Origin: a virus
Lineage: Duplodnaviria; Caudoviricetes
Strand: one strand, 5' to 3'
Virus record (IMG/VR): IMGVR_UViG_3300032272_000017
Coordinates: 1-54,042 of that record
DNA: 54,042 bases
In this document: positions 1 through 54,042 of the stretch, in pieces
How positions within the stretch are numbered: position 1 is the stretch's first letter
Layout: the number at the start of each line of letters is the position of its first letter
Program-made: the position numbers and the translations under genes
The notes under the pieces: generated by a model
Databases searched by the model: none
Seen by the model: only the letters and a program-made list of their open reading frames with translations
What the model was told of the DNA's origin: nothing

Positions 1-195
1 CTGAAAGAGTTAGTCGGGTACAAGATTGTCGACACAGTAATGACCCCTGACAACGACTCGTATGGGTTCGTGGTTCAGAAGGGCAAAGCAAAGAAAGTAT
101 GCTGGGTCGATTGTGATCCCGAGGGCAACGGCCCCGGGTGGCTTCAGATTGAGGAGAAAGAAGATGTCCAGAAAGACGATGCTCCCCGCTGGTGA
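1..195 (+). CDS. hypothetical phage protein, 5'-truncated (LKELVGYKIV...DPEGNGPGWLQI...)
   Basis: Open frame from base 1 to TGA at 193-195; not in the ORF track; overlaps the next gene's RBS. Confidence 0.7.
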   Translation: MKELVGYKIVDTVMTPDNDSYGFVVQKGKAKKVCWVDCDPEGNGPGWLQIEEKEDVQKDDAPRW

Positions 196-544
196 GTACT
201 ACATAGGCGATCCGTGTTACGTGATCGAAGCTTGGGACGATTTCCTAGAACCATTCTGGAACACTAGCGGCGGCGGAATTTTTGATTTCGATGGCTATGA
301 CTGCTGTGTGTTTCAGACACAGTACGGTGATGGCCGCTACCCGGCTAGTGATGGTAGCTCGCTCCCGGTAGACGCCGGTATCATTGGTGCCATACCCGCT
401 GTCCTCATGACAACTGGCGACTTCGAGGACGGTACTCGCGTATCTTTTAATCGACCCTTTGAGTGCTCCAGAGACGACGACGGACGCCTACACTTCGGAT
501 CATTCAGTGTTATGACTGGAGACGGGCATGACGACTATTATTGA
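164..544 (+). CDS. hypothetical phage protein (IGDPCY ... TxYGDG ... VDAG motif family)
   Basis: ORF 62..544; start moved to ATG 164 behind a GAGGAG RBS. Confidence 0.8.
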   Translation: MSRKTMLPAGEYYIGDPCYVIEAWDDFLEPFWNTSGGGIFDFDGYDCCVFQTQYGDGRYPASDGSSLPVDAGIIGAIPAVLMTTGDFEDGTRVSFNRPFECSRDDDGRLHFGSFSVMTGDGHDDYY

Positions 545-803
545 AGAAAAAACCGACACTGAAAAGTGGCGGTGCCCCAAGTGCGGAGTAGTTGGTGCAG
601 ATAATCTTATCTACGCCGAAGACATCTCCGTTTATTACACCTCAGTTACAATCGAAGGCAAGAAGGCTTACGTAGACTGTCCTGACAACGACTACTCATG
701 CCCTACTAACCGACGACTGTTCTGCACAGCATGCGATACATATCATGTCGATGAAGACACTGAACTCGCTGGAACAAGCCTACTGGAGGTACATTACAGA
801 TGA
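528..803 (+). CDS. Zn-finger protein (CPKC ... CTAC)
   Basis: Two CxxC pairs; coupled to the helicase by an ATGA overlap. Confidence 0.75.
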   Translation: MTTIIEEKTDTEKWRCPKCGVVGADNLIYAEDISVYYTSVTIEGKKAYVDCPDNDYSCPTNRRLFCTACDTYHVDEDTELAGTSLLEVHYR

Positions 804-2185
804 CCGGATTTTTTAAGGAGGTTCCACCCTACTATGAACACCAACAAACAACCCTGGACCTATTGGGTCAGGAGAATCGCGTTCTCGATCTATCAGATCC
901 TGGGACTGGTAAAACAAGGCCGGCATTGGGCGCATTTATCGACCGCCTTAACAAGTCGGGGAAAAGAGGTTTGGTACTCGCTACTAAGTCTATTCTACAG
1001 TCTGCGTGGGGTGATGACATCGACAAGTTCTTCCCCGGCGTCAAGTACGACATAGCGTATGCGAATGTCAGAAAGAAAGTTCTTGAGAAGTCTACAGCAG
1101 ACATCCTCATCACAAACCACGACGCAGTTCGAAGCCTTGTGGGTAAGAAAAGTCTGGTTAAGCCTGCTTTCTGGAAAGACTTTGACACTATCATCGTCGA
1201 CGAGTCGACTGCCTTCAAGAATCATGGATCTCAAAGATCGAAAGCACTCTACAACATAGCAAAGCAAATGGAGTACCGGGAGTGCATGACAGGTACGCCG
1301 AATCCGAAATCGATTCTCGACATGTGGCACCAAGCCAAGATCGTCGACGACGGTGTACGGCTAGGCACATCCTACTGGAAGTTCCGGAGCGCTGTTTGTG
1401 AGCCAGTTCAGGTCGGGCCACGTCCCGAGATGACACAGTGGGTCGACAAGGAAGGCTCAGAGTATGCAGTCTTCGACATGCTGGAAGACATTACCATCCG
1501 GCATAAGTTCGAAGAGTGTACTGACATTCCACCGAACTCAGTCACTGAGTATCGTATCGACTTAGCTCCTAAGTTACGCAAGCAGTACAACGACATGGTA
1601 GCTATCGCAGCGACAATGCTTGCAGATGGGAAGTTCCTCATGGCAACGAACGCTGCTAGTGTTCATCAGAAACTCATGCAGATGGCGTCAGGCGCTGTCT
1701 ATACCGAAGAAGGAGAGTACAGTGTATTGGACGACCAACGATCAGAGCTGGTCATGGATCTTATCGAAGAGCGCAATCAATGCCTTGTTGCCTTTAATTG
1801 GCGACATCAGCGAGCGGGCTTGGAGGCAGCGGCCAAAAAGCGTGGATTGTCGTACGCTGTTATTGACGGAAGCGTTAACGATCGCCTGCGACGTGAAGCG
1901 GTCGAGCGATTCCAGAACGGAGAGCTACGAGCTATATTTGCACATCCACAATCCGCGGGTCACGGACTTACCCTTACAGCCGGCACAACAACCATCTGGA
2001 CGTCCCCTACTTATAATGCCGAGCACTACAAGCAGTTCAACCATCGCATCTATCGTTCTGGACAAACTAAGCGCACCGAAACAATACACATAGCTGCGCG
2101 CGACACGATTGATGAAAAGGTCTTTGACAAACTCGGTAGCAAACTCACTTCCATGCAATTATTGCTGGATCTTCTTGAAAAATAA
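800..2185 (+). CDS. SNF2-family (SF2) DNA helicase
   Basis: Walker A DPGTGKT, Walker B IVDES, motif III MTGTP, AGHGLTL, and motif VI QFNHRIYRSGQ. Confidence 0.93.
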   Translation: MTGFFKEVPPYYEHQQTTLDLLGQENRVLDLSDPGTGKTRPALGAFIDRLNKSGKRGLVLATKSILQSAWGDDIDKFFPGVKYDIAYANVRKKVLEKSTADILITNHDAVRSLVGKKSLVKPAFWKDFDTIIVDESTAFKNHGSQRSKALYNIAKQMEYRECMTGTPNPKSILDMWHQAKIVDDGVRLGTSYWKFRSAVCEPVQVGPRPEMTQWVDKEGSEYAVFDMLEDITIRHKFEECTDIPPNSVTEYRIDLAPKLRKQYNDMVAIAATMLADGKFLMATNAASVHQKLMQMASGAVYTEEGEYSVLDDQRSELVMDLIEERNQCLVAFNWRHQRAGLEAAAKKRGLSYAVIDGSVNDRLRREAVERFQNGELRAIFAHPQSAGHGLTLTAGTTTIWTSPTYNAEHYKQFNHRIYRSGQTKRTETIHIAARDTIDEKVFDKLGSKLTSMQLLLDLLEK

Positions 2186-2194
2186 GGATAAATT

Positions 2195-2584
2195 ATGAGC
2201 GAAAATACTAGCCCCCCACTAACAACCAGTGCTATAATTGCCAAGCTCGTAGAGTGTCGCGATGAGAAGCGCCGGATCAAGGAACGTGAGAAGGAGCTCA
2301 TCGAAGAATGGAGAACCCTTGAAATGGAACTCCTAGTGCGGCTCGACGAGCAAGGAATGAAGAAAGCGTCCACCAACGACGGAACGGCAAGTGTGACGGA
2401 AGTTGTACTACCACAAGTTGTGGATTGGGAAGCAGTCTATGCACACATACAAGAGACAGGTGATTTCTATCTGTTACAAAAGCGTCCCGCTGCCGCAGCA
2501 TTCCGAGAACTCAATGATTCAGGAGAAGCTATCCCGGGCATTGAGGCATATACAAAGCGATCAATTTCTCTAAGGAAAGCATGA
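2195..2584 (+). CDS. conserved phage replication-module protein (coiled coil, C-terminal GEAIPG)
   Basis: ORF track, AAGGA RBS, position between helicase and putative SSB. Confidence 0.75.
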   Translation: MSENTSPPLTTSAIIAKLVECRDEKRRIKEREKELIEEWRTLEMELLVRLDEQGMKKASTNDGTASVTEVVLPQVVDWEAVYAHIQETGDFYLLQKRPAAAAFRELNDSGEAIPGIEAYTKRSISLRKA

Positions 2585-3285
2585 TGAGTAAAAAGAAAGA
2601 AGAGTCAGAAAACCTTCCGATCAGTGTCGAAGACATGATCAAGAAGCAACTGCTTGACCAACGCGGCCAACTCGGCGCACTCCCATCCAACAAGATCGGC
2701 CTACGCAATAAAGAATTCACTCTCCCTGATGGGCAGAAGAGTCCTGGTCCGTTGGATTGCATCATCCTCGATTTTGCATGGTTCATGGTTCACTACCCCG
2801 GCGTATACAACTCGAACAATCCGCAGCAGCCTAACTGCTTCGCGACTGGACGAGAGAAGCCAGACGGTGGTGACCTCAAACCACATGAAAGTGCAGCAGA
2901 GCCACAAGGTGAAAACTGCGCAGTATGTCCGAAGAACCAATGGGGCTCAGCTCCCACTGGACGTGGCAAGGCTTGTAAGAACCAGCGTCGTCTGATTCTT
3001 GTGCCGCCCAACTTCGACGAGTCCACCGAACCAATGACGATGTATGTCTCTCCCGGTGGCTTGAAGAACTTCGACAAGTACGTATCACGACTGAACAACG
3101 AACAGGGTGTGCTGCCAGTACAGGTAGTCACATCGATCTCGTTCGATGCTGATCAGTCTTATCCGCTGCTCAAGTTCGCTTTCGTAGAACGACACACTCG
3201 CGTCAATGACGCATGGTCGTTGCGTGAGCGCTCTGAGTCTCTCCTGTTCCGTGAGTTGGAAACGAAAGGCGAGAAAGCAGCATAA
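2581..3285 (+). CDS. putative ssDNA-binding/annealing protein with Cys (Zn) cluster
   Basis: C...CAVCPKNQWGS...GKACKNQRRL signature typical of phage replication-module proteins; function inferred from context. Confidence 0.6.
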   Translation: MMSKKKEESENLPISVEDMIKKQLLDQRGQLGALPSNKIGLRNKEFTLPDGQKSPGPLDCIILDFAWFMVHYPGVYNSNNPQQPNCFATGREKPDGGDLKPHESAAEPQGENCAVCPKNQWGSAPTGRGKACKNQRRLILVPPNFDESTEPMTMYVSPGGLKNFDKYVSRLNNEQGVLPVQVVTSISFDADQSYPLLKFAFVERHTRVNDAWSLRERSESLLFRELETKGEKAA

Positions 3286-3401
3286 CGAACCCCAGAAGAG
3301 CTCGTCACAGCAAAAAAGACTTCCTTGCCCTAGGGTAATAATGCCTAAGATGACCGAACAGACGGACGGTGGGATGACAAGGGTGCTGCTCTTCATTTTA
3401 T

Positions 3402-3797
3402 ATGACAGAAAACAGTTTTTGGCAATCTCTGCGTAAGAAACTCATACCGAGAATCTACGCAATGAAAAATCAAGCCGGCTACGTCGGAGGGATACCTGAC
3501 TGTTGGCTGTCCGGATCTCATGGTGACCTATGGATGGAAAACAAGTATTTACAGACCGTTCCCCCGGTAGTGGATCCGACAAAACTGCTTTCTATGTTAC
3601 AGCAGCAGTGGTTGATCCGCCGGCACGCGGAGGGAAGGTCCGTCGGTGTATTGATTGGGTCGTCGGAGGGGCATTTGTTCTTGCCTGGCTTGTCGTGGCA
3701 AGAGCCTGTGAGCCGTGGCAGCTTCACGATGAAAGCCAAGACGACGAAAGAAATTGCTGACGAATTGGTTGAACTTGTGGGCTGCACGCAGGTATAA
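3402..3797 (+). CDS. PD-(D/E)xK nuclease, VRR-NUC / Holliday junction resolvase-like
   Basis: MTE..F N-terminus, GIPD ... WMENK catalytic motif, QQQW. Confidence 0.8.
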   Translation: MTENSFWQSLRKKLIPRIYAMKNQAGYVGGIPDCWLSGSHGDLWMENKYLQTVPPVVDPTKLLSMLQQQWLIRRHAEGRSVGVLIGSSEGHLFLPGLSWQEPVSRGSFTMKAKTTKEIADELVELVGCTQV

Positions 3798-3798
3798 T
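3769..3798 (+). promoter_or_regulatory. sigma70-like promoter TTGAAC-18-TATAAT; probable leaderless transcript for the SspA-like gene; contains an inverted CAGCCC box
   Basis: Perfect TATAAT at 3793-3798, ATG 7 nt downstream at 3806, no SD. Confidence 0.6.
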
Positions 3799-3805
3799 AG
3801 CCCCT

Positions 3806-4273
3806 ATGGAACCAACAATCGTAATCGACAACAGCCTAGACTCATTCCTGATTCACTGGCTCGTCCTAGAGAAAGAATGTCCCTTAGCGGTTCAGTACAG
3901 CTTACTCTCCGAAGTGAAAGCACCGTACTACCAAGCTGGGGATGTATTGATCTACGACGCTGTTACCCTTGTTCAGTTCCTACAGGAGCGATACCCCGGT
4001 GAACAACTCCTGCCAGCTGATCCAGTGTCACGTGCGCAAATACGACAAGCGTGTGCGCTCATAAATGAGCCAGACGTCGACATGATTGCCGAACTTGAGG
4101 AGATCCTCGGCACAGGCAGTAATTACATTGCTGGTAGGGAGTTCACACTCTTAGACATCTACATTGGAACGTGGCTGTCGGAGTATGTGTTGACGAACAT
4201 TGTCACCGCATCGGTAGGCTCATATTGGAGACGGATTTCCAGCCGACCAGCATTTATTAAGGCATCACAATGA
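3806..4273 (+). CDS. GST-fold protein resembling stringent starvation protein A (SspA)
   Basis: LVLEK, LIYDAVTLVQFLQERYP..LLPADPVSRAQIR, YIAGREFTLLDIY, YWRRISSRPAF parallel the SspA/GST motifs (YLDERFP.PPLMP..PVAR, YFLSDEFSLVDC, YMTRVFERDSF). Confidence 0.75.
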   Translation: MEPTIVIDNSLDSFLIHWLVLEKECPLAVQYSLLSEVKAPYYQAGDVLIYDAVTLVQFLQERYPGEQLLPADPVSRAQIRQACALINEPDVDMIAELEEILGTGSNYIAGREFTLLDIYIGTWLSEYVLTNIVTASVGSYWRRISSRPAFIKASQ

Positions 4274-4530
4274 CAGAAGAACTGCCACGAGGCATTTGGT
4301 ATGAGGCGCCTAAGCGCCGATTCCGAGTTAGAAAGTACCACAACGGTGTATCGTATCTGAAAGGATACTTCCGCACATTCGACGATGCGAAAGAAGCTCT
4401 TATTGAGCTGGAGTCGTATCTTTCTACCATTCCGAAGGAACGCAAGAAGCGAGAGAGCTCGTCGCCGCCTGACCCGACTTTGTCTGGCACCGCGAGATCC
4501 ATTCGGTCAAGAGAAAAACACAGAATTTGA
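4270..4530 (+). CDS. small AP2-like DNA-binding protein
   Basis: PRGIWYEAPKRRFRVRKYHNG..YLKGYFRTFDDAKEA fits the AP2 three-strand plus helix pattern; ATGA-coupled to the SspA-like gene. Confidence 0.65.
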   Translation: MTEELPRGIWYEAPKRRFRVRKYHNGVSYLKGYFRTFDDAKEALIELESYLSTIPKERKKRESSSPPDPTLSGTARSIRSREKHRI

Positions 4531-4542
4531 CCTGGAGGTAGA

Positions 4543-4731
4543 GTGAAATTTGAAAAGTACGAGGTGATCCCACTCAAGGATCATGCCAATCCGGTGCAAT
4601 GCGAAACACGCAACGCGCAGTTTTGGGGTCTGTACGGAATCGACAAGAACGACGATGCATATGCGGTCGGTGATTTCAGTTCCAAGACAGACGCAGAGTT
4701 CATAAAAGACGCTATTCAAGCGTCACCTTAA
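4543..4731 (+). CDS. hypothetical protein
   Basis: GGAGG RBS then GTG start; 62 aa. Confidence 0.7.
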   Translation: MKFEKYEVIPLKDHANPVQCETRNAQFWGLYGIDKNDDAYAVGDFSSKTDAEFIKDAIQASP

Positions 4732-4757
4732 CCGACTCCCCCCTGTCGGTATGCTTG

Positions 4758-4781
4758 GGCCCCCTTGTGGGGCCTTTTTTT
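4758..4781 (+). terminator. intrinsic terminator
   Basis: GGCCCC-cttgt-GGGGCC followed by T7. Confidence 0.85.
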
Positions 4782-4796
4782 ATTGGAGCGATATGT

Positions 4797-5402
4797 ATGG
4801 ATGTACTTGTAGGATGCGAGTACTCAGGAATCGTGAGAGATGCTTTTCTCGATGCTGGGCACTATGCGCTGTCGTGCGATATTTTACCGACAGAGAGCGA
4901 TAAGGGTGACCACTGGCACGGAGATATATTCGAGTGCTTGCGGAATACAGATTCATGGGATCTGATAATTCTGCACCCGCCATGTACACACCTCTGCGTT
5001 AGCGGAAACAGGTGGTACGGCAAAGGGCAAGAAGGTCACGATAAGAGACTGAAAGCGATTGAGTGGACCAAACAGCTATATAGAGCTGCAACACAGAAGG
5101 CAGTCCACGTCGCAATAGAAAACCCAGTAGGAGTGCTGTCGTCAGAATGGCGACCACCAGAACAATATGTGCAGCCATGGCAATACGGTATTCAGGAAAT
5201 GAAGAAGACCGGCTTGTGGCTGACACCCGGGCTACCGTTATTACAGCCCACTAGAATCATCACGCCGCCAAAACCGGATGATCCGGATTATTTAGCGTGG
5301 CAGAGGGTGTGGAGAATGCCCCCGGGACCAAATCGGGGCAAAGAGCGATCGCGATTCTTTCCCGGAATTGCGAAGGCAATGGCGGAGCAGTGGTCGTGGT
5401 AG
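4797..5402 (+). CDS. DNA cytosine-methyltransferase-like protein (short phage type)
   Basis: VLVGCEYSG, WDLIILHPPC (catalytic PC), IENP, QPWQYG, KKTGLW, RSRFFPGIAKAMAEQW; start moved to ATG 4797 after GGAG. Confidence 0.8.
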   Translation: MDVLVGCEYSGIVRDAFLDAGHYALSCDILPTESDKGDHWHGDIFECLRNTDSWDLIILHPPCTHLCVSGNRWYGKGQEGHDKRLKAIEWTKQLYRAATQKAVHVAIENPVGVLSSEWRPPEQYVQPWQYGIQEMKKTGLWLTPGLPLLQPTRIITPPKPDDPDYLAWQRVWRMPPGPNRGKERSRFFPGIAKAMAEQWSW

Positions 5403-6100
5403 TTTACGAGGGACCGTCGGAATTGAATGGTGCGCCTATCGTTGCCATTGTAACGGGGTTGGTTACCCCTTCGACAAACCGCAAGACTGGACCAATGGCT
5501 CAGCTGTGGATCCTCGATGCGACCACTGAGCCGCACGTTGCTGTTAAGACAGGTGAGGATGAGTCAGTATGTGGCGACTGTCCAGCTCGTAACAAATGGT
5601 GTTACGTGACTACCTTCCAAGGGCCACTCTCAATATATAGGACATGGAAACGTGGAGGATACCAAAGATATGTTCCCGAAGATGAGCAATCATTACTCGA
5701 TGGCACGGTTCTCAGATTCGGTGCCTACGGAGATCCAGCTGCAGTCCCTATTGAAGTCATTCGAGGCATCGGTAGGCGAGTACGTCGTTTTACTGGTTAC
5801 ACCCACGCCTGGAAGTACTGCGATAGCGAATTTCGACACTACTGTATGGCCAGCGTGGATACGATCAGCGATCAGCAACAAGCTGCTCGAAGCGGGTGGC
5901 GTACGTTCAGAGTGGCCTCTCCAGATTCTCCAAAACGAAAAGGGGAATCCATATGTCCTGCCAGTGAAGAAGCAGGACATAAAATCAACTGCTACGACTG
6001 CGGAGCCTGCGACGGAAGGCGACGACCCAAAGTAAAATCACACATAGTTATTCAGGCGCACGGCGCCAAAACAAAGCGATACTTGGAAGAGTTCGCATAA
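5396..6100 (+). CDS. Cys-rich conserved phage protein, possibly Fe-S/radical-SAM-like
   Basis: NRKTG, CGDCP....CY, LRFGAYGDP, TGYTH, CPA...C..CGAC; start moved to GTG 5396 behind GGAG. Confidence 0.6.
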   Translation: MVVYEGPSELNGAPIVAIVTGLVTPSTNRKTGPMAQLWILDATTEPHVAVKTGEDESVCGDCPARNKWCYVTTFQGPLSIYRTWKRGGYQRYVPEDEQSLLDGTVLRFGAYGDPAAVPIEVIRGIGRRVRRFTGYTHAWKYCDSEFRHYCMASVDTISDQQQAARSGWRTFRVASPDSPKRKGESICPASEEAGHKINCYDCGACDGRRRPKVKSHIVIQAHGAKTKRYLEEFA

Positions 6101-6111
6101 GGAGAAGTATC

Positions 6112-7086
6112 ATGGCACATGAAATTGATTTCAGCACAGGGCAAGCTGCGATTGCCTACACCGGCCGCGTCCCATGGCATGGGTACGGCGAGCCAATGCA
6201 AGACAACCTACCACTCGAAGTGTGGCGCCAGATGGCCGGCCTTGATTGGGAAGTGGAAGAGAAGCCTGTCTTTTACAAGACAGACGACTTGGGACAGGCA
6301 TACCTGTCAGCGATCCCCAAGAAGAAGGTGTTGGTCCGTAGTGACAATTCACAGCCCCTTTCTGTAGTCTCTGACCGCTACAAGGTTGTCCAACCGAAGG
6401 AAGTCCTCGACTTCTTTGAGTCCGTGATCAAAGAGAACGGGTTCAAGATGTCCACAGCTGGTGCTCTCAGAGATGGCAAACGAGTTTGGGCCATGGCTGA
6501 CACCGGCGAAGGCTTCCAGATCGAGAACGGTGACCGAGTAGGAGCGCATCTTCTACTAGCAACCAGCTACGACGGTACGTTCGCTACGACTGCTCAGTTC
6601 ACGTCGATCAGGGTCGTCTGCAACAACACACTCGGCTTCAGTCTGAACCGCGGTGGTGAAGGCGGCATCGTACGCATCCCGCATACGTCTGACTTCAACC
6701 AGTGGGATATCAAAGCCGATCTTGGATTCGATTCCAGCTGGAGCAACTTCAAGAAGAACATCTTCGAGCTGTCTCAGCACAAAGTCACTAAGCGCGAAGC
6801 ACTGAATTACTTCTTGACAGTGATGGGAGTCACCGAGGAAGAAGCTGCAGACGGTAAGCAGTTGTCCAACGTGAAGAAGTTGATCAGTCTCTACGAATCA
6901 GGACCAGGTTCTAAGTTACCAAGCTCACAGAACACTCTGTGGGGAGCTTTGAACGCGGTAACCTTCATGGTAGATCACTGTCGTGCTGCAAAGAACACGG
7001 GCAACCGGTTCGATTCAGCATCGTTCGGAGGCGGCGCCAACTTGAAGCGTGAAGCATTCAAGGAAGCTGTCCGGATTGCAGCATAA
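6112..7086 (+). CDS. DUF932 family protein
   Basis: MAHE, PWHGYG, AGLDWEV, VVSDRYKVVQ, TSYDG, RVVCNNT, TLWGALNAVT. Confidence 0.9.
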   Translation: MAHEIDFSTGQAAIAYTGRVPWHGYGEPMQDNLPLEVWRQMAGLDWEVEEKPVFYKTDDLGQAYLSAIPKKKVLVRSDNSQPLSVVSDRYKVVQPKEVLDFFESVIKENGFKMSTAGALRDGKRVWAMADTGEGFQIENGDRVGAHLLLATSYDGTFATTAQFTSIRVVCNNTLGFSLNRGGEGGIVRIPHTSDFNQWDIKADLGFDSSWSNFKKNIFELSQHKVTKREALNYFLTVMGVTEEEAADGKQLSNVKKLISLYESGPGSKLPSSQNTLWGALNAVTFMVDHCRAAKNTGNRFDSASFGGGANLKREAFKEAVRIAA

Positions 7087-7262
7087 TGTCTATCCCAGTC
7101 GACAGCTACGAATGCCGGCGCTGTAAGGAGTGGTCGCATTACGAGGCAAGGGAGAGTCTACGAAGACTTCCCGAATACTGTCCGTACTGCGGCGACCGCC
7201 AACTTCGTTGGAAGACGGATCAAAATTGGGAACTACAGGAGAAGCTCGATGGGAGCACATAG
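7086..7262 (+). CDS. 58-aa Zn-ribbon protein (YECRRC ... CPYCG), not in ORF track
   Basis: ATG overlaps the DUF932 stop (TAATG); MSIPVDSYECRRCKEWSHYEARESLRRLPEYCPYCGDRQLRWKTDQNWELQEKLDGST. Confidence 0.75.
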   Translation: MSIPVDSYECRRCKEWSHYEARESLRRLPEYCPYCGDRQLRWKTDQNWELQEKLDGST

Positions 7263-7548
7263 TTTTACAGCAAGTGTCTACGCACCGACAGCCGCAGACG
7301 GGTACAGTATGCTCGTCGACGAAGCTGTCTATGACCACGGTCACGACCCGTACAACGGTACGATCAGCACAACGAGCGGGTTCAAGATAGTTCCGTTCAT
7401 GGAAGGAGAATCCTCCGAACAGTGGTCGGAACGAGTGCTGGACATAACTGAGAAGCGGGGAAGCTGTGCCTGTATCGAGGCGACTCACGTCGAGAAGAAC
7501 GACGAGGGGTGGCCACTCTGGCACTTCGCGGGATGGGCAGCATCATGA
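7249..7548 (+). CDS. hypothetical phage protein (YDHGHDPYNGTIST motif)
   Basis: AGGAG RBS; ORF track. Confidence 0.8.
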   Translation: MGAHSFTASVYAPTAADGYSMLVDEAVYDHGHDPYNGTISTTSGFKIVPFMEGESSEQWSERVLDITEKRGSCACIEATHVEKNDEGWPLWHFAGWAAS

Positions 7549-7928
7549 TTCACATGTCAGCATACAGATTACTCCGCGTGAAGAACGGGCAACCACACAC
7601 GCTTTTCCACGGTCATAATGGTAGCCGGAAGCTGCCGCAGGATACTCTCCTAGAAGCCGTAGAGAAGCAGGTGTGGAACCCCGGGAAGAAGGGCAAGTCA
7701 CCCGGGTTCACGTCCGGGTGGCATGTTCTCCCCACAAAGGAGCAATGCGTTAAGTACCTAGAACGGTTCACTGCGAAGGACGACATCGTCGTCTGTCGTG
7801 TGACCATAGCGGAGCCTCGCTACAAGCCGCGTTCGAAAGTGTTTTTAACAAAATACATGAAGATCGACGCGGTTGATTGGGCAATAGCATTGGAGGAACA
7901 TGGCCATGTCCCAACCAACACGTTTTGA
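7545..7928 (+). CDS. hypothetical protein
   Basis: ATGA overlap with the upstream gene; TLFHGHNGSRKLP. Confidence 0.75.
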   Translation: MIHMSAYRLLRVKNGQPHTLFHGHNGSRKLPQDTLLEAVEKQVWNPGKKGKSPGFTSGWHVLPTKEQCVKYLERFTAKDDIVVCRVTIAEPRYKPRSKVFLTKYMKIDAVDWAIALEEHGHVPTNTF

Positions 7929-8157
7929 AGTACAAGAGTACACCGTCGTCGATGGCTGGATAAACAACTGGTCGGTGGAGATTCCCATTCATATTGACGA
8001 GTGGGTCACGAGGCCGCAGACGTACGCGACCGCGGACGAAGCACAGGCAGCAATCTATGAGTTCTTCGCTGACCTGACACGAGCCGGTATGGTGCAGTCA
8101 TACGACATGTCAGATTATCGGGTCGTTCCCATTGCATATGGGGCTGCAAACAAGTAA
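7906..8157 (+). CDS. hypothetical protein
   Basis: GGAGG RBS 9 nt upstream of ATG 7906. Confidence 0.75.
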   Translation: MSQPTRFEVQEYTVVDGWINNWSVEIPIHIDEWVTRPQTYATADEAQAAIYEFFADLTRAGMVQSYDMSDYRVVPIAYGAANK

Positions 8158-8257
8158 AATCGTTACAAATCAACGAGTCTCCCGGGTAGGGTTTTTTCAT
8201 TCTCCTTTCACCTACACGGTTGTCCACCACCGGGAGGCTCACCTTTTAGGAATAGCT

Positions 8258-8518
8258 ATGAGAGAACTGTTGGATAAGATTCGCGAAGAAGAAGCAGCAA
8301 ACAACGGTGGATCTACAAATTATTACGAGTTGCCGGAAGGCGCCTCGGAATTACAGGACTTGATCGAGTACAAAAATATGAACTTTGCTGTTGCAAATAT
8401 CTTCAAAGCTGCGTATAGATTAGGTTCTAAAGGTAATACAACGCCCGAATATGATCTCAACAAGATCATATGGTTTGCAGAAAGAGAGAAGGCCAGGATA
8501 CTTAATGAAAAGATTTAA
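8258..8518 (+). CDS. DUF3310-like protein (T7 gp1.7 nucleotide-kinase-like family)
   Basis: GGSTNYY, NFAVANIFKAAYRLGSK, DLNKIIWF. Confidence 0.7.
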   Translation: MRELLDKIREEEAANNGGSTNYYELPEGASELQDLIEYKNMNFAVANIFKAAYRLGSKGNTTPEYDLNKIIWFAEREKARILNEKI

Positions 8519-8717
8519 GATCACATTGATGGTTCCACACTCTACGGAGATCGTCGTTGCCTCTATGCAGGAAGCGCATAACGAAGCAACACGACTCGCT
8601 GGTGGAGACGTTGCTGATGGACCGAAGGCAATGGTCCACTCGGTAGAAGAGATCGGAGACATCCAAACAGATCCAATCCCATTCGGTGACCCAGAGATAG
8701 AATTTCCACCAGAATAA
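8505..8717 (+). CDS. hypothetical protein
   Basis: ATG 8505 after AGGA; overlaps the upstream gene end. Confidence 0.65.
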   Translation: MKRFKITLMVPHSTEIVVASMQEAHNEATRLAGGDVADGPKAMVHSVEEIGDIQTDPIPFGDPEIEFPPE

Positions 8718-8782
8718 ACTATACATAATCTGGTATACTCTTTTCTTTATTCACAACATAAGCCCGTGGGCAGGAGTTTAGA

Positions 8783-9121
8783 ATGTTTGTAGGACAAGAC
8801 GGATTACCCAAGACCAAACTGAAGTGGACAGCGCCAACGCTCAACACAGATGGCTCTGCGATCACTCAGTCTCTGACGTATACTTTGTACCGCTGGGTGA
8901 ATGGCGCACCTTTCGCAGTCCTCTCGTTCCCCGGAACGCTTAATCCCGACGGGCAGTACGAGTTCTTGCTAGAAGACATTGCCTCATTCAACACAGACGG
9001 TGTGTATACGTTGAGCCTCACAGCTTCAGATGAAGATGGCGACGAATCAGACCACTCGAACACCATCGAGGTCACAAGAGCAATGGCCCCTTTGGCACCA
9101 ACAGGGTTTGGCTTGGAATAG
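8783..9121 (+). CDS. stand-alone fibronectin type III domain protein
   Basis: LKWTAP..NTDGS, YTLY, GVYTLSLTASDEDGDESDHSN, APLAPTG; AGGAG RBS. Confidence 0.75.
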   Translation: MFVGQDGLPKTKLKWTAPTLNTDGSAITQSLTYTLYRWVNGAPFAVLSFPGTLNPDGQYEFLLEDIASFNTDGVYTLSLTASDEDGDESDHSNTIEVTRAMAPLAPTGFGLE

Positions 9122-9161
9122 CCGCCCTACTTTTTTTAATTTTACTATGGAGCCCGTGGGC

Positions 9162-9410
9162 ATGAGTTACATTACATTCGACTATCAGTGCAGCAACTGC
9201 GATAAAGCAGCCCCCAACATGATGGTCCGCCGCAGCGAGATGAACAACGTAGAATGCGACGAGTGTGGTGCGCTAATGAAACGGATGCCCGCGGCGCCTA
9301 TCACTACGTTCAAGTTTGGTGATAGGTCAGCACAAAAAGGTCGGAAACAAGTCAGCCTGCGCGACCCCAATCCTGGGGCCGGCAAGTTCAGCGACACGAA
9401 AGATATCTAG
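9162..9410 (+). CDS. FmdB-like Zn-ribbon protein
   Basis: FDYQCSNC ... VECDECG.LMKR..AAP. Confidence 0.75.
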   Translation: MSYITFDYQCSNCDKAAPNMMVRRSEMNNVECDECGALMKRMPAAPITTFKFGDRSAQKGRKQVSLRDPNPGAGKFSDTKDI

Positions 9411-12079
9411 CTGGTAGCTCTCGTCAGGTCTCTAGTCAAACCACGTGGGCTTGATGCGATTCCTGATGCGGGGTCTGAATACGTTCCGTTTGAGATCTCA
9501 GCTATCGAGCTCAGTGCATTCTCGTAGACTTTCACTTCCTGCAAGAACCCATCGAGCTGATTGACGTCGTTCCAATCTGAGCCGAGGTTGAACTGCGTAA
9601 ACGTAGGCATCGTAGCGGCCGTGTCCGGAGTGCCTTCGACTACCCCATTGAGGTACATCTGTACGTCGTTGGTGTCGTAGTAGATCGCTACTTCGTACGT
9701 CGTGTCATCTGCTATCGTCGTTGCGCCAGTTACAGTTGCCTGTGTAGCGCCACCATCGACGACCGTCAGAACCAAGTTGCTTGACGTATCAATCGCGAGC
9801 TCGATGCGCTCGTTGGCAGTGCCATCCGACAGCGAGAGGATCGTCTTCTGGTCGTAACCCACACCACGTGTTGTCTGGAACTTCGCGTAGATCAGACCGC
9901 CGCTTGTGGGTATGCCAGTTACATCAGCTGTTGTCAGTATGTCAGCAGCACGTGTCCCTGTGGCACTAGCCGACGACATAATAGGAGTGTTGATATAACC
10001 CTTCGTAAGGTTGACGTCAGTTATATACATTCTTGCGGTAGTATCATCGTAGGCAAACACATCATCCAAGTCATCTTCGGCTGCGCCTAGAACCACCGTC
10101 GCAGTAGTGTCGGCCGCGTCGCCGGTAAAACTGATGCGGGTCGTAGATGTCGCCTCTTCTCGCTCTATATATTGTCCGTAGTACCCGATACTTTCCTCAG
10201 TACATCCAGCTGTGGTGCCGAACGCTGGTACACTACCCGTCGCGTAAGCCCCGTTGTCTGAGTATGCACTGATCGTTAAGGCCCCCAGATTAGTAATCTG
10301 TGCCCGAGTCCACTGAACCCCTCCATAAATGGCCGGGATGCCAAGTGCTGAATACTGCAACTCGTACCGCTCGCTAGTTTCCAGCGTGACAGCTTGTGAA
10401 ACAGCAAGCACCCCAGTACCACCCCCGGAACCGTTCTTTAGCTGCATCGTACCATGTATAAGCTTCGGAGAAGCAACCGTGCCGCTGGTAAACAACGTCC
10501 CACTACCATCGTTGGTCCAGTCAGTCAGGGTGATCCTGTCACTAGACTGTATTAAGTTTGTCTGAGTCCTCTCAATACGAAGCCCTCTCGGAGCAGGACT
10601 CTCACGCCAACCGGGGATTAATTCTTGGCCGACTCCAGTCCACGTCCATCCGCTGTTCGGTATCGGTGGGTTCGGTATGTCAGAAGTAGACCAGTCGCCC
10701 CAAAGTATAGTCGGCGCACTCCAAGTGAAGTCGCCGGTGTCGTTCGTACCATTGGCTCCCAACCCCATGCGTATAGTTCCTGAAACCCCAGCCATCTGGA
10801 CTACTAACTTGATCCAACCGTTAGCATCAGCGTCACCGATCACAGCGGTTGTACCGTCGGGTGTCGTAGCGCCAGTCCAATCATGGATAGAAAGCACCGG
10901 TTGAGACGGTGCTGTCACTGTGTCATCAATATGCATAGCGATCGTATACGTCTGGTTGTACGCGAACGCACCCATATCACCTGGAGTAGACACAAGCCAA
11001 TACTGCTGGGCAGTACCGGAGCAACGGACGCCGTTCATATACTGTTCTGTGTCACCCGCACCTCGATTGCTAAACCGACCGAAGGAGTTCTTAGCGGAAG
11101 CACTCGCGAACGGAGAATCGGTAACCGCACCGTCTCCTGTTGTAGTTCCTTCCGCCCAGCCGTAGGCGCCAGACCAGCCTATCCCATCCGGTGCAGTCCC
11201 TTTTCCCGCGTACCCATGCATTTCGGAGTTCAGTTGTACGTTCGTAACTGGCTGCTGGCGCGCATACGCCATACCCATCGTGGTATCAGTTGATGGCACG
11301 TAATAATTCGGGGGCTCATATATCCAAAACCCCGACGTCTTCATCATGGAAGGGCGACATACAAGCATAGTGCGTCCGCTACCAGTATGTCCGGAAGGAA
11401 CGTCTTCTTGAGCAGCTGTGTTCGAAAATCCAAAAACGAGGTTGTCTCTAGTGGTGGTAGAAGCAGCGCCTTGGACCATCACCTTCGTCCAACCATTACC
11501 AGCGTCTGCAAACACGAGCTCATGGTCGGCATCATTATACTGCGGTGGGTATTGAGCGAAGTAGCCGGTGTAGTACTCAGCAGAGTCGACAACTGTCTGA
11601 CTTGCTAAATCGAGTACACAGATTGTTGTAGGAGCTGCGCTGCCTGCGTAACCTATGAATGCGTACTGCGCTGGGTTGGTTCCGCCATGCTTAAACCACA
11701 CTTCAGTAGTGACCGAGACTCTCCCATCATACTTTCCATATATGCCGGAGTCTTGATTTAGCGAGTGGAAGCCAGTGGTGGTGTCTTCCTGAAGCATCCA
11801 AGCCGTGTCTCCGCCGAACGGGTCTGAGTAGCCAGTCACTGGTGTTTCGAGCCCGTCGTTTGTCCAGTTTGCGTGCGCTAGGTTCTCACTACTGAGAAGA
11901 AAGTTATGGATCGCCCAGCCTCCATGGAAGCGTGGGAAGTCGTCATCATGAAATACCCATGTTCCTTGGATGTCTTCTTCCCACGCAACAGATGCGCGCG
12001 AGAATGACAGCGCTGGTCCTCTACGGACGTTAAGCTGGTCGTGTAAGAAGTCGTATGCTGCTTTAAGCTGAATAGCCAA
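9407..12079 (-). CDS. 890-aa virion spike/fibre protein with C-terminal LamG (concanavalin-like) domain
   Basis: FSRAS, NFLLSSE, GLRIERTQTNLI, TRAAD, and a LamG-like C-terminus (MYLNG ... LGSD ... LDGFLQEVKVY). Confidence 0.75.
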   Translation of the reverse strand: MAIQLKAAYDFLHDQLNVRRGPALSFSRASVAWEEDIQGTWVFHDDDFPRFHGGWAIHNFLLSSENLAHANWTNDGLETPVTGYSDPFGGDTAWMLQEDTTTGFHSLNQDSGIYGKYDGRVSVTTEVWFKHGGTNPAQYAFIGYAGSAAPTTICVLDLASQTVVDSAEYYTGYFAQYPPQYNDADHELVFADAGNGWTKVMVQGAASTTTRDNLVFGFSNTAAQEDVPSGHTGSGRTMLVCRPSMMKTSGFWIYEPPNYYVPSTDTTMGMAYARQQPVTNVQLNSEMHGYAGKGTAPDGIGWSGAYGWAEGTTTGDGAVTDSPFASASAKNSFGRFSNRGAGDTEQYMNGVRCSGTAQQYWLVSTPGDMGAFAYNQTYTIAMHIDDTVTAPSQPVLSIHDWTGATTPDGTTAVIGDADANGWIKLVVQMAGVSGTIRMGLGANGTNDTGDFTWSAPTILWGDWSTSDIPNPPIPNSGWTWTGVGQELIPGWRESPAPRGLRIERTQTNLIQSSDRITLTDWTNDGSGTLFTSGTVASPKLIHGTMQLKNGSGGGTGVLAVSQAVTLETSERYELQYSALGIPAIYGGVQWTRAQITNLGALTISAYSDNGAYATGSVPAFGTTAGCTEESIGYYGQYIEREEATSTTRISFTGDAADTTATVVLGAAEDDLDDVFAYDDTTARMYITDVNLTKGYINTPIMSSASATGTRAADILTTADVTGIPTSGGLIYAKFQTTRGVGYDQKTILSLSDGTANERIELAIDTSSNLVLTVVDGGATQATVTGATTIADDTTYEVAIYYDTNDVQMYLNGVVEGTPDTAATMPTFTQFNLGSDWNDVNQLDGFLQEVKVYENALSSIAEISNGTYSDPASGIASSPRGLTRDLTRATS

Positions 12080-12602
12080 GATCTTTCCTCAGTTTGAAGT
12101 CATCTGCGTAGTATTCTCGCAGTTGCTCTATAGTATCATGCCCGAGGTCAAAGTCCTCGAAGCTCTGTTTATTAACGGCCGTGCGTTTGCGGTGCTCTAG
12201 TTCCAGTCCAGGAAATTCCTTAGCCCACGTTTCATTAAGTTCTTCGAACGCATAAATCTTGTTCGGATAGAATTTACTATCAGTATGACACTCAACTTGT
12301 GGCAGCCAGTGGACGTTGGGGAACCCCGCTCTCCACCCACCTAACACTCGGTGTTTGCCTATCAAGTTCATGGCGGACGTAAGTCGCTCAAACGGGTCTC
12401 GTACCCACATGATTATGTCCACGTCGCTCGACATGGACTCTGCCTCCGACGGAGTCAGCATTTTTTTCCCAGTGTCCACGGACGTCATGCTGGTAGAACC
12501 AGCTCTATGTACTACAGCAACCGCCTTGTTGTAGTCTGTGAGGAGCATGCATGCTGAGTCCCGACCATGAGTCAACCGCCGGTAACATTCAGTGGCATAC
12601 AT
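12063..12602 (-). CDS. sulfotransferase family (Sulfotransfer_2-like) protein
   Basis: 5'-PSB-like HRAGSTS, 3'-PB VRDPFERLTSA, HWLPQ, FEEL, YYADDF..LGY. Confidence 0.75.
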   Translation of the reverse strand: MYATECYRRLTHGRDSACMLLTDYNKAVAVVHRAGSTSMTSVDTGKKMLTPSEAESMSSDVDIIMWVRDPFERLTSAMNLIGKHRVLGGWRAGFPNVHWLPQVECHTDSKFYPNKIYAFEELNETWAKEFPGLELEHRKRTAVNKQSFEDFDLGHDTIEQLREYYADDFKLRKDLGYSA

Positions 12603-12898
12603 TATCTCGCGCTATCGCCAACCAGGACCTTAACGATCACATCACCAGATGCATATCCAGTTACGGTTGCTCTTAATTTCGGTATGTAAGAAATCGGCTG
12701 CAGCGTGTTAGCTGTGACTGCCGCTACAACTTCAACGTATGAGAAGTCATCATCGAGCGCACCCAAGATCTGAACCGTGGCTGTGCCGCCGATCTCGATC
12801 TGTATTACAGCTTCAGCGTGACCGGAGTACGACGTTGGGATCTCGATGTCGTAGCTACCGTTAGCGTTATCAGCGTTTGTGACTGTTACAACTTGCAT
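12602..12898 (-). CDS. small beta-rich hypothetical (probably virion) protein
   Basis: AGGAG RBS; TAATG-coupled to the sulfotransferase. Confidence 0.75.
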   Translation of the reverse strand: MQVVTVTNADNANGSYDIEIPTSYSGHAEAVIQIEIGGTATVQILGALDDDFSYVEVVAAVTANTLQPISYIPKLRATVTGYASGDVIVKVLVGDSAR

Positions 12899-12923
12899 TT
12901 TGTACTCCTAGGATTCATTGCCC

Positions 12924-12952
12924 ATTCTACCTTTACAGGAGAGGGGCTGCGA
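12924..12952 (-). promoter_or_regulatory. candidate late promoter TCGCAG-CCCC..(17)-TAGAAT
   Basis: Shares GCAGCCCCTCTCC with the 16494-16522 element; upstream of 12898. Confidence 0.6.
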
Positions 12953-13076
12953 TCTCCAATAGTCTGTAGGCCACCAGCGCCCAGAAGACGCCGAGGAAGA
13001 TCTCGTACGACCGGCTGCGCCGGGAGTTCCTGATCCGATGCATTGTGTTCTTGTACTTTTGGATTATCCAGTTCAT
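12933..13076 (-). CDS. 47-aa small membrane protein
   Basis: ATGA overlap with the 13073 stop; basic N-terminus plus one hydrophobic segment. Confidence 0.55.
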   Translation of the reverse strand: MNWIIQKYKNTMHRIRNSRRSRSYEIFLGVFWALVAYRLLEIAAPLL

Positions 13077-13615
13077 CGATAGTGCAGCTCGTATCCGTTG
13101 AAATGCCATGCGAAATTGATCGTGCCGTTGCTGCCGTTGGTGATCCGCCACAGGAACTTCATAGGCGCGTTGTTGCGCCCACCAACGATCCACTCCGCGT
13201 CTTCTGCGCTGACGATCTGACCGATGTTGTTGCCGCCAGACGGTACGTAGCCGGTGTGCAGCAGCGTGCCTGTGTCCGTCACGGTCGGGGCTAGGGTGAT
13301 CGCTGCATCCGATCCGTCGATGGCGACAGCGCGGTTGTGGTTGCGGACGTTCGCAGCTGTACCGTCGGCTGACGTGGTCACGTCCTCAAAGAACTGAATG
13401 TCGATCGGGGCGTCGTCAAAAGCGAACTCTACGACAGTCAGGTGGCCGAACTGGTTAGCGGGGAACGCGAACAGGATGTCGTACGATGCCAGCGACGCAA
13501 CACTGGCCTTGCCCGTGCAAGTGAAGTAGAACCCGTCATGGATGATGCGGTGAACCGCAGTCGTAACTGTCTGGAACCCTGTATGCGGATCTACATTTGA
13601 AAATGCTTTGCTCAT
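13073..13615 (-). CDS. hypothetical (probably virion) beta-sandwich protein
   Basis: ORF track; ATGA coupling. Confidence 0.75.
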   Translation of the reverse strand: MSKAFSNVDPHTGFQTVTTAVHRIIHDGFYFTCTGKASVASLASYDILFAFPANQFGHLTVVEFAFDDAPIDIQFFEDVTTSADGTAANVRNHNRAVAIDGSDAAITLAPTVTDTGTLLHTGYVPSGGNNIGQIVSAEDAEWIVGGRNNAPMKFLWRITNGSNGTINFAWHFNGYELHYR

Positions 13616-13806
13616 ATTGGTTTGGCCATGCAGGCTTCTTCCCTGCCCTTCTCAAAGCCCTGTCGGGCACCGTTCTGCCACCCTTGGGTGTATCCTTCTT
13701 GCAGCCCAGTATTATATCCCATCCGAGTGATTTTCTCACCCGTCATGTACATGGCGTACACGATCAGTATGAAGGTGAAGACAGCTCTAGTCTTCGAAGG
13801 TTTCAT
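13612..13806 (-). CDS. small membrane protein with GxxxG repeats (GYNTGLQEGYTQGWQNG)
   Basis: Internal ATG of ORF 13612..13941; one TM segment. Confidence 0.6.
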   Translation of the reverse strand: MKPSKTRAVFTFILIVYAMYMTGEKITRMGYNTGLQEGYTQGWQNGARQGFEKGREEACMAKPI

Positions 13807-14272
13807 GACGTCCATCGAGGTATTTAACCTCGAAGCCAAAACCTGAGTTCGGGTCAAGTCTGACCGCTGTTTCCATCGCTTTCTGAACACCGCATCCTGC
13901 CTCCAATATCGCCCAAGCTGCTGAGCTCCCCGACCCCACACCGTACCATCTGTTAAGCACTGGCGTGAGCATCATAAATTTGTCTACACAAAAAAGTCCT
14001 TGTGGACCAAGTATTATCCCCGAGAAATCATCCTCGGGTGCAATGTCATACATTGGTTCACAGGGCTCGTCCCAACTACCGTTCTCAAACCACTCCAGAA
14101 ATATGAACCCGGGACCCTCAAGCCCTGCCAAACCAACGAGATACTTATCACCCCCTATGTCGACTTCTTCAATTTTGGAACCCATGCGCATGGCGTATTC
14201 ACTGTCGTTACTGGTAGCCATGAAATCGCTAGCCATGTAACCCATGCGTTGGTCAGCTACAATAGTTGTCAT
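13787..14272 (-). CDS. HslV/proteasome-like Ntn-hydrolase
   Basis: Starts M-TTIVA (Thr1 nucleophile), ASD, GVGSG, A.ETAVRLDPNSG; ATGA-coupled to the o-spanin. Confidence 0.75.
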   Translation of the reverse strand: MTTIVADQRMGYMASDFMATSNDSEYAMRMGSKIEEVDIGGDKYLVGLAGLEGPGFIFLEWFENGSWDEPCEPMYDIAPEDDFSGIILGPQGLFCVDKFMMLTPVLNRWYGVGSGSSAAWAILEAGCGVQKAMETAVRLDPNSGFGFEVKYLDGRHETFED

Positions 14273-14553
14273 TGGGATTGCCACTCCCGAATCTTTGCTT
14301 TGTCCTCATTGCCGCAGCGCGCAGCTGCGATGCCGACAAGCGCGGCTCTTTCAAGATCCCCCGTGGTTTCGATCGCATCCAGTTCCGGCTCCTCGCAAGG
14401 CTCAAGTAGCTCTGCGGGGATGGATACTTTTTCAATCGTTACTGTCTCGAAGGGAACTCGGATTATCTGGGGAGGCGGCGTCGCGCATCCGGTCAGCAAC
14501 GCCATCAGGGAGAGGAGTATCGCTCCACTCTTTATAGTTCGGGTCGGTCTCAC
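14269..14553 (-). CDS. o-spanin lipoprotein (Rz1-like)
   Basis: Lipobox LLTGC, Pro-rich, LLEPC ... RCGNED; overlaps the 3' end of the i-spanin. Confidence 0.85.
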   Translation of the reverse strand: MRPTRTIKSGAILLSLMALLTGCATPPPQIIRVPFETVTIEKVSIPAELLEPCEEPELDAIETTGDLERAALVGIAAARCGNEDKAKIREWQSQ

Positions 14554-14884
14554 GTTGATTCTCCATCTGGGTTTCCAGACTTGTTATCTGATCTTCGAGA
14601 GCTCGTCTCCGGTCCCTCGCTTCCTGGTTCGCAAGAGCAGCCGCATTCAGCTTGGCAGTCAGGTCGGCACGCGCAGACTTCTCTGCCGCAAGCGCAGCCT
14701 CCAGTTGGAGTACTGTCTCTTTGTTTATCTCCTGCACGCATACCTGTTGGCCTTTATGAATCAAATCTTCTTTGAAGGCATGCCACTTCCAAGCTGCGCC
14801 ACCAAGTAACGAAGTGACTAAGATCGCAGTGACCCAGCGACCTACAACGGTCTTGAACGCTAGTCTAACGAGGGCGGTCAACAT
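14432..14884 (-). CDS. i-spanin (Rz-like)
   Basis: N-terminal TM, coiled coil, WSDTPLPDGV C-terminus. Confidence 0.85.
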   Translation of the reverse strand: MLTALVRLAFKTVVGRWVTAILVTSLLGGAAWKWHAFKEDLIHKGQQVCVQEINKETVLQLEAALAAEKSARADLTAKLNAAALANQEARDRRRALEDQITSLETQMENQRETDPNYKEWSDTPLPDGVADRMRDAASPDNPSSLRDSND

Positions 14885-15068
14885 ATGCTTGTGTCGCCAA
14901 GTAGGCGCCTCCAATAGTTATAGTAACAGTAACCCAGTGTTCCGCTTCGATCAAGCCGGTGAAGAGAAATACTGAAGCCAGCCCCTCGAAAACGATCGCG
15001 AGCGCGAGCTTCCTACTGTTCAGCTTCTCTTTGAAGGATGGAGTGTGGACTTCGTAGAGCTCACCCAC
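14865..15068 (-). CDS. holin-like protein
   Basis: 67 aa, SRKL followed by two TM segments; lysis cassette. Confidence 0.7.
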   Translation of the reverse strand: MGELYEVHTPSFKEKLNSRKLALAIVFEGLASVFLFTGLIEAEHWVTVTITIGGAYLATQAYVDRPR

Positions 15069-15069
15069 A

Positions 15070-15231
15070 TCACTTGGCCGGTTTGCTGGTCTTCTTCTTC
15101 TTGCCCATCTTCACTTCGTCGCGTCGCTTCTTCAGCTTCGCTTCGAGATCTATAAGAGCTTGAGGACGACCCAAGGCTTTGCGCAGAGGCATTACCTTTG
15201 GGACAGGTTTAGGTTTCTTCAGGCCGGCCAT
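15070..15231 (-). CDS. 53-aa highly basic protein, not in ORF track
   Basis: MAGLKKPKPVPKVMPLRKALGRPQALIDLEAKLKKRRDEVKMGKKKKTSKPAK; fills the gap exactly with a TAATG overlap. Confidence 0.7.
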   Translation of the reverse strand: MAGLKKPKPVPKVMPLRKALGRPQALIDLEAKLKKRRDEVKMGKKKKTSKPAK

Positions 15232-15530
15232 TATAGTTTCGACTGCTGTAGTGCGATCAACCGCTGACGGAGCTTGTTTGCGTGAGCCTTGTTGCCAGTC
15301 GTGACAGCGTCACGGAGCTGTTCGCGGAGTGGTTGCATGACGCGCTCAGCGCCAGCGTTTATCTCATCGTTAGAAGTGCCACGCGTTGAGCGTTTCTCAA
15401 CCGGCTTTTTCTTAACTTTCTTCTTTGCGACTTTCTTCTTGGGCGCAGAAGACATGCCTTCGCCAAGTTTTTCGAGTTCAGACTCGGTGCGAGTCTGACG
15501 GGCTTTTTCTTTTTCCTGCATGTCGCTCAT
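15231..15530 (-). CDS. basic hypothetical protein (Lys-rich)
   Basis: ATGA overlap with the lysozyme stop. Confidence 0.7.
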   Translation of the reverse strand: MSDMQEKEKARQTRTESELEKLGEGMSSAPKKKVAKKKVKKKPVEKRSTRGTSNDEINAGAERVMQPLREQLRDAVTTGNKAHANKLRQRLIALQQSKL

Positions 15531-15952
15531 TGCCAAATTCCTGTTTGCATTGCCTGAACGAGTACTTTAGCACGTCGTTCTGTTTGTCGATACCACTTCG
15601 AGTCTTTCATCTCGTGGGCAGCGAGTGAGTAATCCTGGATATCAAGAGCTGCTAACAGCTTCTTGAACTTCCGGAGCTTTGTCAGGCCGAGGTTGTATGT
15701 CATATCTGACATGATGATCTTCCGTACGGGGCTAAGGGATCCCCAGCACGGAAGACTTGATGCATCAGCTATGGCTTCATGCATGTCGACGTCGAGCATA
15801 AGCTCGGCTTCTTCACGTGTGATGCCTCGGTCGTCGAGGTTGCGCCCGTATCCGATCGTCAGCTTCCCGACGGTATCGCGATACGGAAACAACTCCGGTC
15901 CTGAAGCAGCCTCGGCCCACTTGATGTGAGCCTTCAGCAGTGCTTCATCCAC
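15527..15952 (-). CDS. endolysin, T4-lysozyme-like (GH24)
   Basis: E...YRDTVGKLTIGYGRNL, MTYNLG, AAHEMKDSKWYRQTERRA; GTG start at 15952. Confidence 0.9.
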   Translation of the reverse strand: MDEALLKAHIKWAEAASGPELFPYRDTVGKLTIGYGRNLDDRGITREEAELMLDVDMHEAIADASSLPCWGSLSPVRKIIMSDMTYNLGLTKLRKFKKLLAALDIQDYSLAAHEMKDSKWYRQTERRAKVLVQAMQTGIWQ

Positions 15953-15957
15953 AACTT

Positions 15958-16446
15958 CTAGTCGAAGTAGAGGAGTGAGACAGAAACGCGACCGATACCA
16001 GTCGGGCCAGTAACAGCAGCGCGACAAGTTACAGTCAGGTAGTCACCAGCTTCGATGATACCCTGTGAGTCAAGCGCACCAGCCGTGATTGAACCAGCAG
16101 CAGACGAGAAGTGCTTCGAGCCGACAGCAGTCGTCATTTCAGCGTCGACAAAGTCATCAGTGTAAGCAAAACCGTCAGCGTCAGAACCGTCACCGAACAA
16201 GATAGCAGACTTGGTCGTACCAGCAAAGTTCTCACTGATATCGTAGACAAGTGCCTCAACAACCTTCGCACGCTTGGAGCCATGTGTTTGGATGATGTAC
16301 GTGCTGTCTGATCCACCGAAATCCACACCCAACAGGGTCTGGTTTTCTTCGATCTCATAAGAAGCGACATACGGGAGCTTATCCAGCTGCCGGATCGCGC
16401 GCTGCGGAACCTTTCCGCCAAATACAGAGATTAATTCTCCACTCAT
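15958..16446 (-). CDS. capsid decoration/cement-like protein (paralog of 38186..38596)
   Basis: ENFAG....ILFGDGSDADGF ... LTVT ... TGIGRVSV pattern. Confidence 0.6.
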   Translation of the reverse strand: MSGELISVFGGKVPQRAIRQLDKLPYVASYEIEENQTLLGVDFGGSDSTYIIQTHGSKRAKVVEALVYDISENFAGTTKSAILFGDGSDADGFAYTDDFVDAEMTTAVGSKHFSSAAGSITAGALDSQGIIEAGDYLTVTCRAAVTGPTGIGRVSVSLLYFD

Positions 16447-16493
16447 TTTTCTATCCTTAGTTAAATGAAAGCCCCGTTATGGGGAGTCAGTTG

Positions 16494-16522
16494 ATTATCC
16501 CTTATAGGGAGAGGGGCTGCAA
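16494..16522 (-). promoter_or_regulatory. candidate late promoter TTGCAG-CCCC..(17)-GATAAT
   Basis: Intergenic, 17-bp spacer, shared box. Confidence 0.6.
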
Positions 16523-16855
16523 TTACTCGCCGCGCTTTTTGATGTCCTCGACCTGCGTTTCCAGCTTGTCGATGGATGACTTCATCTCGCGCTGACGGTC
16601 GTCGGACTTATCAATCTTCTTTTCGATGCGTTCTAGTAACCCGACCACGGTATTCAGCTGCTCTTGGGTCGCGGCTTCTTCCAGGTTCTCGGTGTTAGAT
16701 TTGACGTCTTGCGCGAGCGCAACGACCCAAGCGGTAGCTAGTATGAAGACGACTGCGCCACCCCATAATGTCTTAATGACCCAAGCGATATCTTTTGCTA
16801 TAGAGAGACCGTCGTGGGATTCGTATTCCGCTTTTGTTGGGTTCATTTTGCTCAT
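16523..16855 (-). CDS. single-TM coiled-coil protein (possible holin/antiholin)
   Basis: TM LWGGAVVFILATAWVVALA followed by coiled coil; start ATG 16855 (leaderless) or 16876. Confidence 0.65.
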   Translation of the reverse strand: MSKMNPTKAEYESHDGLSIAKDIAWVIKTLWGGAVVFILATAWVVALAQDVKSNTENLEEAATQEQLNTVVGLLERIEKKIDKSDDRQREMKSSIDKLETQVEDIKKRGE

Positions 16856-16861
16856 GACTCT

Positions 16862-16889
16862 AGTGTATATACTCATGCGAGGGCTGCAA
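16862..16889 (-). promoter_or_regulatory. candidate late promoter TTGCAG-CCC..(16)-TACACT
   Basis: Immediately after the stop of the 2108-aa gene; predicted +1 falls at or next to ATG 16855. Confidence 0.5.
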
Positions 16890-19800
16890 CTAATTGATCG
16901 CGTTGCGCACCATTTGGCGCGCGGCAGGTATCTGGCCTATCACTGGGATAGCCTTCGGAATGGTTTGTGTACTCGGTTTGCTGATTATGTCAGCTGCTTG
17001 AGAGAGCGCTGGTCCGCCTATGCCGGCGACGTGAGACATACCTCTGTCCTCTGCACCTTCTAAGTCAATGAGGATCTGGTACATGCCCGGAAGACCAGAG
17101 CGTTGTACGAGCTCGGACGTGTATTCCCAGCCGTTCATCCTGTCCGTTGGCGGCTTACGATTACTACCGGCGTACTGAATGAGTTCGCGTAGCTCAAGAC
17201 CGATAGCAGTCAGTGCGAGCATCGCAATCGCTGGTGCTACCGCTGCCATCATCTGTGCCGGGGACTGAGCTTCGTCCCAGTTGAACTTCATGCGCTTGAT
17301 CATGATGTCTTGGATGGCATACATGTAACCCTTGAGGTGATACACAAGCATGGCACCCGGATGTGATGCGAGGATCGGACGCTGTGAGGCGTTGGGCCGC
17401 ATGATGGACTCGTCTACGAATTGTACAAGCGCTTCTGCTGCGGCACGCTCTGGCCCATCCATGTCGTGGGACTGTGAGTCGTACGTTGGTTTACCAGCGT
17501 CGATCCATTGCTTCGCTTGCTTAGGCGTCATGCCCATTTCAGCGAGCATGTCTTTGCCGCGCGCTTGTGTCTGCGCATCCTTACCACTAACGAAGTCGTT
17601 GTAGCTCTGCTCGATGTAGTCGATGCCGACCTGCAATGCCATCTTACGTGTGAAGTCCGTGTACCAGTTCAGTCCAGTGTATTTGAAGAACTGATCATTC
17701 CACTTGCGCAGCTTAGGCGGCATGTAGTGGTTGTCGACGTACTCTGTCATGATGTGTTCGCTGGCTGTGTCTTGGACGATACCGAGAGTATGTGCCATCT
17801 GCGCAAGGCCACCTTCTTGGCTTGCGATGTTGTGTATGTTGGTCTTAATAGAATTGAACGCACCCTTCATGCTACCAGACCGGATAGCAGGACCGGCCAG
17901 GTCTGGCAACGATGCAAAGACCGTGAACATGAGGACGCGCATGTTCTGGTAAGCCATAACAGTAGACATGAACCTACGCATACCCGGGCTGACGTCATCG
18001 CGTCCAAGCTGCCCTAGGTTAGCATCAATGTATTTCTGCATGTGCTTGAGGTCTTCGTCGGTCGCACCTTGCTGCCGAGCTTCAGCAATGATCGCCCGCA
18101 TCTTAGCCTTCGGATCCCAAATGCCTTTCTTAATAGCTTCTTTCGCGTCCATCTCAGTAGCAGGCATTGCCTCACCAAGACGTCGGTTAAACTCAGCGCG
18201 CTTCACTACTTGATTGACGTAGTTCGCTACGATCGAATCAGCGTTGTAATCGAGGAACTGATCGAACCACTTGTCTTGTATGTGACGAGAGTTCATCGCT
18301 GTGAAGCCGGGGGTTTGTGTTGCGTCCTGCGTCATGCGCCCGTCGTTCGCGTTGGGATCGATCAATGAGTTGTATAAGTGTCGCGCCTTCTCAAGCGACA
18401 AACCCTTGGCATCCATCAGGTGATCTAGGATCTTCTGCTTGTTGTCTTCCAGCATCTGACGATCGAACTGACGTGGGAAATAGTTGGTGACTCTACGCAC
18501 AGGCAGTCCTGCTTTCTCTGCGTAGTCGTGCATCGCATCAAACACGGCACGAACAGCGGCCTCTTCCTTCGTGAAGGTAGCGCCGGGGTCTCCGTCTTTC
18601 TTCGACAGTGACTTACCGATCTCACGCATCTTCGCGTTGACTAGCGTCTGCAGCTCTCTGTTCTTAATTCCTGGACGCGTTGCTTTGATCTGCGCAGCAA
18701 CGTCGTTCGTAATCTTTGTGTACTGGCTCATGAACTGCCCACGCATCAGCTCGACTGCTTGGTGATAGTTCTGTTTGCCCTTCGCTGCGCCCTGTTCTTG
18801 ACGGTTGAACATCAAGACCAACTTGTTAGCTGCCTTGATGCCGCGTTTGTTTAGGTCGCGCATGACGCTAGTGGAAGGTGCCCACACCATCTTACGAGCG
18901 CTGTTCATCCAGTTGCGGATCGCAATCGCACGCTTAGCCATCGCTGGGTACTTACTCTCCATGCGAGCGAGAGCATCCTTGCCCTCCTGCGTCGCCGGTG
19001 CAAAGTCGAATGCCATGTTGTCGACCTCTGACGTACGCGGAGTTGTCTTCGCGCCACTCGGAGAAGCGAACGGCTTACCGTCCTTACCGAGCATAGCGTC
19101 GCCGAACCACTTGTACATAGTCACGCCTTCGTTACGGAACCACTTCTTGAGTACCGCATCGTTGTAAGGGTTGGCACCCTGATCAGAAGTCGTCTTAGCT
19201 CGCATCGCTACAGCGTCGGCGAACTCAGCGAAGGTCTCGTCCAGTTGGAAGCGGTCATTTTTCGCAATGAAATCATAGAGTTTGCGGATCTTCGCGCTGA
19301 CCTTAGCGAAGAACGCTTGGGCCGGCCCTTGCGGCAACCGCGGACGTACAATCCATGCCGCCAGCTGATCAGCCATCCACTCGTTGAAGCCGGCTTCGTT
19401 AAACGCTTCGGGTGCTGTTGAGCGCAGACTTTGTTTTAGCGGAGTCTTGTTCGCTATATCGTTCTCTAGCTGAGCGATCTCCGCCCCCAACTCTTCCTGT
19501 TCTTCTTGCGTGTTCTCGTTCCGGTTAAATGCTGCGTTCTCTGCTGCTCGCAGAGCGGCCTTGCGTTCTGTAAGCTGAGCGTTTAATGCCTTTATTTCTG
19601 CTTTCGCTTTCGCGGAAGGCTTGGCTTGTGTCGTGGACACACCGGGGAATGCTTGAGCAACGCCTACGGATTTCACGTATGCGTCCTTCAAATTCTGTTG
19701 AGCCTCTGGCGTGAGGTTGTCCCACGCAACACGATAAACGTGATGGCCCATCTCGTGGCCGAATGCGAGTGTCGTAGCAACAGGGTCACTTAGAATCTTA

Positions 19801-22800
19801 GGACTGAGATACACGAACGAGTTATCGTTGATGCGAATGTTCCGAGCATGCACGTTCGGATCGTTCAGCGTCTGCTCGAAGATCGGATCAGTAACATGTC
19901 CGTTCTGAATCAGCATTGCCAAGCCAACGTCATCAATCACAGTGACTTGGTTGTTAAGTCCGAGTGTCTTAGTGACGAAGTTGGCGAGTGCTGTCAGAGC
20001 TTTGTGCGTGTTGACTGACACGTTCTCGCCGAGTAGTACCTTCACCTTGCCGGGGAGTCCCCAGCGCTTCAGTAATCTCTTGTCATGGTTGCTAATTTCT
20101 TGCGCATTGTTTCTAGGTGACTGATCAACTTTACCCGTCGACTTATCAAAGCGTTTGTTGCGCGACTCGAACTCTGACGGAAGCTTGGAACCCCTCTCGT
20201 CTGCACGTGAGAGATTACCTGCTGCGTCTTCTTCGCGAGACTGGTTCTTGCCTTGTCCTTTAGTCTCAATGTCATCTTCGCCAGGCTGATTATCAATGAG
20301 CGTGCCTGACACCCGACCGTCTTCAGACTGACCGCCAGTCTTGGTGCGAGAAGCTGTACGCTTGCCCTCACCGGTTCGACCAGTGCGAATCGGATCAGTA
20401 GACACACGAGCAGTACCAGCGGTAGTACCACGGGTATCACCAAGATCACCAGCGCCGACGCCGACTGCGTTACCGCTGAACTCATTTTCGTCACGTGCGG
20501 CGTCAGCAAGTTGATCTTGCCTACGCTCTTTCTTAATCTCATCAAGTATTGTCTGTGCATCTGCAGGGCTCTTCTGTCGTATTACGCGGAACGTCCGCAC
20601 GTCGTCGATGCCCCAACTGTATGTACCGTCGTCATTACGAATAGCAGCAAGCATGTTGAACGGGATCTTAATGTTCCGCGCCTTCATCTTGTTGATGAAG
20701 TTAATCATGTTGGCCTTTGCAACGCCCTCTGTAGGATACTTAGCGGGCGAAGCAAACTCGTCTATAGCAATGTCTTTCGTGTCGCCGAAGTGTTCCTGAA
20801 ACTGATCGTTCATCGCGTTGAATGTATCAACGTCGATCATGTCTCTGGTTAGCAGTTCCGTTGCCATGGCGAGGAACCCGTCTTCCATTGTCACTGCGTT
20901 GGGGTCGATGTTCTTACCCTTGAACGCCAGCGTCTTAATGTCGAGCAGCATGCTCTTCATCTTATCGGAGAAGCCGAACTTCTTACCATCAATCGCGATC
21001 TTGAACTTACGCTTGAGGTTTCGTGGTGTGTTCTTTGTGCGCGCAGCAGAGTCTCTCGACGACTCGATGTCGTTGAAGAACTTCTGACTGTCCCGCATTT
21101 CCGGATCGATCGCTTCGATTACCCAGCCATCGCCCTTCTCATTCTTCTTGATGCGGAACAGGTCGTCCTGCTTACGCATGTCACGCTGCTTGCGTGATCG
21201 TAGGAAGCGTTGCTTCAGCTTCGCACGTCCTTTCTCAGCGTCGGCTCTCGTCTTATAACCGACTACTGATTCCTTACCATCTACTCCCACCGTGGGAGAG
21301 AGCTGGTTGCGTCCCCATATGATGACAGGCTCGACCTCAGTCTCACCGGTTTGGATTGTCTCACCCTTCGGCGCAGACAGAGAAGACTCTTGCTGTACTT
21401 CAGGGCCAACCGCACGATCAAACTTCCGGCCGGAAGGTCCGACACGTCGTTCTGTTTCTTCCTGCTCGATCTCGATGCCCAGCTGTGCAAGCAGGTCATC
21501 ATCCATATCCATGTTGTCGACTTCAGCTTCGACGGTCTTACCCATCTGTGCAGCCTTACGTCGGATCATATCAACGAAGCCGGCCAGCCTTTGCTTGACA
21601 GCTTCTGCCTCTTCCTTAATGTACTTGGCGCGAGCCTCGGGATCTTGTATTGCTTTAGCGACCTGTGCGATACGATCGGTCTGCGTCTTGAGATACTTCT
21701 CAGCATCTGCAATCTGGTCGCCATGGTCTTTCAGGAACTTTTCACGAGCGGCCTTGGCTACTTCGCTTATCGAGGCAGTCTCAGCGTTGACGCCGCCTTC
21801 TAAGTTGTCGTTCAGGTTCTGCGAGATCTTGTCAACCTGCGTCGTGACGCTGTTAACAGCTGCTTCAATGTGTGGTTGTACTGTGGAGTAGACACGACCC
21901 TTGATCTCTTCATACAGAGTGTTGTCTGCTGCAACGAAACCTTCCGGCAGCTGCTCCTCTACGACCGTACCTGCGCGGTCTAGTCCTTCCTTTGCCTTGT
22001 CGACTGCGGTTGCTGCTGCGTCCTTCGCAGTCATAGACCATGCGCCGATAACAGGAGCGGCTTTCTTAACACCGGAGAAGGCACCGGTCTGGATACCACC
22101 GACTACTTCAGCACCACCACCTGTGACTGCACCGACGAGGGCGCCAGCTGCAAAGGCGTCAATGACACGCTTCTTAGCATCTGGTGAGAACATGTCGAAG
22201 GTCGGGTCGTGGTAAGCATGTGCTGCCAGCGCAATGATTTCCTGCGCAGCTTCTGTGCTACCTTCGAGGGCCAGCTGTGTGCCAGTTGAGACCGCGAAGT
22301 CCTTAACAAATGCTTTGGACACCTGCTTGTCAACGCCCGGGAACATCTTGTCGAGCAATCGCAACGCTGGCAGTGCTTCGAGAGCACCACCGGCTATGCC
22401 GCCTATCAGGGCAGTCAGCCCGGGGTCAGCAATGCCGGAGTTAAGGAGTTCTTGGTCTATACCGCCAATCTGGGGCAGAGCGGAGACTGCTACAGCACCA
22501 GCTCCGCTACCTATTTTCGTAGCTCGCTTCAGTGCTGGGTCGATTACACGCTTCCCTCTAAGGAAAGCGTCTCGGACCATATCCTGGCCCTGCTTGGTGG
22601 TCATCAGGGAGCGTGTGGACTCCAGAGCTTCAGCTGTGCTGAATCCCATACGACCGCGTAGGTCGCGCTCTACGCGACGCGCGACGGATTTCTTAACACC
22701 GAGCTCAATAGCCTTCTTACCGGCCACAGCGCCTATCGTACCGCCCGACATAGCTGCTGCGAGTGATGGAATAGCCTCACCCAACGATGCTGCTGTCCAC

Positions 22801-23216
22801 CTAAAAAAGCCCCCCGCGCTTTCTATGTCGGTGAAGCCTTGAGCCTGTCGGGTTGCGTCTGCTGCTTGCTCGAACTGTTCTGCAGCCCCTTTGTTACCAG
22901 CGTCTTCCAACCAGCCAATGCCGAGCTCTCGCCCAGCTAGACCGGCAACGCCGAATAAGGAGCCCTGCATGGAGTCGATACCGCCGCCAAGACCTGCTCT
23001 GAACTCTTCGCCTAGGGTGTTGTTCTCTCGCCGGATGTTCGGAGCCTGCTGTGAGACTCGGAACTCAGCGAATACGTCCTGCTGTGGCTGCGCTTTTAGC
23101 GTGCCATCGGGATTAGTTGGACCTTCGAGTCCAGTCTTAGCGGGGGCATCAGTGGCTGGTGCGGGTGCGCTACCAGTCCGAAACTCGGCAAAGAGGTCGT
23201 TCGGATCTGTTGCCAT
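16890..23216 (-). CDS. 2108-aa internal virion / DNA ejection protein
   Basis: Largest late gene, last of the internal-protein block; Gly/Ala-rich membrane-like N-terminal region, EGSTEAAQE motif, HEMGH zincin-like motif. Confidence 0.8.
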   Translation of the reverse strand: MATDPNDLFAEFRTGSAPAPATDAPAKTGLEGPTNPDGTLKAQPQQDVFAEFRVSQQAPNIRRENNTLGEEFRAGLGGGIDSMQGSLFGVAGLAGRELGIGWLEDAGNKGAAEQFEQAADATRQAQGFTDIESAGGFFRWTAASLGEAIPSLAAAMSGGTIGAVAGKKAIELGVKKSVARRVERDLRGRMGFSTAEALESTRSLMTTKQGQDMVRDAFLRGKRVIDPALKRATKIGSGAGAVAVSALPQIGGIDQELLNSGIADPGLTALIGGIAGGALEALPALRLLDKMFPGVDKQVSKAFVKDFAVSTGTQLALEGSTEAAQEIIALAAHAYHDPTFDMFSPDAKKRVIDAFAAGALVGAVTGGGAEVVGGIQTGAFSGVKKAAPVIGAWSMTAKDAAATAVDKAKEGLDRAGTVVEEQLPEGFVAADNTLYEEIKGRVYSTVQPHIEAAVNSVTTQVDKISQNLNDNLEGGVNAETASISEVAKAAREKFLKDHGDQIADAEKYLKTQTDRIAQVAKAIQDPEARAKYIKEEAEAVKQRLAGFVDMIRRKAAQMGKTVEAEVDNMDMDDDLLAQLGIEIEQEETERRVGPSGRKFDRAVGPEVQQESSLSAPKGETIQTGETEVEPVIIWGRNQLSPTVGVDGKESVVGYKTRADAEKGRAKLKQRFLRSRKQRDMRKQDDLFRIKKNEKGDGWVIEAIDPEMRDSQKFFNDIESSRDSAARTKNTPRNLKRKFKIAIDGKKFGFSDKMKSMLLDIKTLAFKGKNIDPNAVTMEDGFLAMATELLTRDMIDVDTFNAMNDQFQEHFGDTKDIAIDEFASPAKYPTEGVAKANMINFINKMKARNIKIPFNMLAAIRNDDGTYSWGIDDVRTFRVIRQKSPADAQTILDEIKKERRQDQLADAARDENEFSGNAVGVGAGDLGDTRGTTAGTARVSTDPIRTGRTGEGKRTASRTKTGGQSEDGRVSGTLIDNQPGEDDIETKGQGKNQSREEDAAGNLSRADERGSKLPSEFESRNKRFDKSTGKVDQSPRNNAQEISNHDKRLLKRWGLPGKVKVLLGENVSVNTHKALTALANFVTKTLGLNNQVTVIDDVGLAMLIQNGHVTDPIFEQTLNDPNVHARNIRINDNSFVYLSPKILSDPVATTLAFGHEMGHHVYRVAWDNLTPEAQQNLKDAYVKSVGVAQAFPGVSTTQAKPSAKAKAEIKALNAQLTERKAALRAAENAAFNRNENTQEEQEELGAEIAQLENDIANKTPLKQSLRSTAPEAFNEAGFNEWMADQLAAWIVRPRLPQGPAQAFFAKVSAKIRKLYDFIAKNDRFQLDETFAEFADAVAMRAKTTSDQGANPYNDAVLKKWFRNEGVTMYKWFGDAMLGKDGKPFASPSGAKTTPRTSEVDNMAFDFAPATQEGKDALARMESKYPAMAKRAIAIRNWMNSARKMVWAPSTSVMRDLNKRGIKAANKLVLMFNRQEQGAAKGKQNYHQAVELMRGQFMSQYTKITNDVAAQIKATRPGIKNRELQTLVNAKMREIGKSLSKKDGDPGATFTKEEAAVRAVFDAMHDYAEKAGLPVRRVTNYFPRQFDRQMLEDNKQKILDHLMDAKGLSLEKARHLYNSLIDPNANDGRMTQDATQTPGFTAMNSRHIQDKWFDQFLDYNADSIVANYVNQVVKRAEFNRRLGEAMPATEMDAKEAIKKGIWDPKAKMRAIIAEARQQGATDEDLKHMQKYIDANLGQLGRDDVSPGMRRFMSTVMAYQNMRVLMFTVFASLPDLAGPAIRSGSMKGAFNSIKTNIHNIASQEGGLAQMAHTLGIVQDTASEHIMTEYVDNHYMPPKLRKWNDQFFKYTGLNWYTDFTRKMALQVGIDYIEQSYNDFVSGKDAQTQARGKDMLAEMGMTPKQAKQWIDAGKPTYDSQSHDMDGPERAAAEALVQFVDESIMRPNASQRPILASHPGAMLVYHLKGYMYAIQDIMIKRMKFNWDEAQSPAQMMAAVAPAIAMLALTAIGLELRELIQYAGSNRKPPTDRMNGWEYTSELVQRSGLPGMYQILIDLEGAEDRGMSHVAGIGGPALSQAADIISKPSTQTIPKAIPVIGQIPAARQMVRNAIN

Positions 23217-23218
23217 GA

Positions 23219-25552
23219 CTATTGTCCTTGCGGTGCTGGAAGAATGGTCCCATCATCGGCTATTCTACCCTGCGCATCAAGCTCCATGTACTTAGTACGC
23301 GCCACTACTTCTCTAATCTGCCAGTCTGCATACGAGTCTGCGTTCTCAGCGGCGATCGGGCCATAGCGACCTTCTCTGACGCCCTGACGCATAGCTTCTT
23401 CGTCGAGCCCGTCGATGTCTTTCAGATCGGGCAGCGGAATGTAGTCTAGCTCGAACTCGTTCGCCAGCTTTTCGCGGAGGTCAGGGTCCATCATGATCTC
23501 GTTGACCGTGGGCGATTCCTTCGTGTTGGTGAACCAACCCTCGTCAAGCTCAGCGTACTTCTTGCCGGCGAAGAGCTTCGACTCAGCGAGCATAGCGCCC
23601 AGCTTCCTCATGTCTTCTTGGCTCGTCACGTTGAAGCGTGAGCGAACCCAACCCGGACTCTTGTACATGATGTTCATGAGACCGTTGACGTCGTTGTCCT
23701 CGATGTTCGGGAACTGAGACTTGATGCCCTCACTTACCCAGTTGATCTGGTCTTCACCAATCTCGCGACTAGGAGTGGGCTTCGGCACCTTTGTCTTGCC
23801 CTTCTGCAACATCAATACGTTACCGCTCTCAGTGATAGCGTAGACGTTGTCTCCCGCCTCCTGAATCTTGGTAATACCATTCGGATTCTTGCCCGGAGGC
23901 CAAGCACCCGTCATCATAACGGATAAAGCAGTGGGCTTATCTATGTACCCAGCCTGCGCGAGAATGGACAGAGACTCTATCTGGTTCTCATTCAGTCGCT
24001 TGTTGGGAGAGATACGACCAGCTACAACACCGGCCGTGTGTACCTGCGCCCCTGTGTTCTGCGTGGGCACCGGTCGGTTCGGATCGAACATAGTGTCAGC
24101 TACGTCCTGCACTCGTGGGTTGTCGCCAACCTTGAGTCCGGACGCGTTGATACCTGCTTGGCGTGAAACAGACGGTGCGCCTTTAGCGATCTGGTCGCGT
24201 GAGTGCTGCAGGTTAGAAAGCGCTGATCTCTGCTGCCGGCCTTGCGGCGAGTTCGGGTCAAGCGAGAGTGTTTCTGCCTTCAGGTCTGCCTCTGCCTGAT
24301 TCAGGATAGGCAGCATGCGCTGATCCATCTTGAATGCGAGGCCAGGATTCGTCGTCTGCAACGTGGCACGATCTTCAAGATACATGACCGACGCTGCTCG
24401 CGGATCTTCAACCGCAACCTGCTCCATCGTGGAGTCAACTGTTGGGTCGAGGAATGCTTCTGCGCGCTTCTCAGCCTGCTGACCTGCAAGCTCAGCCGCT
24501 TGGCGAGCTTGGTCAGAGCCTTCTAATAAAGCACCCTGTCGTGAGTGGGCATCCATCGCCATCTCTTGTGGTCGACGTCCGCGTCTCTTGTATTCTTCCA
24601 GCACCTTGACGTTCTCGTTGCGTGCTGCTGTGATTTCCTGCTGACTCGCACCGTCCGCGGCCATCTGTTCGAACTCGGCGGTGGACGTGAAGCGGTCAGC
24701 TGGTACTTGTAGGTTGCCGCCGAACTCATCACCGGCGTTTTGCGAGAGGCTTGTGCCGCGATCGAGACCGAACACTGCGTTTGCAATCTTACCGGGAGCG
24801 TTTAACACAGCCCCTGCTACATCTTCAGCGCCACGAACAACTTCTGAAGTACCGCCAGCGATCTTGTCGCCGACTTTACCTAAGAAGCCTTTCTTCTGGT
24901 ACTCAGGATCGAACTGACTTGCTTCGTCAATGTCGATTTCCTGTAAGCCACCAAGTCCTTTGTCTGGTGCGAAATTAAAACCGGCACCGCCTACTGGCTG
25001 TGCCTGTGAACCCGCAGCTGCTTCGCCGCGTTGTTCTAAAGTCGCTGTGTCGGCAGGAGCTCCCTGCTGACCTTCCAAGGTTTGAACCCCGCCACTTAGT
25101 GACTGATTCCCCTGTGCCTGAGTTACTGCGCCTGCTTGCTGCTGTCCGCCACGTGGGATAGTTCCTGCGCCCCGGATTGCACCGGAGATGCGGTTCTGCT
25201 CGTTCTGTCGCTTCAGTGCAGCGGCAGCTTCCGGTGAGTATGGTGCGAACTGCGCGAGTTCTTCGGGTGTTGCGTCTGGGTTCTGCAGAGCGAACTGATC
25301 GCCCTCTTCCCTGAGACGCTCTTCCTCAAGTGCGTCTACGCGGTCTTCCTGCTGTTGACCGAATAAAGTGTCGATGCGCTTATCAGATTTAACCTGCCTA
25401 CTGCGCTGGAACGAACGCTCTTCTTTCTCTTGCGCGAGTCGTTCCTCAAGACGTTGGTCTGCTTTCTTCTGACGTTTGATTTCGTCGACGAAGCTGAAGC
25501 CTGTCATGAAGTTGTTAGCAAAGGCGTTTGCTGAAAAGGAATTACCTGCCAT
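23219..25552 (-). CDS. internal virion / ejection protein
   Basis: Gln/Ala-rich helical protein in the ejection block; start moved to MAGNSF. Confidence 0.7.
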   Translation of the reverse strand: MAGNSFSANAFANNFMTGFSFVDEIKRQKKADQRLEERLAQEKEERSFQRSRQVKSDKRIDTLFGQQQEDRVDALEEERLREEGDQFALQNPDATPEELAQFAPYSPEAAAALKRQNEQNRISGAIRGAGTIPRGGQQQAGAVTQAQGNQSLSGGVQTLEGQQGAPADTATLEQRGEAAAGSQAQPVGGAGFNFAPDKGLGGLQEIDIDEASQFDPEYQKKGFLGKVGDKIAGGTSEVVRGAEDVAGAVLNAPGKIANAVFGLDRGTSLSQNAGDEFGGNLQVPADRFTSTAEFEQMAADGASQQEITAARNENVKVLEEYKRRGRRPQEMAMDAHSRQGALLEGSDQARQAAELAGQQAEKRAEAFLDPTVDSTMEQVAVEDPRAASVMYLEDRATLQTTNPGLAFKMDQRMLPILNQAEADLKAETLSLDPNSPQGRQQRSALSNLQHSRDQIAKGAPSVSRQAGINASGLKVGDNPRVQDVADTMFDPNRPVPTQNTGAQVHTAGVVAGRISPNKRLNENQIESLSILAQAGYIDKPTALSVMMTGAWPPGKNPNGITKIQEAGDNVYAITESGNVLMLQKGKTKVPKPTPSREIGEDQINWVSEGIKSQFPNIEDNDVNGLMNIMYKSPGWVRSRFNVTSQEDMRKLGAMLAESKLFAGKKYAELDEGWFTNTKESPTVNEIMMDPDLREKLANEFELDYIPLPDLKDIDGLDEEAMRQGVREGRYGPIAAENADSYADWQIREVVARTKYMELDAQGRIADDGTILPAPQGQ

Positions 25553-26372
25553 GTGAGATCTTCTTGTCGAGTTCTTTAACTGCACCCAAGGTTACGCCGA
25601 GTGCGTCAATCACATTAATCATGTCCGGACGATCTGTATCTATGCCGAACTCCCTATTAAATTCTTCTGAAAACGGTCCGACGTGTGTCTTGTCGTCACC
25701 CTTGTACTGCCAGCGGTTGACTCGTACATTCTTCAGCTTCTTAAGAAGGTCGCCCTCATGACCACGGTCATGCTTGAGCTCCTCAGACGAGAAGAAGCTG
25801 AGGGCGCCTCCTATTATTGATCCTATCAGGCCGATCTTTGATGATTTCTTGTTAGCATCTCTCTGTGCTTCTGCTGATAACCTAGCCCCTTCGGCTTGTG
25901 CGAGGCCAGTTCGACCACTTACACGTTGACTGAAGAGGGCATCTGAGAAGCCTTGCCCGGAAGCTGATGCTGCCTTAGAGCGATCTGTGAATCCACGTCG
26001 TGTCGACCCAGCTGCTGATGCGCGGTTTAGACTGCGCGTTAAGCCTAACCTACGGTTAGCTGCTTTCTGTTGCCGGGGGGACAAGTCCATGCCGCGAGTT
26101 GCACGCTCGAACTGTGCCTCGTCATTATCAGACTGACGTTGTGCCGATAGGTTGGAGGCAGCTACTGCTGATTCCTCACCTACTCGGTTAGCTGCGTCGT
26201 CGATCATAGCGAGGTCGCCAGACAAACGTCTGTCGTTTGCCAAGCCTTCACGACCAGCTATTCTCTCTAGCGATTCTATGTCAGAGCGAGGTGCCGCGTC
26301 ATATAGGTTCTGGTTGCTGCGAGCGGAAGCGTTGAACTGGAATCCGCCTAATCCTGGCATTGCACTAGGCAT
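25542..26372 (-). CDS. ejection/pilot protein with C-terminal peptidase S74 (intramolecular chaperone) domain
   Basis: IGLIGSIIGGALSFF followed by SSEELK, WQYK, HVGPFSEEF, GVTLGAVKEL. Confidence 0.75.
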   Translation of the reverse strand: MPSAMPGLGGFQFNASARSNQNLYDAAPRSDIESLERIAGREGLANDRRLSGDLAMIDDAANRVGEESAVAASNLSAQRQSDNDEAQFERATRGMDLSPRQQKAANRRLGLTRSLNRASAAGSTRRGFTDRSKAASASGQGFSDALFSQRVSGRTGLAQAEGARLSAEAQRDANKKSSKIGLIGSIIGGALSFFSSEELKHDRGHEGDLLKKLKNVRVNRWQYKGDDKTHVGPFSEEFNREFGIDTDRPDMINVIDALGVTLGAVKELDKKISHGR

Positions 26373-26985
26373 CTAGAGTTCCTCCGCCACTGAATATGCT
26401 GAAGCCGCCGCCGCTATTCGTAAAGTCGGCCGCGCCTGTACCTAGATCCGTCTCTACTGGAACAGACGAATCGCTGTTGAATAAGTTATCACCAAAGCCC
26501 CTGATAGCTGCGCCCGTTATAAAACCGGCTGCGCCACCGTATGCTGACTTGACTTGGTCGCTCGCTGATAATCGGCTTGCGGCCAAGCCTGATTTTATGC
26601 TGGACGCGTTAGCCGCTGAATTCTGTATGATGCCTCTACGATTGGCAGAGGACTTTGCCATCTGTAATCGATCCTTGAGCTGTTGGTTTCGGATAGCCGC
26701 GTCGCCACGGTTGTTAATGCCTTGGCGGGCTTTGCTGCGTCGGATGTTCTGCTCTAGCCTCTGGGCGAACGAACCACCCCCGACTCTGCCGAACTTCTGC
26801 TGTACAGCGGAGCTTGCGCCAGCTGCCAGTCGACCCTGCTCTTGGGTAAGATCATTGACGTTGCCGCGATGTTGGTCGACTAAACGATTGGCGCCAGCTT
26901 CCATGGGGATACCACGGGCTATCGAATCCTTGACGGATTGTTCTCCAGTTCGATCGGGGTTCGCTACGTTAAAGCCGATGGGCAT
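26365..26985 (-). CDS. DNA transfer / pilot-like internal virion protein
   Basis: Ala/Gly/Gln-rich helical protein with a GGAAGFITGAAI segment. Confidence 0.65.
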   Translation of the reverse strand: MPIGFNVANPDRTGEQSVKDSIARGIPMEAGANRLVDQHRGNVNDLTQEQGRLAAGASSAVQQKFGRVGGGSFAQRLEQNIRRSKARQGINNRGDAAIRNQQLKDRLQMAKSSANRRGIIQNSAANASSIKSGLAASRLSASDQVKSAYGGAAGFITGAAIRGFGDNLFNSDSSVPVETDLGTGAADFTNSGGGFSIFSGGGTLDA

Positions 26986-27042
26986 TGTATTCTCCGAGCA
27001 CGAAAAGCACTTCCTTGTGCATATAGCTATCCATAGCCTAAC

Positions 27043-27071
27043 AGTTTAACTTGGGAACCTGTGGGCTGTCA
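27043..27071 (-). promoter_or_regulatory. candidate late promoter TGACAG-CCC..(17)-TAAACT
   Basis: Intergenic upstream of the ejection-protein block; shares the CAGCCC box. Confidence 0.55.
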
Positions 27072-27302
27072 CGCCGCTGCCTTCTCTGAGACTTCCTTCG
27101 TATCCGGTTTGGGGTTTTCACCCTCACCTTCAACAGAAGCGCAAACTACGAGCTCACCGCTGATTAAACCGCGGATGAGCGTCTTACCAGATACTACCCC
27201 GTCGATTAAGTTAGCCGGGATGGAGACGCTCTCGTCTGAGAGTACGGCTAGGAGTATATGAGCGGCCTGTTGTACCTGTTCTTGACTGACTGGCTGAAAC
27301 AT
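27069..27302 (-). CDS. hypothetical protein (possible fibre chaperone)
   Basis: AGGA RBS; ORF track. Confidence 0.7.
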   Translation of the reverse strand: MFQPVSQEQVQQAAHILLAVLSDESVSIPANLIDGVVSGKTLIRGLISGELVVCASVEGEGENPKPDTKEVSEKAAA

Positions 27303-27362
27303 TATTATTTCCTGTAAGTTATTGGCTAACGGGGCTATGTTACCACGAGAAACCCTGTGTTG

Positions 27363-27512
27363 TCAGCCTTTTCTGCGTGTGCCGCGCGTGCGATCGTCTC
27401 GCCCACTGCCCGTTACTGTGCCGCTTGTCGGGCTATTCTTTTTGCGGTAATAGAGTCTGCCAATAAATACGGCTATGAATACTACCAATACAATTACGCC
27501 TATCGTTTCCAT
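27363..27512 (-). CDS. 49-aa single-TM protein
   Basis: METIGVIVLVVFIAVFIGRLYYRKK; GAGGA RBS. Confidence 0.65.
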   Translation of the reverse strand: METIGVIVLVVFIAVFIGRLYYRKKNSPTSGTVTGSGRDDRTRGTRRKG

Positions 27513-27514
27513 GA

Positions 27515-27964
27515 TTAAGTCCTCGTGCAAGTCCAAGTGGAGTTGCTGGTTGTTGCTAAAAGATTGCCGGCTATTGGCTGATCCCAAAACTTAAAGTAGA
27601 CCGTGCAAGTGTTGCTGCCGACAGATGCCTGAGAATTGTACCACACACAGCCGCCGCCGGATGCCTGCGTTCGTATGCCAGATACCGGACCGGTTGTGAA
27701 TGAGTTGGTGACGTTGACCACTTCGATATAGACATCAGAGGCCGAACCGGTGTCGAGCCATGCTCCCTGTGATATCGTTGGATTTGAACTTGCCGCCGCA
27801 TTTTCGTACTCTATTCCGTCTGCCTTGAACCCAATACCAACGTAGCACGTGCCTAAGCCGCGAGTATTGCTGTCACCGTTAGCTACGGGTGATACAGTTG
27901 CGAGTGGTGTTGAGGCGTCACCCGCTGCTGCACACGTACCGAAAGGGAATGCACTCATACTCAT
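27515..27964 (-). CDS. tail fibre tip/adhesin-like protein; paralog of the C-terminal domain of 31317..36326
   Basis: SNTRGLGTCY..ADGIEY..SQGAWLD..GNLLAT shared with that domain; ATGA-coupled to the fibre. Confidence 0.7.
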   Translation of the reverse strand: MSMSAFPFGTCAAAGDASTPLATVSPVANGDSNTRGLGTCYVGIGFKADGIEYENAAASSNPTISQGAWLDTGSASDVYIEVVNVTNSFTTGPVSGIRTQASGGGCVWYNSQASVGSNTCTVYFKFWDQPIAGNLLATTSNSTWTCTRT

Positions 27965-30855
27965 GCTGTTATCGCTGACCCCCAGATATAGTAAGTTGTT
28001 GTACCTGCTCGTCTGATTGTAGCTACGCCTCCAGGTCCGACAGTGCAGCCCCCAGCTGTGTCTACGCGCCCAGAGGTTGGGTCCATGTAGTAGAGAGTCG
28101 TACCAGTACCTTCAGTGATCGTAAGGTCACCTGAAGTGAAGCTATTCATAACAGTAACGATGCCCTCGACAGGGAAGTCCGAAGAGCCGCTGTCCTCTAG
28201 CGTCATAGTGTAAGCAGTACCGGAGGTCTTGTCCCAGAGCTGTCCGCAGTGTTGGGCGGCTAGCGTGAAGCTACTGTTGTTGTCTGCGCTACGGGGCAGA
28301 GTATTGAGCCCTACGTCATGAAGGTCACCGTCATGTGCCTCGATGCGCATTCCAGTAGTCTCACCAGTACCTAGGGTGCCAGTTGTGACTAGGTCGATCT
28401 GCCCCGTAGCACTAAAGCCTGCACTTACTATCGGAGCAGTAGAGAACGTCCACGCTCCAGAGATAGTCTCTGTTGATGTCTTGCCGACGAGGTTTGCTTC
28501 CGTGATGCCACCGTAGCTAGTAGCAGTAATCGCATCGAAGTCAGCGTCTACAGTACCTGCCTTAATAGCAGTAATGCCAGTGATATTCCAGTCAGTCGTT
28601 GTGGCGAACGCGGTGTTGAAGTCAGTACCGTCGTGGGAGAAGTCAGCATAATCGGTATTGGTGCTGTCCATGAACCGTAGCTTGTTGCCACTAAGGATTT
28701 GAGTAGCTGCGGCAGTAATATTGATGTTACCAGACGGGGCAAGATTCAGTGTAGTGCCGTTGATAGCATTGGTAGTACCGTTGAAAGTCCTGTCCCCCGT
28801 AACGGTTGCATCCTTTGCGTCAGAGCTGTAGTAGTGCCAAGACCCGAACACACCAGCGGCCACATAGCGTGAAGCAAGCAAGCCGCTGGCTGTTGGTAGC
28901 ACGAACTGATGGCGGTAGTCACCAGAAATAGTCTGATTGACCTCGAAGCCAGTCCAGTAGTTAGCACCAGAAGGTGCATTGGTAATAGCGAAACCACTTG
29001 AGATGGGCTTAATCGCACCATCATCACCTGCCAGCGCCGTGTCGAAGTCGGTAAGCGTAGTGGAATTGCTGAAGCCCTCGTCTATGTAGAAGGCATCTTG
29101 TACCGTAGTACCTGACGTCCCACCTTCTAGGTATAGCTGAGTGCCTCGTAGGTGCATGACAGTAGTGGTGTCGCCGACGTAGAACTGGTTATTACTCCAC
29201 AGGGTGATCATGTTGTAATCAGTGCCACCTGAGTTCTCCCAACGTAAGTACTTAGCGTTGGCGATTGACGGCTGGCCGGTGAGGTTGATGTCAGCCGAGA
29301 AAGTCCAAGCGCCTGATATAGTCTCAGCAGCTGTTCCGTCGAGTCCACCGCCGCCGCCTGTTCCTAGCTGGGTATCAGTCCCCGCATCGTCGGTGAACCA
29401 TAGCGTATTGGGCGTATCGTCCTTAACCCAGAGCTGACCGTAGCCAGCTTTGTCTGATGGGGCAATGGTTTGCTCCAATAAGAACAGGCTTCCGGCTGTA
29501 CCTACCTTAAGACCAGAGTCATTGATATACAACTCGCCGTCGCGGCGGAACGACAGTGGTTTTGACGAAGTTGAACCGACATAGCGGAACTCAACGTACT
29601 CATTGGCTGCGGATGGCTGCTGGTCCATGAATAGCGAGAATACGTCGCCAGACTGGGTCCCATACATTGCTAGGCCAGTGAAAGCAGTTGCGCCCCCTAT
29701 TGTGGCGTCAACTGTAAACGCTGCTGCTGCTGCTAAGGATGAAGAAGCTGGACTGAGCGTTAACTTGCCCCCGGAGCCGGTATAATCGTCTTGCATTGTT
29801 ACGGAGGTTGATGATTCTGTCCACGCGCCAGCTACCACATCCCAATAGAGTAGATGTCCTTCGGTAGTACCGTCGTCGATGCCACCGCCTGCAGCCTCTA
29901 GGCCGATTTCCCCTGTGCCGTTATCGTATGTCAGGACGAAGTTGTCTTGTCCTGCGCCTACCGTCTCATCTACGTTGAACGTATAGTTACCGGCTTTGAG
30001 GGTAGTGAGGCCGGTGATGTTCCAGTCTGTAGTGTTAGCAAACGCGGTGTTGAAGTCCGTACCGTCATGGGTGAACGTGGCTGTGTCTGTAGCGCCAGCG
30101 TCCTGGATCTCAAGACGGTCAATGTTATCGAGGCCAAAGCCGCCGCCATCTATGTCTTCAGTCCAAGGGGTCAGTGATCCGCCTGTTCCTAGCTGTGTCT
30201 CAGTGCCGGCGTCGTCGGTGAACCACAACGTGTTCGGCGTATCGTCCTTGACCCAAAGATAACCCAGCCCATCAAGTGCGGCGGGACCATCAGCTCGTTC
30301 TTGTAAGCGCAACGGTTTATCAAAACGCTGGGCTCCTAACCACTGGTTCTCTTTCTTGAACAGCGCGAAGTTCGTGAATTTGTTTCCGTCATAATATAGG
30401 AACTCATTCTTTACTGGCTTCGCTACATTAACGTCTTTCGAATCGTTAAGCTGAGTAGTTGACGAGACTGACCCAGACGTGGTTCCGGAACCACCAGCTC
30501 CTGGCTTCATAGGTTGTCGGGACGTGTCATTCTTAACAGGATCATTCTGCGTCGGGTTAAGCGTGGAGCCAGCTTTTTGTGAGACGTCCTTACCAAGAGT
30601 CTGCGAGATAAACGCAAACCGGCCTTTGACGTCAGCCTTAATTAAGCCGGCGTTTTCAAGCTCAGCGATTGTAACGAAGCGTTCTTTCGGCGCGCCTGAG
30701 TCGCCCTCATACATACGGAGGTGTTCTTGAATACCTTGTAGCGTGCGCGCAAGCTCGTCTTCCTTCACCACCGGGATTTCGACCGAGGGTAAGTTACGGT
30801 TCTTCTGACGCTCTTTTAGCGCCCTTGCTGCTGCGGTAAAGGTTGAGACGGTCAT
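27961..30855 (-). CDS. tail fibre protein (964 aa)
   Basis: Thr/Gly-rich, internal duplicated modules (LWVKDDTPNTLWFTDDAGT x2, HDGTDFNTAFA.TTDWNITG x2, ETISGAWTFS x2). Confidence 0.85.
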   Translation of the reverse strand: MTVSTFTAAARALKERQKNRNLPSVEIPVVKEDELARTLQGIQEHLRMYEGDSGAPKERFVTIAELENAGLIKADVKGRFAFISQTLGKDVSQKAGSTLNPTQNDPVKNDTSRQPMKPGAGGSGTTSGSVSSTTQLNDSKDVNVAKPVKNEFLYYDGNKFTNFALFKKENQWLGAQRFDKPLRLQERADGPAALDGLGYLWVKDDTPNTLWFTDDAGTETQLGTGGSLTPWTEDIDGGGFGLDNIDRLEIQDAGATDTATFTHDGTDFNTAFANTTDWNITGLTTLKAGNYTFNVDETVGAGQDNFVLTYDNGTGEIGLEAAGGGIDDGTTEGHLLYWDVVAGAWTESSTSVTMQDDYTGSGGKLTLSPASSSLAAAAAFTVDATIGGATAFTGLAMYGTQSGDVFSLFMDQQPSAANEYVEFRYVGSTSSKPLSFRRDGELYINDSGLKVGTAGSLFLLEQTIAPSDKAGYGQLWVKDDTPNTLWFTDDAGTDTQLGTGGGGGLDGTAAETISGAWTFSADINLTGQPSIANAKYLRWENSGGTDYNMITLWSNNQFYVGDTTTVMHLRGTQLYLEGGTSGTTVQDAFYIDEGFSNSTTLTDFDTALAGDDGAIKPISSGFAITNAPSGANYWTGFEVNQTISGDYRHQFVLPTASGLLASRYVAAGVFGSWHYYSSDAKDATVTGDRTFNGTTNAINGTTLNLAPSGNINITAAATQILSGNKLRFMDSTNTDYADFSHDGTDFNTAFATTTDWNITGITAIKAGTVDADFDAITATSYGGITEANLVGKTSTETISGAWTFSTAPIVSAGFSATGQIDLVTTGTLGTGETTGMRIEAHDGDLHDVGLNTLPRSADNNSSFTLAAQHCGQLWDKTSGTAYTMTLEDSGSSDFPVEGIVTVMNSFTSGDLTITEGTGTTLYYMDPTSGRVDTAGGCTVGPGGVATIRRAGTTTYYIWGSAITA

Positions 30856-30860
30856 GGGGT

Positions 30861-31304
30861 CTAACCCCCCGAGGCCAAGTCGAAGATGCTTTGGCCGAGT
30901 GTGATGCCTGTGACTCGATCAGTGCTTACGACTTCTATCTCGTATAGATTTGACAAGTATCCGCCGGGGATTCTCACTGGCTCGTCGTCAGTAATTGTAA
31001 GTGTAGTAATCAATGTCAGCGTGTTATCTAGCATTGCATAAAGCTTAACTATTAGCGAGTCGTATGAATCCGCCTCGACCATAAGCCCGCCGAGGTTTAT
31101 TTTCTTCGCAGCGCGCAGTCGGCCTGAGCGCCAAGTATAAGTCATGTTGGACGCCGCGTCGCCTTCCCATTCTATGATGTTCGACAGATCCGTTAAGTAC
31201 AGCGTATCTGTCTCGATATCGAGATATACACCCGCAGCTTGGTCGTCTCCGACAGAGAGGCCGATTGAGTCGTCGTCTGGATCAAAAATTATTACGCCTG
31301 GCAT
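30861..31304 (-). CDS. C-terminal portion of tail nozzle/stabilisation protein, encoded separately
   Basis: GVIIFDP, YLDIETDTLY, WEG, YTWRSG, VRIPGGY resemble the distal end of podophage nozzle proteins. Confidence 0.6.
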   Translation of the reverse strand: MPGVIIFDPDDDSIGLSVGDDQAAGVYLDIETDTLYLTDLSNIIEWEGDAASNMTYTWRSGRLRAAKKINLGGLMVEADSYDSLIVKLYAMLDNTLTLITTLTITDDEPVRIPGGYLSNLYEIEVVSTDRVTGITLGQSIFDLASGG

Positions 31305-31316
31305 TAATCCATTTCC

Positions 31317-34300
31317 CTATGTGCGTTCAGCTGTGTATGTGTTTGTCGCGGAAGTAGCAAGCAGATTGCCACCACTCGCAGCATCATAGAAGCTAAAGTA
31401 GCAGGTTACCGAACTAGATCCAACACTCGACTGTACCTTGTAGAATACTCTAGATGTGTTTAGTTGCAGCCTGCCGAGAGGGCCAATGTCGAAAGCACCG
31501 ACAGTTTCAGTGACCTCAACCCACACCTCGGCCACTGTGCCGGAGTCTAACCAAGCGCCCTGACTATTGGTCGCTACGGGGTTGGCCGCGAGGTTAATGT
31601 ATTCGATTCCATCAGCGTTCCAAGTTACGCCCGAGTAGCAAGTACCAAGTCCTCTTGAGTTGCTTTTGCCGGGATTAACTGGTGATACTGCGGGACCCAC
31701 ATGCGTTATATCAAACGTGGGCGACGCAACAACCGCAATCGCACTGGTGGTAAGCGCAGCTGCTGGTATCGTAGCTGTGATCGTTTCGGTGGCACCAGTG
31801 TCGTACCCAGCGTCCGCTACGAGAGTGATCGTACAAACTGTGCTGCTCGTGCGTACCACTTGAGCGGTGGTCAGAGAACCATCTCGGATCTCGTTGTTCC
31901 ACCCGTTGGTTGGTGTGCCTGCTGCTGATATGCCATCAATGATCGCTTGTGTGTTAGCAGTCGATCCAATCGGACCAGTACCGGCTGCAAGCCACGTGTC
32001 ATTCGTAAGCGTCAGGATAATTGTCTTGCCGCCTGTAACTATGTCGTCTTCATCTATAGCTGCCGTGATTGTTCCTGTCAGTGCAGCAGTAGTAGCAGGC
32101 GGTGCGACCGAGTCGATAGTGAACGTAGGCGAGGCAACAGGCGCGCTGGCACTGATACTCAGGGCAGCAGCAGGGACTGTCGCAGTGACCGTCTCAGTCG
32201 ATGTATGAGTAATGTCATACCCTGCGTCTGCGACAAGGGTGATCGTAGCGACCGTGTCGCTGGTACGCACGACCTGAGCGGTGGTCAGAGAACCATCTCT
32301 GATCTCGTTGTTCCAACCGTTGGTTGGGGAAGACGCTGCTGTTATGCCATCGATGATCGCTTGCGTGTTAGCAGTCGATCCAATCGGGCCGGTGCCGGCT
32401 GCGAGCCACGTGTCATTCGTAAGCGTCAGGATAATTGTCTTGCCGCCTGTAACTATGTCGTCTTCATCTGAAGATGAAGTGATCGTTCCCGTCAGTGCTA
32501 CAGTAGTAGGACCAGCCTGTGCGAGCACATCAACCGTTGGGGACGCAGTGATTGCCCCTGCTGAGAGGACGAGAGCGGATGCGGGAACGGTGACTGTAAT
32601 GGTCTCGTTAGCGGTCGTGCTATAAGCCGCGGTTGCTGGGACAGTAACCGTAACGACCGTGTCGCTGGTGCGCACTACGTTGGTCGTGACCATCGAACCG
32701 TCACGAACCTCATTGTTCCAGCCATTGGTTTCTGATTGGGCAGAATCCAGGCCATCAATAATGTCTTGCCGGATTGCGTTGAACGCAGCACCCGCAGCTA
32801 CCCAAGTATCATTGGTCAGCGTGATTATGAATGTGTCGCCGCCTGCGACGATATCGGCTTGGTTCGGTGAGTCGGTTGTCATCGTTCCTGTTACAGCAGC
32901 GCTCACTACGCCTGCAGCAGTAACTTGGAACGTGGGAGACGCGACGACAGCACCAGCGGCGATAGTCAGTGCCTGCGTTGGTGCGGTGACCGTGATCGTC
33001 TCCGTAGCGGTAATGTCGTACGCAGCCTCGGCACCGAATGTTACTGTGGCGACCGTGTCGCTGGTACGTACAATATCGCCAGCTACAAGGTTCGCTTTCA
33101 CTTCGAGATCCCAGCCCGTGGTTTCAGACTGCGCTGAATCAATACCGAGTAACAGGAGCGAAGTATCGCTGCTGCTGCCTATCGGACCAGTACCGGCTAC
33201 TTTCCATGTTTCGTTAGCTAACGTCATGATGAGCGTCTTTCCGCCCGCAACTATATCTGCTTCGGTTGGAGGTGCCGAAATGATTGTTCCAGACAACGTA
33301 AGGGTTGCTGGTATCTGCGAAGTGATACCGAATGTGTTCGACACGACTAGCGCACCAGCGGCTGTGAGAACCGAGGCCGGGATCGTCATGCCGATAGTCT
33401 CGTCGGTATCTACGCTGTACGTAGCTTGAGCCGGTAGCGTGATAGTAGCAACTGTGCTGCTGGTACGTACCAAGTAAGTTGGATCTAGGTCGGCTGAGAC
33501 GACGTTATTCCAACCCAGCGTTTGCGACGTCGTAGCAATCAGTGCGTCGAGAAGTTCTTGCGACTGCGCGGTCGTGCCTATTGGGCCAGTCCCGGCAGCG
33601 ATCCACGTGTCATTCGTCAGCGTAATGATGATCGTCTCACTACCAGCGACAACCTCGGCCTCGGTTATTCCACCGTCTATGGCTGTGCCAGAGAAGAGAG
33701 CTGAGAGTGCGCCAGTTGCTATGATGCCGAGTGAGTTAATAGACACAGAGTCTTCGTCCTGCTGCAGCACCAAGGCTTCGTGTGGGATCGTAGCAGTGAT
33801 CGTCTCGTTGTTTTCTACAGCATAATTCGGCACTGCTGGTAACGTAACTGTCACCACAGTGTCACTCGTACGTACGACAGATGTCGTACTAATCAGCTGT
33901 GGCACCTCGTTGTTCCACCCGTTGACTTCGTTGGTAGAAGATTTTAGTCCGTCGATGATCGCCTGCAGCATCGCGGTGGTGAGGGTCGTCTGCCATGTGT
34001 CGTACGTCAGCGTGATGATGACCGTGTCGCCGCCTGTGACGATATCTGCTTCTGCAGCCCCACCGAGTGTGCCGGTGAGTGTTGAAGTCGCAATTATAGC
34101 GTTGGGCTCAATGGTGAACGTCTGCGTTGTAATATCAGTGTTCGAGATCAGCAAAGCGGCGTGCGGGATCGTAGCTCGGATAGTTTCAGCTTGTGATATG
34201 GCATACCCTGCAGAAGCTGGGAGCGTAATCGTAACAACCGTATCACTCGTGCGAACGACGTCAGTAACTCCGAGATCAGTGTCCCGAACGATGTTGTCCC

Positions 34301-36326
34301 AACCGAGTGTTTGTGGTGAGGCCGCTTCGTCCGAGAGACCATCGATGATGTTCTGACGCTGGTTATCGAAGCTCGTACCGGCCGCGATCCAGTTATCATT
34401 GGTCAGCGTAAGGATAACAGTCCTGCCACCGTCCGTGATATTCAGTTCGTCCGCGTCTGTGATCGTGCCAGAGACCTCGGCAGTTATTACATCGTCTACG
34501 GCACTTACGTCGAAGTCGTAGAATCCATAGTAACGTCCCTCATAGAACTCAGACACCATGTTACTCGGTGAATAAGTTGCCCAGTCTTCTTTGTCGAGCA
34601 GCGATTCCGTAGCGATACGAATTCCATTGACGCCAATCTCGATGAGTCCGTCAGGGGAAGCGTAATATACTTTATCGCCGGACGTTGCGATCGACTCTTT
34701 GTTGACACACGCTTGGTTAACTTTTATCGGTCGGACGTTGACGTTACGTGGATGCGAGCCGGTTATGATATACGGCCAGCCTTCTGTCAGTGCAACGACA
34801 GAGTTTCCGAAAGAAGCCAAGCCGACGATGTTGTAGTCCACCGCTTGGTCGTATTCCGCAGGGTAAGCGTGGGGGAAGAACGGTTCACAGAAGTGAAGTT
34901 GCTTGCCCACAAAGCCTACGAGCATGCCGTTGGGCATGGTCGTTATGCCTTTCATGGTGGCCGGTGGTGGATCCCAAGTTGTAGTCGCAATGACTTCGCC
35001 TAGGTCAACACTAGCAACCTCGTCCCTCGTGGTGCGAGATACATCAAACTCTTTCACAAACTGGTATTCAGTACCGGCCTCTGTAGAGTTGGTGCGGTAA
35101 AGTCGCATCTGCGTAATATCGTAGCCGATCGTGGGCGGCAAGGACATTTCTGACAATAGAACTGACGATCCGTCAAGCGCTTGTACGACGCTAGACGGCT
35201 CAGAAGGCGGACCTTCTTCGCCGAGACTGTTTACGTACGTGTATACGTACTGACGATCTTCTAACTCGCTTTGCGTCGAAGCAGCGCGATCAACGTCGTA
35301 GTAAAAGCTGCCGTAGATCTCCCACTGGGAGTCGCCTAGTACAGCTGACGGTGTGACGCTTACATCAGTTACGCGGAAGCGAGATGCGGCCATCTCAGAG
35401 AACAGGGTTTCTGTAGGCCAGTCCTGTTCGTAGAAATCGGTTGTTAGCGAGTTAAAGAACTGCGGGTATTGGTTAACCGCTGAAACAGTAAGCACGTCGC
35501 CCACGGTAAGTTCATGGTTATCGATGATGAGTTCCATGCCGACCGGGATGCGCCAGCCTATGAACTCAGCTTCTTGGTTCGGGCTCGTGCCCTGCTCATC
35601 CATTGGATGCCAGTCGAACGGCGTTGTTTTGTCCGAGTTTAGAGTGCGCATTGACACTCCGGGTTCGGAGAACGACTCGACAGTTATTTTGTTGGCGTTT
35701 ATGATAGATCGTACGCGGAACGACGTTCCTGGCTGTATATCAAATCCGATATAAGCGAGCGCTGCAGAGTTCGCGCGCCATGTTTGGTTACGGGTTCCTG
35801 TGCCCGGGTATACGGTCCAGTTAACGTAGTCAATTTTGAACTCGTCGCACTTAAAGCCTGACGCGAACCTGTCGTCAGCGGCTTGTTCTTCTGGCAAGCC
35901 CTGCGGTGTTACTGTCGGCGCAAGCGCTGGTGCCGGGACTCCGATATACAACCAGTCCTCGGGGTAAGGTCCACCACCACCTAAATCTGCTAACGCAGTA
36001 GTAGTGAGCTTCGGAGAGCCGTTGCCCGTCGTGTCGCCGGTGTAGTAGGTTCGCTCTAACGAGTCGTCCTTAACCGGCCCACGTGCTACATCGACGTAGT
36101 CATCCCACTCAAGCCATACTGGTGACCCAGCATTGTCAAACCGGTAAATCGTTCGGGACATGCGGCCGGAGCCAACTGCTTGTACAGTCGACTTGTCGGG
36201 GATAGGTTCTAAGTCCCCGGAGCCTAGCTTCAAGTTCTCCGCAATACTTGCCTGCCCAAGTCCTAACTTAGTGGCACTTACTTTCGGGCGTAGACCCTTA
36301 AAGACGTCTAGCTTAAAGCCCGCCAT
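31317..36326 (-). CDS. tail nozzle/stabilisation protein N-terminal part fused to seven ~135-aa repeats and a tip domain
   Basis: FKGLRP, YVYTYVNSLGEEGPPS, RLYRT, FCEPFFPHAYP, YASPDGL, followed by the repeat array; start moved to MAGFKL. Confidence 0.8.
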   Translation of the reverse strand: MAGFKLDVFKGLRPKVSATKLGLGQASIAENLKLGSGDLEPIPDKSTVQAVGSGRMSRTIYRFDNAGSPVWLEWDDYVDVARGPVKDDSLERTYYTGDTTGNGSPKLTTTALADLGGGGPYPEDWLYIGVPAPALAPTVTPQGLPEEQAADDRFASGFKCDEFKIDYVNWTVYPGTGTRNQTWRANSAALAYIGFDIQPGTSFRVRSIINANKITVESFSEPGVSMRTLNSDKTTPFDWHPMDEQGTSPNQEAEFIGWRIPVGMELIIDNHELTVGDVLTVSAVNQYPQFFNSLTTDFYEQDWPTETLFSEMAASRFRVTDVSVTPSAVLGDSQWEIYGSFYYDVDRAASTQSELEDRQYVYTYVNSLGEEGPPSEPSSVVQALDGSSVLLSEMSLPPTIGYDITQMRLYRTNSTEAGTEYQFVKEFDVSRTTRDEVASVDLGEVIATTTWDPPPATMKGITTMPNGMLVGFVGKQLHFCEPFFPHAYPAEYDQAVDYNIVGLASFGNSVVALTEGWPYIITGSHPRNVNVRPIKVNQACVNKESIATSGDKVYYASPDGLIEIGVNGIRIATESLLDKEDWATYSPSNMVSEFYEGRYYGFYDFDVSAVDDVITAEVSGTITDADELNITDGGRTVILTLTNDNWIAAGTSFDNQRQNIIDGLSDEAASPQTLGWDNIVRDTDLGVTDVVRTSDTVVTITLPASAGYAISQAETIRATIPHAALLISNTDITTQTFTIEPNAIIATSTLTGTLGGAAEADIVTGGDTVIITLTYDTWQTTLTTAMLQAIIDGLKSSTNEVNGWNNEVPQLISTTSVVRTSDTVVTVTLPAVPNYAVENNETITATIPHEALVLQQDEDSVSINSLGIIATGALSALFSGTAIDGGITEAEVVAGSETIIITLTNDTWIAAGTGPIGTTAQSQELLDALIATTSQTLGWNNVVSADLDPTYLVRTSSTVATITLPAQATYSVDTDETIGMTIPASVLTAAGALVVSNTFGITSQIPATLTLSGTIISAPPTEADIVAGGKTLIMTLANETWKVAGTGPIGSSSDTSLLLLGIDSAQSETTGWDLEVKANLVAGDIVRTSDTVATVTFGAEAAYDITATETITVTAPTQALTIAAGAVVASPTFQVTAAGVVSAAVTGTMTTDSPNQADIVAGGDTFIITLTNDTWVAAGAAFNAIRQDIIDGLDSAQSETNGWNNEVRDGSMVTTNVVRTSDTVVTVTVPATAAYSTTANETITVTVPASALVLSAGAITASPTVDVLAQAGPTTVALTGTITSSSDEDDIVTGGKTIILTLTNDTWLAAGTGPIGSTANTQAIIDGITAASSPTNGWNNEIRDGSLTTAQVVRTSDTVATITLVADAGYDITHTSTETVTATVPAAALSISASAPVASPTFTIDSVAPPATTAALTGTITAAIDEDDIVTGGKTIILTLTNDTWLAAGTGPIGSTANTQAIIDGISAAGTPTNGWNNEIRDGSLTTAQVVRTSSTVCTITLVADAGYDTGATETITATIPAAALTTSAIAVVASPTFDITHVGPAVSPVNPGKSNSRGLGTCYSGVTWNADGIEYINLAANPVATNSQGAWLDSGTVAEVWVEVTETVGAFDIGPLGRLQLNTSRVFYKVQSSVGSSSVTCYFSFYDAASGGNLLATSATNTYTAERT
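31700..34480 (-). repeat. seven tandem ~135-138-codon repeats (DIV.GG.T.I.TL.NDTW ... GW.N ... VRTSDTV.TITL ... Y....ETI) within the nozzle gene
   Basis: VRTS motif occurs 7 times; the last two units are 414 nt apart with about 65 identical nt (31991-32055 vs 32405-32469); boundaries approximate. Confidence 0.9.
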
Positions 36327-36993
36327 ACGCCATCTCATCCTTTGGTTGACCAAAGTCGGATTGCGCACGAGACTTAGCCTTCAGCACCCCGATACCGTAT
36401 ATGTTGCCATAGAACACTGCCATCTGCGGGTCAGACCAGTCTTTCCCGGGCTGCTTCATAAGTTGTGTGAGCACCCCAGCTTTAAGGGTCTCTTCAAATT
36501 CGTAATACCAAGAGTCCGGCAGAGTGTCGGTCATGTCCGTGAACACTGGCGCGATCACAGCTCGAACCAACAATGACGTCGATACAGTGGCTGTAGTCTG
36601 CGGAATGATTATCGCAGCCCCATCGTTACCATGAGTCCACGCTTTCGGCGACGAGCCGGTTTCTGTGTACCAGTCAGGGTTTGAACGATCGAGTTGGTCA
36701 CGGGTTTTGAATGGGATCTCTGTGTCCCAATCAGTTCCGTCAGCGTCATACATGATTGTGTCGACACGCTTCACTATCGTATTGGCCGGTATATCGACGC
36801 CGGGGACGGGTGTTGGGATCTCAAGCTGATTCAGTGTCCAATCGAGTCCATTGTCGTATGTGTACTTCCATGCCTCAGACTCCCAAAAGAACTGACGAAT
36901 GACACGGTACACCGCCGCGTTGAGAATCGGGGTGAGTATGTTCGGCAACTCCGTTCTGAGTTCCGGGGTCATTGTGCTGATAGCTACGGCCAT
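36313..36993 (-). CDS. head-tail adaptor / tail tubular protein
   Basis: Position; LMKQPGKDWSDP motif. Confidence 0.7.
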   Translation of the reverse strand: MAVAISTMTPELRTELPNILTPILNAAVYRVIRQFFWESEAWKYTYDNGLDWTLNQLEIPTPVPGVDIPANTIVKRVDTIMYDADGTDWDTEIPFKTRDQLDRSNPDWYTETGSSPKAWTHGNDGAAIIIPQTTATVSTSLLVRAVIAPVFTDMTDTLPDSWYYEFEETLKAGVLTQLMKQPGKDWSDPQMAVFYGNIYGIGVLKAKSRAQSDFGQPKDEMAYGGL

Positions 36994-37688
36994 TATGGAG
37001 CCTCTGGTGCTTGGTTCTGCTCAGGACTGACCCTCTGGTCGGCCTGGATCTTTAAGCCGAGAGACGCAAGGAAGTTGTTGTACAGCTCTTGGCGGTATGC
37101 GCCGGGGAGCGTGTCGCGGGATTCCTTGGTAAGCGCTCGATAAGTCACGTAGGTATAATACGCTTCGAGGTACTCGTCGTCGAGCGGAATAGTGTCACCA
37201 ACAGCTGTCACAGCCGTTGGTACAGCTGAGTACTGCACCTTCGCGTACGCAGAGCCGCTTGCTGGCGGATACACGTAAAACGCCTTCTTGTCGCGTGGGT
37301 CGTGACAGTAGTGGTCGAAGAAGTTAGTGGCGCCGGCCAACGTCTTTATAGTGGTGTCGTGTTCCCAATTTGGGTCGTATGAATCGAGCGCGTCCTTTTC
37401 CGCTTGACGTACTGGACCCTGTATCGTGACAGCATCAGCTGGGCTCACATTGTTCAAGACCTTAACAAACTTAATCCCCCCTGTGGGTATTGCTTGTTTT
37501 GCGATCGTATTAGTAAATGTGAGTATGGTGGAGAGAAGGTTAGCTTCAGGCACGAACGAAACGATCTGGCGCGATGCTGCATTGACGTAGTCAATCAGCT
37601 CAATGTCTGTCCAACGATACGCTGACGCAGTTTCATCATGGATCGTAAATCGAACTTCGTCGATTACGTCTTGTACCGTCGCTGACAT
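36993..37688 (-). CDS. head-tail adaptor protein
   Basis: RWTDIELIDYVN, LDSYDPNW, FYVYPP, YRALTKE. Confidence 0.75.
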   Translation of the reverse strand: MSATVQDVIDEVRFTIHDETASAYRWTDIELIDYVNAASRQIVSFVPEANLLSTILTFTNTIAKQAIPTGGIKFVKVLNNVSPADAVTIQGPVRQAEKDALDSYDPNWEHDTTIKTLAGATNFFDHYCHDPRDKKAFYVYPPASGSAYAKVQYSAVPTAVTAVGDTIPLDDEYLEAYYTYVTYRALTKESRDTLPGAYRQELYNNFLASLGLKIQADQRVSPEQNQAPEAP

Positions 37689-37691
37689 ACC

Positions 37692-38114
37692 TTACTCCGC
37701 TAAATCAATGTTCTCCTGCAAACGCTGGTATGCATCGGATATTTCCGTTGCAGTCGGGCGTCGCAGATCTGGCGACATTTCTGCCGTGACTTTCGTGACT
37801 TTCGGAGTTAGATCACTCTTCAGGTCGGTCGGGTCGTCGCGCATCAGAATCTTAAGTATAGCTCCATCTAGAGCCACTGCAAACTCTGCTTCCGCATCGT
37901 TTCCATTGTCGCTCTTTTCAGCCGGGGCTGCATCCAGTTGCTCTTCTGCTGGCGGCGGCGGCGGCCCATCGTACATCTTGGCGCCGCGTGCTAAACATTC
38001 CGCGGCTAGACCCTTAGCGTCAGATACCCACAGGGGTACGTTAGCTTCGAATTTCGGGGTGTGGCCGGTGAGGGAAATAATCTGTTGATCGAACGGGCAT
38101 ATCATCATAGGCAT
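37692..38114 (-). CDS. hypothetical protein (head completion region)
   Basis: GAGGA RBS; ORF track. Confidence 0.75.
   Translation of the reverse strand: MPMMICPFDQQIISLTGHTPKFEANVPLWVSDAKGLAAECLARGAKMYDGPPPPPAEEQLDAAPAEKSDNGNDAEAEFAVALDGAILKILMRDDPTDLKSDLTPKVTKVTAEMSPDLRRPTATEISDAYQRLQENIDLAE
37905..37933 (-). promoter_or_regulatory. candidate late promoter ATGCAG-CCCC..(17)-GACAAT (intragenic)
   Basis: Same box and spacing; lies downstream of the capsid terminator and upstream of the adaptor/tail genes. Confidence 0.4.
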
Positions 38115-38135
38115 GATGTAAATCCTCTTGTTGTT

Positions 38136-38164
38136 AAAAAGTCCCCCAGCCGAAGCTGGGGGTC
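38136..38164 (-). terminator. intrinsic terminator after capsid/decoration genes
   Basis: Minus strand CCCCCAGC-TTCG-GCTGGGGG then ACTTTTT. Confidence 0.9.
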
Positions 38165-38185
38165 TTAGGTCCTACAGGTAGAGCT

Positions 38186-38596
38186 TTACTCTTGGTTGAT
38201 GGTGTTGTAGCTCGGATCTGCATAAACTGCCAGAACTTCGCCAGCGCCAGCTGTACTAGCTGTGCCGCCATCGGTGTACGTTACAGTAATGGCTCGATCT
38301 GCAGCGACGATAGAATAACCCGTCGTGCCAATCAGCTCATCATCTGTAGCCGTTTTAGCATCACCAGCTGCGAGATACCGGTTTGGATCAGTGGCATCGC
38401 CGCAAATAATTGCGACAGATGTTCCACCGTCAAACACTGTGGTAACCGAAAGCCGGCCGCCAACAATCGTTGCGCCAAGCGGGAGGGTGAACAGCGTGCT
38501 GCCTACCGTGTCCGCGAGGTCACTGATGTCGAAGGATGCAAATGCCGAGAGTACAAAACCGCGAGTTTGTGCGGGGCCTACTGCTAAAGTAGTCAT
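38186..38596 (-). CDS. capsid decoration/cement protein
   Basis: Directly after MCP; LPLGATIVGG.L.V.TVFDG ... GD..DPNRY ... TAGAG.V motif. Confidence 0.75.
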   Translation of the reverse strand: MTTLAVGPAQTRGFVLSAFASFDISDLADTVGSTLFTLPLGATIVGGRLSVTTVFDGGTSVAIICGDATDPNRYLAAGDAKTATDDELIGTTGYSIVAADRAITVTYTDGGTASTAGAGEVLAVYADPSYNTINQE

Positions 38597-38608
38597 ATCT
38601 TATCTCCC

Positions 38609-39715
38609 TTAGATTGCTGTATCGCAGCGAATGACGCCAAAATCTTCGTCAGTGCCATCGATGTTAGAACGGAAGACCGGCTTCAAGAAGCCGAACAGTT
38701 TGCCAACCGAGATACCCTGTTGGTTATCGTAGTCGAAGCCTTTCTCAACCCACTCCGGAGCACCAATGTCCGCTTGACCCATTGCTTGGGCGCCGCAGAA
38801 CAGAGCTGCCTGTCCGTCAACCGTCGAGCCACTTCCCCACTTGGAACCAGAAGCGGCACCCTGTGTGTTGTAGACATGACGATATTCGTGGATCATCAGA
38901 CCGTCGACCATGACCGTATCTGTGCCCTTGAACAGTTCGTTAGAACCACCACGGACGCCAGCGTTACGGACGTTAGCCAAGTAATCAGGATCCTGCCGCA
39001 GTTTAGCCATGCCCTGCGGATTCATAAACACATGGTAGAATTCCATTCCACCTGGGCCTTTGATTCCTCGGACATACTTGTCTTTGGCATACGCTTTCAG
39101 TTCAACCAACATTGCCCAAGAAGGGGTGTCAGCTGCAGCTACGGAACCAGTTGCACCGGCTTCGAGACCTGAAGTAGCATCCCATCGACGGTAACGGTTC
39201 GTAGAAGGTGCCGTAACGTCAGACGCGAAGTCGAGGTTAGCAAACGTAGTAGAACTACGAGTTGCGCCACGGTTCGTGTTAGCGTAAGACACACCTGCAA
39301 GCGTCAGGAAGGCAAGCTGATCGATTCGATCGGCAAGCCAGTAAGCGAGAACATCACGGGACTGTTCACGGAAATTCACAACAGACTTCTGGTCAGCGAG
39401 ACGACCTTTGTGTCGGTTAGCGTTACGAAGCTGATCAATCTGGATTACTTGGTCGTAAGCCTTGATCTCTTCTTCGTTGCCTTCCAACTGGTTGTCTCCA
39501 CCTACGCCATCACTTTCCAGATCGGCGACCAGTGTCAATACTGCGCGAGTTCCCTTCTCAGACTTCGTGAGTTCCGTAATACGCTGAATCATTGCATTCG
39601 GACCTTTGCCCGTAAATTTGGTCGTGAACGCTAAGTTGCGCGCCGCTTTCCAAACTTGACGAGACCATACGGTCTTCTGTTCTGATGTCAGGTTGTTAAA
39701 GTTTGTTGCAGTCAT
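38609..39715 (-). CDS. major capsid protein (N4-gp56 / DUF4043-type)
   Basis: TELTKSEKG, GDNQLEGNEE, IDQLRNA, GAQA, FDYDNQQGISVGKLFGFLKP, EDFGVI. Confidence 0.92.
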   Translation of the reverse strand: MTATNFNNLTSEQKTVWSRQVWKAARNLAFTTKFTGKGPNAMIQRITELTKSEKGTRAVLTLVADLESDGVGGDNQLEGNEEEIKAYDQVIQIDQLRNANRHKGRLADQKSVVNFREQSRDVLAYWLADRIDQLAFLTLAGVSYANTNRGATRSSTTFANLDFASDVTAPSTNRYRRWDATSGLEAGATGSVAAADTPSWAMLVELKAYAKDKYVRGIKGPGGMEFYHVFMNPQGMAKLRQDPDYLANVRNAGVRGGSNELFKGTDTVMVDGLMIHEYRHVYNTQGAASGSKWGSGSTVDGQAALFCGAQAMGQADIGAPEWVEKGFDYDNQQGISVGKLFGFLKPVFRSNIDGTDEDFGVIRCDTAI

Positions 39716-39755
39716 TATTGACTCTCCAAAAATTATAAACGAAACAAATAAAGTT

Positions 39756-39860
39756 GCACATCATTGTGCGGGTTTTGCCTGCTTTACCGTCGGGCGACGT
39801 GCGTTTCGCTTTTAAGGAGGTCGACTCCGCTCATAGGTTTTACGTCCGAGCGTAGGACGA
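39756..39860 (-). ncRNA. structured 5' leader of capsid mRNA (tandem pseudoknots plus hairpin)
   Basis: Three stem / TAAA(A) linker / loop-complement units read by eye; see findings. Confidence 0.55.
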
Positions 39861-39866
39861 ATACGG

Positions 39867-39896
39867 ATTATGATCTAAAACCCCTTCACTTGTCAA
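39867..39896 (-). promoter_or_regulatory. sigma70 promoter TTGACA-18-CATAAT for major capsid gene
   Basis: Perfect -35; +1 predicted near 39860. Confidence 0.7.
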
Positions 39897-39909
39897 CAAG
39901 TGAAGGGGT
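39877..39909 (-). terminator. 14-bp perfect inverted repeat plus TTTT, terminator after scaffold gene, overlapping the MCP -35
   Basis: ACCCCTTCACTTGT-ca-ACAAGTGAAGGGGT. Confidence 0.7.
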
Positions 39910-39916
39910 ATTTGGC

Positions 39917-40978
39917 CTACATAATGTCGCCGCGCATTCTCGCTAATGTCTTCTCGGGAAGGGCGTCGAGCTCTTCATCAGACATATCTTCGATGCTCGG
40001 TACAACCGCACCGGCTACTGCTGAGCCTTGGCCTTCGCCGCCGACTGGCACGTGAGCCTTTTCTTTCAGCTTAGCCTTCTTAGGATCAACCTTGGCTTTA
40101 CCGGTTGGTTTCGGTGATGAACCATCCGATTCTCCATCCGCATCCGGCATTAGGTCATACATCTCAACCACGTCGGCCAAGGCTGCTACGAATGCGTCGC
40201 TGCGATTCATTTCACCCTCGTATCCGCGCATAAACACCATGACCTTGTCGAGCATCGGCTGGTTGTAGTTGTCGCTGTCGGGGTTGAACACGTCGAACAT
40301 CTGCTCTGCTTCTTTGGACATAGCAACAAGTTCCTGCGTCTCAGCTTCGCTGCTGAGCTCAGTCTTCGTCGCAGACTGCGTTTCAGCTTTCCAAGAGGCG
40401 TACTTAGCCGCGTCGATCTCTTCGCGCTTAGCGAGTGCTGCTTCCGTGTCACCATCCAGCAACAGATCCATGTACTCCTTCTCGTTGTCACGAATGTTGT
40501 ACACTTCTTCCGCTTCTTCAGGCGGCTTCCCAGCTTCCACCTGTGCTTGGAGACGAGCGAGTTCTTCCTCGGCCGCTTTGCGCCGTTCGTTTACTTCGTC
40601 GAATCGGTGTTTGGGGATGCCTTTCGGCGGCTTAGCTGGCTCTTCCTCATCATCACTTTCTTCGGCTTCGGCTTCAGGCTCTTCTTCGGCTTCCGCGTCA
40701 GGAGCGTCCTCAACAACTTCATCATCAGCTTCTTCATCAGTCGCTTCCTCTTCAGTTTCTTCGTCACTTTGTGACGCCGCCGGGGCTGGGTTAAGGGGGT
40801 CGTAGTCGTCTGGTAGGACTGATCCGTCGTCGAGACCGGCAGCATCAAAGCCATCTACGTCGTCGTCGAGTTCTCCGCCCAAGTGTGCCAGTTGATCAGC
40901 GGCACGTTCTGGTGTGTGTTCCACAGCCAAAGCTGCATCAGCGGTGAGGTCATCACCGGGGATATCGTTCTTACTCAT
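39917..40978 (-). CDS. capsid scaffolding protein
   Basis: Very acidic, IPKHRFDEVN, coiled coil, C-terminal MSDEELDALPEKTLARMRGD; between portal and MCP. Confidence 0.85.
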   Translation of the reverse strand: MSKNDIPGDDLTADAALAVEHTPERAADQLAHLGGELDDDVDGFDAAGLDDGSVLPDDYDPLNPAPAASQSDEETEEEATDEEADDEVVEDAPDAEAEEEPEAEAEESDDEEEPAKPPKGIPKHRFDEVNERRKAAEEELARLQAQVEAGKPPEEAEEVYNIRDNEKEYMDLLLDGDTEAALAKREEIDAAKYASWKAETQSATKTELSSEAETQELVAMSKEAEQMFDVFNPDSDNYNQPMLDKVMVFMRGYEGEMNRSDAFVAALADVVEMYDLMPDADGESDGSSPKPTGKAKVDPKKAKLKEKAHVPVGGEGQGSAVAGAVVPSIEDMSDEELDALPEKTLARMRGDIM

Positions 40979-40992
40979 TGTGTTGCTCCGTT

Positions 40993-43308
40993 TTACGCCT
41001 TCGTGGGCGATTTCTTAGCGCTGTCTTTCTCAGATTGTTTAGTTTCCTTCTCAACCTGACCGGCCTTGCGATCTTCCGCTTTGCTCTTCAGATCCATTAG
41101 CGACTTCTGCAACCCGGCCATACGGTTCATGCCGGCTACGTTGCGTTGTGTCATGGACTCCATCTGAGCGATGTTGGTCATTGTACCTTCTTTTCCTGCA
41201 GCAATGCGAATTCTTGTCTGTAAATCTTCGCGATTTGACTGCATTGTGGCGCCCATACGCTCCATTTCGACGCGAGCGTTGGTGCCAATCTCTAGTTTCT
41301 TGATTTCTGGGTTCTGTACTTCCGACTGCGCCTGTGCCTGCAACTTCATTGCATTGGCCTTGCGCTCCATGGCTTGCGCCTCCTCGTTCGTAACCTGAGC
41401 GTTCAGCAAACGCATTTCCATTTCCTGAATCTGCTGCTGACGCTGCATCTCTTCTGGGCTTGGTGCGGCCAGACCTTGGATCTGCTTGACCGTCTCCACA
41501 ACCTCTGCCTTGTCCGGCAGCTGTGAGTTCTGAATGAGAATGTGATCGGGGATCTGTACGCCCATTTCACGCATCGACACCAGCTGATCAAACAGCCCCT
41601 CGTCGTACGTTTCACGTCTGGGGATTGTACCGACCACAACCGAGTACTCGCCGATTGTGAGATCGTTGCGGATCTCCTCTACAGCTTCCTGTGTCTCTGG
41701 GTCCAACACGTACACTGGCTGGTTGATCGCTAGTTCCTGTTGTTCCTCGTCGCCATCCTCGTTTTTCTTGAAAACCTGGATCAGGCGAGTCTCACTGTAA
41801 TAGTTCTGAACCATTTCCAGCATGATCTCTGCACGCAGTTCGCGCGTCTGAGCGAGGTTGTCGAATATGATTTCCTGCTGAATCATGCCGCCCTGCTTAC
41901 GAGCGTCCAGTGCCTTCGAGGAATCACTGCGCTGGATACCCAGCTGTGCCTCGTTGACGCCTGAGATCTCGCGGAAGAACGTGCCGGCCTTGCTGCCGAT
42001 CTCGGCTAAGCCACTTGGTATCTGGTTCGGTTGAATCTTTTGTGGGGGTTCTGCGCCCTGTGCGACTTCGAGTACGAGCCCAGTCTTTGAGCCCTGAGTC
42101 GCTAAGTCATCACGATCCATGTTAACCAGTGACCCAGTGGTGAAGACCCAGCCTGAGTTTGCGGTCGTGTTGACGACGTGCAGTTCCTGCGACGTAACCT
42201 TGTTTAGCATGTCCTGTGGGTCAACTAAGTTTCTTACCAGACCGAACGGACGTCCTCTACGGAAGTACGGGAAGAACGGAACCACTGCGAGTTTGGAGAA
42301 CATGCTCCAGCCATCATGCAGGATCAGCTTGTCAGCGGTGATGGTTACGCGAACGCGACGTTCTGGCTTCCAGATCATCGAGAGGTCGTTCTGTTGTGCA
42401 AATGCCTTTACGCGATCAGTGTCCCATCCTTCAGGTACGCGTCGCATATCGCCCGTAGGTTGGTCAACGAAGAACGCGGTACGATTGAGTTTCCGATACT
42501 GACGCTCGATAACTCGGATCCGTTTGACCCTCTTAACTTCATCCGCGTCGGGCTGAAAGAAGGTTTCGCTGTTGTAGTGGTCGCCGCCGAAGTTGGGAGC
42601 TTCCCACTCCAAGCTGTCATGACCGAATGTACCGTTGGCTGCGGCCAGTTCAATTTGATCTCTAAACTCAGGCCCATACAATGCTCCAATCTCGTCAGGT
42701 GTCATCCAGCGGCTGATGAAGACCTCGTTCCATGTGGACGGGTCATACTCTTTGGCGCCGGGGTCTAGGATAACGTCAGTCGGGTCGAGAACCTCTTCTC
42801 GGATCTCACCCTCTTGGTTATCACTGAAATCCATGTAGTAGTAGAAATATCCGCGATCCTGGATCAAGCCATCAGTGAACATGGTCTTTTCTTTCTGTTC
42901 GGACTTGTTGTTGGTCGCTATTTGTTTGAACAGGAAGCGGAGTGAACTCGCTGTCTCCTGATTCGCGCCCTTGCCCATCGGCACGAAGCTGATGTCCTGA
43001 CGCGACTTGATGTACTCGCCAATGACAGCGTTGACTGTCGAGAGTACCAAGTTGACGGAGTAGTACGGTCTGCCTTGGGCATCGAGAGTCGACTTGACCT
43101 CATCGTCCCACTGGTCGCCATAGTAGTAGTCGTCAAAGCTGCGCGCTTCTTCCACCCAATCAAGGTGCCCAGCATCGCGTGCCCGTGTGTATGCAGACCA
43201 TTGGGTCTCTACAATCGCATCTTGTTCGGGGGTCTGTGTGAGTTCAGCAAGCGCCTGCTTGTTGTCTTCTACGTAGTCGCCACCGAATGCGTTAAATTCT
43301 TTTGCCAT
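40993..43308 (-). CDS. portal protein (P22-like)
   Basis: YYGDQW, GRP, DPGAKEYD, VPFFPY, GLVRNLVDPQDMLNK, ISGVNEAQLG, C-terminal helical barrel. Confidence 0.92.
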   Translation of the reverse strand: MAKEFNAFGGDYVEDNKQALAELTQTPEQDAIVETQWSAYTRARDAGHLDWVEEARSFDDYYYGDQWDDEVKSTLDAQGRPYYSVNLVLSTVNAVIGEYIKSRQDISFVPMGKGANQETASSLRFLFKQIATNNKSEQKEKTMFTDGLIQDRGYFYYYMDFSDNQEGEIREEVLDPTDVILDPGAKEYDPSTWNEVFISRWMTPDEIGALYGPEFRDQIELAAANGTFGHDSLEWEAPNFGGDHYNSETFFQPDADEVKRVKRIRVIERQYRKLNRTAFFVDQPTGDMRRVPEGWDTDRVKAFAQQNDLSMIWKPERRVRVTITADKLILHDGWSMFSKLAVVPFFPYFRRGRPFGLVRNLVDPQDMLNKVTSQELHVVNTTANSGWVFTTGSLVNMDRDDLATQGSKTGLVLEVAQGAEPPQKIQPNQIPSGLAEIGSKAGTFFREISGVNEAQLGIQRSDSSKALDARKQGGMIQQEIIFDNLAQTRELRAEIMLEMVQNYYSETRLIQVFKKNEDGDEEQQELAINQPVYVLDPETQEAVEEIRNDLTIGEYSVVVGTIPRRETYDEGLFDQLVSMREMGVQIPDHILIQNSQLPDKAEVVETVKQIQGLAAPSPEEMQRQQQIQEMEMRLLNAQVTNEEAQAMERKANAMKLQAQAQSEVQNPEIKKLEIGTNARVEMERMGATMQSNREDLQTRIRIAAGKEGTMTNIAQMESMTQRNVAGMNRMAGLQKSLMDLKSKAEDRKAGQVEKETKQSEKDSAKKSPTKA

Positions 43309-43311
43309 ATC

Positions 43312-45063
43312 TTACGCCGCCATATGAGGTTTTTTACCGGACTTGCCACCAGTGACATATCCCGCGAGTTTTTGCTTCCACGACTTCGTTTGTTTCTCGG
43401 CTTTGGGTCTCCCCTCACCTACGTAAGCAGCGTCAGCAATCATCTTGCCAATCCATGCGGCGGCGTCCACACGGTCGTCTTTTACACCGGATGGGAAGCG
43501 AAGCAACTCGTTCATTGCGTCGTCAACCCACAGGGCTCCTTCCGGCCACCAAACTTGGCCTAGGGACATCAAGCCCTGAATCGTCCTTGCTCTCAACTCC
43601 TTGTCTTGTTTACCCGGGGGTAACTCTTCGACATGAAGGTCATACAGTCCTTCCTCACGGATTCTACGTTGGAGGAACTGGTCTAGTGTAAGCGAAATCT
43701 GTCCTTTTTCCAACCCGAACTTGCGCGGGTGCCACTTTCGGTGTATGGAGAAGATCGTCTCGATGATTTCCATAGCGTCCCATCGGCCGCGGTACTCGTC
43801 GAGAAAGTAGATCTGCCCGTCTTGATCTTTGCCTACAACGTAGAAGACAGACCAATCTGCGTGTTCTTTCTTGGAGATCGCGAGATCGCCGGCGCAGTAG
43901 ATGTCGAGGAAGTCAGGTTTGGTTTTCCAGAACTTGAAGTACTTCTTCTGGAAGTACGCGCCTTCTTCGACCTGTGGATTCTGTTGATACAGCGCAGCCC
44001 AATCTCGGGGAGCTAGCGTTCTCTTGATCTTGCGGAGTGCTTTTAGGTCATAGCGTTCCGGATGAAGTGCTTCACCGCGAGAACGATACTTCTCGTCTTG
44101 CACTGCCATCGCAGGAAAGTCAACAATACGCCACCGATCCGCGTCTTCGGGCCATTCCCCATCATCAGAGTCCCGCATCTCTTTTTCGGCTTCACGCATG
44201 CCGGACAATAGATGTCCTGCAAGATCGTCGTCGTGCCATCGGGTTTGAATGACCACGATACCCGCACCAGGAGCAAGCCGGGTATAAGCTGTGGAAGAGT
44301 ACCAAGATTTGGCGGTCTCTCGGATGGTTGCAGATTCTGCTTCATCGCGGTTTTTAACAGGGTCGTCAATAAGGAAGATGTGAGCTCCCCGTCCTGTAAT
44401 CGGTCCTCCAACACCAGCAGCCAATATCCCACCGCCTGTTCGTCTATCTTTCTCAAAGTCATACAAACTCCATCGCTCAACGGCTTCGTTCTTCTTGGTG
44501 ACGCCGAGGTTGCCGAAAAGATGGTGGTAGTCCTCACTCTTTACCAATTCTTGGATCTTGCGTGAGAAGTCCATCTGCAGCGACTGTGCGTACGACGTGT
44601 TAATGAATTCGTGGTTGGGGTAATTCCCCAAATGCCATGCCGGCCAGTACTGTGACGCCAACATGGACTTGCCATGCCGTGGCGGCATGGTAATCATCAA
44701 GCGAGGCGCCTCTTTTCGGGCAACCTGCTCCGAGAAGTGCATAAGCTCGGCGGCGATCACCTTGTGAACCCAGCCTGCATGGTACTCATGCTCATACCGC
44801 ATCACGAACGCCAGCAGGTTACGCTTGGCAAGCTCGCGTCGGTACAGTTCTTGGGTGGCTTGTGCTTGTCGGGTAAGTTCTTTGGTCTTGAGAACCTTCG
44901 GCGCAGCTTTTTTCTGTGCCTTCGACCTTTTCTTGGAGATTTTCTTCTTTTTAGCGACCTTTTTCTTCTGTTGCGAGGCGCGCAACAGGGCTTCGCCCTC
45001 GGCTGCAGCGCAGTCGTCACATTTCACGCCATCTTTGCACTTATCGCAGTCGTTTTTTGTCAT
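43312..45063 (-). CDS. terL: terminase large subunit
   Basis: MPPRHGKS Walker A, GPITGRGA, IDDPVK, QTRWHDDDL, ALYQQNP, DLAIS, FPSGVKDDRVDA. Confidence 0.95.
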   Translation of the reverse strand: MTKNDCDKCKDGVKCDDCAAAEGEALLRASQQKKKVAKKKKISKKRSKAQKKAAPKVLKTKELTRQAQATQELYRRELAKRNLLAFVMRYEHEYHAGWVHKVIAAELMHFSEQVARKEAPRLMITMPPRHGKSMLASQYWPAWHLGNYPNHEFINTSYAQSLQMDFSRKIQELVKSEDYHHLFGNLGVTKKNEAVERWSLYDFEKDRRTGGGILAAGVGGPITGRGAHIFLIDDPVKNRDEAESATIRETAKSWYSSTAYTRLAPGAGIVVIQTRWHDDDLAGHLLSGMREAEKEMRDSDDGEWPEDADRWRIVDFPAMAVQDEKYRSRGEALHPERYDLKALRKIKRTLAPRDWAALYQQNPQVEEGAYFQKKYFKFWKTKPDFLDIYCAGDLAISKKEHADWSVFYVVGKDQDGQIYFLDEYRGRWDAMEIIETIFSIHRKWHPRKFGLEKGQISLTLDQFLQRRIREEGLYDLHVEELPPGKQDKELRARTIQGLMSLGQVWWPEGALWVDDAMNELLRFPSGVKDDRVDAAAWIGKMIADAAYVGEGRPKAEKQTKSWKQKLAGYVTGGKSGKKPHMAA

Positions 45064-45514
45064 CTATAACCGTGAACTCGCCATCGAGGGCGAGATCTTC
45101 CATGTCAGCGAGCTTCATGAGCTCATGTGTTTCCAATCTGTCCAGTGAGACCGTTCCTGAGTGTTCGTGTTTCACTTCAAGCGTCTTCGGCGCAGCAATT
45201 CCATGCAGATTGATCATTTCCTTGACCGCTTGTATCTGCTCGGCAGCCGTAGCTGCGTTCTGGTACGCGCCCATCAGCATGTCATGCGCTTCTTTGCGCG
45301 TGAACCCGACCTCTTCGGCGATTTCGTTCATCGCGCCCATGATCGCTTGCTGAATATGCTCCTTCTTCTCCAACTCATTGCCACGAGTTCTCGGATGAGC
45401 GTACCCAGCTGCTGCCGCTGAAGCTATCTGTGAGAGGCCGGCTAACCGACTCTCTACGTAGACACGCTCCTTCGGGTTGAGCGACTTAAGTGATGATGCG
45501 AGATTCTGGCTCAC
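45041..45514 (-). CDS. terS: terminase small subunit
   Basis: LNPKERVYV ... SAAAAGY HTH-like N-terminus, upstream of terL; GTG start behind GGAGG. Confidence 0.75.
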   Translation of the reverse strand: MSQNLASSLKSLNPKERVYVESRLAGLSQIASAAAAGYAHPRTRGNELEKKEHIQQAIMGAMNEIAEEVGFTRKEAHDMLMGAYQNAATAAEQIQAVKEMINLHGIAAPKTLEVKHEHSGTVSLDRLETHELMKLADMEDLALDGEFTVIDDKKRLR

Positions 45515-45743
45515 GCGTTGCCTCCGCTTGAGCTTGTAGGTCGAACAACTCGTCAATCTTTCCCATAAGTTCTGCCATTATAACAGATGCATCCTCGTGC
45601 TTGCCGTGGATGAAGATTGCGAGCCGTGTGTCGTCGTCCTGCTGCTTAACAGTGATAGGGACGACCTGAACGGCGTTCTCGCCACGATCGAAGAACTCGA
45701 AGAACTCGTTCATGGTGTTTTCTGGTGTAAGTTTGTCAGTCAT
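45486..45743 (-). CDS. hypothetical protein
   Basis: AAGGA RBS; overlap-coupled. Confidence 0.7.
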   Translation of the reverse strand: MTDKLTPENTMNEFFEFFDRGENAVQVVPITVKQQDDDTRLAIFIHGKHEDASVIMAELMGKIDELFDLQAQAEATREPESRIIT

Positions 45744-45982
45744 ACTTCGTTCCTTAAAGAGTCTACACGTTCGGCTGGGCTAACCTGACTCACGCACGTG
45801 TGCATTGAGAACATGTTGCCACCGTACATTATTGATTGTTCGTTGTGAACCTCGTCGCCGCTCATGAGGGCCAGGAAACTCACTTCGATGAATTCTGCCA
45901 CCGTGATCTTGTCGAGATTCTTCCCCGCTTCGACCGATTCGATTATATATTTTGTTCTATCGCTTAATGTCGTAACGGTCAT
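45740..45982 (-). CDS. hypothetical protein
   Basis: 3' part of ORF 45740..46492; internal ATG avoids a long overlap with the HNH gene. Confidence 0.65.
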   Translation of the reverse strand: MTVTTLSDRTKYIIESVEAGKNLDKITVAEFIEVSFLALMSGDEVHNEQSIMYGGNMFSMHTCVSQVSPAERVDSLRNEV

Positions 45983-46604
45983 AAATTCCCTGCAGTGCCT
46001 CGGCGACGTCGTCGTGTGAGTAATGGTCTTGCTGGATGATTGTATGCTTTCTGTGACAATTCGCGCAAATGACACGACACTTACGAATTTCTTGTCGAAG
46101 CCTCTCGCTTGCCCAACTATAACCGTCGGAGAGGAGTTTTCCGACCTTATCGAACTTCTGAGACGGGTCAATGTGATCAAACTCCAAAACGCGTGGGTCG
46201 CGCGTGCCACAGTCGCAGCAACCTTTCTCGGCCACGTATTCGAGCGCTTTAATCCGGACTGCTCGACGCGCTTTGCGCTTATATGATGCGGCATCTGATC
46301 TGATATCAGCGGCTGTCCTTTTGCGAGCCCTCTTTCTAGGCTTTCGAACAGGCTGGAAGTCCGGGTCGACCTCGACAGCATTAGGTGCCCTGAGGCATTC
46401 CTTACAATCTTTTCTGTATCGCTTTGGATCGGCGGCACGTTTTTTCCTCCAGTTTCCTTGGAAAGAGAAATCTGCGAAACGCTTGGTAACACCGCACGTC
46501 GCGCATTCCTTGAAGTTGTGGAACTTATCTAGATGCTTCTGGCGCGGCGGCTTCGCCGAACCCCGGCCGTACTTTATCTTCGGTGCATCCGTAGATGAAG
46601 TCAT
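45957..46604 (-). CDS. HNH endonuclease with N-terminal Zn finger
   Basis: KECATC..CKEC; CCDCG..DPRVLEFDHIDP ... EIRKCRVICANCHRKH. Confidence 0.88.
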   Translation of the reverse strand: MTSSTDAPKIKYGRGSAKPPRQKHLDKFHNFKECATCGVTKRFADFSFQGNWRKKRAADPKRYRKDCKECLRAPNAVEVDPDFQPVRKPRKRARKRTAADIRSDAASYKRKARRAVRIKALEYVAEKGCCDCGTRDPRVLEFDHIDPSQKFDKVGKLLSDGYSWASERLRQEIRKCRVICANCHRKHTIIQQDHYSHDDVAEALQGIYDRYDIKR

Positions 46605-46611
46605 TAGGGGC

Positions 46612-46911
46612 TTATTTACCGGCTTTCTGATACGTTATTGCTTCCGTCGCGTCTCGACGTATCTGTGCAGCTGGTGAGTACTCACGCCACAGTTCGAGTA
46701 GTAGGTTCATTGGGTGCTGATCCGCAGCATACGCAAAGAACATCTTCGCTGTGTGACCCTGCATCTGAAACGGCCAGATCTTATAGACGTAGTCGCCTGC
46801 TGCGAGCATGTCGCCCTCAGACTCTGGAACGATGCGGACGTTGCCCGCTTCCGGACCACCCACGAACAGTATTTTGTTACCGTTCCTTATGTTTTTCGTG
46901 TTCTCAGCCAT
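46612..46911 (-). CDS. hypothetical protein (FVGGP motif)
   Basis: ORF track; RBS. Confidence 0.7.
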   Translation of the reverse strand: MAENTKNIRNGNKILFVGGPEAGNVRIVPESEGDMLAAGDYVYKIWPFQMQGHTAKMFFAYAADQHPMNLLLELWREYSPAAQIRRDATEAITYQKAGK

Positions 46912-46920
46912 TAGCCCTTC

Positions 46921-47136
46921 CTATAGAACAGGGTCTTCATCAAATAACGCCTCTATGTAATCGTGAGGAATGATATTTTCCGGGTCTGCGTCGTGGTATG
47001 CACCCATCAACTCCATCAGCGAGTCGCCTTCGAAGTCGATGCTCTGGTACATGAACCTCAGGAATTGTAACTCAGTCACTAAGTCACTAGATAACGCAGT
47101 CAGGAGGAGGTCGTCCGTTTTATTCGGCTTCGACAT
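46921..47136 (-). CDS. acidic hypothetical protein
   Basis: GGAG RBS before ATG 47136. Confidence 0.65.
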   Translation of the reverse strand: MSKPNKTDDLLLTALSSDLVTELQFLRFMYQSIDFEGDSLMELMGAYHDADPENIIPHDYIEALFDEDPVL

Positions 47137-47311
47137 ACTGACACTCCGTCTGCAGTGCAACCAGCTTGCCGAAGCCAGTGCTGTCTGGACGTGCCCAAGT
47201 CGCGTGAATCTGGTCCTCGGCTTGGTGACACTGTTCTAACGTGTCGAAGTCACTTTGTGACTCAGTGACTCCGTTCGAAGTGACTAAGTAAACGTATAAG
47301 ATCCATTTCAT
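47120..47311 (-). CDS. 63-aa hypothetical protein (MKWILYVYLV ... FDTLEQC)
   Basis: GGAGG RBS; internal ATG of ORF 47120..47503. Confidence 0.7.
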   Translation of the reverse strand: MKWILYVYLVTSNGVTESQSDFDTLEQCHQAEDQIHATWARPDSTGFGKLVALQTECQYVEAE

Positions 47312-47448
47312 GTTCTTCCTCCAATCTGTGGCATCAGCCACCCTTTGTGTACCCATCGCAGTCGTAGGCCGGGGCCTTTCATCAGCCACATCACCCGACA
47401 GCGTCCATCGGGGTGTGGGGGGTTGATCCTCGTTGTTAATGCTTTCAT
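47308..47448 (-). CDS. 46-aa hypothetical protein, first gene of the leftward arm, not in ORF track
   Basis: AAGGAG RBS; ends with an ATGA overlap on the next gene. Confidence 0.6.
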   Translation of the reverse strand: MKALTTRINPPHPDGRCRVMWLMKGPGLRLRWVHKGWLMPQIGGRT

Positions 47449-47474
47449 ATGATAGCTCCTTTTCGTACTGAGCT

Positions 47475-47550
47475 ATAGTACGACTATATGAGCTATGAAA
47501 CAAGCTTTCTTAGTGAATTTTGCTAAAAAATAATTTTTCAAAATAATATA
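47475..47550 (-). promoter_or_regulatory. leftward sigma70-like promoter TTGTTT-17-TACTAT with AT-rich UP region
   Basis: -10 at 47475-47480, -35 at 47498-47503, A/T tracts upstream; GAGCTAT repeated three times nearby. Confidence 0.55.
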
Positions 47551-47594
47551 GACAGTCAGGGGGTTGGGTAGGTACTAAGTGACTCCGTCACCAA

Positions 47595-47705
47595 GTCACT
47601 CAGTGATTAAATTCAACGCTACCCTGTCAGATCTTCAAACCGTCTCACGATCAAGGAACCTTCCTAGTCTGACAGATTGATGGTACGCGTTGATCACTGA
47701 GTGAC
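47595..47705. repeat. large imperfect inverted repeat (~37-nt arms)
   Basis: GTCACTCAGTGAT..TCAACGC.TACC.CTGTCAGA versus TCTGACAG..GGTA.GCGTTGA.TCACTGAGTGAC. Confidence 0.75.
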
Positions 47706-47806
47706 GCAGTGACTAAGTGACGTAGTTACGCAGTTACTTAGTAGCTGACCCTGCGCACTGCAGGACAGCACAATAAAATCCACGCTCAATACATTACCAA
47801 TTATCA

Positions 47807-47866
47807 ATCGAGGTCTGACGACCTCGGTGCCCAGTGAGAGTATACCTTTCATAGTTATCACTGGAG
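47807..47866 (+). repeat. early leader module copy 1 (partial hairpin, expanded second stem)
   Basis: ATCGAGGTC-TGAC-GACCTCGGTGCCC, then CCAGTGA...TCACTGG-AG. Confidence 0.7.
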
Positions 47867-47873
47867 ATCCATC

Positions 47874-48116
47874 ATGTTAAACGTACTTAAGAACGCACTG
47901 ATCTACACCGGCTTTTACTTTCTTATTACCACTATCGTCTTCTGGACGATCTTCTTCGTACACGTAGCTGTTCTCGTGTTCTGGAAGCCTATGCTGGTTA
48001 TCTTCGCCATCCTGGTCCTAATCTTCACTTGGGACATGCTGGCCGCTAAGAAGGTGTTCAACCTTCCAGACGGTTCTGAACTTTATGCTCGCATCAAGGC
48101 AGAACGCAACATCTAA
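47874..48116 (+). CDS. early membrane protein (two TM)
   Basis: GGAG RBS; hydrophobic. Confidence 0.75.
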   Translation: MLNVLKNALIYTGFYFLITTIVFWTIFFVHVAVLVFWKPMLVIFAILVLIFTWDMLAAKKVFNLPDGSELYARIKAERNI

Positions 48117-48120
48117 CCTA

Positions 48121-48146
48121 AAGGGGCCTCGTGCCCCTTTTCGTTT
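48121..48146 (+). terminator. possible intrinsic terminator
   Basis: AAGGGGC-ctcgt-GCCCCTT followed by TTCGTTT. Confidence 0.55.
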
Positions 48147-48175
48147 GTCATATCATTCACCACCGGAGAATCCGC

Positions 48176-48457
48176 ATGACTATTCATCACTATCGGCTCA
48201 TCAAAACCGACGACATCCTCAGCGGCCCTGTAGATTACAGCACCCCTGTGGGCAACACTGCAGTTTTCATCTGCAGCAAAACAGTTCGCAGCGCTATCGA
48301 ATCTTCTAAGCCGAAGACGAAGAAGTTCACTGCTAACCTCAAACACAACCGAAAGTGGCTGGACAAATTCAACACTTTCACCGACGCAAATCCCGACTTC
48401 GTCGTTTACAAGAAAGCAAAATCCGGCATGTGGTACGCACAAGCCGTGTTCCTGTAA
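48176..48457 (+). CDS. basic hypothetical early protein
   Basis: GGAG RBS; internal ATG of ORF 48131..48457. Confidence 0.75.
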   Translation: MTIHHYRLIKTDDILSGPVDYSTPVGNTAVFICSKTVRSAIESSKPKTKKFTANLKHNRKWLDKFNTFTDANPDFVVYKKAKSGMWYAQAVFL

Positions 48458-48492
48458 ACGCTCGAAAAGAGCGTCACAAAAATCTCGACTTT

Positions 48493-48547
48493 GGGTATCA
48501 AGATCTTACGATCTTGGTGCCCTATTCGAGTGAACAATCAAAAGGAG
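48493..48547 (+). repeat. early leader module copy 2
   Basis: GGGTATCAAGATC-TTAC-GATCTTGGTGCCC ... GTGAACAATCA-AAAGGAG. Confidence 0.9.
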
Positions 48548-48553
48548 CATCTC

Positions 48554-48757
48554 GTGTTCATTTTAACAACAACGCAACAACTGCCCGGACTCTTCGGCCT
48601 CGTGTGGTACACACGACAAGTAGAGCTGGGCACTTTCGAAACCTGGAACGACGCAGTCGGCTACGCCTTCAATGTCTGCAAGTTCCAACACGACTACGAA
48701 TTCACTGTTACTCATAAGCAAGGAGAACCATCGTGCCAAACGTACGCTTCGCAGTAA
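48554..48757 (+). CDS. hypothetical early protein
   Basis: GTG 6 nt after the module SD. Confidence 0.65.
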   Translation: MFILTTTQQLPGLFGLVWYTRQVELGTFETWNDAVGYAFNVCKFQHDYEFTVTHKQGEPSCQTYASQ

Positions 48758-48894
48758 TCGACCTTGACTCTAACGAGCCAATGGTCGCCTTCGACTCTAT
48801 CGACGACGCCGAAGAATGTCGTCAAGAGTTCTCTCAACAAGATATCGCCACTATCGTCGACACAATCGATGATAGCCTGGGATATCGGCTCTAA
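48733..48894 (+). CDS. 53-aa acidic early protein, not in ORF track
   Basis: AAGGAG RBS plus GTG; MPNVRFAVIDLDSNEPMVAFDSIDDAEECRQEFSQQDIATIVDTIDDSLGYRL. Confidence 0.7.
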   Translation: MPNVRFAVIDLDSNEPMVAFDSIDDAEECRQEFSQQDIATIVDTIDDSLGYRL

Positions 48895-48903
48895 CCAACC
48901 ACG

Positions 48904-48958
48904 GGGTATCAAGGTCTTACGACCTTGGTGCCCTGTAGTTGTGAACAATCACAAGGAG
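48904..48958 (+). repeat. early leader module copy 3
   Basis: GGGTATCAAGGTC-TTAC-GACCTTGGTGCCC ... TTGTGAACAATCACAAGGAG. Confidence 0.9.
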
Positions 48959-48980
48959 AAACACCATCGCAAACCGTAAC

Positions 48981-49364
48981 GTGGAGACGTACTCAAAAGC
49001 TGACTTCCCTCACATGATCGGCGACGATCCCGTGAGTGACCTCAAGGTCATGCAGTCAGCTGCCGGCTACTACATCGGTCGCTCCTACTTCGATACCGAA
49101 TACGGCTTCGAAGGTCCTTACTCTCGCGAGTCAGGCTACATGACCCAGGCCGAGGCCGAGATGTCACTTGCCAGCAACTTCCCAGTTCGCGATTGCATCG
49201 AGAACAACGCCCTCTACGAGTCTGGCGAACTACCTCATCCTCATCAGACTGATGACGACGAGGAACGCAACCTCGCCCAAGAAGAGTTTCATGCTTGGCA
49301 GCAAGCCAGCATTGAGGAAGAGGAAGCTCAATACGACTCAGAGTGGGGCGACATCCCGTTTTAG
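48981..49364 (+). CDS. acidic early protein (SAAGYYIG..PYSRES) with SSB-like C-terminus DIPF
   Basis: ORF track; true start may be the in-frame ATC at 48966. Confidence 0.8.
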   Translation: METYSKADFPHMIGDDPVSDLKVMQSAAGYYIGRSYFDTEYGFEGPYSRESGYMTQAEAEMSLASNFPVRDCIENNALYESGELPHPHQTDDDEERNLAQEEFHAWQQASIEEEEAQYDSEWGDIPF

Positions 49365-49373
49365 TCATCACAC

Positions 49374-49427
49374 AGGTATCCGGGGCTCACGCCCCGGGTG
49401 CCTATTTCGCGTGAACAATCACAGGAG
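49374..49427 (+). repeat. early leader module copy 4
   Basis: AGGTATCCGGGGC-TCAC-GCCCCGGGTGCCT ... GTGAACAATCACAGGAG. Confidence 0.9.
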
Positions 49428-49435
49428 TAAACATT

Positions 49436-49729
49436 ATGGACATGGTTCTTCAGGGCTTTTTCGCAGCTGCAACTGTTCTTTACCTTTGCAGCTACATCGG
49501 CTTTCGCCGCATCTTCGCATACGCGTTCATCCTGGACCTCGCCGTTACCGGTGGGTTCATCTACATGTTCGCCGGCAGCTACGCTGGCATGATGACTGGC
49601 GTCATCGCCGGCTTGATCTTCTCTGCCACCCTGCGCATCGGTCGTCGCCTCTTCGGCGTCGAACGCGTGCGCTTCATCCGCGGCTACGGTCGCATACTCC
49701 CAACCATGTGTTGGGTACGGAGCAAGTAA
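49436..49729 (+). CDS. early membrane protein (3 TM)
   Basis: MFAGSYAGMMTGVIAGL; module SD. Confidence 0.8.
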   Translation: MDMVLQGFFAAATVLYLCSYIGFRRIFAYAFILDLAVTGGFIYMFAGSYAGMMTGVIAGLIFSATLRIGRRLFGVERVRFIRGYGRILPTMCWVRSK

Positions 49730-49872
49730 TGGACATCGACGAAACTCGTTGGTTAATGCACCACTTCGAGCCTGACGAGCTCGAACGACAGAGCATCAAC
49801 ACCACCATCGAGGTCTTGAAGACCTCGTTCGTGGTACTGCTCGCTTTCATCATCATCCCCCTTGCAGCATAA
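49729..49872 (+). CDS. 47-aa protein with C-terminal TM
   Basis: TAATG overlap with the upstream stop. Confidence 0.6.
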   Translation: MDIDETRWLMHHFEPDELERQSINTTIEVLKTSFVVLLAFIIIPLAA

Positions 49873-49882
49873 GGAGCATCAC

Positions 49883-50194
49883 ATGCGTTATGCAATCTAC
49901 AACTTTGCAACTGGTGAGCGCACCGAAGAGATGGCTCGTTCCATCATCGAGGTCGTTCTCAACCCTGACACGCAGTGCCGCGTTACACAGGCAAGCACAG
50001 TCATGGACGAACGCCATCTCGGCACCGAATGGCAGTGTGACCACTGCTTGCCACCCGAGGAGTGCGTGCATTGCAACCCTGCATTCCGCTATGCGGAAAT
50101 GGAGACTTGCGACACATGCTGCCCGTACCCACACGAGGGTACGACATGGCATGTCAATGGCGTCTGCGCCAAGTGTGGCACTTCCGACTACTAG
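49883..50194 (+). CDS. Cys/His-rich Zn-binding early protein
   Basis: AAGGAG RBS; CDHC, CVHC, CDTC, CAKC. Confidence 0.75.
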   Translation: MRYAIYNFATGERTEEMARSIIEVVLNPDTQCRVTQASTVMDERHLGTEWQCDHCLPPEECVHCNPAFRYAEMETCDTCCPYPHEGTTWHVNGVCAKCGTSDY

Positions 50195-50200
50195 CAACAT

Positions 50201-50258
50201 GGGTATCACGGTCTCACGACCGTGGTGCCCTGCTTTTGTGGACAATCACCAACTGGAG
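50201..50258 (+). repeat. early leader module copy 5
   Basis: GGGTATCACGGTC-TCAC-GACCGTGGTGCCC ... GTGGACAATCAC...GGAG. Confidence 0.9.
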
Positions 50259-50264
50259 TATGTT

Positions 50265-50564
50265 ATGAACCATTACAAAGTCACGTTACGCGTCGAGCGT
50301 TACAAGATTCTCGTCATCAAGCTCATTCGCGCTATCAACCTTTGGGGTCTCAAAGAGTCCAAAGACTTCGTTGAGCGCGAGTTCACGTTCGATACGTACA
50401 TGACAGACCACGCGGTCTTCAACGTCACGGTCAACGTCGAGCAGCTTGGGCGTATCGCTCACTTCGTCACCAACGACAACCGAGCCTGGATCACGCACTC
50501 AGAGCTGCTGTATCCAGAGGACGTTGACGTCTTTGACTTCACTGATGCCCCTCAAGGGCATTAG
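50265..50564 (+). CDS. ribosomal protein bL12 (L7/L12) C-terminal-domain-like protein
   Basis: YKVTL....YKILVIKLIRAINLWGLKESKDFVE versus the L7/L12 motif [24 protein letters not shown]. Confidence 0.7.
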   Translation: MNHYKVTLRVERYKILVIKLIRAINLWGLKESKDFVEREFTFDTYMTDHAVFNVTVNVEQLGRIAHFVTNDNRAWITHSELLYPEDVDVFDFTDAPQGH

Positions 50565-50571
50565 CCGCATT

Positions 50572-50626
50572 GGGTATCAAGGTTTCACAACCTTGGTGCC
50601 CATTTTGCGTGAACAATCACAAGGAG
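50572..50626 (+). repeat. early leader module copy 6
   Basis: GGGTATCAAGGTT-TCAC-AACCTTGGTGCCC ... GTGAACAATCACAAGGAG. Confidence 0.9.
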
Positions 50627-50632
50627 AAAGAT

Positions 50633-50986
50633 ATGCGTTTGATTATAGCTGGTGGCCGTGACTTCACGGACATCAAACTTATGACAGCCAAGCTGGATGT
50701 CCTGCTCAGTAAGACTGATGATGATCCGATAACAATCATCAGTGGTACTGCCCGTGGCGCCGACCAGACTGGTGAGGTCTATGCACGCATCAGGAACTTG
50801 GCCGTTGAGCACTACCCCGCTCAGTGGAACAAGTATGGTAAGAGCGCGGGCTACAAGCGCAACGCTCTGATGGCTGACACAGCCACTCACTGTGTGGTGT
50901 TCTGGGACGGTCAGTCCAAGGGCTCCAAACACATGATCGATCTAGCTCAAGCAAAAGGCTTAGAGCTGCGGATCGTGAGGTACTGA
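50633..50986 (+). CDS. DUF2493 / YspA-like SLOG-family protein
   Basis: MRLIIAGGRDF, IISGTARGAD, YGKSAGYKRN..MA, FWDGQSKGSKHMI. Confidence 0.88.
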   Translation: MRLIIAGGRDFTDIKLMTAKLDVLLSKTDDDPITIISGTARGADQTGEVYARIRNLAVEHYPAQWNKYGKSAGYKRNALMADTATHCVVFWDGQSKGSKHMIDLAQAKGLELRIVRY

Positions 50987-50987
50987 T

Positions 50988-51296
50988 ATGTACGACATCA
51001 AAGTCGTTAATAAGAGGTGGAGCCTGGAACATGGCGGCGAGTACGTTGGTCGTCCGTCAGTTCTTGGCAACCCATTCGCCATCGGCAGAGATGGTACTCG
51101 CGAGGAAGTCATCGCGAAGTACCGCCGGTGGCTCTGGGAACAAGTCCAGCAAGCTGGACCCGTGCTGTGGGAGCTTGATCGGCTGGCCGAGAAGCTCGTT
51201 ACACAGCGTGGTCTTACCTTGGTGTGCTGGTGCGCACCCAAGGCTTGTCATGCAGATGTCATTGCATCTGCCATTGAATGGAGGAACTCACCATGA
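50988..51296 (+). CDS. DUF4326 domain protein
   Basis: YVGRPSVLGNPF..G.DGTREEVIAKY, LVCWCAPKACHADV. Confidence 0.9.
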   Translation: MYDIKVVNKRWSLEHGGEYVGRPSVLGNPFAIGRDGTREEVIAKYRRWLWEQVQQAGPVLWELDRLAEKLVTQRGLTLVCWCAPKACHADVIASAIEWRNSP

Positions 51297-51562
51297 GTTT
51301 TAGATGGTTAACAAGTAAAGATAACCGTGACCTCGGTGTATGGCTCGATCGCGATAGAGACGGTGAGGTCAAGCCTACCGGCTTTATAGTTGATCGGATC
51401 TCTACACTGGAGATCGACGACATGATGCCTGACTTTGAGGTCAAGGTCGCTTCAGATACTCCCTATGGGCGTGCCTTGTATCAGGAGTTGCTTCCTTTGA
51501 AGCAATCCAAAGATACAACACATGTCCCATGCAACTGTGACAACTGTGAGAGGTACTGGTAA
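51293..51562 (+). CDS. hypothetical protein with C-terminal HxxCxCxxC
   Basis: GGAGG RBS, ATGA overlap. Confidence 0.7.
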   Translation: MSFRWLTSKDNRDLGVWLDRDRDGEVKPTGFIVDRISTLEIDDMMPDFEVKVASDTPYGRALYQELLPLKQSKDTTHVPCNCDNCERYW

Positions 51563-51798
51563 TGGTAGAAGAAAACACCTTGGGCTCGTTAGTCGAAGAG
51601 TCCCGCATCGAAGAGCGTGAATTGCTCATCGAGCTTAGCGAGATGTCAGACTCGCAACTGTCCTACGCTCTAGAGCGTGAACAGGTCATGTACGACTCAT
51701 TGTGTAGTGATTACTGCACAGCAGGTGAGACGTACCAGCCGGCAGAATCTCGCCGGCTTTGGATGATGCAGAAGTGCGTCATGATGCGCTTGCGTTAA
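51562..51798 (+). CDS. hypothetical protein
   Basis: TAATG overlap. Confidence 0.7.
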   Translation: MVEENTLGSLVEESRIEERELLIELSEMSDSQLSYALEREQVMYDSLCSDYCTAGETYQPAESRRLWMMQKCVMMRLR

Positions 51799-51805
51799 GT
51801 GCAAA

Positions 51806-51860
51806 GGGTATCGAGGTCTTACGACCTCGGTGCCCGCTTCGCGTGAACAATCACAAGGAG
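51806..51860 (+). repeat. early leader module copy 7
   Basis: GGGTATCGAGGTC-TTAC-GACCTCGGTGCCC ... GTGAACAATCACAAGGAG. Confidence 0.9.
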
Positions 51861-51866
51861 AACGTC

Positions 51867-51992
51867 ATGTTGGAACTGTTAGGTTTAATGCTGTGGTACA
51901 TCTTGTGCTACATCGCAGGTTACATGCTGGGCTTGGCTCTCGCCGAATGGATCACCCGAACATACCCAGAAGGTATCTTCAGTGACCTGTAG
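51867..51992 (+). CDS. 41-aa single-TM peptide
   Basis: ATG 6 nt after the module SD. Confidence 0.65.
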   Translation: MLELLGLMLWYILCYIAGYMLGLALAEWITRTYPEGIFSDL

Positions 51993-52071
51993 TAAGGGGT
52001 GTTCATTCCCCCAATGTTACATCCCATGTGCTAAGGGTTGTCCTAAGCACACCAACGACAAGGAGAATGTC

Positions 52072-52557
52072 GTGTTAAAGAACGAAAGTAAGTTAACCAA
52101 ATGGAGCCTGGGTATCCTTGCGATCATCCTTACGCTCTACTTCATGGAGCCGGCTCGCGCTGAGACTACCGTGGACGCGATTGTAGATAACTACATCGCC
52201 GACACGTCTGGTTTCGGGTTTTTGGTCGTTGGTGCTGGCCTTGAGAACTATGTCTACGCATACGCGTATGCGATAGCCAATGCGAAGTATGAGGCTGGTT
52301 TGTTGGACAACGTGGACGACCTCGCAACTACGACTTTCAATCTCAGTAAGTATTTGCTGACGTGTGATGCCATAGAAGGCTCACGCGGAGAAGTTGTGAG
52401 ACGTTGGGTGTTGTACGCCAATGACTTGGAAGACACGTCTACTATGACATACACCACTGGCATCATGCACTTCATGACTCACCAGTGTGGTGACGAACTA
52501 GACGCAGTTGCTAATTGGATATTCTCGGACACAACGACAGGAGGTGAAACGTCATAG
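52072..52557 (+). CDS. exported protein with signal peptide (PARA|E)
   Basis: AAGGAG RBS plus GTG; basic N-terminus, hydrophobic core, AxA cleavage site. Confidence 0.75.
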   Translation: MLKNESKLTKWSLGILAIILTLYFMEPARAETTVDAIVDNYIADTSGFGFLVVGAGLENYVYAYAYAIANAKYEAGLLDNVDDLATTTFNLSKYLLTCDAIEGSRGEVVRRWVLYANDLEDTSTMTYTTGIMHFMTHQCGDELDAVANWIFSDTTTGGETS

Positions 52558-52564
52558 GTAAACA

Positions 52565-52621
52565 CGAGCCGGGTCTTACGACCCGGGTGCTCGGAGAAAT
52601 TGGAGTCATCACCAGAAGGAG
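52565..52621 (+). repeat. early leader module copy 8 (degenerate)
   Basis: CCGGGTC-TTAC-GACCCGGGTGCTC ... ATCAC..AAGGAG. Confidence 0.65.
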
Positions 52622-52627
52622 TAACGT

Positions 52628-53002
52628 ATGGCTTTAAGAACTGTGTCGGTTGATACCGGCACGCCTGCACAAGTGCATGCTCGGCAAGCAGAAATGGATC
52701 GGCATTGGCAATCGTTTGCTAATCCGTTGGACATTCTGATTCGCTGGGAAGAACGTGCATACGTAGTGTTCAACCTCACGAACTACGACGATCCAATAGT
52801 GGATCGCGAGTTCATTAATAGTTACATTAACCGCCGAATAGGAGATACACATGAGCGGATTCAACGAAAATTCAGGAATGGTCGAGCAACTTCAGGGTCA
52901 CGGCGAAATTCCTGCCGCACCAGCGCAGCCGCTGGCAACTCAAACACCAACGCAACCAAGTGTGCAGTCTGGCACAACGGGGCTCGCGTGGTGGGACGCT
53001 AA
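52628..53002 (+). CDS. hypothetical protein
   Basis: Strong AAGGAG RBS, but a 152-nt overlap with the next gene. Confidence 0.55.
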   Translation: MALRTVSVDTGTPAQVHARQAEMDRHWQSFANPLDILIRWEERAYVVFNLTNYDDPIVDREFINSYINRRIGDTHERIQRKFRNGRATSGSRRNSCRTSAAAGNSNTNATKCAVWHNGARVVGR

Positions 53003-53624
53003 CAAGTACTACTGGCGCAAATCTGCCAACGGTGGTACGCACCTGGCTCCGCAGGACTCGTTCGTAGAAGATGTACTTGATCGTACCGATCATTACATGA
53101 CTACGATCGCTAAGAGTCTTAGCGAAGACGAGTACGGTGAGTTCCAAGCAACCGCTGATCTGCGCAAGCAGATGATCGAGAGCGAGGACGCATTCGATAC
53201 ATCTGGTGTCGAGGGCAACTCAATCCGTCGAGAGGTCTTGAATCGACTGATCATTGCTCGTAAGATATGCGGCGCATCAGCTGTCTCAGCTGAACACCGC
53301 GTTACCAACGAGCTCAGTCGTGAGACTGGGGATGTCGAGAAACTGATCGGAGACTCCGAAGGGTTCTACGCTTCAGATATCGAGAAGCGTGAACGCTGGG
53401 GACAAAAGGCAGTACGCCTTGAGTTCATCGCCAAGGCAGTCGCCGACGGTGAGGTCATCCCGACCGACGAGAAAGCGTTCTCGGAACTGCTCGCCAACCG
53501 TATCAAGCGCAGCTTGTACGACGATGCAGTGGAACGCGGCAACAAGCTGAAGCGCCCAGCGCAGCAGCAAGCCACGTCCAGCAAGAAACCTTCTCGCGAA
53601 GAGTTACTTGCACTGACCGCTTAG
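52851..53624 (+). CDS. hypothetical protein
   Basis: AGGAG RBS; 257 aa. Confidence 0.8.
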   Translation: MSGFNENSGMVEQLQGHGEIPAAPAQPLATQTPTQPSVQSGTTGLAWWDANKYYWRKSANGGTHLAPQDSFVEDVLDRTDHYMTTIAKSLSEDEYGEFQATADLRKQMIESEDAFDTSGVEGNSIRREVLNRLIIARKICGASAVSAEHRVTNELSRETGDVEKLIGDSEGFYASDIEKRERWGQKAVRLEFIAKAVADGEVIPTDEKAFSELLANRIKRSLYDDAVERGNKLKRPAQQQATSSKKPSREELLALTA

Positions 53625-53745
53625 GTCTTCTGGTAGCGACGACGCGGATCCACCTTACGCGAAAGTCGCTCGTTCGTGAGGGTCAGGCCAAGTGCCTGGC
53701 CCTCGCATTTAGAATCACCCTCACTACGTGGGCATAGGACATCAT

Positions 53746-54042
53746 ATGGAAAATCTCTTTATCGATTACGAGACATTTTGGGACGTGGGCTTCAGCCTGC
53801 GCTCTCCGAAGATCTCAACCACTGACTATATCCATGACAAGCGCTTCGCTGTACATGGTGCCAGCGTGGCATTCGATGACGATAAGCCGGAGTGGCTGGA
53901 GCATGGAGAACTACATGACATGTTCAAGGAACTGCGCAAGCAAGAGCAAGAAGTAAGACTCGTGGGCCACCACACACTATTCGATGGCTACATAACCAAA
54001 CACATATACAATTATGAGGCCGACGAGTACTTCTGCACGATG
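53746..54042 (+). CDS. DNA polymerase (family A), N-terminal 3'-5' exonuclease domain, 3'-truncated
   Basis: MENLFIDYETFW (Exo I DxE), TTDYIHDKRF, VGHHTLFDG (Exo II-like); open to the window end; not in ORF track. Confidence 0.8.
   Translation, partial: MENLFIDYETFWDVGFSLRSPKISTTDYIHDKRFAVHGASVAFDDDKPEWLEHGELHDMFKELRKQEQEVRLVGHHTLFDGYITKHIYNYEADEYFCTM

Follow-up and report, generated by a model that had tools for sequence, protein, structure and literature searches.

Three short genes follow one another on the plus strand of the window (the whole 54,042-nucleotide stretch of phage DNA that was analysed), preceded by a promoter-like element that reaches into the end of an upstream gene and closed by a hairpin followed by a T run (Table 1). 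The first encodes a truncated protein with a glutathione S-transferase (GST) fold, the second an 86-aa protein with an AP2-like domain, and the third a protein of 62 aa.

Table 1 Positions of the unit, its upstream gene and the sites compared with them in the window
Feature	Position	Strand	Remarks
Upstream gene, 131 aa	3402..3797	+	phrog_35651 E 8e-8; phrog_2165 'DNA helicase' E 4e-6
-35-like hexamer TTGAAC	3769..3774	+	in some relatives only (TTGACT, TTGAAC); missing in the largest group
Spacer box, conserved, TGTGGGCTG (CAGCCCACA on the other strand)	3776..3784	+	GGGCTG box before the -10; from the upstream alignment
-10 hexamer TATAAT	3793..3798	+	positions 2 (A-11) and 6 (T-7) invariant in 21/21 upstream sequences
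GC-rich AGCCCC(T/C) between -10 and ATG	3799..3805	+	AGCCCC invariant in 21/21 upstream sequences
Truncated GST-fold protein, 155 aa, ATG start	3806..4273	+	SspA neighbourhood
86-aa protein, AP2-like domain (about residues 5-52), ATG start	4270..4530	+	conserved basic C-terminal tail
62-aa protein, third gene, GTG start behind GGAGG	4543..4731	+	phrog_23974 E 4.7e-5
Intrinsic terminator, GC hairpin and T run, closing the unit	4757..4785	+	in 24/25 loci
Second, weaker copy of the promoter element (GGGCTGCAAACAAGTAAAAT)	8132..8160	+	overlaps the stop of ORF 7900..8157
13-of-14 match	27055..27068	+	directly past the stop of a 77-aa minus-strand ORF, 27069..27302; chance level

Gene layout and conservation

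The coupling of the first two genes, claimed in an earlier reading made from the sequence only, was confirmed: stop and start overlap in an ATGA at 4270-4273, and an overlap is kept in all 21 related loci examined (-4 nt in 17, -11 nt in three and -7 nt in one, where the start had been miscalled). The AP2-like gene lies downstream of the GST-like gene in 29 of the 30 loci with room for it, and a different small ORF stands behind the GST-like gene in locus L025. The co-occurrence of the pair in relatives, to which the same reading had looked as a check, was thus found but turned out to be unspecific, since the whole six-gene block around the unit is fully syntenic in all relatives. The terminator after the third gene has stems that differ in sequence between loci yet remain complementary. 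Within the unit, the AP2-like protein is the most conserved (median identity 76.5%, against 65.8% for the GST-like protein). In 14 of 17 loci both neighbours of the GST-like gene are better conserved than it is. This fast evolution fits a protein that interacts with the host, and would also fit a dispensable one.

Promoter element and upstream DNA

The TTGAAC-18-TATAAT site that the earlier reading took for a promoter is present and agrees with the consensus at 10 of 12 positions, and its predicted +1 near the ATG is geometrically sound, with the -10 hexamer ending 7 nt before the start codon. It is the best of seven promoter-like sites in positions 1-10000, a number that does not exceed that of shuffles (mean 8.8). 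Both the -35-like hexamer and the conserved spacer box lie in the divergent 3' end of the upstream gene, whose TAA stop falls inside the -10 hexamer, 8 nt before the first ATG.

That related loci conserve the DNA upstream of the unit is newly described here. In an alignment of 21 upstream sequences A-11, T-7, the AGCCCC and the ATG are all invariant, and the -10 and the ATG stand 7 nt apart in 21 of 23 rows, 6 nt apart in the other two. The GGGCT box is conserved at the DNA level, since the frame in which the variable tail of the upstream gene reads through it differs between relatives, with at least two frames used ('LWA' in 11 rows, 'VGC' in four); in four loci the spacer box is replaced by CAGCCCCC in the opposite orientation. 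An RNA hairpin of GGGCU and AGCCC around the stop and start was considered as the cause of the conservation and rejected, with a z of -0.84 against shuffles and no such hairpin in the four opposite-box loci. A search of the window against Rfam gave no match.

Leaderless sigma70 transcripts are recognized by a -10 element with A-11 and T-7 that lies 6-8 nt before a start codon lacking a Shine-Dalgarno (SD) sequence. All of this is found here, with no SD before the first ATG at 3806, and the mRNA of the three-gene unit is probably leaderless or nearly so. The missing SD is itself not unusual in this phage, since 18 of 47 genes have no SD-like motif upstream in a crude count. Translation of the first gene could just as well begin on a read-through transcript, through re-initiation 8 nt past the upstream stop. 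As a pattern, the promoter element has two matches in the window against 0.06 expected; the weaker sibling scores 10.1 bits (E 0.11). AGCCCCT(A)ATG also stands at the start of a second gene, one for an HNH endonuclease.

The 155-aa GST-fold protein

The likeness of the 155-aa protein to SspA, on which the sequence-only reading was built, stood in part. The protein has the GST fold, and its best relatives of solved structure are SspA proteins (PDB entries 4qq7 and 6v91, 1e-9 with phmmer and 6e-15 with the family profile), with generic GSTs interleaved among them in the match list; however, the PHP motif of SspA is replaced, and the NCBIfam SspA model NF007016 gives 22.2 bits (E 7.5e-5; 15.6 in the genome search) against a cut-off of 314 bits. 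In the Pfam scan GST_C_2 alone matched, at 21 bits against a cut-off of 24.9, and no GST_N model did. Among the 99 nearest relatives outside the family, a majority of 51 are SspA-like proteins with PHP, while NCBIfam labels do not discriminate within this set (97 match SspA, 99 maiA and 94 FzlA); Atlas feature matches likewise all lie at ~0.92 across GST, MglA_C, FzlA and RNAP-associated clusters. Comparing SspA with enzymatic GSTs gave a divided answer: SspA entries head the PDB matches, but in hhalign the family scores higher against a non-PHP GST set with the 'ES' motif (168.6, E 3.6e-27) than against the PHP set (136, E 2.1e-21).

In the tree the family has a support of 100 and is joined to SspA-like proteins through the short intermediates P0085, P0087, P0086 and P0091. 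The clusters of nine intermediates consist of metagenome sequences, one or two in each, with no genomic context and with a source name in one case (JGI 'glutathione S-transferase'), and no intermediate was found in the viral collection. The family members themselves come from metagenomes only, some of them on contigs of 49-69 kb; the viral collection gave one related contig and the species genomes one weak generic GST match, and cultured phages gave no DNA match and, for the 155-aa protein, no tblastn match. From these relationships we infer an origin of the protein in the SspA neighbourhood within the GST superfamily.

In E. coli SspA, the PHP motif (P84-H85-P86) is the contact to sigma70 region 4 and beta', with His85 inserted into the groove of region 4, and R65, R82, F83 and Y92 are further interface residues, as given in the part of PMC7515715 available to us. 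The positions of PHP are P64-G65-(E/I)66 in the 155-aa protein, with P64 and G65 invariant in all 21 aligned members. For binding to host sigma70-RNAP in the manner of SspA, as the sequence-only reading had it, speak the invariant equivalents of R82 (R62) and P84 together with F83 = Y63, the SspA proteins at the top of the solved relatives and the PHP borne by most near relatives; against it stand the invariant Gly in place of His85, Glu or Ile in place of Pro86, and the alignment of Arg65 with G46. Y92 aligns with D72, a position at which the aligned SspA of Burkholderia carries Asp as well.

GSTs carry a catalytic Ser, Cys or Tyr where helix 1 begins, and they bind glutathione through a Glu-Ser pair, with the alpha2 stretch helping to hold it. 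In the family, the column of the catalytic Ser varies (S/G/T/L/D), the 'ES' common to GSTs and SspA is Y-D-x (A/H/P...), and about 12-18 residues are deleted at the position of alpha2, besides about 22-31 in the C-terminal domain. The invariant stretch reads LQERYPG...P.DP..RAQIRQ.C. Two cysteines stand out across the 21 aligned members, Cys83 being invariant and Cys25 nearly so. With SspA (4qq7, 6v91, 1yy7, 7c97) the protein shares a two-domain GST fold, here too probably without glutathione chemistry, and a ..ER(F/Y)P....L.P.DP..RA stretch that includes the R82, F83 and P84 equivalents; unlike SspA it is phage-encoded, has 155 aa instead of about 210 through the two deletions, and carries P-G-(E/I) for PHP. 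With catalytic bacterial GSTs (4kdu, 4iel), whose profile score is comparable or better, it shares the fold and the motifs 'DGD' and '(Y)PG/GGE.L.P.DP', whereas the catalytic-position residue, the 'ES' and the alpha2 stretch are not kept. Because the glutathione-site features and the PHP contact motif are both lost, we regard the protein as probably a non-enzymatic protein-binding module, neither an enzyme nor a canonical SspA.

Two other readings of this protein bear on the same data. It may be a working redox or glutathione enzyme, or a thiol protein acting through Cys25 and Cys83, that is unrelated to the AP2-like protein and stands beside it by inherited gene order. The higher hhalign score of the non-PHP GST set, the JGI name 'glutathione S-transferase' of seven of 77 relatives, the conservation of the two cysteines (which could point to thiol chemistry; P0085 and P0086, the nearest intermediates, carry C-P-C) and the synteny of the whole block would agree with this, but the variable catalytic column, the replaced 'ES', the deleted alpha2 stretch, the Pfam GST score below threshold and the overlap kept in 21 of 21 loci would not, and we consider it unlikely, though to be reckoned with. 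Alternatively, a PHP-less SspA derivative might pair with host SspA, in the way MglA does with SspA, or compete against it, and so remove or redirect its effect on sigma70-RNAP, with the AP2-like protein a separate regulator. SspA-family proteins form homo- and heterodimers according to the available portions of PMC5630020 and PMC7515715, and descent from the SspA neighbourhood with loss of the RNAP-contact motif is in line with such a role, as is evolution faster than that of the neighbours, which is typical of host-interaction proteins; the residues missing from the helical domain, however, may remove part of the dimer surface, and we give this reading a slim chance.

The 86-aa AP2-like protein

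The AP2 likeness of the 86-aa protein, also taken from the earlier reading, is weak to moderate. Neither the window protein nor any of 12 family members matched Pfam AP2 (PF00847), even with E values of up to 10 allowed, and a direct PDB search gave no AP2 match, but hhalign links the family to ORF026 of phage A-HIS1, a 'putative AP2-endonuclease', at 93.6% probability (E 2.2e-7). This ORF itself scores 18.4 bits against a Pfam AP2 cut-off of 33.3, and the hhalign match covers the stretch of that weak Pfam match. The protein also matches phrog_99 'HNH endonuclease' (E 1.3e-5), all four of its weak tblastn matches lie in AP2/HNH endonuclease ORFs, and an Atlas lead for AP2 likeness scored 0.80. 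Conservation extends to the tail, with the pattern IPK.RK.R ... R.R among 12 sequences. Overall, it looks like a small DNA-binding protein.

It could instead be a DNA-binding module that is left over from a homing-endonuclease system, or stands free within one, and no transcription factor, with the conserved upstream DNA serving translation by re-initiation and not transcription. The only named relatives being HNH/AP2 endonuclease ORFs, the upstream stop 8 nt from the ATG and the ownership of the second AGCCCCT(A)ATG start by an HNH endonuclease gene are what such an origin would lead one to expect. Yet none of the unit's proteins is better conserved, the GST-like one clearly less so, no longer fused forms were found (weak evidence), and the invariant A-11 and T-7 are predicted by a -10 element and not by re-initiation, so that we hold a mere homing module to be very unlikely.

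GC-rich motifs and the late region

The sequence-only reading had further tied the unit to a candidate late promoter through a 13-of-14 match between gaacttgtgggctg (3771-3784) and gaacctgtgggctg (27055-27068). The match is real, both members lying on the plus strand, and it is inverted relative to transcription as stated, the genes around 27055 being on the minus strand; nevertheless it is at chance level. Of the 54029 14-mers of the window, 2182 have a partner at one mismatch or fewer, compared with 902-992 in three shuffles, and 29% of all its 30-nt stretches hold such a partnered 14-mer. The first member of the match falls within the upstream gene, at its 3' end. The one relative examined for the 27055-27068 site ends inside the neighbouring gene, and a protein scan gave no other. 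The spacer box at one mismatch or fewer occurs eight times in the window against 13.1 expected, and the CAGCCC proposed as a late-promoter box is not enriched either (26 against 24.2 expected).

A related GC-rich motif, TTGCAGCCC, is over-represented, with four occurrences against 0.40 expected and none of 100 shuffles reaching four, and the motif is located in late intergenic gaps. An exact 13-mer, GCAGCCCCTCTCC, stands in two late intergenic gaps, each time 9-12 nt before a -10-like hexamer, and the late motif TTGCAGCCCC lies at about -35 to -26 ahead of -10-like hexamers. On the late strand of the related phage G001, where 0.27 would be expected, TTGCAGCCC is present in two copies. The late motif and the box of the operon itself have only CAGCCC in common in relatives.

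No phage RNAP or sigma factor was found among the proteins scanned, a subset of the ORFs, which agrees with the earlier reading as far as it goes; with a completeness of the record put at only about 70%, such a gene may lie outside it.

Comparison with known systems and possible mechanism

Phage T4 combines AsiA, a small binder of sigma70 region 4, with MotA, an activator that binds DNA at a box standing in for the -35 element. Its likeness to the pair described here, including the position of the late motif TTGCAGCCCC near -35, is an analogy of logic only, with no sequence relationship. In Francisella, the unstructured C-terminal tail of PigR binds MglA-SspA (available parts of PMC5630020 and PMC9304144), and Lpa, a DNA-binding activator of phage P1, acts through host SspA at late promoters (available part of PMC1891329). 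The present unit resembles MglA-SspA/PigR in having a GST-fold, probably non-enzymatic protein beside a small DNA-binding-like protein with a C-terminal tail, but the 86-aa domain is AP2-like where that of PigR is a winged helix, and the unit has no second GST-like subunit. Whereas P1 borrows the SspA of its host, this phage would carry a divergent copy of its own.

The explanation of the locus that we favour as a whole, at a little less than an even chance, is a discrete and conserved three-gene transcription unit under its own control, in the early or DNA-metabolism arm of an uncultured sediment phage. The 155-aa and 86-aa proteins would be made in a fixed ratio and probably work together, possibly in contact through the conserved C-terminal tail of the AP2-like protein, as the tail of PigR does with MglA-SspA. 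Probable targets of the AP2-like protein are the GC-rich (C)AGCCC(C) boxes on either side of the -10, through which it would control its own unit.

The sequence-only reading went further, with a 155-aa protein that binds host sigma70-RNAP like SspA and an AP2-like protein that binds CAGCCC-type boxes, the pair activating late promoters and regulating itself. Beyond the residues discussed above, the precedents of P1 Lpa with SspA and of MglA-SspA with the PigR tail, the over-representation of TTGCAGCCC, its two copies in G001 and the two late gaps with the 13-mer are in its favour, while the chance level of the 27055 match, the unenriched CAGCCC, the little that operon box and late motif share in relatives, and an RNAP or sigma factor that may sit in the missing part of the record count against it; it has a small but real chance of being right. 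A more specific version, which we put forward as speculation and regard as distinctly unlikely, is a kit resembling sigma appropriation: an SspA-derived adaptor with a new, invariant P-G-E surface in place of PHP would dock the tail of the AP2-type protein, and the pair would redirect host sigma70-RNAP to late promoters of the TTGCAGCCCC type with poor -35 elements and shut off its own leaderless operon through the inverted spacer box.

Significance

Phages are known to borrow SspA-type proteins from the host, as P1 does, and pathogens to duplicate them, as in the case of MglA. Our literature search yielded no description of an SspA derivative encoded by a phage; a paper on phage pf16 concerns SspB and not SspA. 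The unit offers a cleanly delimited set of candidate promoter, operator and terminator for experiments. If the 155-aa protein acts on transcription, it would represent a new route by which a polymerase-less phage can reprogramme sigma70-RNAP, and bacterial AP2-type domains would gain a regulatory role beyond homing endonucleases. Even otherwise, the family illustrates how the GST fold can be stripped down to a binding module of 155 aa.

A discrete three-gene unit in the window

The window is a 54,042-base linear IMG/VR record, rated ~70% complete, whose layout is summarized in the table below. By large terminase, it comes closest among cultured phages to Aeromonas phage phiA008 (43.5% identity), followed by Pseudomonas phage KPP25 (35%), the DNA at 2500-6500 gave zero matches in the 50,697 phage records searched, and the sequencing runs with most of its DNA carry sediment metagenome labels. 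We fetched 32 related loci (L002 and L028 are one contig, and the pairs L011/L012 and L026/L027 are near-identical), of which L003 matches the window almost exactly (98.4-100% protein identity over six genes). The common order in all loci is the 234-aa, 131-aa, GST-like, AP2-like, 62-aa and methyltransferase genes, with the AP2-like gene next after the GST-like gene in 29 of the 30 loci that extend far enough. In the short metagenome contig L025 (996-1121) a different 41-aa ORF replaces it, reflecting either real variation or misassembly. The sequence-only reading had described the GST-like and AP2-like ORFs as coupled by an ATGA overlap behind a TTGAAC-18-TATAAT promoter; both features are present, the latter matching 10 of 12 consensus positions. 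The stop/start overlap is retained in all 21 loci compared (-4 nt in 17, -11 nt in three and -7 nt in one, where the start call is inaccurate). The upstream 131-aa protein matches phrog_35651 (function unassigned) and phrog_2165 ('DNA helicase'), and from its translation alone resembles a PD-(D/E)XK nuclease (IPD ... ENK).

Coordinates of the main features in the window
Feature	Position	Strand	Content or context
DNA-metabolism arm	1-9400	+	helicase, DNA methyltransferase, PHROG families without assigned function
Helicase gene	800-2185	+	
Upstream 131-aa gene	3402-3797		
Discrete unit	3769-4785		GST-like, AP2-like and 62-aa genes
Promoter-like site	3769-3798		TTGAAC-18-TATAAT
C-rich stretch	3799-3805		between -10 and start
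GST-like gene	3806..4273		155 aa
AP2-like gene	4270..4530		86 aa
DNA methyltransferase gene	4797-5402	+	
Weak promoter sibling	8132-8160	+	GGGCTGCAAACAAGTAAAAT
Structural/packaging arm	9407 to ~47500	-	portal, large and small terminase subunits, major head protein, virion structural protein
Motif (T)TGCAGCCC(C)	8141-8149	-	over-represented
Motif (T)TGCAGCCC(C)	12938-12950	-	copy of 13-mer GCAGCCCCTCTCC
Motif (T)TGCAGCCC(C)	13699-13707	+	over-represented
Motif (T)TGCAGCCC(C)	16508-16520	-	copy of 13-mer GCAGCCCCTCTCC
Motif (T)TGCAGCCC(C)	16881-16889	-	over-represented
Weak model match	27331-27348	-	TAACAT then AGCCCC
HNH endonuclease gene	45957..46604		phrog_2255, E 1.5e-24
HNH gene start context	46602-46625	-	TAAATAAGCCCCTAATG
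Genes on the + strand again	from ~47900	+	

The promoter-like site is the best of seven in the first 10 kb, a number not above that in shuffles (8.8), and its -35-like hexamer is not generally retained among related loci. Across 21 aligned upstream sequences, hexamer positions 2 and 6, AGCCCC and the ATG are all invariant. The hexamer before the GST-like ATG reads TATAAT, AATAAT, TAAAAT, TAAAGT or TAATAT, and lies 7 nt (21 rows) or 6 nt (two rows) from the ATG; a GGGCT(G) box sits 8-9 nt 5' of the hexamer, replaced in four loci by the opposite-orientation CAGCCCCC. The reading frame of this box within the variable tail of the upstream gene differs between loci ('LWA' in 11 rows, 'VGC' in four), and conservation before the GST-like ATG exceeds what that coding tail explains. 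At the other end, 24 of 25 loci carry a hairpin and T run after the 62-aa gene, the stems differing but staying complementary. Together, the conserved promoter-side DNA, the terminator hairpin and the start/stop overlap delimit a discrete unit, as shown by its anatomy and conservation, and we infer that its transcript would start at or beside the A of the ATG. Pairing of the two boxes in an RNA hairpin was not favoured (z -0.84).

GC-rich discriminators are a feature of stringently controlled promoters, and the unit's invariant C-rich stretch resembles them; it could link expression of the unit to host ppGpp. Elsewhere in the window, the sequence model of the element found a single weak sibling (E 0.11), which covers the stop codon of ORF 7900..8157 and is like the operon promoter from box to -10 (a further scan gave two matches vs 0.06 expected); the related loci stop short of this position. 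A weak model match (E 2.1) lies ~30 nt upstream of a 77-aa gene on the - strand. The HNH endonuclease gene starts behind an A/T hexamer and AGCCCCT context that it shares with the GST-like gene, and AGCCCCY-N0-2-ATG occurs twice in the window vs 0.29 expected.

The 155-aa protein is read as a non-enzymatic GST-fold module

Against Pfam the 155-aa protein matched GST_C_2 alone (21 bits, under the 24.9-bit threshold), and its NCBIfam matches to maiA, SspA and FzlA were all far under the cut-offs. All 77 relatives (118-194 aa) in a 5.8-billion-protein set derive from metagenome assemblies, and one source names seven of them 'glutathione S-transferase'. Exhaustive profile searching across 1.84 billion representatives retrieved nine family clusters at E <=1e-30 and, after a gap, 1257 proteins at E <=1e-3. 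A tblastn search of 50,697 cultured phage records returned nothing for the family, and species genomes held one weak relative and no other.

The proposal that the protein is SspA-like finds support in its closest solved structures, two SspA entries from Burkholderia (1e-9 with the single sequence, 6e-15 with the family profile), followed in the profile list by RegF, Yersinia, E. coli and Francisella SspA (1.6e-12 to 2.4e-7), with the generic GSTs 4iel, 4dej, 4kdu and 3qav mixed among them (~1e-12). It is not borne out at the PHP motif, which an invariant P-G replaces, and non-PHP GSTs score higher: hhalign gave 99.7% (E 3.6e-27) against 13 non-PHP GSTs keeping 'ES' and a lower 99.4% (E 2.1e-21) against 20 PHP proteins. 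According to PMC7515715, PHP, R65, R82, F83 and Y92 of SspA contact sigma70 region 4 and beta', and alanine changes impair binding. E. coli P84-H85-P86 aligns with P64-G65-(E/I)66 (P64 and G65 invariant in 21/21 members), and of the aligned contacts R82 and P84 are retained, while F83 is Tyr and both H85 and R65 are Gly. The column where the GST set has its catalytic Ser is variable in the family, the 'ES' position reads Y-D-x, and ~12-18 residues are absent at the alpha2 stretch of GSTs and SspA and ~22-31 from the helical domain. The higher non-PHP GST score, the loss of PHP, and the lost catalytic features and deletions therefore lead us to read the protein as a stripped-down, non-enzymatic GST-fold module, probably derived from the SspA neighbourhood and not placed inside the SspA family itself. 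The missing PHP is also an argument that an RNAP contact, if there is one, would need to be new.

Non-family relatives were aligned for 99 of the 141 among the matches listed (mostly 170-236 aa; 42 left out); their consensus is that of SspA, PHP was found by pattern match in 51, and 20 fitted the pattern nowhere. In a quick, unrooted maximum-likelihood tree of 110 rows the GST-like family forms a single clade (support 100), with short proteins from metagenomes as its sisters (152-196 aa; P0085, P0087, P0086, then P0091, which carries PHP), all within a 20-row clade (support 99) apart from the remaining 90 rows. Intermediates between the family and SspA-like rows each cluster as a single metagenome sequence or a pair; a single cluster has a source name (JGI 'glutathione S-transferase'), and the look-up gave genomic context for none. 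Within the family Cys83 never varies and Cys25 hardly does, which may point to a thiol or metal role, and P0085 and P0086, the nearest outside relatives, have C-P-C at the Cys25 site.

Indirect support for AP2 likeness of the 86-aa protein

Searches of Pfam and PDB with the 86-aa protein, as single sequence and profile, returned nothing credible, and the support for calling it AP2-like is indirect: phrog_99 ('HNH endonuclease') matches residues 7-50 (E 1.3e-5), and hhalign aligns the family with ORF026 of Acaryochloris phage A-HIS1 ('putative AP2-endonuclease'; 93.6%, E 2.2e-7) over a stretch covering that ORF's own weak Pfam AP2 match (18.4 vs 33.3 bits). In cultured phages, tblastn gave four weak matches, all within AP2/HNH endonuclease ORFs. 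The protein is the best conserved of the unit (median identity to the window 76.5% vs 65.8% for the GST-like protein), its C-terminal tail past residue 52 being conserved as well. In A-HIS1 (13544-15523) the AP2 ORF directly follows a DNA methylase gene, and in the window a DNA methyltransferase gene comes two genes downstream of the AP2-like one, a parallel that may be coincidence.

A GC-rich motif in the late region

The sequence-only reading had matched the promoter region to a candidate late promoter at 27055-27068. The 13/14 identity is real and also unremarkable, 2182 of 54,029 14-mers in the window having a partner at <=1 mismatch and 29% of 30-nt stretches containing such a 14-mer; TGTGGGCTG with <=1 mismatch occurs eight times vs 13.1 expected. 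CAGCCC, the box proposed for late promoters, is found 26 times vs 24.2 expected. The exact 13-mer GCAGCCCCTCTCC is present twice between genes of the structural cluster, each copy 9-12 nt upstream of a -10-like hexamer (TAGAAT or GATAAT). GCAGCCC occurs 14 times (6.2 expected) and TTGCAGCCC four times (0.40 expected), counts reached in 0/100 shuffles each. In G001, a related record with proteins ~40-67% identical to the window's, TTGCAGCCC(C) is found on the late-gene strand at 8827-8835 and 9165-9173 (+) of locus L035, the count of two (0.27 expected) being reached by 5/200 shuffles. The late region thus has a GC-rich phage motif at promoter-like sites, giving the CAGCCC-box idea some footing, and (T)TGCAGCCC(C) may serve as a late-promoter or operator motif. 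What ties this motif to the operon promoter is thin: the box and the late motif have the 7-mer GCAGCCC in common in the window, and CAGCCC alone in most relatives.

A possible mode of action

As described in PMC5630020 and PMC9304144, the tail of PigR docks on the GST-fold MglA-SspA dimer, which holds sigma70 on core enzyme. The likeness is attractive, the phage unit possibly pairing a small DNA-binding protein with a tail beside a GST-fold partner, as is that of phage P1 Lpa and SspA (PMC1891329) to the GST-like/AP2-like pair. Among the literature matches listed we found no description of a phage-encoded SspA-like protein, and a paper on phage pf16 was set aside as a precedent, its subject being SspB. 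Leaderless transcription from a sigma70-type promoter upstream of the GST-like ATG would yield the putatively non-enzymatic GST-fold module together with the AP2-like, probably DNA-binding protein, and the unit may be controlled via the boxes that bracket its -10.

Follow-up and report, generated by a model that had tools for sequence, protein, structure and literature searches.

The window analysed here, a stretch of 54,042 nt, covers about 70% of the genome of a sediment podophage, with about 30% missing. Pseudomonas phage KPP25 is a distant relative whose portal protein is 37% identical. The gene arms are divergent, two of the virion genes encode proteins of 2108 and 1683 aa without assigned function, and the majority of the early proteins belong to no known family. 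In the available part of the genome (about 70% of the total), no gene for an RNA polymerase was detected. A promoter scan of positions 46900–54042 returned one site only, which lies outside all of the repeated modules that are the subject of this work, with none 3′ of them. The features of this early region are collected in Table 1.

Table 1. Features of the early region, in window coordinates.
Feature	Position	Strand	Details
Predicted sigma-70-type early promoter	47520..47547	+	TTGCTA-16-AATAAT; promoter scan
Long structured leader, promoter to module 1	47559..47790	+	repeats of the AGTGACNN type (8 bp) plus an inverted repeat of 37 nt
Module 1, degenerate	47795..47876	+	9-bp stem 47807-47828, TGAC loop, variant box, SD, ATG 47874
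Canonical terminator-like hairpin, not a module	48120..48147	+	8-bp stem then TTTTCGTTTG; after first early gene
Module 2	48485..48556	+	upper stem 48493-48522, box 48530-48541, GTG start 48554
Module 3	48896..48983	+	upper stem 48904-48933, box 48941-48952, SD; start ATC 48966 or GTG 48981
Module 4	49366..49438	+	upper stem 49374-49403 (outer pair A-U), box 49411-49422, ATG 49436
Module 5	50193..50267	+	upper stem 50201-50230, box GTGGACAATCAC 50238-50249, ATG 50265
Module 6	50564..50635	+	upper stem 50572-50601 (loop-closing pair U-A), box 50609-50620, ATG 50633
Module 7	51798..51869	+	upper stem 51806-51835, box 51843-51854, ATG 51867
Module 8, degenerate	52555..52630	+	bulged hairpin ~52566-52592, box GAGTCATCACC, SD, ATG 52628

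We recovered all eight copies that a first-pass annotation had located here, each intergenic, on the + strand, and followed by a Shine-Dalgarno sequence (SD) and a start codon. A covariance model of the modules found no further copy within the window. The six copies that had been described as full (48493, 48904, 49374, 50201, 50572 and 51806) indeed carry a stem of 13 bp capped by TTAC or TCAC; their inner six pairs differ just as had been listed, and the outer pair of copy 4 is A-T. The degenerate form of module 1 also occurs in four loci of relatives (L102, L110, L115 and L128), and module 8, whose hairpin has a 6–7-bp stem plus a bulged 4-bp extension, represents a "last module" subtype kept in relatives. 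The gene after module 4 encodes a conserved 97-aa membrane protein and that after module 6 a SLOG/YspA-like protein. With up to three mismatches allowed, the string GGTGCC-N8-GTGAACAATCA occurs six times, compared with 0.12 expected, and none of 100 shuffles reached six. Folding z-scores range from -3.3 to -6.5 for copies 1–7 and stand at -1.1 for copy 8. As for the box, the proposed inverted repeat GTGA-N4-TCAC is present in the window genome, but relatives keep GUG...CAC alone.

Covariation supports the stem. Among the eight copies of the window, both sides change in 7 of the 13 stem pairs, and pairing is seen in 92.3% of the cells of the 13-bp helix (91.9% over all 17 pairs); the observed covariation was reached by none of 500 shuffles. 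Covariance-model searches of metagenomes revealed dozens of module copies in the same early region of relatives. In an alignment of 81 distinct rows from these loci, which leaves out the window and includes a few weak antisense matches, both sides vary at 12 of the 13 upper-stem pairs, with 95.1% of cells paired. The covariation score was again reached by 0 of 500 shuffles, and slid controls pair at 39–47%. G·U pairs make up 141 of the 806 stem pairs across 62 distinct modules and are concentrated at stem positions 4 (54/62) and 6 (57/62), where the opposite strand would have C·A mismatches. These are the T·G oppositions that had been read as wobbles, and within the window U·G is found in 6/8 and 7/8 copies at these fixed positions. 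The loops of the 62 modules are TTAC (28), TCAC (28), TGAC (5) and TAAC (1). Antisense model scores do not exceed 23 bits, compared with 52–84 bits for the sense strand. The covariation in 81 copies, the fixed G·U pairs and the far lower antisense scores uphold the initial proposal: there is good support for a cis-acting RNA element on the + strand that is under selection and is used repeatedly through the early region.

The 13-bp hairpin is real, but it forms only the top of a more extensive structure with two stems. Following the upstream stop codon, a CA-rich stretch pairs with a G/U-rich stretch 3′ of the hairpin (in module 2, for example, the flank CTCGA pairs with TCGAG), yielding a lower stem and a 3′-side internal loop. 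At least four flank pairs form in 56 of 60 modules. A module's own flanks add -7.41 kcal/mol, compared with -5.15 +/- 0.29 kcal/mol when 5′ flanks are swapped between modules (0/200 as low) and -5.05 +/- 0.33 kcal/mol when flanks are shuffled; in a flank duplex test the values were -6.07 versus -5.01 +/- 0.23 (0/500 as low). Few G residues occur in the 5′ flank, and only G or U is found at positions +8 to +11. In 49 of 62 modules the stop codon is 6–9 nt ahead of the hairpin; in the 59 of 62 modules where an SD and start were found, 29–48 nt separate the hairpin from the start codon.

None of the 4227 Rfam models matched the window at or above its gathering threshold, and in a permissive search of 47400–53800 the best matches stayed at or below 22 bits, against thresholds of 37–181 bits. 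The earlier remark that this is not a described motif nonetheless fails, given the likeness of the modules to the early hairpins of phage T7. The T7 hairpin at 868–885, ahead of gene 0.3, reads GGGTATC-GCAA-GGTGCCC, and its basal 7 bp are identical to the GGGUAUC/GGUGCCC of the modules, both U·G wobbles included. Shuffling of the T7 stretch gave an expectation of 0 for such a match, and the exact T7-type base is present in 18/62 modules. When the window model was run over T7 1–8200 with filters off, 14 matches were listed. The top match, at 860–927 (14.4 bits, E 0.017), and three others among the best seven of those 14 (3108–3173, 6414–6477 and 5855–5935) are the intergenic hairpins before genes 0.3, 1, 1.3 and 1.1, respectively. 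The gene 0.3 hairpin alone is near significance, the other matches having E values of 0.86–4.9, and the gene 0.5 hairpin is absent among the 14 listed. A reciprocal model built from five T7 early hairpins retrieved 0/8 modules in the window (filters off); its sole match there was the terminator-like hairpin at 48113–48156 (E 5.8). The 12 additional stem nucleotides of the modules may lie behind this failure.

The likeness extends to layout. The T7 hairpins share a U·G-bearing GUG(G/C)CC arm that leads into a U-rich loop, and we take them to be the RNase III sites cut at 890, 1468, 3138, 5887 and 6448 (Dunn and Studier 1983); RNase III site features are not annotated in the two T7 records. The T7 signals (genes 0.3, 0.5, 1, 1.1 and 1.3) and the modules lie between cistrons, in sense orientation within a single long early transcript, which for the eight modules is predicted from the sequence, all eight lying downstream of a single promoter-like site. 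In both phages one copy precedes the first gene, module 1 being placed like the gene 0.3 hairpin. Both have an irregular hairpin in which an upper stem, with U·G wobbles at its base, is followed by a 3′-side U-rich internal loop and a lower stem, and then by an A/U/C-rich ...AUCAC leader and an SD. Substrates of E. coli RNase III typically have two helical turns (PMC1540722), and the 13-bp upper stem plus flank pairs of the modules give such an irregular hairpin. There are also differences. The upper stem has 13 bp in the modules and 9–12 bp in T7 (folds), the loop is always UNAC rather than GCAA or another type, and the distance to the ...UCAC box is greater by about 5 nt. Unlike T7, the modules number 8–10 copies in 5–6 kb, with none elsewhere in the available part of the genome. 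Nor is the phage itself T7-like, as judged by the lack of a detected RNA polymerase, the divergent arms and the KPP25-related portal.

Modules are more alike within one genome than across genomes. The conserved membrane-protein gene is preceded by a module in all 11 cases (11 of the 62 modules), and these modules are 69.5% identical between loci, compared with 81.8% to the other modules of their own locus. The upstream gene ends at the same 11 modules do not cluster together, and grouping by eye gives at least seven unrelated families. Module 8 (52569 or 52603) and module 4 mark the starts of homology blocks with relatives. One observed joint is weak, with 25 nt on one side. The modules are the sole sequence common to otherwise unrelated cassettes, and comparison with relatives supports the earlier suggestion of cassette swapping, in that the gene content between modules is shuffled. 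In T4-type phages, PeSL cassettes similarly border the small ORFan genes of a hyperplastic early region and provide linker homology for gene insertion, deletion and replacement (PMC2839356 and PMC4122927); the modules, too, are repeated cassettes that bound ORFan genes and mark indel and replacement joints. They differ from PeSLs, however. A PeSL combines a terminator stem-loop with a strong sigma-70 promoter that has an AT-rich upstream element, whereas no module contains a promoter-like site, the single site at 47520–47547 being outside the modules, and the module hairpin resembles a processing signal.

Taken together, these comparisons lead us to favour, at a probability of roughly 0.6, the reading that the modules are T7-type processing signals for the host RNase III and also recombination linkers. 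This was one of four options first put forward, and it gains from the identical basal stem and the two-stem, internal-loop layout. One long early message would then probably be cut into stable single-cassette messages. Host RNA polymerase would start near 47520–47547 and read through the small early genes. Folding and covariation indicate that the module RNA forms a two-part helix of ~18–24 bp in which the lower stem is surmounted by the 3′-side U-rich internal loop, the 13-bp upper stem with two fixed U·G pairs, and the UNAC tetraloop. By analogy with T7, host RNase III would cut once, in the 3′-side loop, ~5 nt past GGUGCCC; internal loops are described as confining cutting by this enzyme to one strand (PMC1540722). 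The upstream message would retain a stable 3′ hairpin that blocks 3′ exonucleases, a protective function ascribed to RNase III-generated hairpins in the same source, and the downstream message would begin with a standard G-poor leader and SD. With a protected 3′ end on one side and a standard leader on the other, the expression of each cassette would therefore not depend on its neighbours. The comparison with relatives also supports a second role, at the DNA level, in which the 60–70-bp modules would serve as homology for gene conversion and cassette exchange.

It is also conceivable, though unlikely, that the hairpins are weak intrinsic terminators or attenuators that grade early operon expression, like the stem-loop half of a T4-type PeSL, which terminates transcription in reporters (PMC2839356). 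Each module, like an intrinsic terminator, has a GC-rich hairpin followed by a U-rich stretch, and under a lenient rule (at least five T in the 8 nt after the stem) 2/8 window modules and 28/62 overall qualify. Moreover, in locus L012 a module-like hairpin follows the homologue of the first early gene, a position occupied in the window by a canonical terminator. On the other hand, that textbook terminator (48120–48147) shows what is used where termination is apparently needed, and TTTT occurs within 9 nt of the stem in only 13/62 modules. The U tract of the modules is interrupted, and the complementarity of the 5′ flank to sequence past the tract has no role in termination. No promoter lies 3′ of the modules, so eight serial terminators would leave the distal conserved genes short of transcription. 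The CCUUUAU tail also occurs in the T7 hairpins, and still the early precursor of T7 runs to ~7000 nt, with five processing signals on which RNase III acts (PMC3867540).

Binding of the hairpin by a phage-encoded protein or nuclease, whether as a translational operator, through an antitermination factor or by a Cas6-like enzyme, seems to us improbable. The tetraloop and wobble positions are conserved, most early proteins, among which such a factor could lie, have no known family, and the basal stem differs between genomes while being uniform within each (GGGUAUC/GGUGCCC, GGAUGGCC/GGUUGUCC, GGGUAGCC/GGUUGCCC and GGCUAGYC/GGYUGGCC), as co-evolution with it could produce; gene conversion between modules explains this uniformity equally well, however. 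The identity with the T7 hairpin points instead to a host enzyme common to both phages, and searches for RNase III and dsRNA-binding domains in the available parts of two phage genomes found none, their controls being detected in 8 and 9 of 14 genomes. Operators usually overlap the SD or start, whereas the hairpin ends 29–48 nt ahead of the start and so overlaps neither; the operator and antitermination options raised at first have gained no evidence. Least probable, and in our view very improbable, is an element acting at the DNA level only, as a recombination site, a miniature mobile element or an N4-like hairpin promoter for a virion polymerase. Shuffled cassettes, modules homogenised within genomes and the two large unassigned virion proteins are compatible with it, but fixed G·U wobbles and strand-specific conservation fit RNA rather than a DNA palindrome. 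The large virion proteins gave no polymerase signal in Pfam and PDB sequence searches of a genome of which ~30% is missing; a blank for PF00940 in five records carries little weight, because its control was detected in 0/14 genomes. N4 early promoters have 5–7-bp stems and 3-nt loops, dimensions unlike those of the modules, and need a giant virion polymerase; in lambda, which has two nut sites per genome, boxB consists of a 5-bp stem capped by a pentaloop. Lambda nut (boxA, boxB) and N4 promoters share with the modules a small structured-loop hairpin and a linear conserved box in early transcripts or DNA, but neither resembles the tetraloop-capped 13-bp stem that is present here in 8–10 copies.

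Returning to RNase III processing, we tentatively raise a bolder version, which we hold to be possible though doubtful: the modules may be portable "insulator" cassettes, combining an RNase III signal with a leader and SD, shared between T7-like phages and an unrelated podophage clade, kept uniform by gene conversion, and switching the partner of their GUG box. If so, sharing between the phage groups would be by descent or transfer, and an ORFan dropped between two modules would therefore gain its own stable, translatable message. Cleavage would switch the GUG box from the upstream CAC of the lower stem to the downstream CAC, and the resulting small 5′-end hairpin would shield the new 5′-monophosphate end from RNase E.

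The RNase III sites of T7 are a textbook case, usually seen as a peculiarity of T7-like phages. In the modules the same basal helix, wobbles included, recurs 8–10 times in each genome of an uncultured phage lineage. Either there has been spread of the signal across phage families, or the optimum that RNase III sets is very narrow. At least 60 natural variants offer a ready mutational series for the recognition rules of RNase III, and the modules are candidate insulator parts for synthetic operons. Finally, the modules would link RNA processing to genome plasticity, as joints between shuffled early cassettes like the PeSLs of T4-type phages, but, unlike PeSLs, they would work after transcription and not via promoters.

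All eight modules that the first-pass annotation had placed in the early region of the window (~47807-52621) are confirmed: each lies on the + strand between genes and is followed by a Shine-Dalgarno (SD) sequence and a start codon. Six copies are full, and copies 1 and 8 are degenerate. The proposed covariation also stands, as 7 of the 13 stem pairs change on both sides in the eight-copy alignment, a level matched in none of 500 shuffles. The pattern GGTGCC-N8-GTGAACAATCA occurs six times, compared with 0.12 expected. R1, a covariance model trained on the eight copies, detects no further + strand copy in the 54-kb window. The copies match no Rfam family at gathering thresholds, and below those thresholds Rfam returns only noise.

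The finding is real and well conserved. With R1, 9-10 copies are detected within 5.5 kb of a 56.9-kb relative (TerL 72% identical) and 6-7 in a second relative (TerL 69%), in both cases at a position equivalent to the early region of the window. The gene after module 4 encodes a conserved 97-aa membrane protein; metagenome contigs scanned with this protein yielded 33 loci, in which the model has 95 matches, 76 of them distinct + strand modules. Across 81 distinct aligned rows from metagenome loci, which include a few weak antisense matches, both partners vary in 12 of the 13 upper-stem pairs, and pairing holds in 95.1% of cells, versus 39-47% in slid controls. In the set of 62 distinct modules that retain 12 or all 13 of the pairs, the loop is invariably U-N-A-C, reportedly a member of a GNRA-like class of stable tetraloops. 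G.U accounts for 141 of 806 pairs in this set, nearly all at stem positions 4 (54/62) and 6 (57/62). Because these wobbles become C.A mismatches on the other strand, and because antisense R1 scores reach at most 23 bits versus 52-84 bits, we conclude that the structure is selected in the sense RNA, which bears out the earlier proposal of a cis-RNA device on the + strand.

No module was found in Pseudomonas phage KPP25 or in contigs with TerL identity of 61% or less; KPP25 and one such contig (L028, TerL 61% identical) have other repeats. In the equivalent region of L028 (3325-7320), a 49-nt intergenic repeat unlike the modules occurs four times; an SD and ATG come after three of these copies, and none of the four folds into a stable hairpin. 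This repeat may correspond to the modules, in degenerate form or as a replacement. Single matches to GGTGCC-N8-GTGAACAATCA in six viral contigs (L001-L006) were not confirmed by the model. A hairpin-pattern scan of viral contigs returned only G001, L098 and L099, the last two unconfirmed by the model, and a 257-aa early protein used as query found no relatives.

In the folding models, the 13-bp hairpin is only the upper half of a larger structure. With the hairpin as alignment anchor, C and A predominate in the 5′ flank and G is scarce, and the upstream stop codon lies 6-9 nt ahead of the stem in 49 of 62 modules. On the 3′ side, positions +1 to +4 are mostly U and +8 to +11 are G or U only, followed by G-free ...CAWUCAC. 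Flanks of the same module complement each other, for example CTCGA/TCGAG in module 2, CTAGCAA/TTGCTAG in locus L108 and CACCAC/GTGGTG in L112 and L132, with at least four flank pairs in 56 of 60 modules. A module's own flanks add -7.41 kcal/mol, compared with -5.15 +/- 0.29 kcal/mol when flanks are swapped between modules (0 of 200 as low) and -5.05 +/- 0.33 kcal/mol when they are shuffled; a duplex test of flank pairing agrees. Flank complementarity and folding energies thus argue for a full structure consisting of a 4-8-bp lower stem, a U-rich loop or bulge on the 3′ side, the 13-bp upper stem, often extended by 1-3 bp, and the tetraloop, ~18-24 bp in total. The GTGA-N4-TCAC box, originally described as a conserved inverted repeat, proves peculiar to this genome: in relatives no more than GUG...CAC is retained, and the GUG is part of the lower stem.

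Folding of the early operon intergenic regions from the T7 record suggests a likeness to the modules. The hairpin at T7 868-885, ahead of gene 0.3, is GGGUAUC-GCAA-GGUGCCC, with the same seven base pairs and both U.G wobbles as the module base. Shuffles of that T7 stretch predict 0 such 7-bp matches, and 18 of the 62 modules carry this exact base. The other four T7 early hairpins resemble the modules in having a GUG(G/C)CC arm with wobbles and a U-rich 3′ loop (CCUUUAUGAU), and AUCAC follows in two of the four. When R1 is run over T7 1-8200 with filters off, the best match is the gene 0.3 hairpin (14.4 bits, E 0.017); those ahead of genes 1, 1.3 and 1.1 are within the 7 best of 14 matches, and the one ahead of gene 0.5 is absent from the 14. 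In the reciprocal search, the five T7 hairpins served to build a covariance model (R2), which found 0 of the 8 window modules, perhaps because of their 12 extra stem nucleotides; its sole match in the window was a terminator-like hairpin at 48113-48156 (E 5.8). Following Dunn and Studier (1983), we take the five T7 hairpins to be RNase III sites R0.3, R0.5, R1, R1.1 and R1.3, reportedly cut after 890, 1468, 3138, 5887 and 6448. These positions are self-consistent, each lying 5 nt past a GCC(C) or GGCC arm in the T7 sequence. The T7 records have no annotated RNase III features, and a literature search for R0.3, R0.5 and R1.3 by name gave nothing relevant. The modules differ from the T7 signals in that their stem is longer, their loop is always UNAC and their copies are numerous; they also mark the joint between shuffled cassettes.

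The window phage is podovirus-like, and its DNA is present in sediment metagenomes. Its genome is represented by one linear contig of 54,042 bp, ~70% complete by CheckV. No continuous polymerase frame results when its end is joined to its start, which marks the contig as a fragment rather than a permuted circle. The nearest cultured phages, Pseudomonas phages KPP25 and phiR18 (portal identity ~37%), are organised in the same divergent arms, and the 50 kb of KPP25 examined contains no annotated RNA polymerase. Searches of cultured phages with early region DNA gave no match at near settings and one 41-nt match at distant settings; matches to a single module did not exceed chance level (E at least 2).

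Layout of the window phage genome
Feature	Position	Strand	Remark
Structural and packaging genes	47503 down to 9407	-	
Large terminase	43312-45063	-	in structural/packaging arm
Portal, major head protein, internal virion proteins (1683 and 2108 aa)		-	other genes of this arm
Small early, then replication genes	47874 to window end, again 62-9410	+	
Exonuclease or polymerase-like ORF	53746-54042 (1-61 at other end)		truncated by window end

Several other features of the early region were seen. The leader that runs from the predicted early promoter to module 1 (47559-47790) forms an extended hairpin of ~230 nt (fold of 47550-47875, -118 kcal/mol, z -5.9). It is composed of 8-bp AGTGACNN-type repeats together with a 37-nt inverted repeat (47574-47610/47690-47726), and its 8-mers recur in the divergent - strand genes (47062-47100, 47244-47274). 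Possible roles for it are an array of operators or origins, or a further dsRNA substrate. Within cassette 1, downstream of the first early gene, lies the terminator-like hairpin matched non-significantly by R2 (48120-48147), with an 8-bp stem followed by TTTTCGTTTG; relatives diverge directly after it, and sediment DNA run X2 has a loose end at 48147. Just ahead of the polymerase-like ORF, a GC-rich hairpin (GAGGGTCAGGCC...GGCCCTC) is followed by TTTAGAAT (53676-53745). Contigs of runs X3 and X4 diverge past 53739, and this stretch may be the boundary between early and replication modules. The ORF at 50265-50564 weakly matches the ribosomal L7/L12 C-terminal domain (E 2.4e-5, below the Pfam cut-off) and has a homologue in contig L018. 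After the last module, two conserved ORFs (52628-53002 and 52851-53624) overlap by ~150 nt in different frames, both with homologues in contig L017. The gene after module 3 (48952-48983) has ATC in place of the ATG of other modules, with an in-frame GTG 15 nt downstream.

The suggestion that modules provide homology for cassette swapping gains support from the relatives. Only a subset of gene families is common to their early regions, and the order differs. The cassette map is crude (noisy gene calling, wrong-frame ORFs) and serves qualitatively only. Eleven of the 62 modules precede the membrane-protein gene; the upstream gene ends all differ, none clustering, and represent at least seven unrelated families when grouped by eye. 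Identity is 69.5% among these 11 modules and 81.8% between them and the remaining modules at their own locus; modules taken as a whole share 80.0% identity within a locus and 66.8% across loci. This difference indicates gene conversion or recombination among modules of the same genome. In addition, homology with several relatives starts exactly at module 8 or module 4. Relative to the near-identical contig L103 (1530-1790), the window is without a 68-aa gene directly after module 3, an indel flanked by two AAGGAGAAMCAYCAT copies; the L103 copy of the gene downstream has the same ATC context as the window. Among contigs of four sediment DNA runs, three runs contain a joint of 49403 to 52603, with only 25 nt on one side. 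We read the joint as a relative whose last module has a copy-4-like hairpin rather than as a deletion in the window phage. The same evolutionary role has been described for the PeSL cassettes of T4-type phages, which, unlike the modules, comprise a sigma-70 promoter and a terminator (PMC2839356, PMC4122927).

What might the modules do? E. coli RNase III substrates are described as typically two helical turns long, with a 34-nt hairpin as a minimal substrate; internal loops confine cutting to one strand, and the 3′ hairpins left behind shield RNA from exonucleases (PMC1540722). The ~7000-nt T7 early precursor is described as having five signals acted on by RNase III (PMC3867540). In the window, one promoter-like site precedes the early genes (47520-47547) and the scan finds none inside a module, a sigma-70 promoter there being ruled out by eye as well; for this reason we read the modules as host RNase III signals. 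Folding and covariation show the structure; cleavage, where it occurs and what it does are inferred. Searches of the available genome portions for a phage-encoded RNase III or dsRNA-binding domain found neither.

It is also possible that the modules are weak terminators, since 28 of 62 pass a lenient U-rich rule, but weak termination does not explain the flank pairing and would leave distal genes without a promoter. Alternatively, a phage-encoded binding protein could recognise the modules, which would explain why the basal stems are genome-specific. Neither a purely DNA-level role nor an N4-like hairpin promoter fits well: the fixed wobbles sit badly with either, and no polymerase signal was found in the large virion proteins, with ~70% of the genome covered.

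If the modules are indeed RNase III signals, the host enzyme would cut the early precursor ~5 nt past GGUGCCC. The upstream message would retain a 3′ hairpin, and the message of the next cassette would begin with a uniform leader and SD. Rather than a motif without a described counterpart, as it first appeared, the module is best classed as a variant, from a new phage lineage, of the classic T7-type RNase III processing signals.
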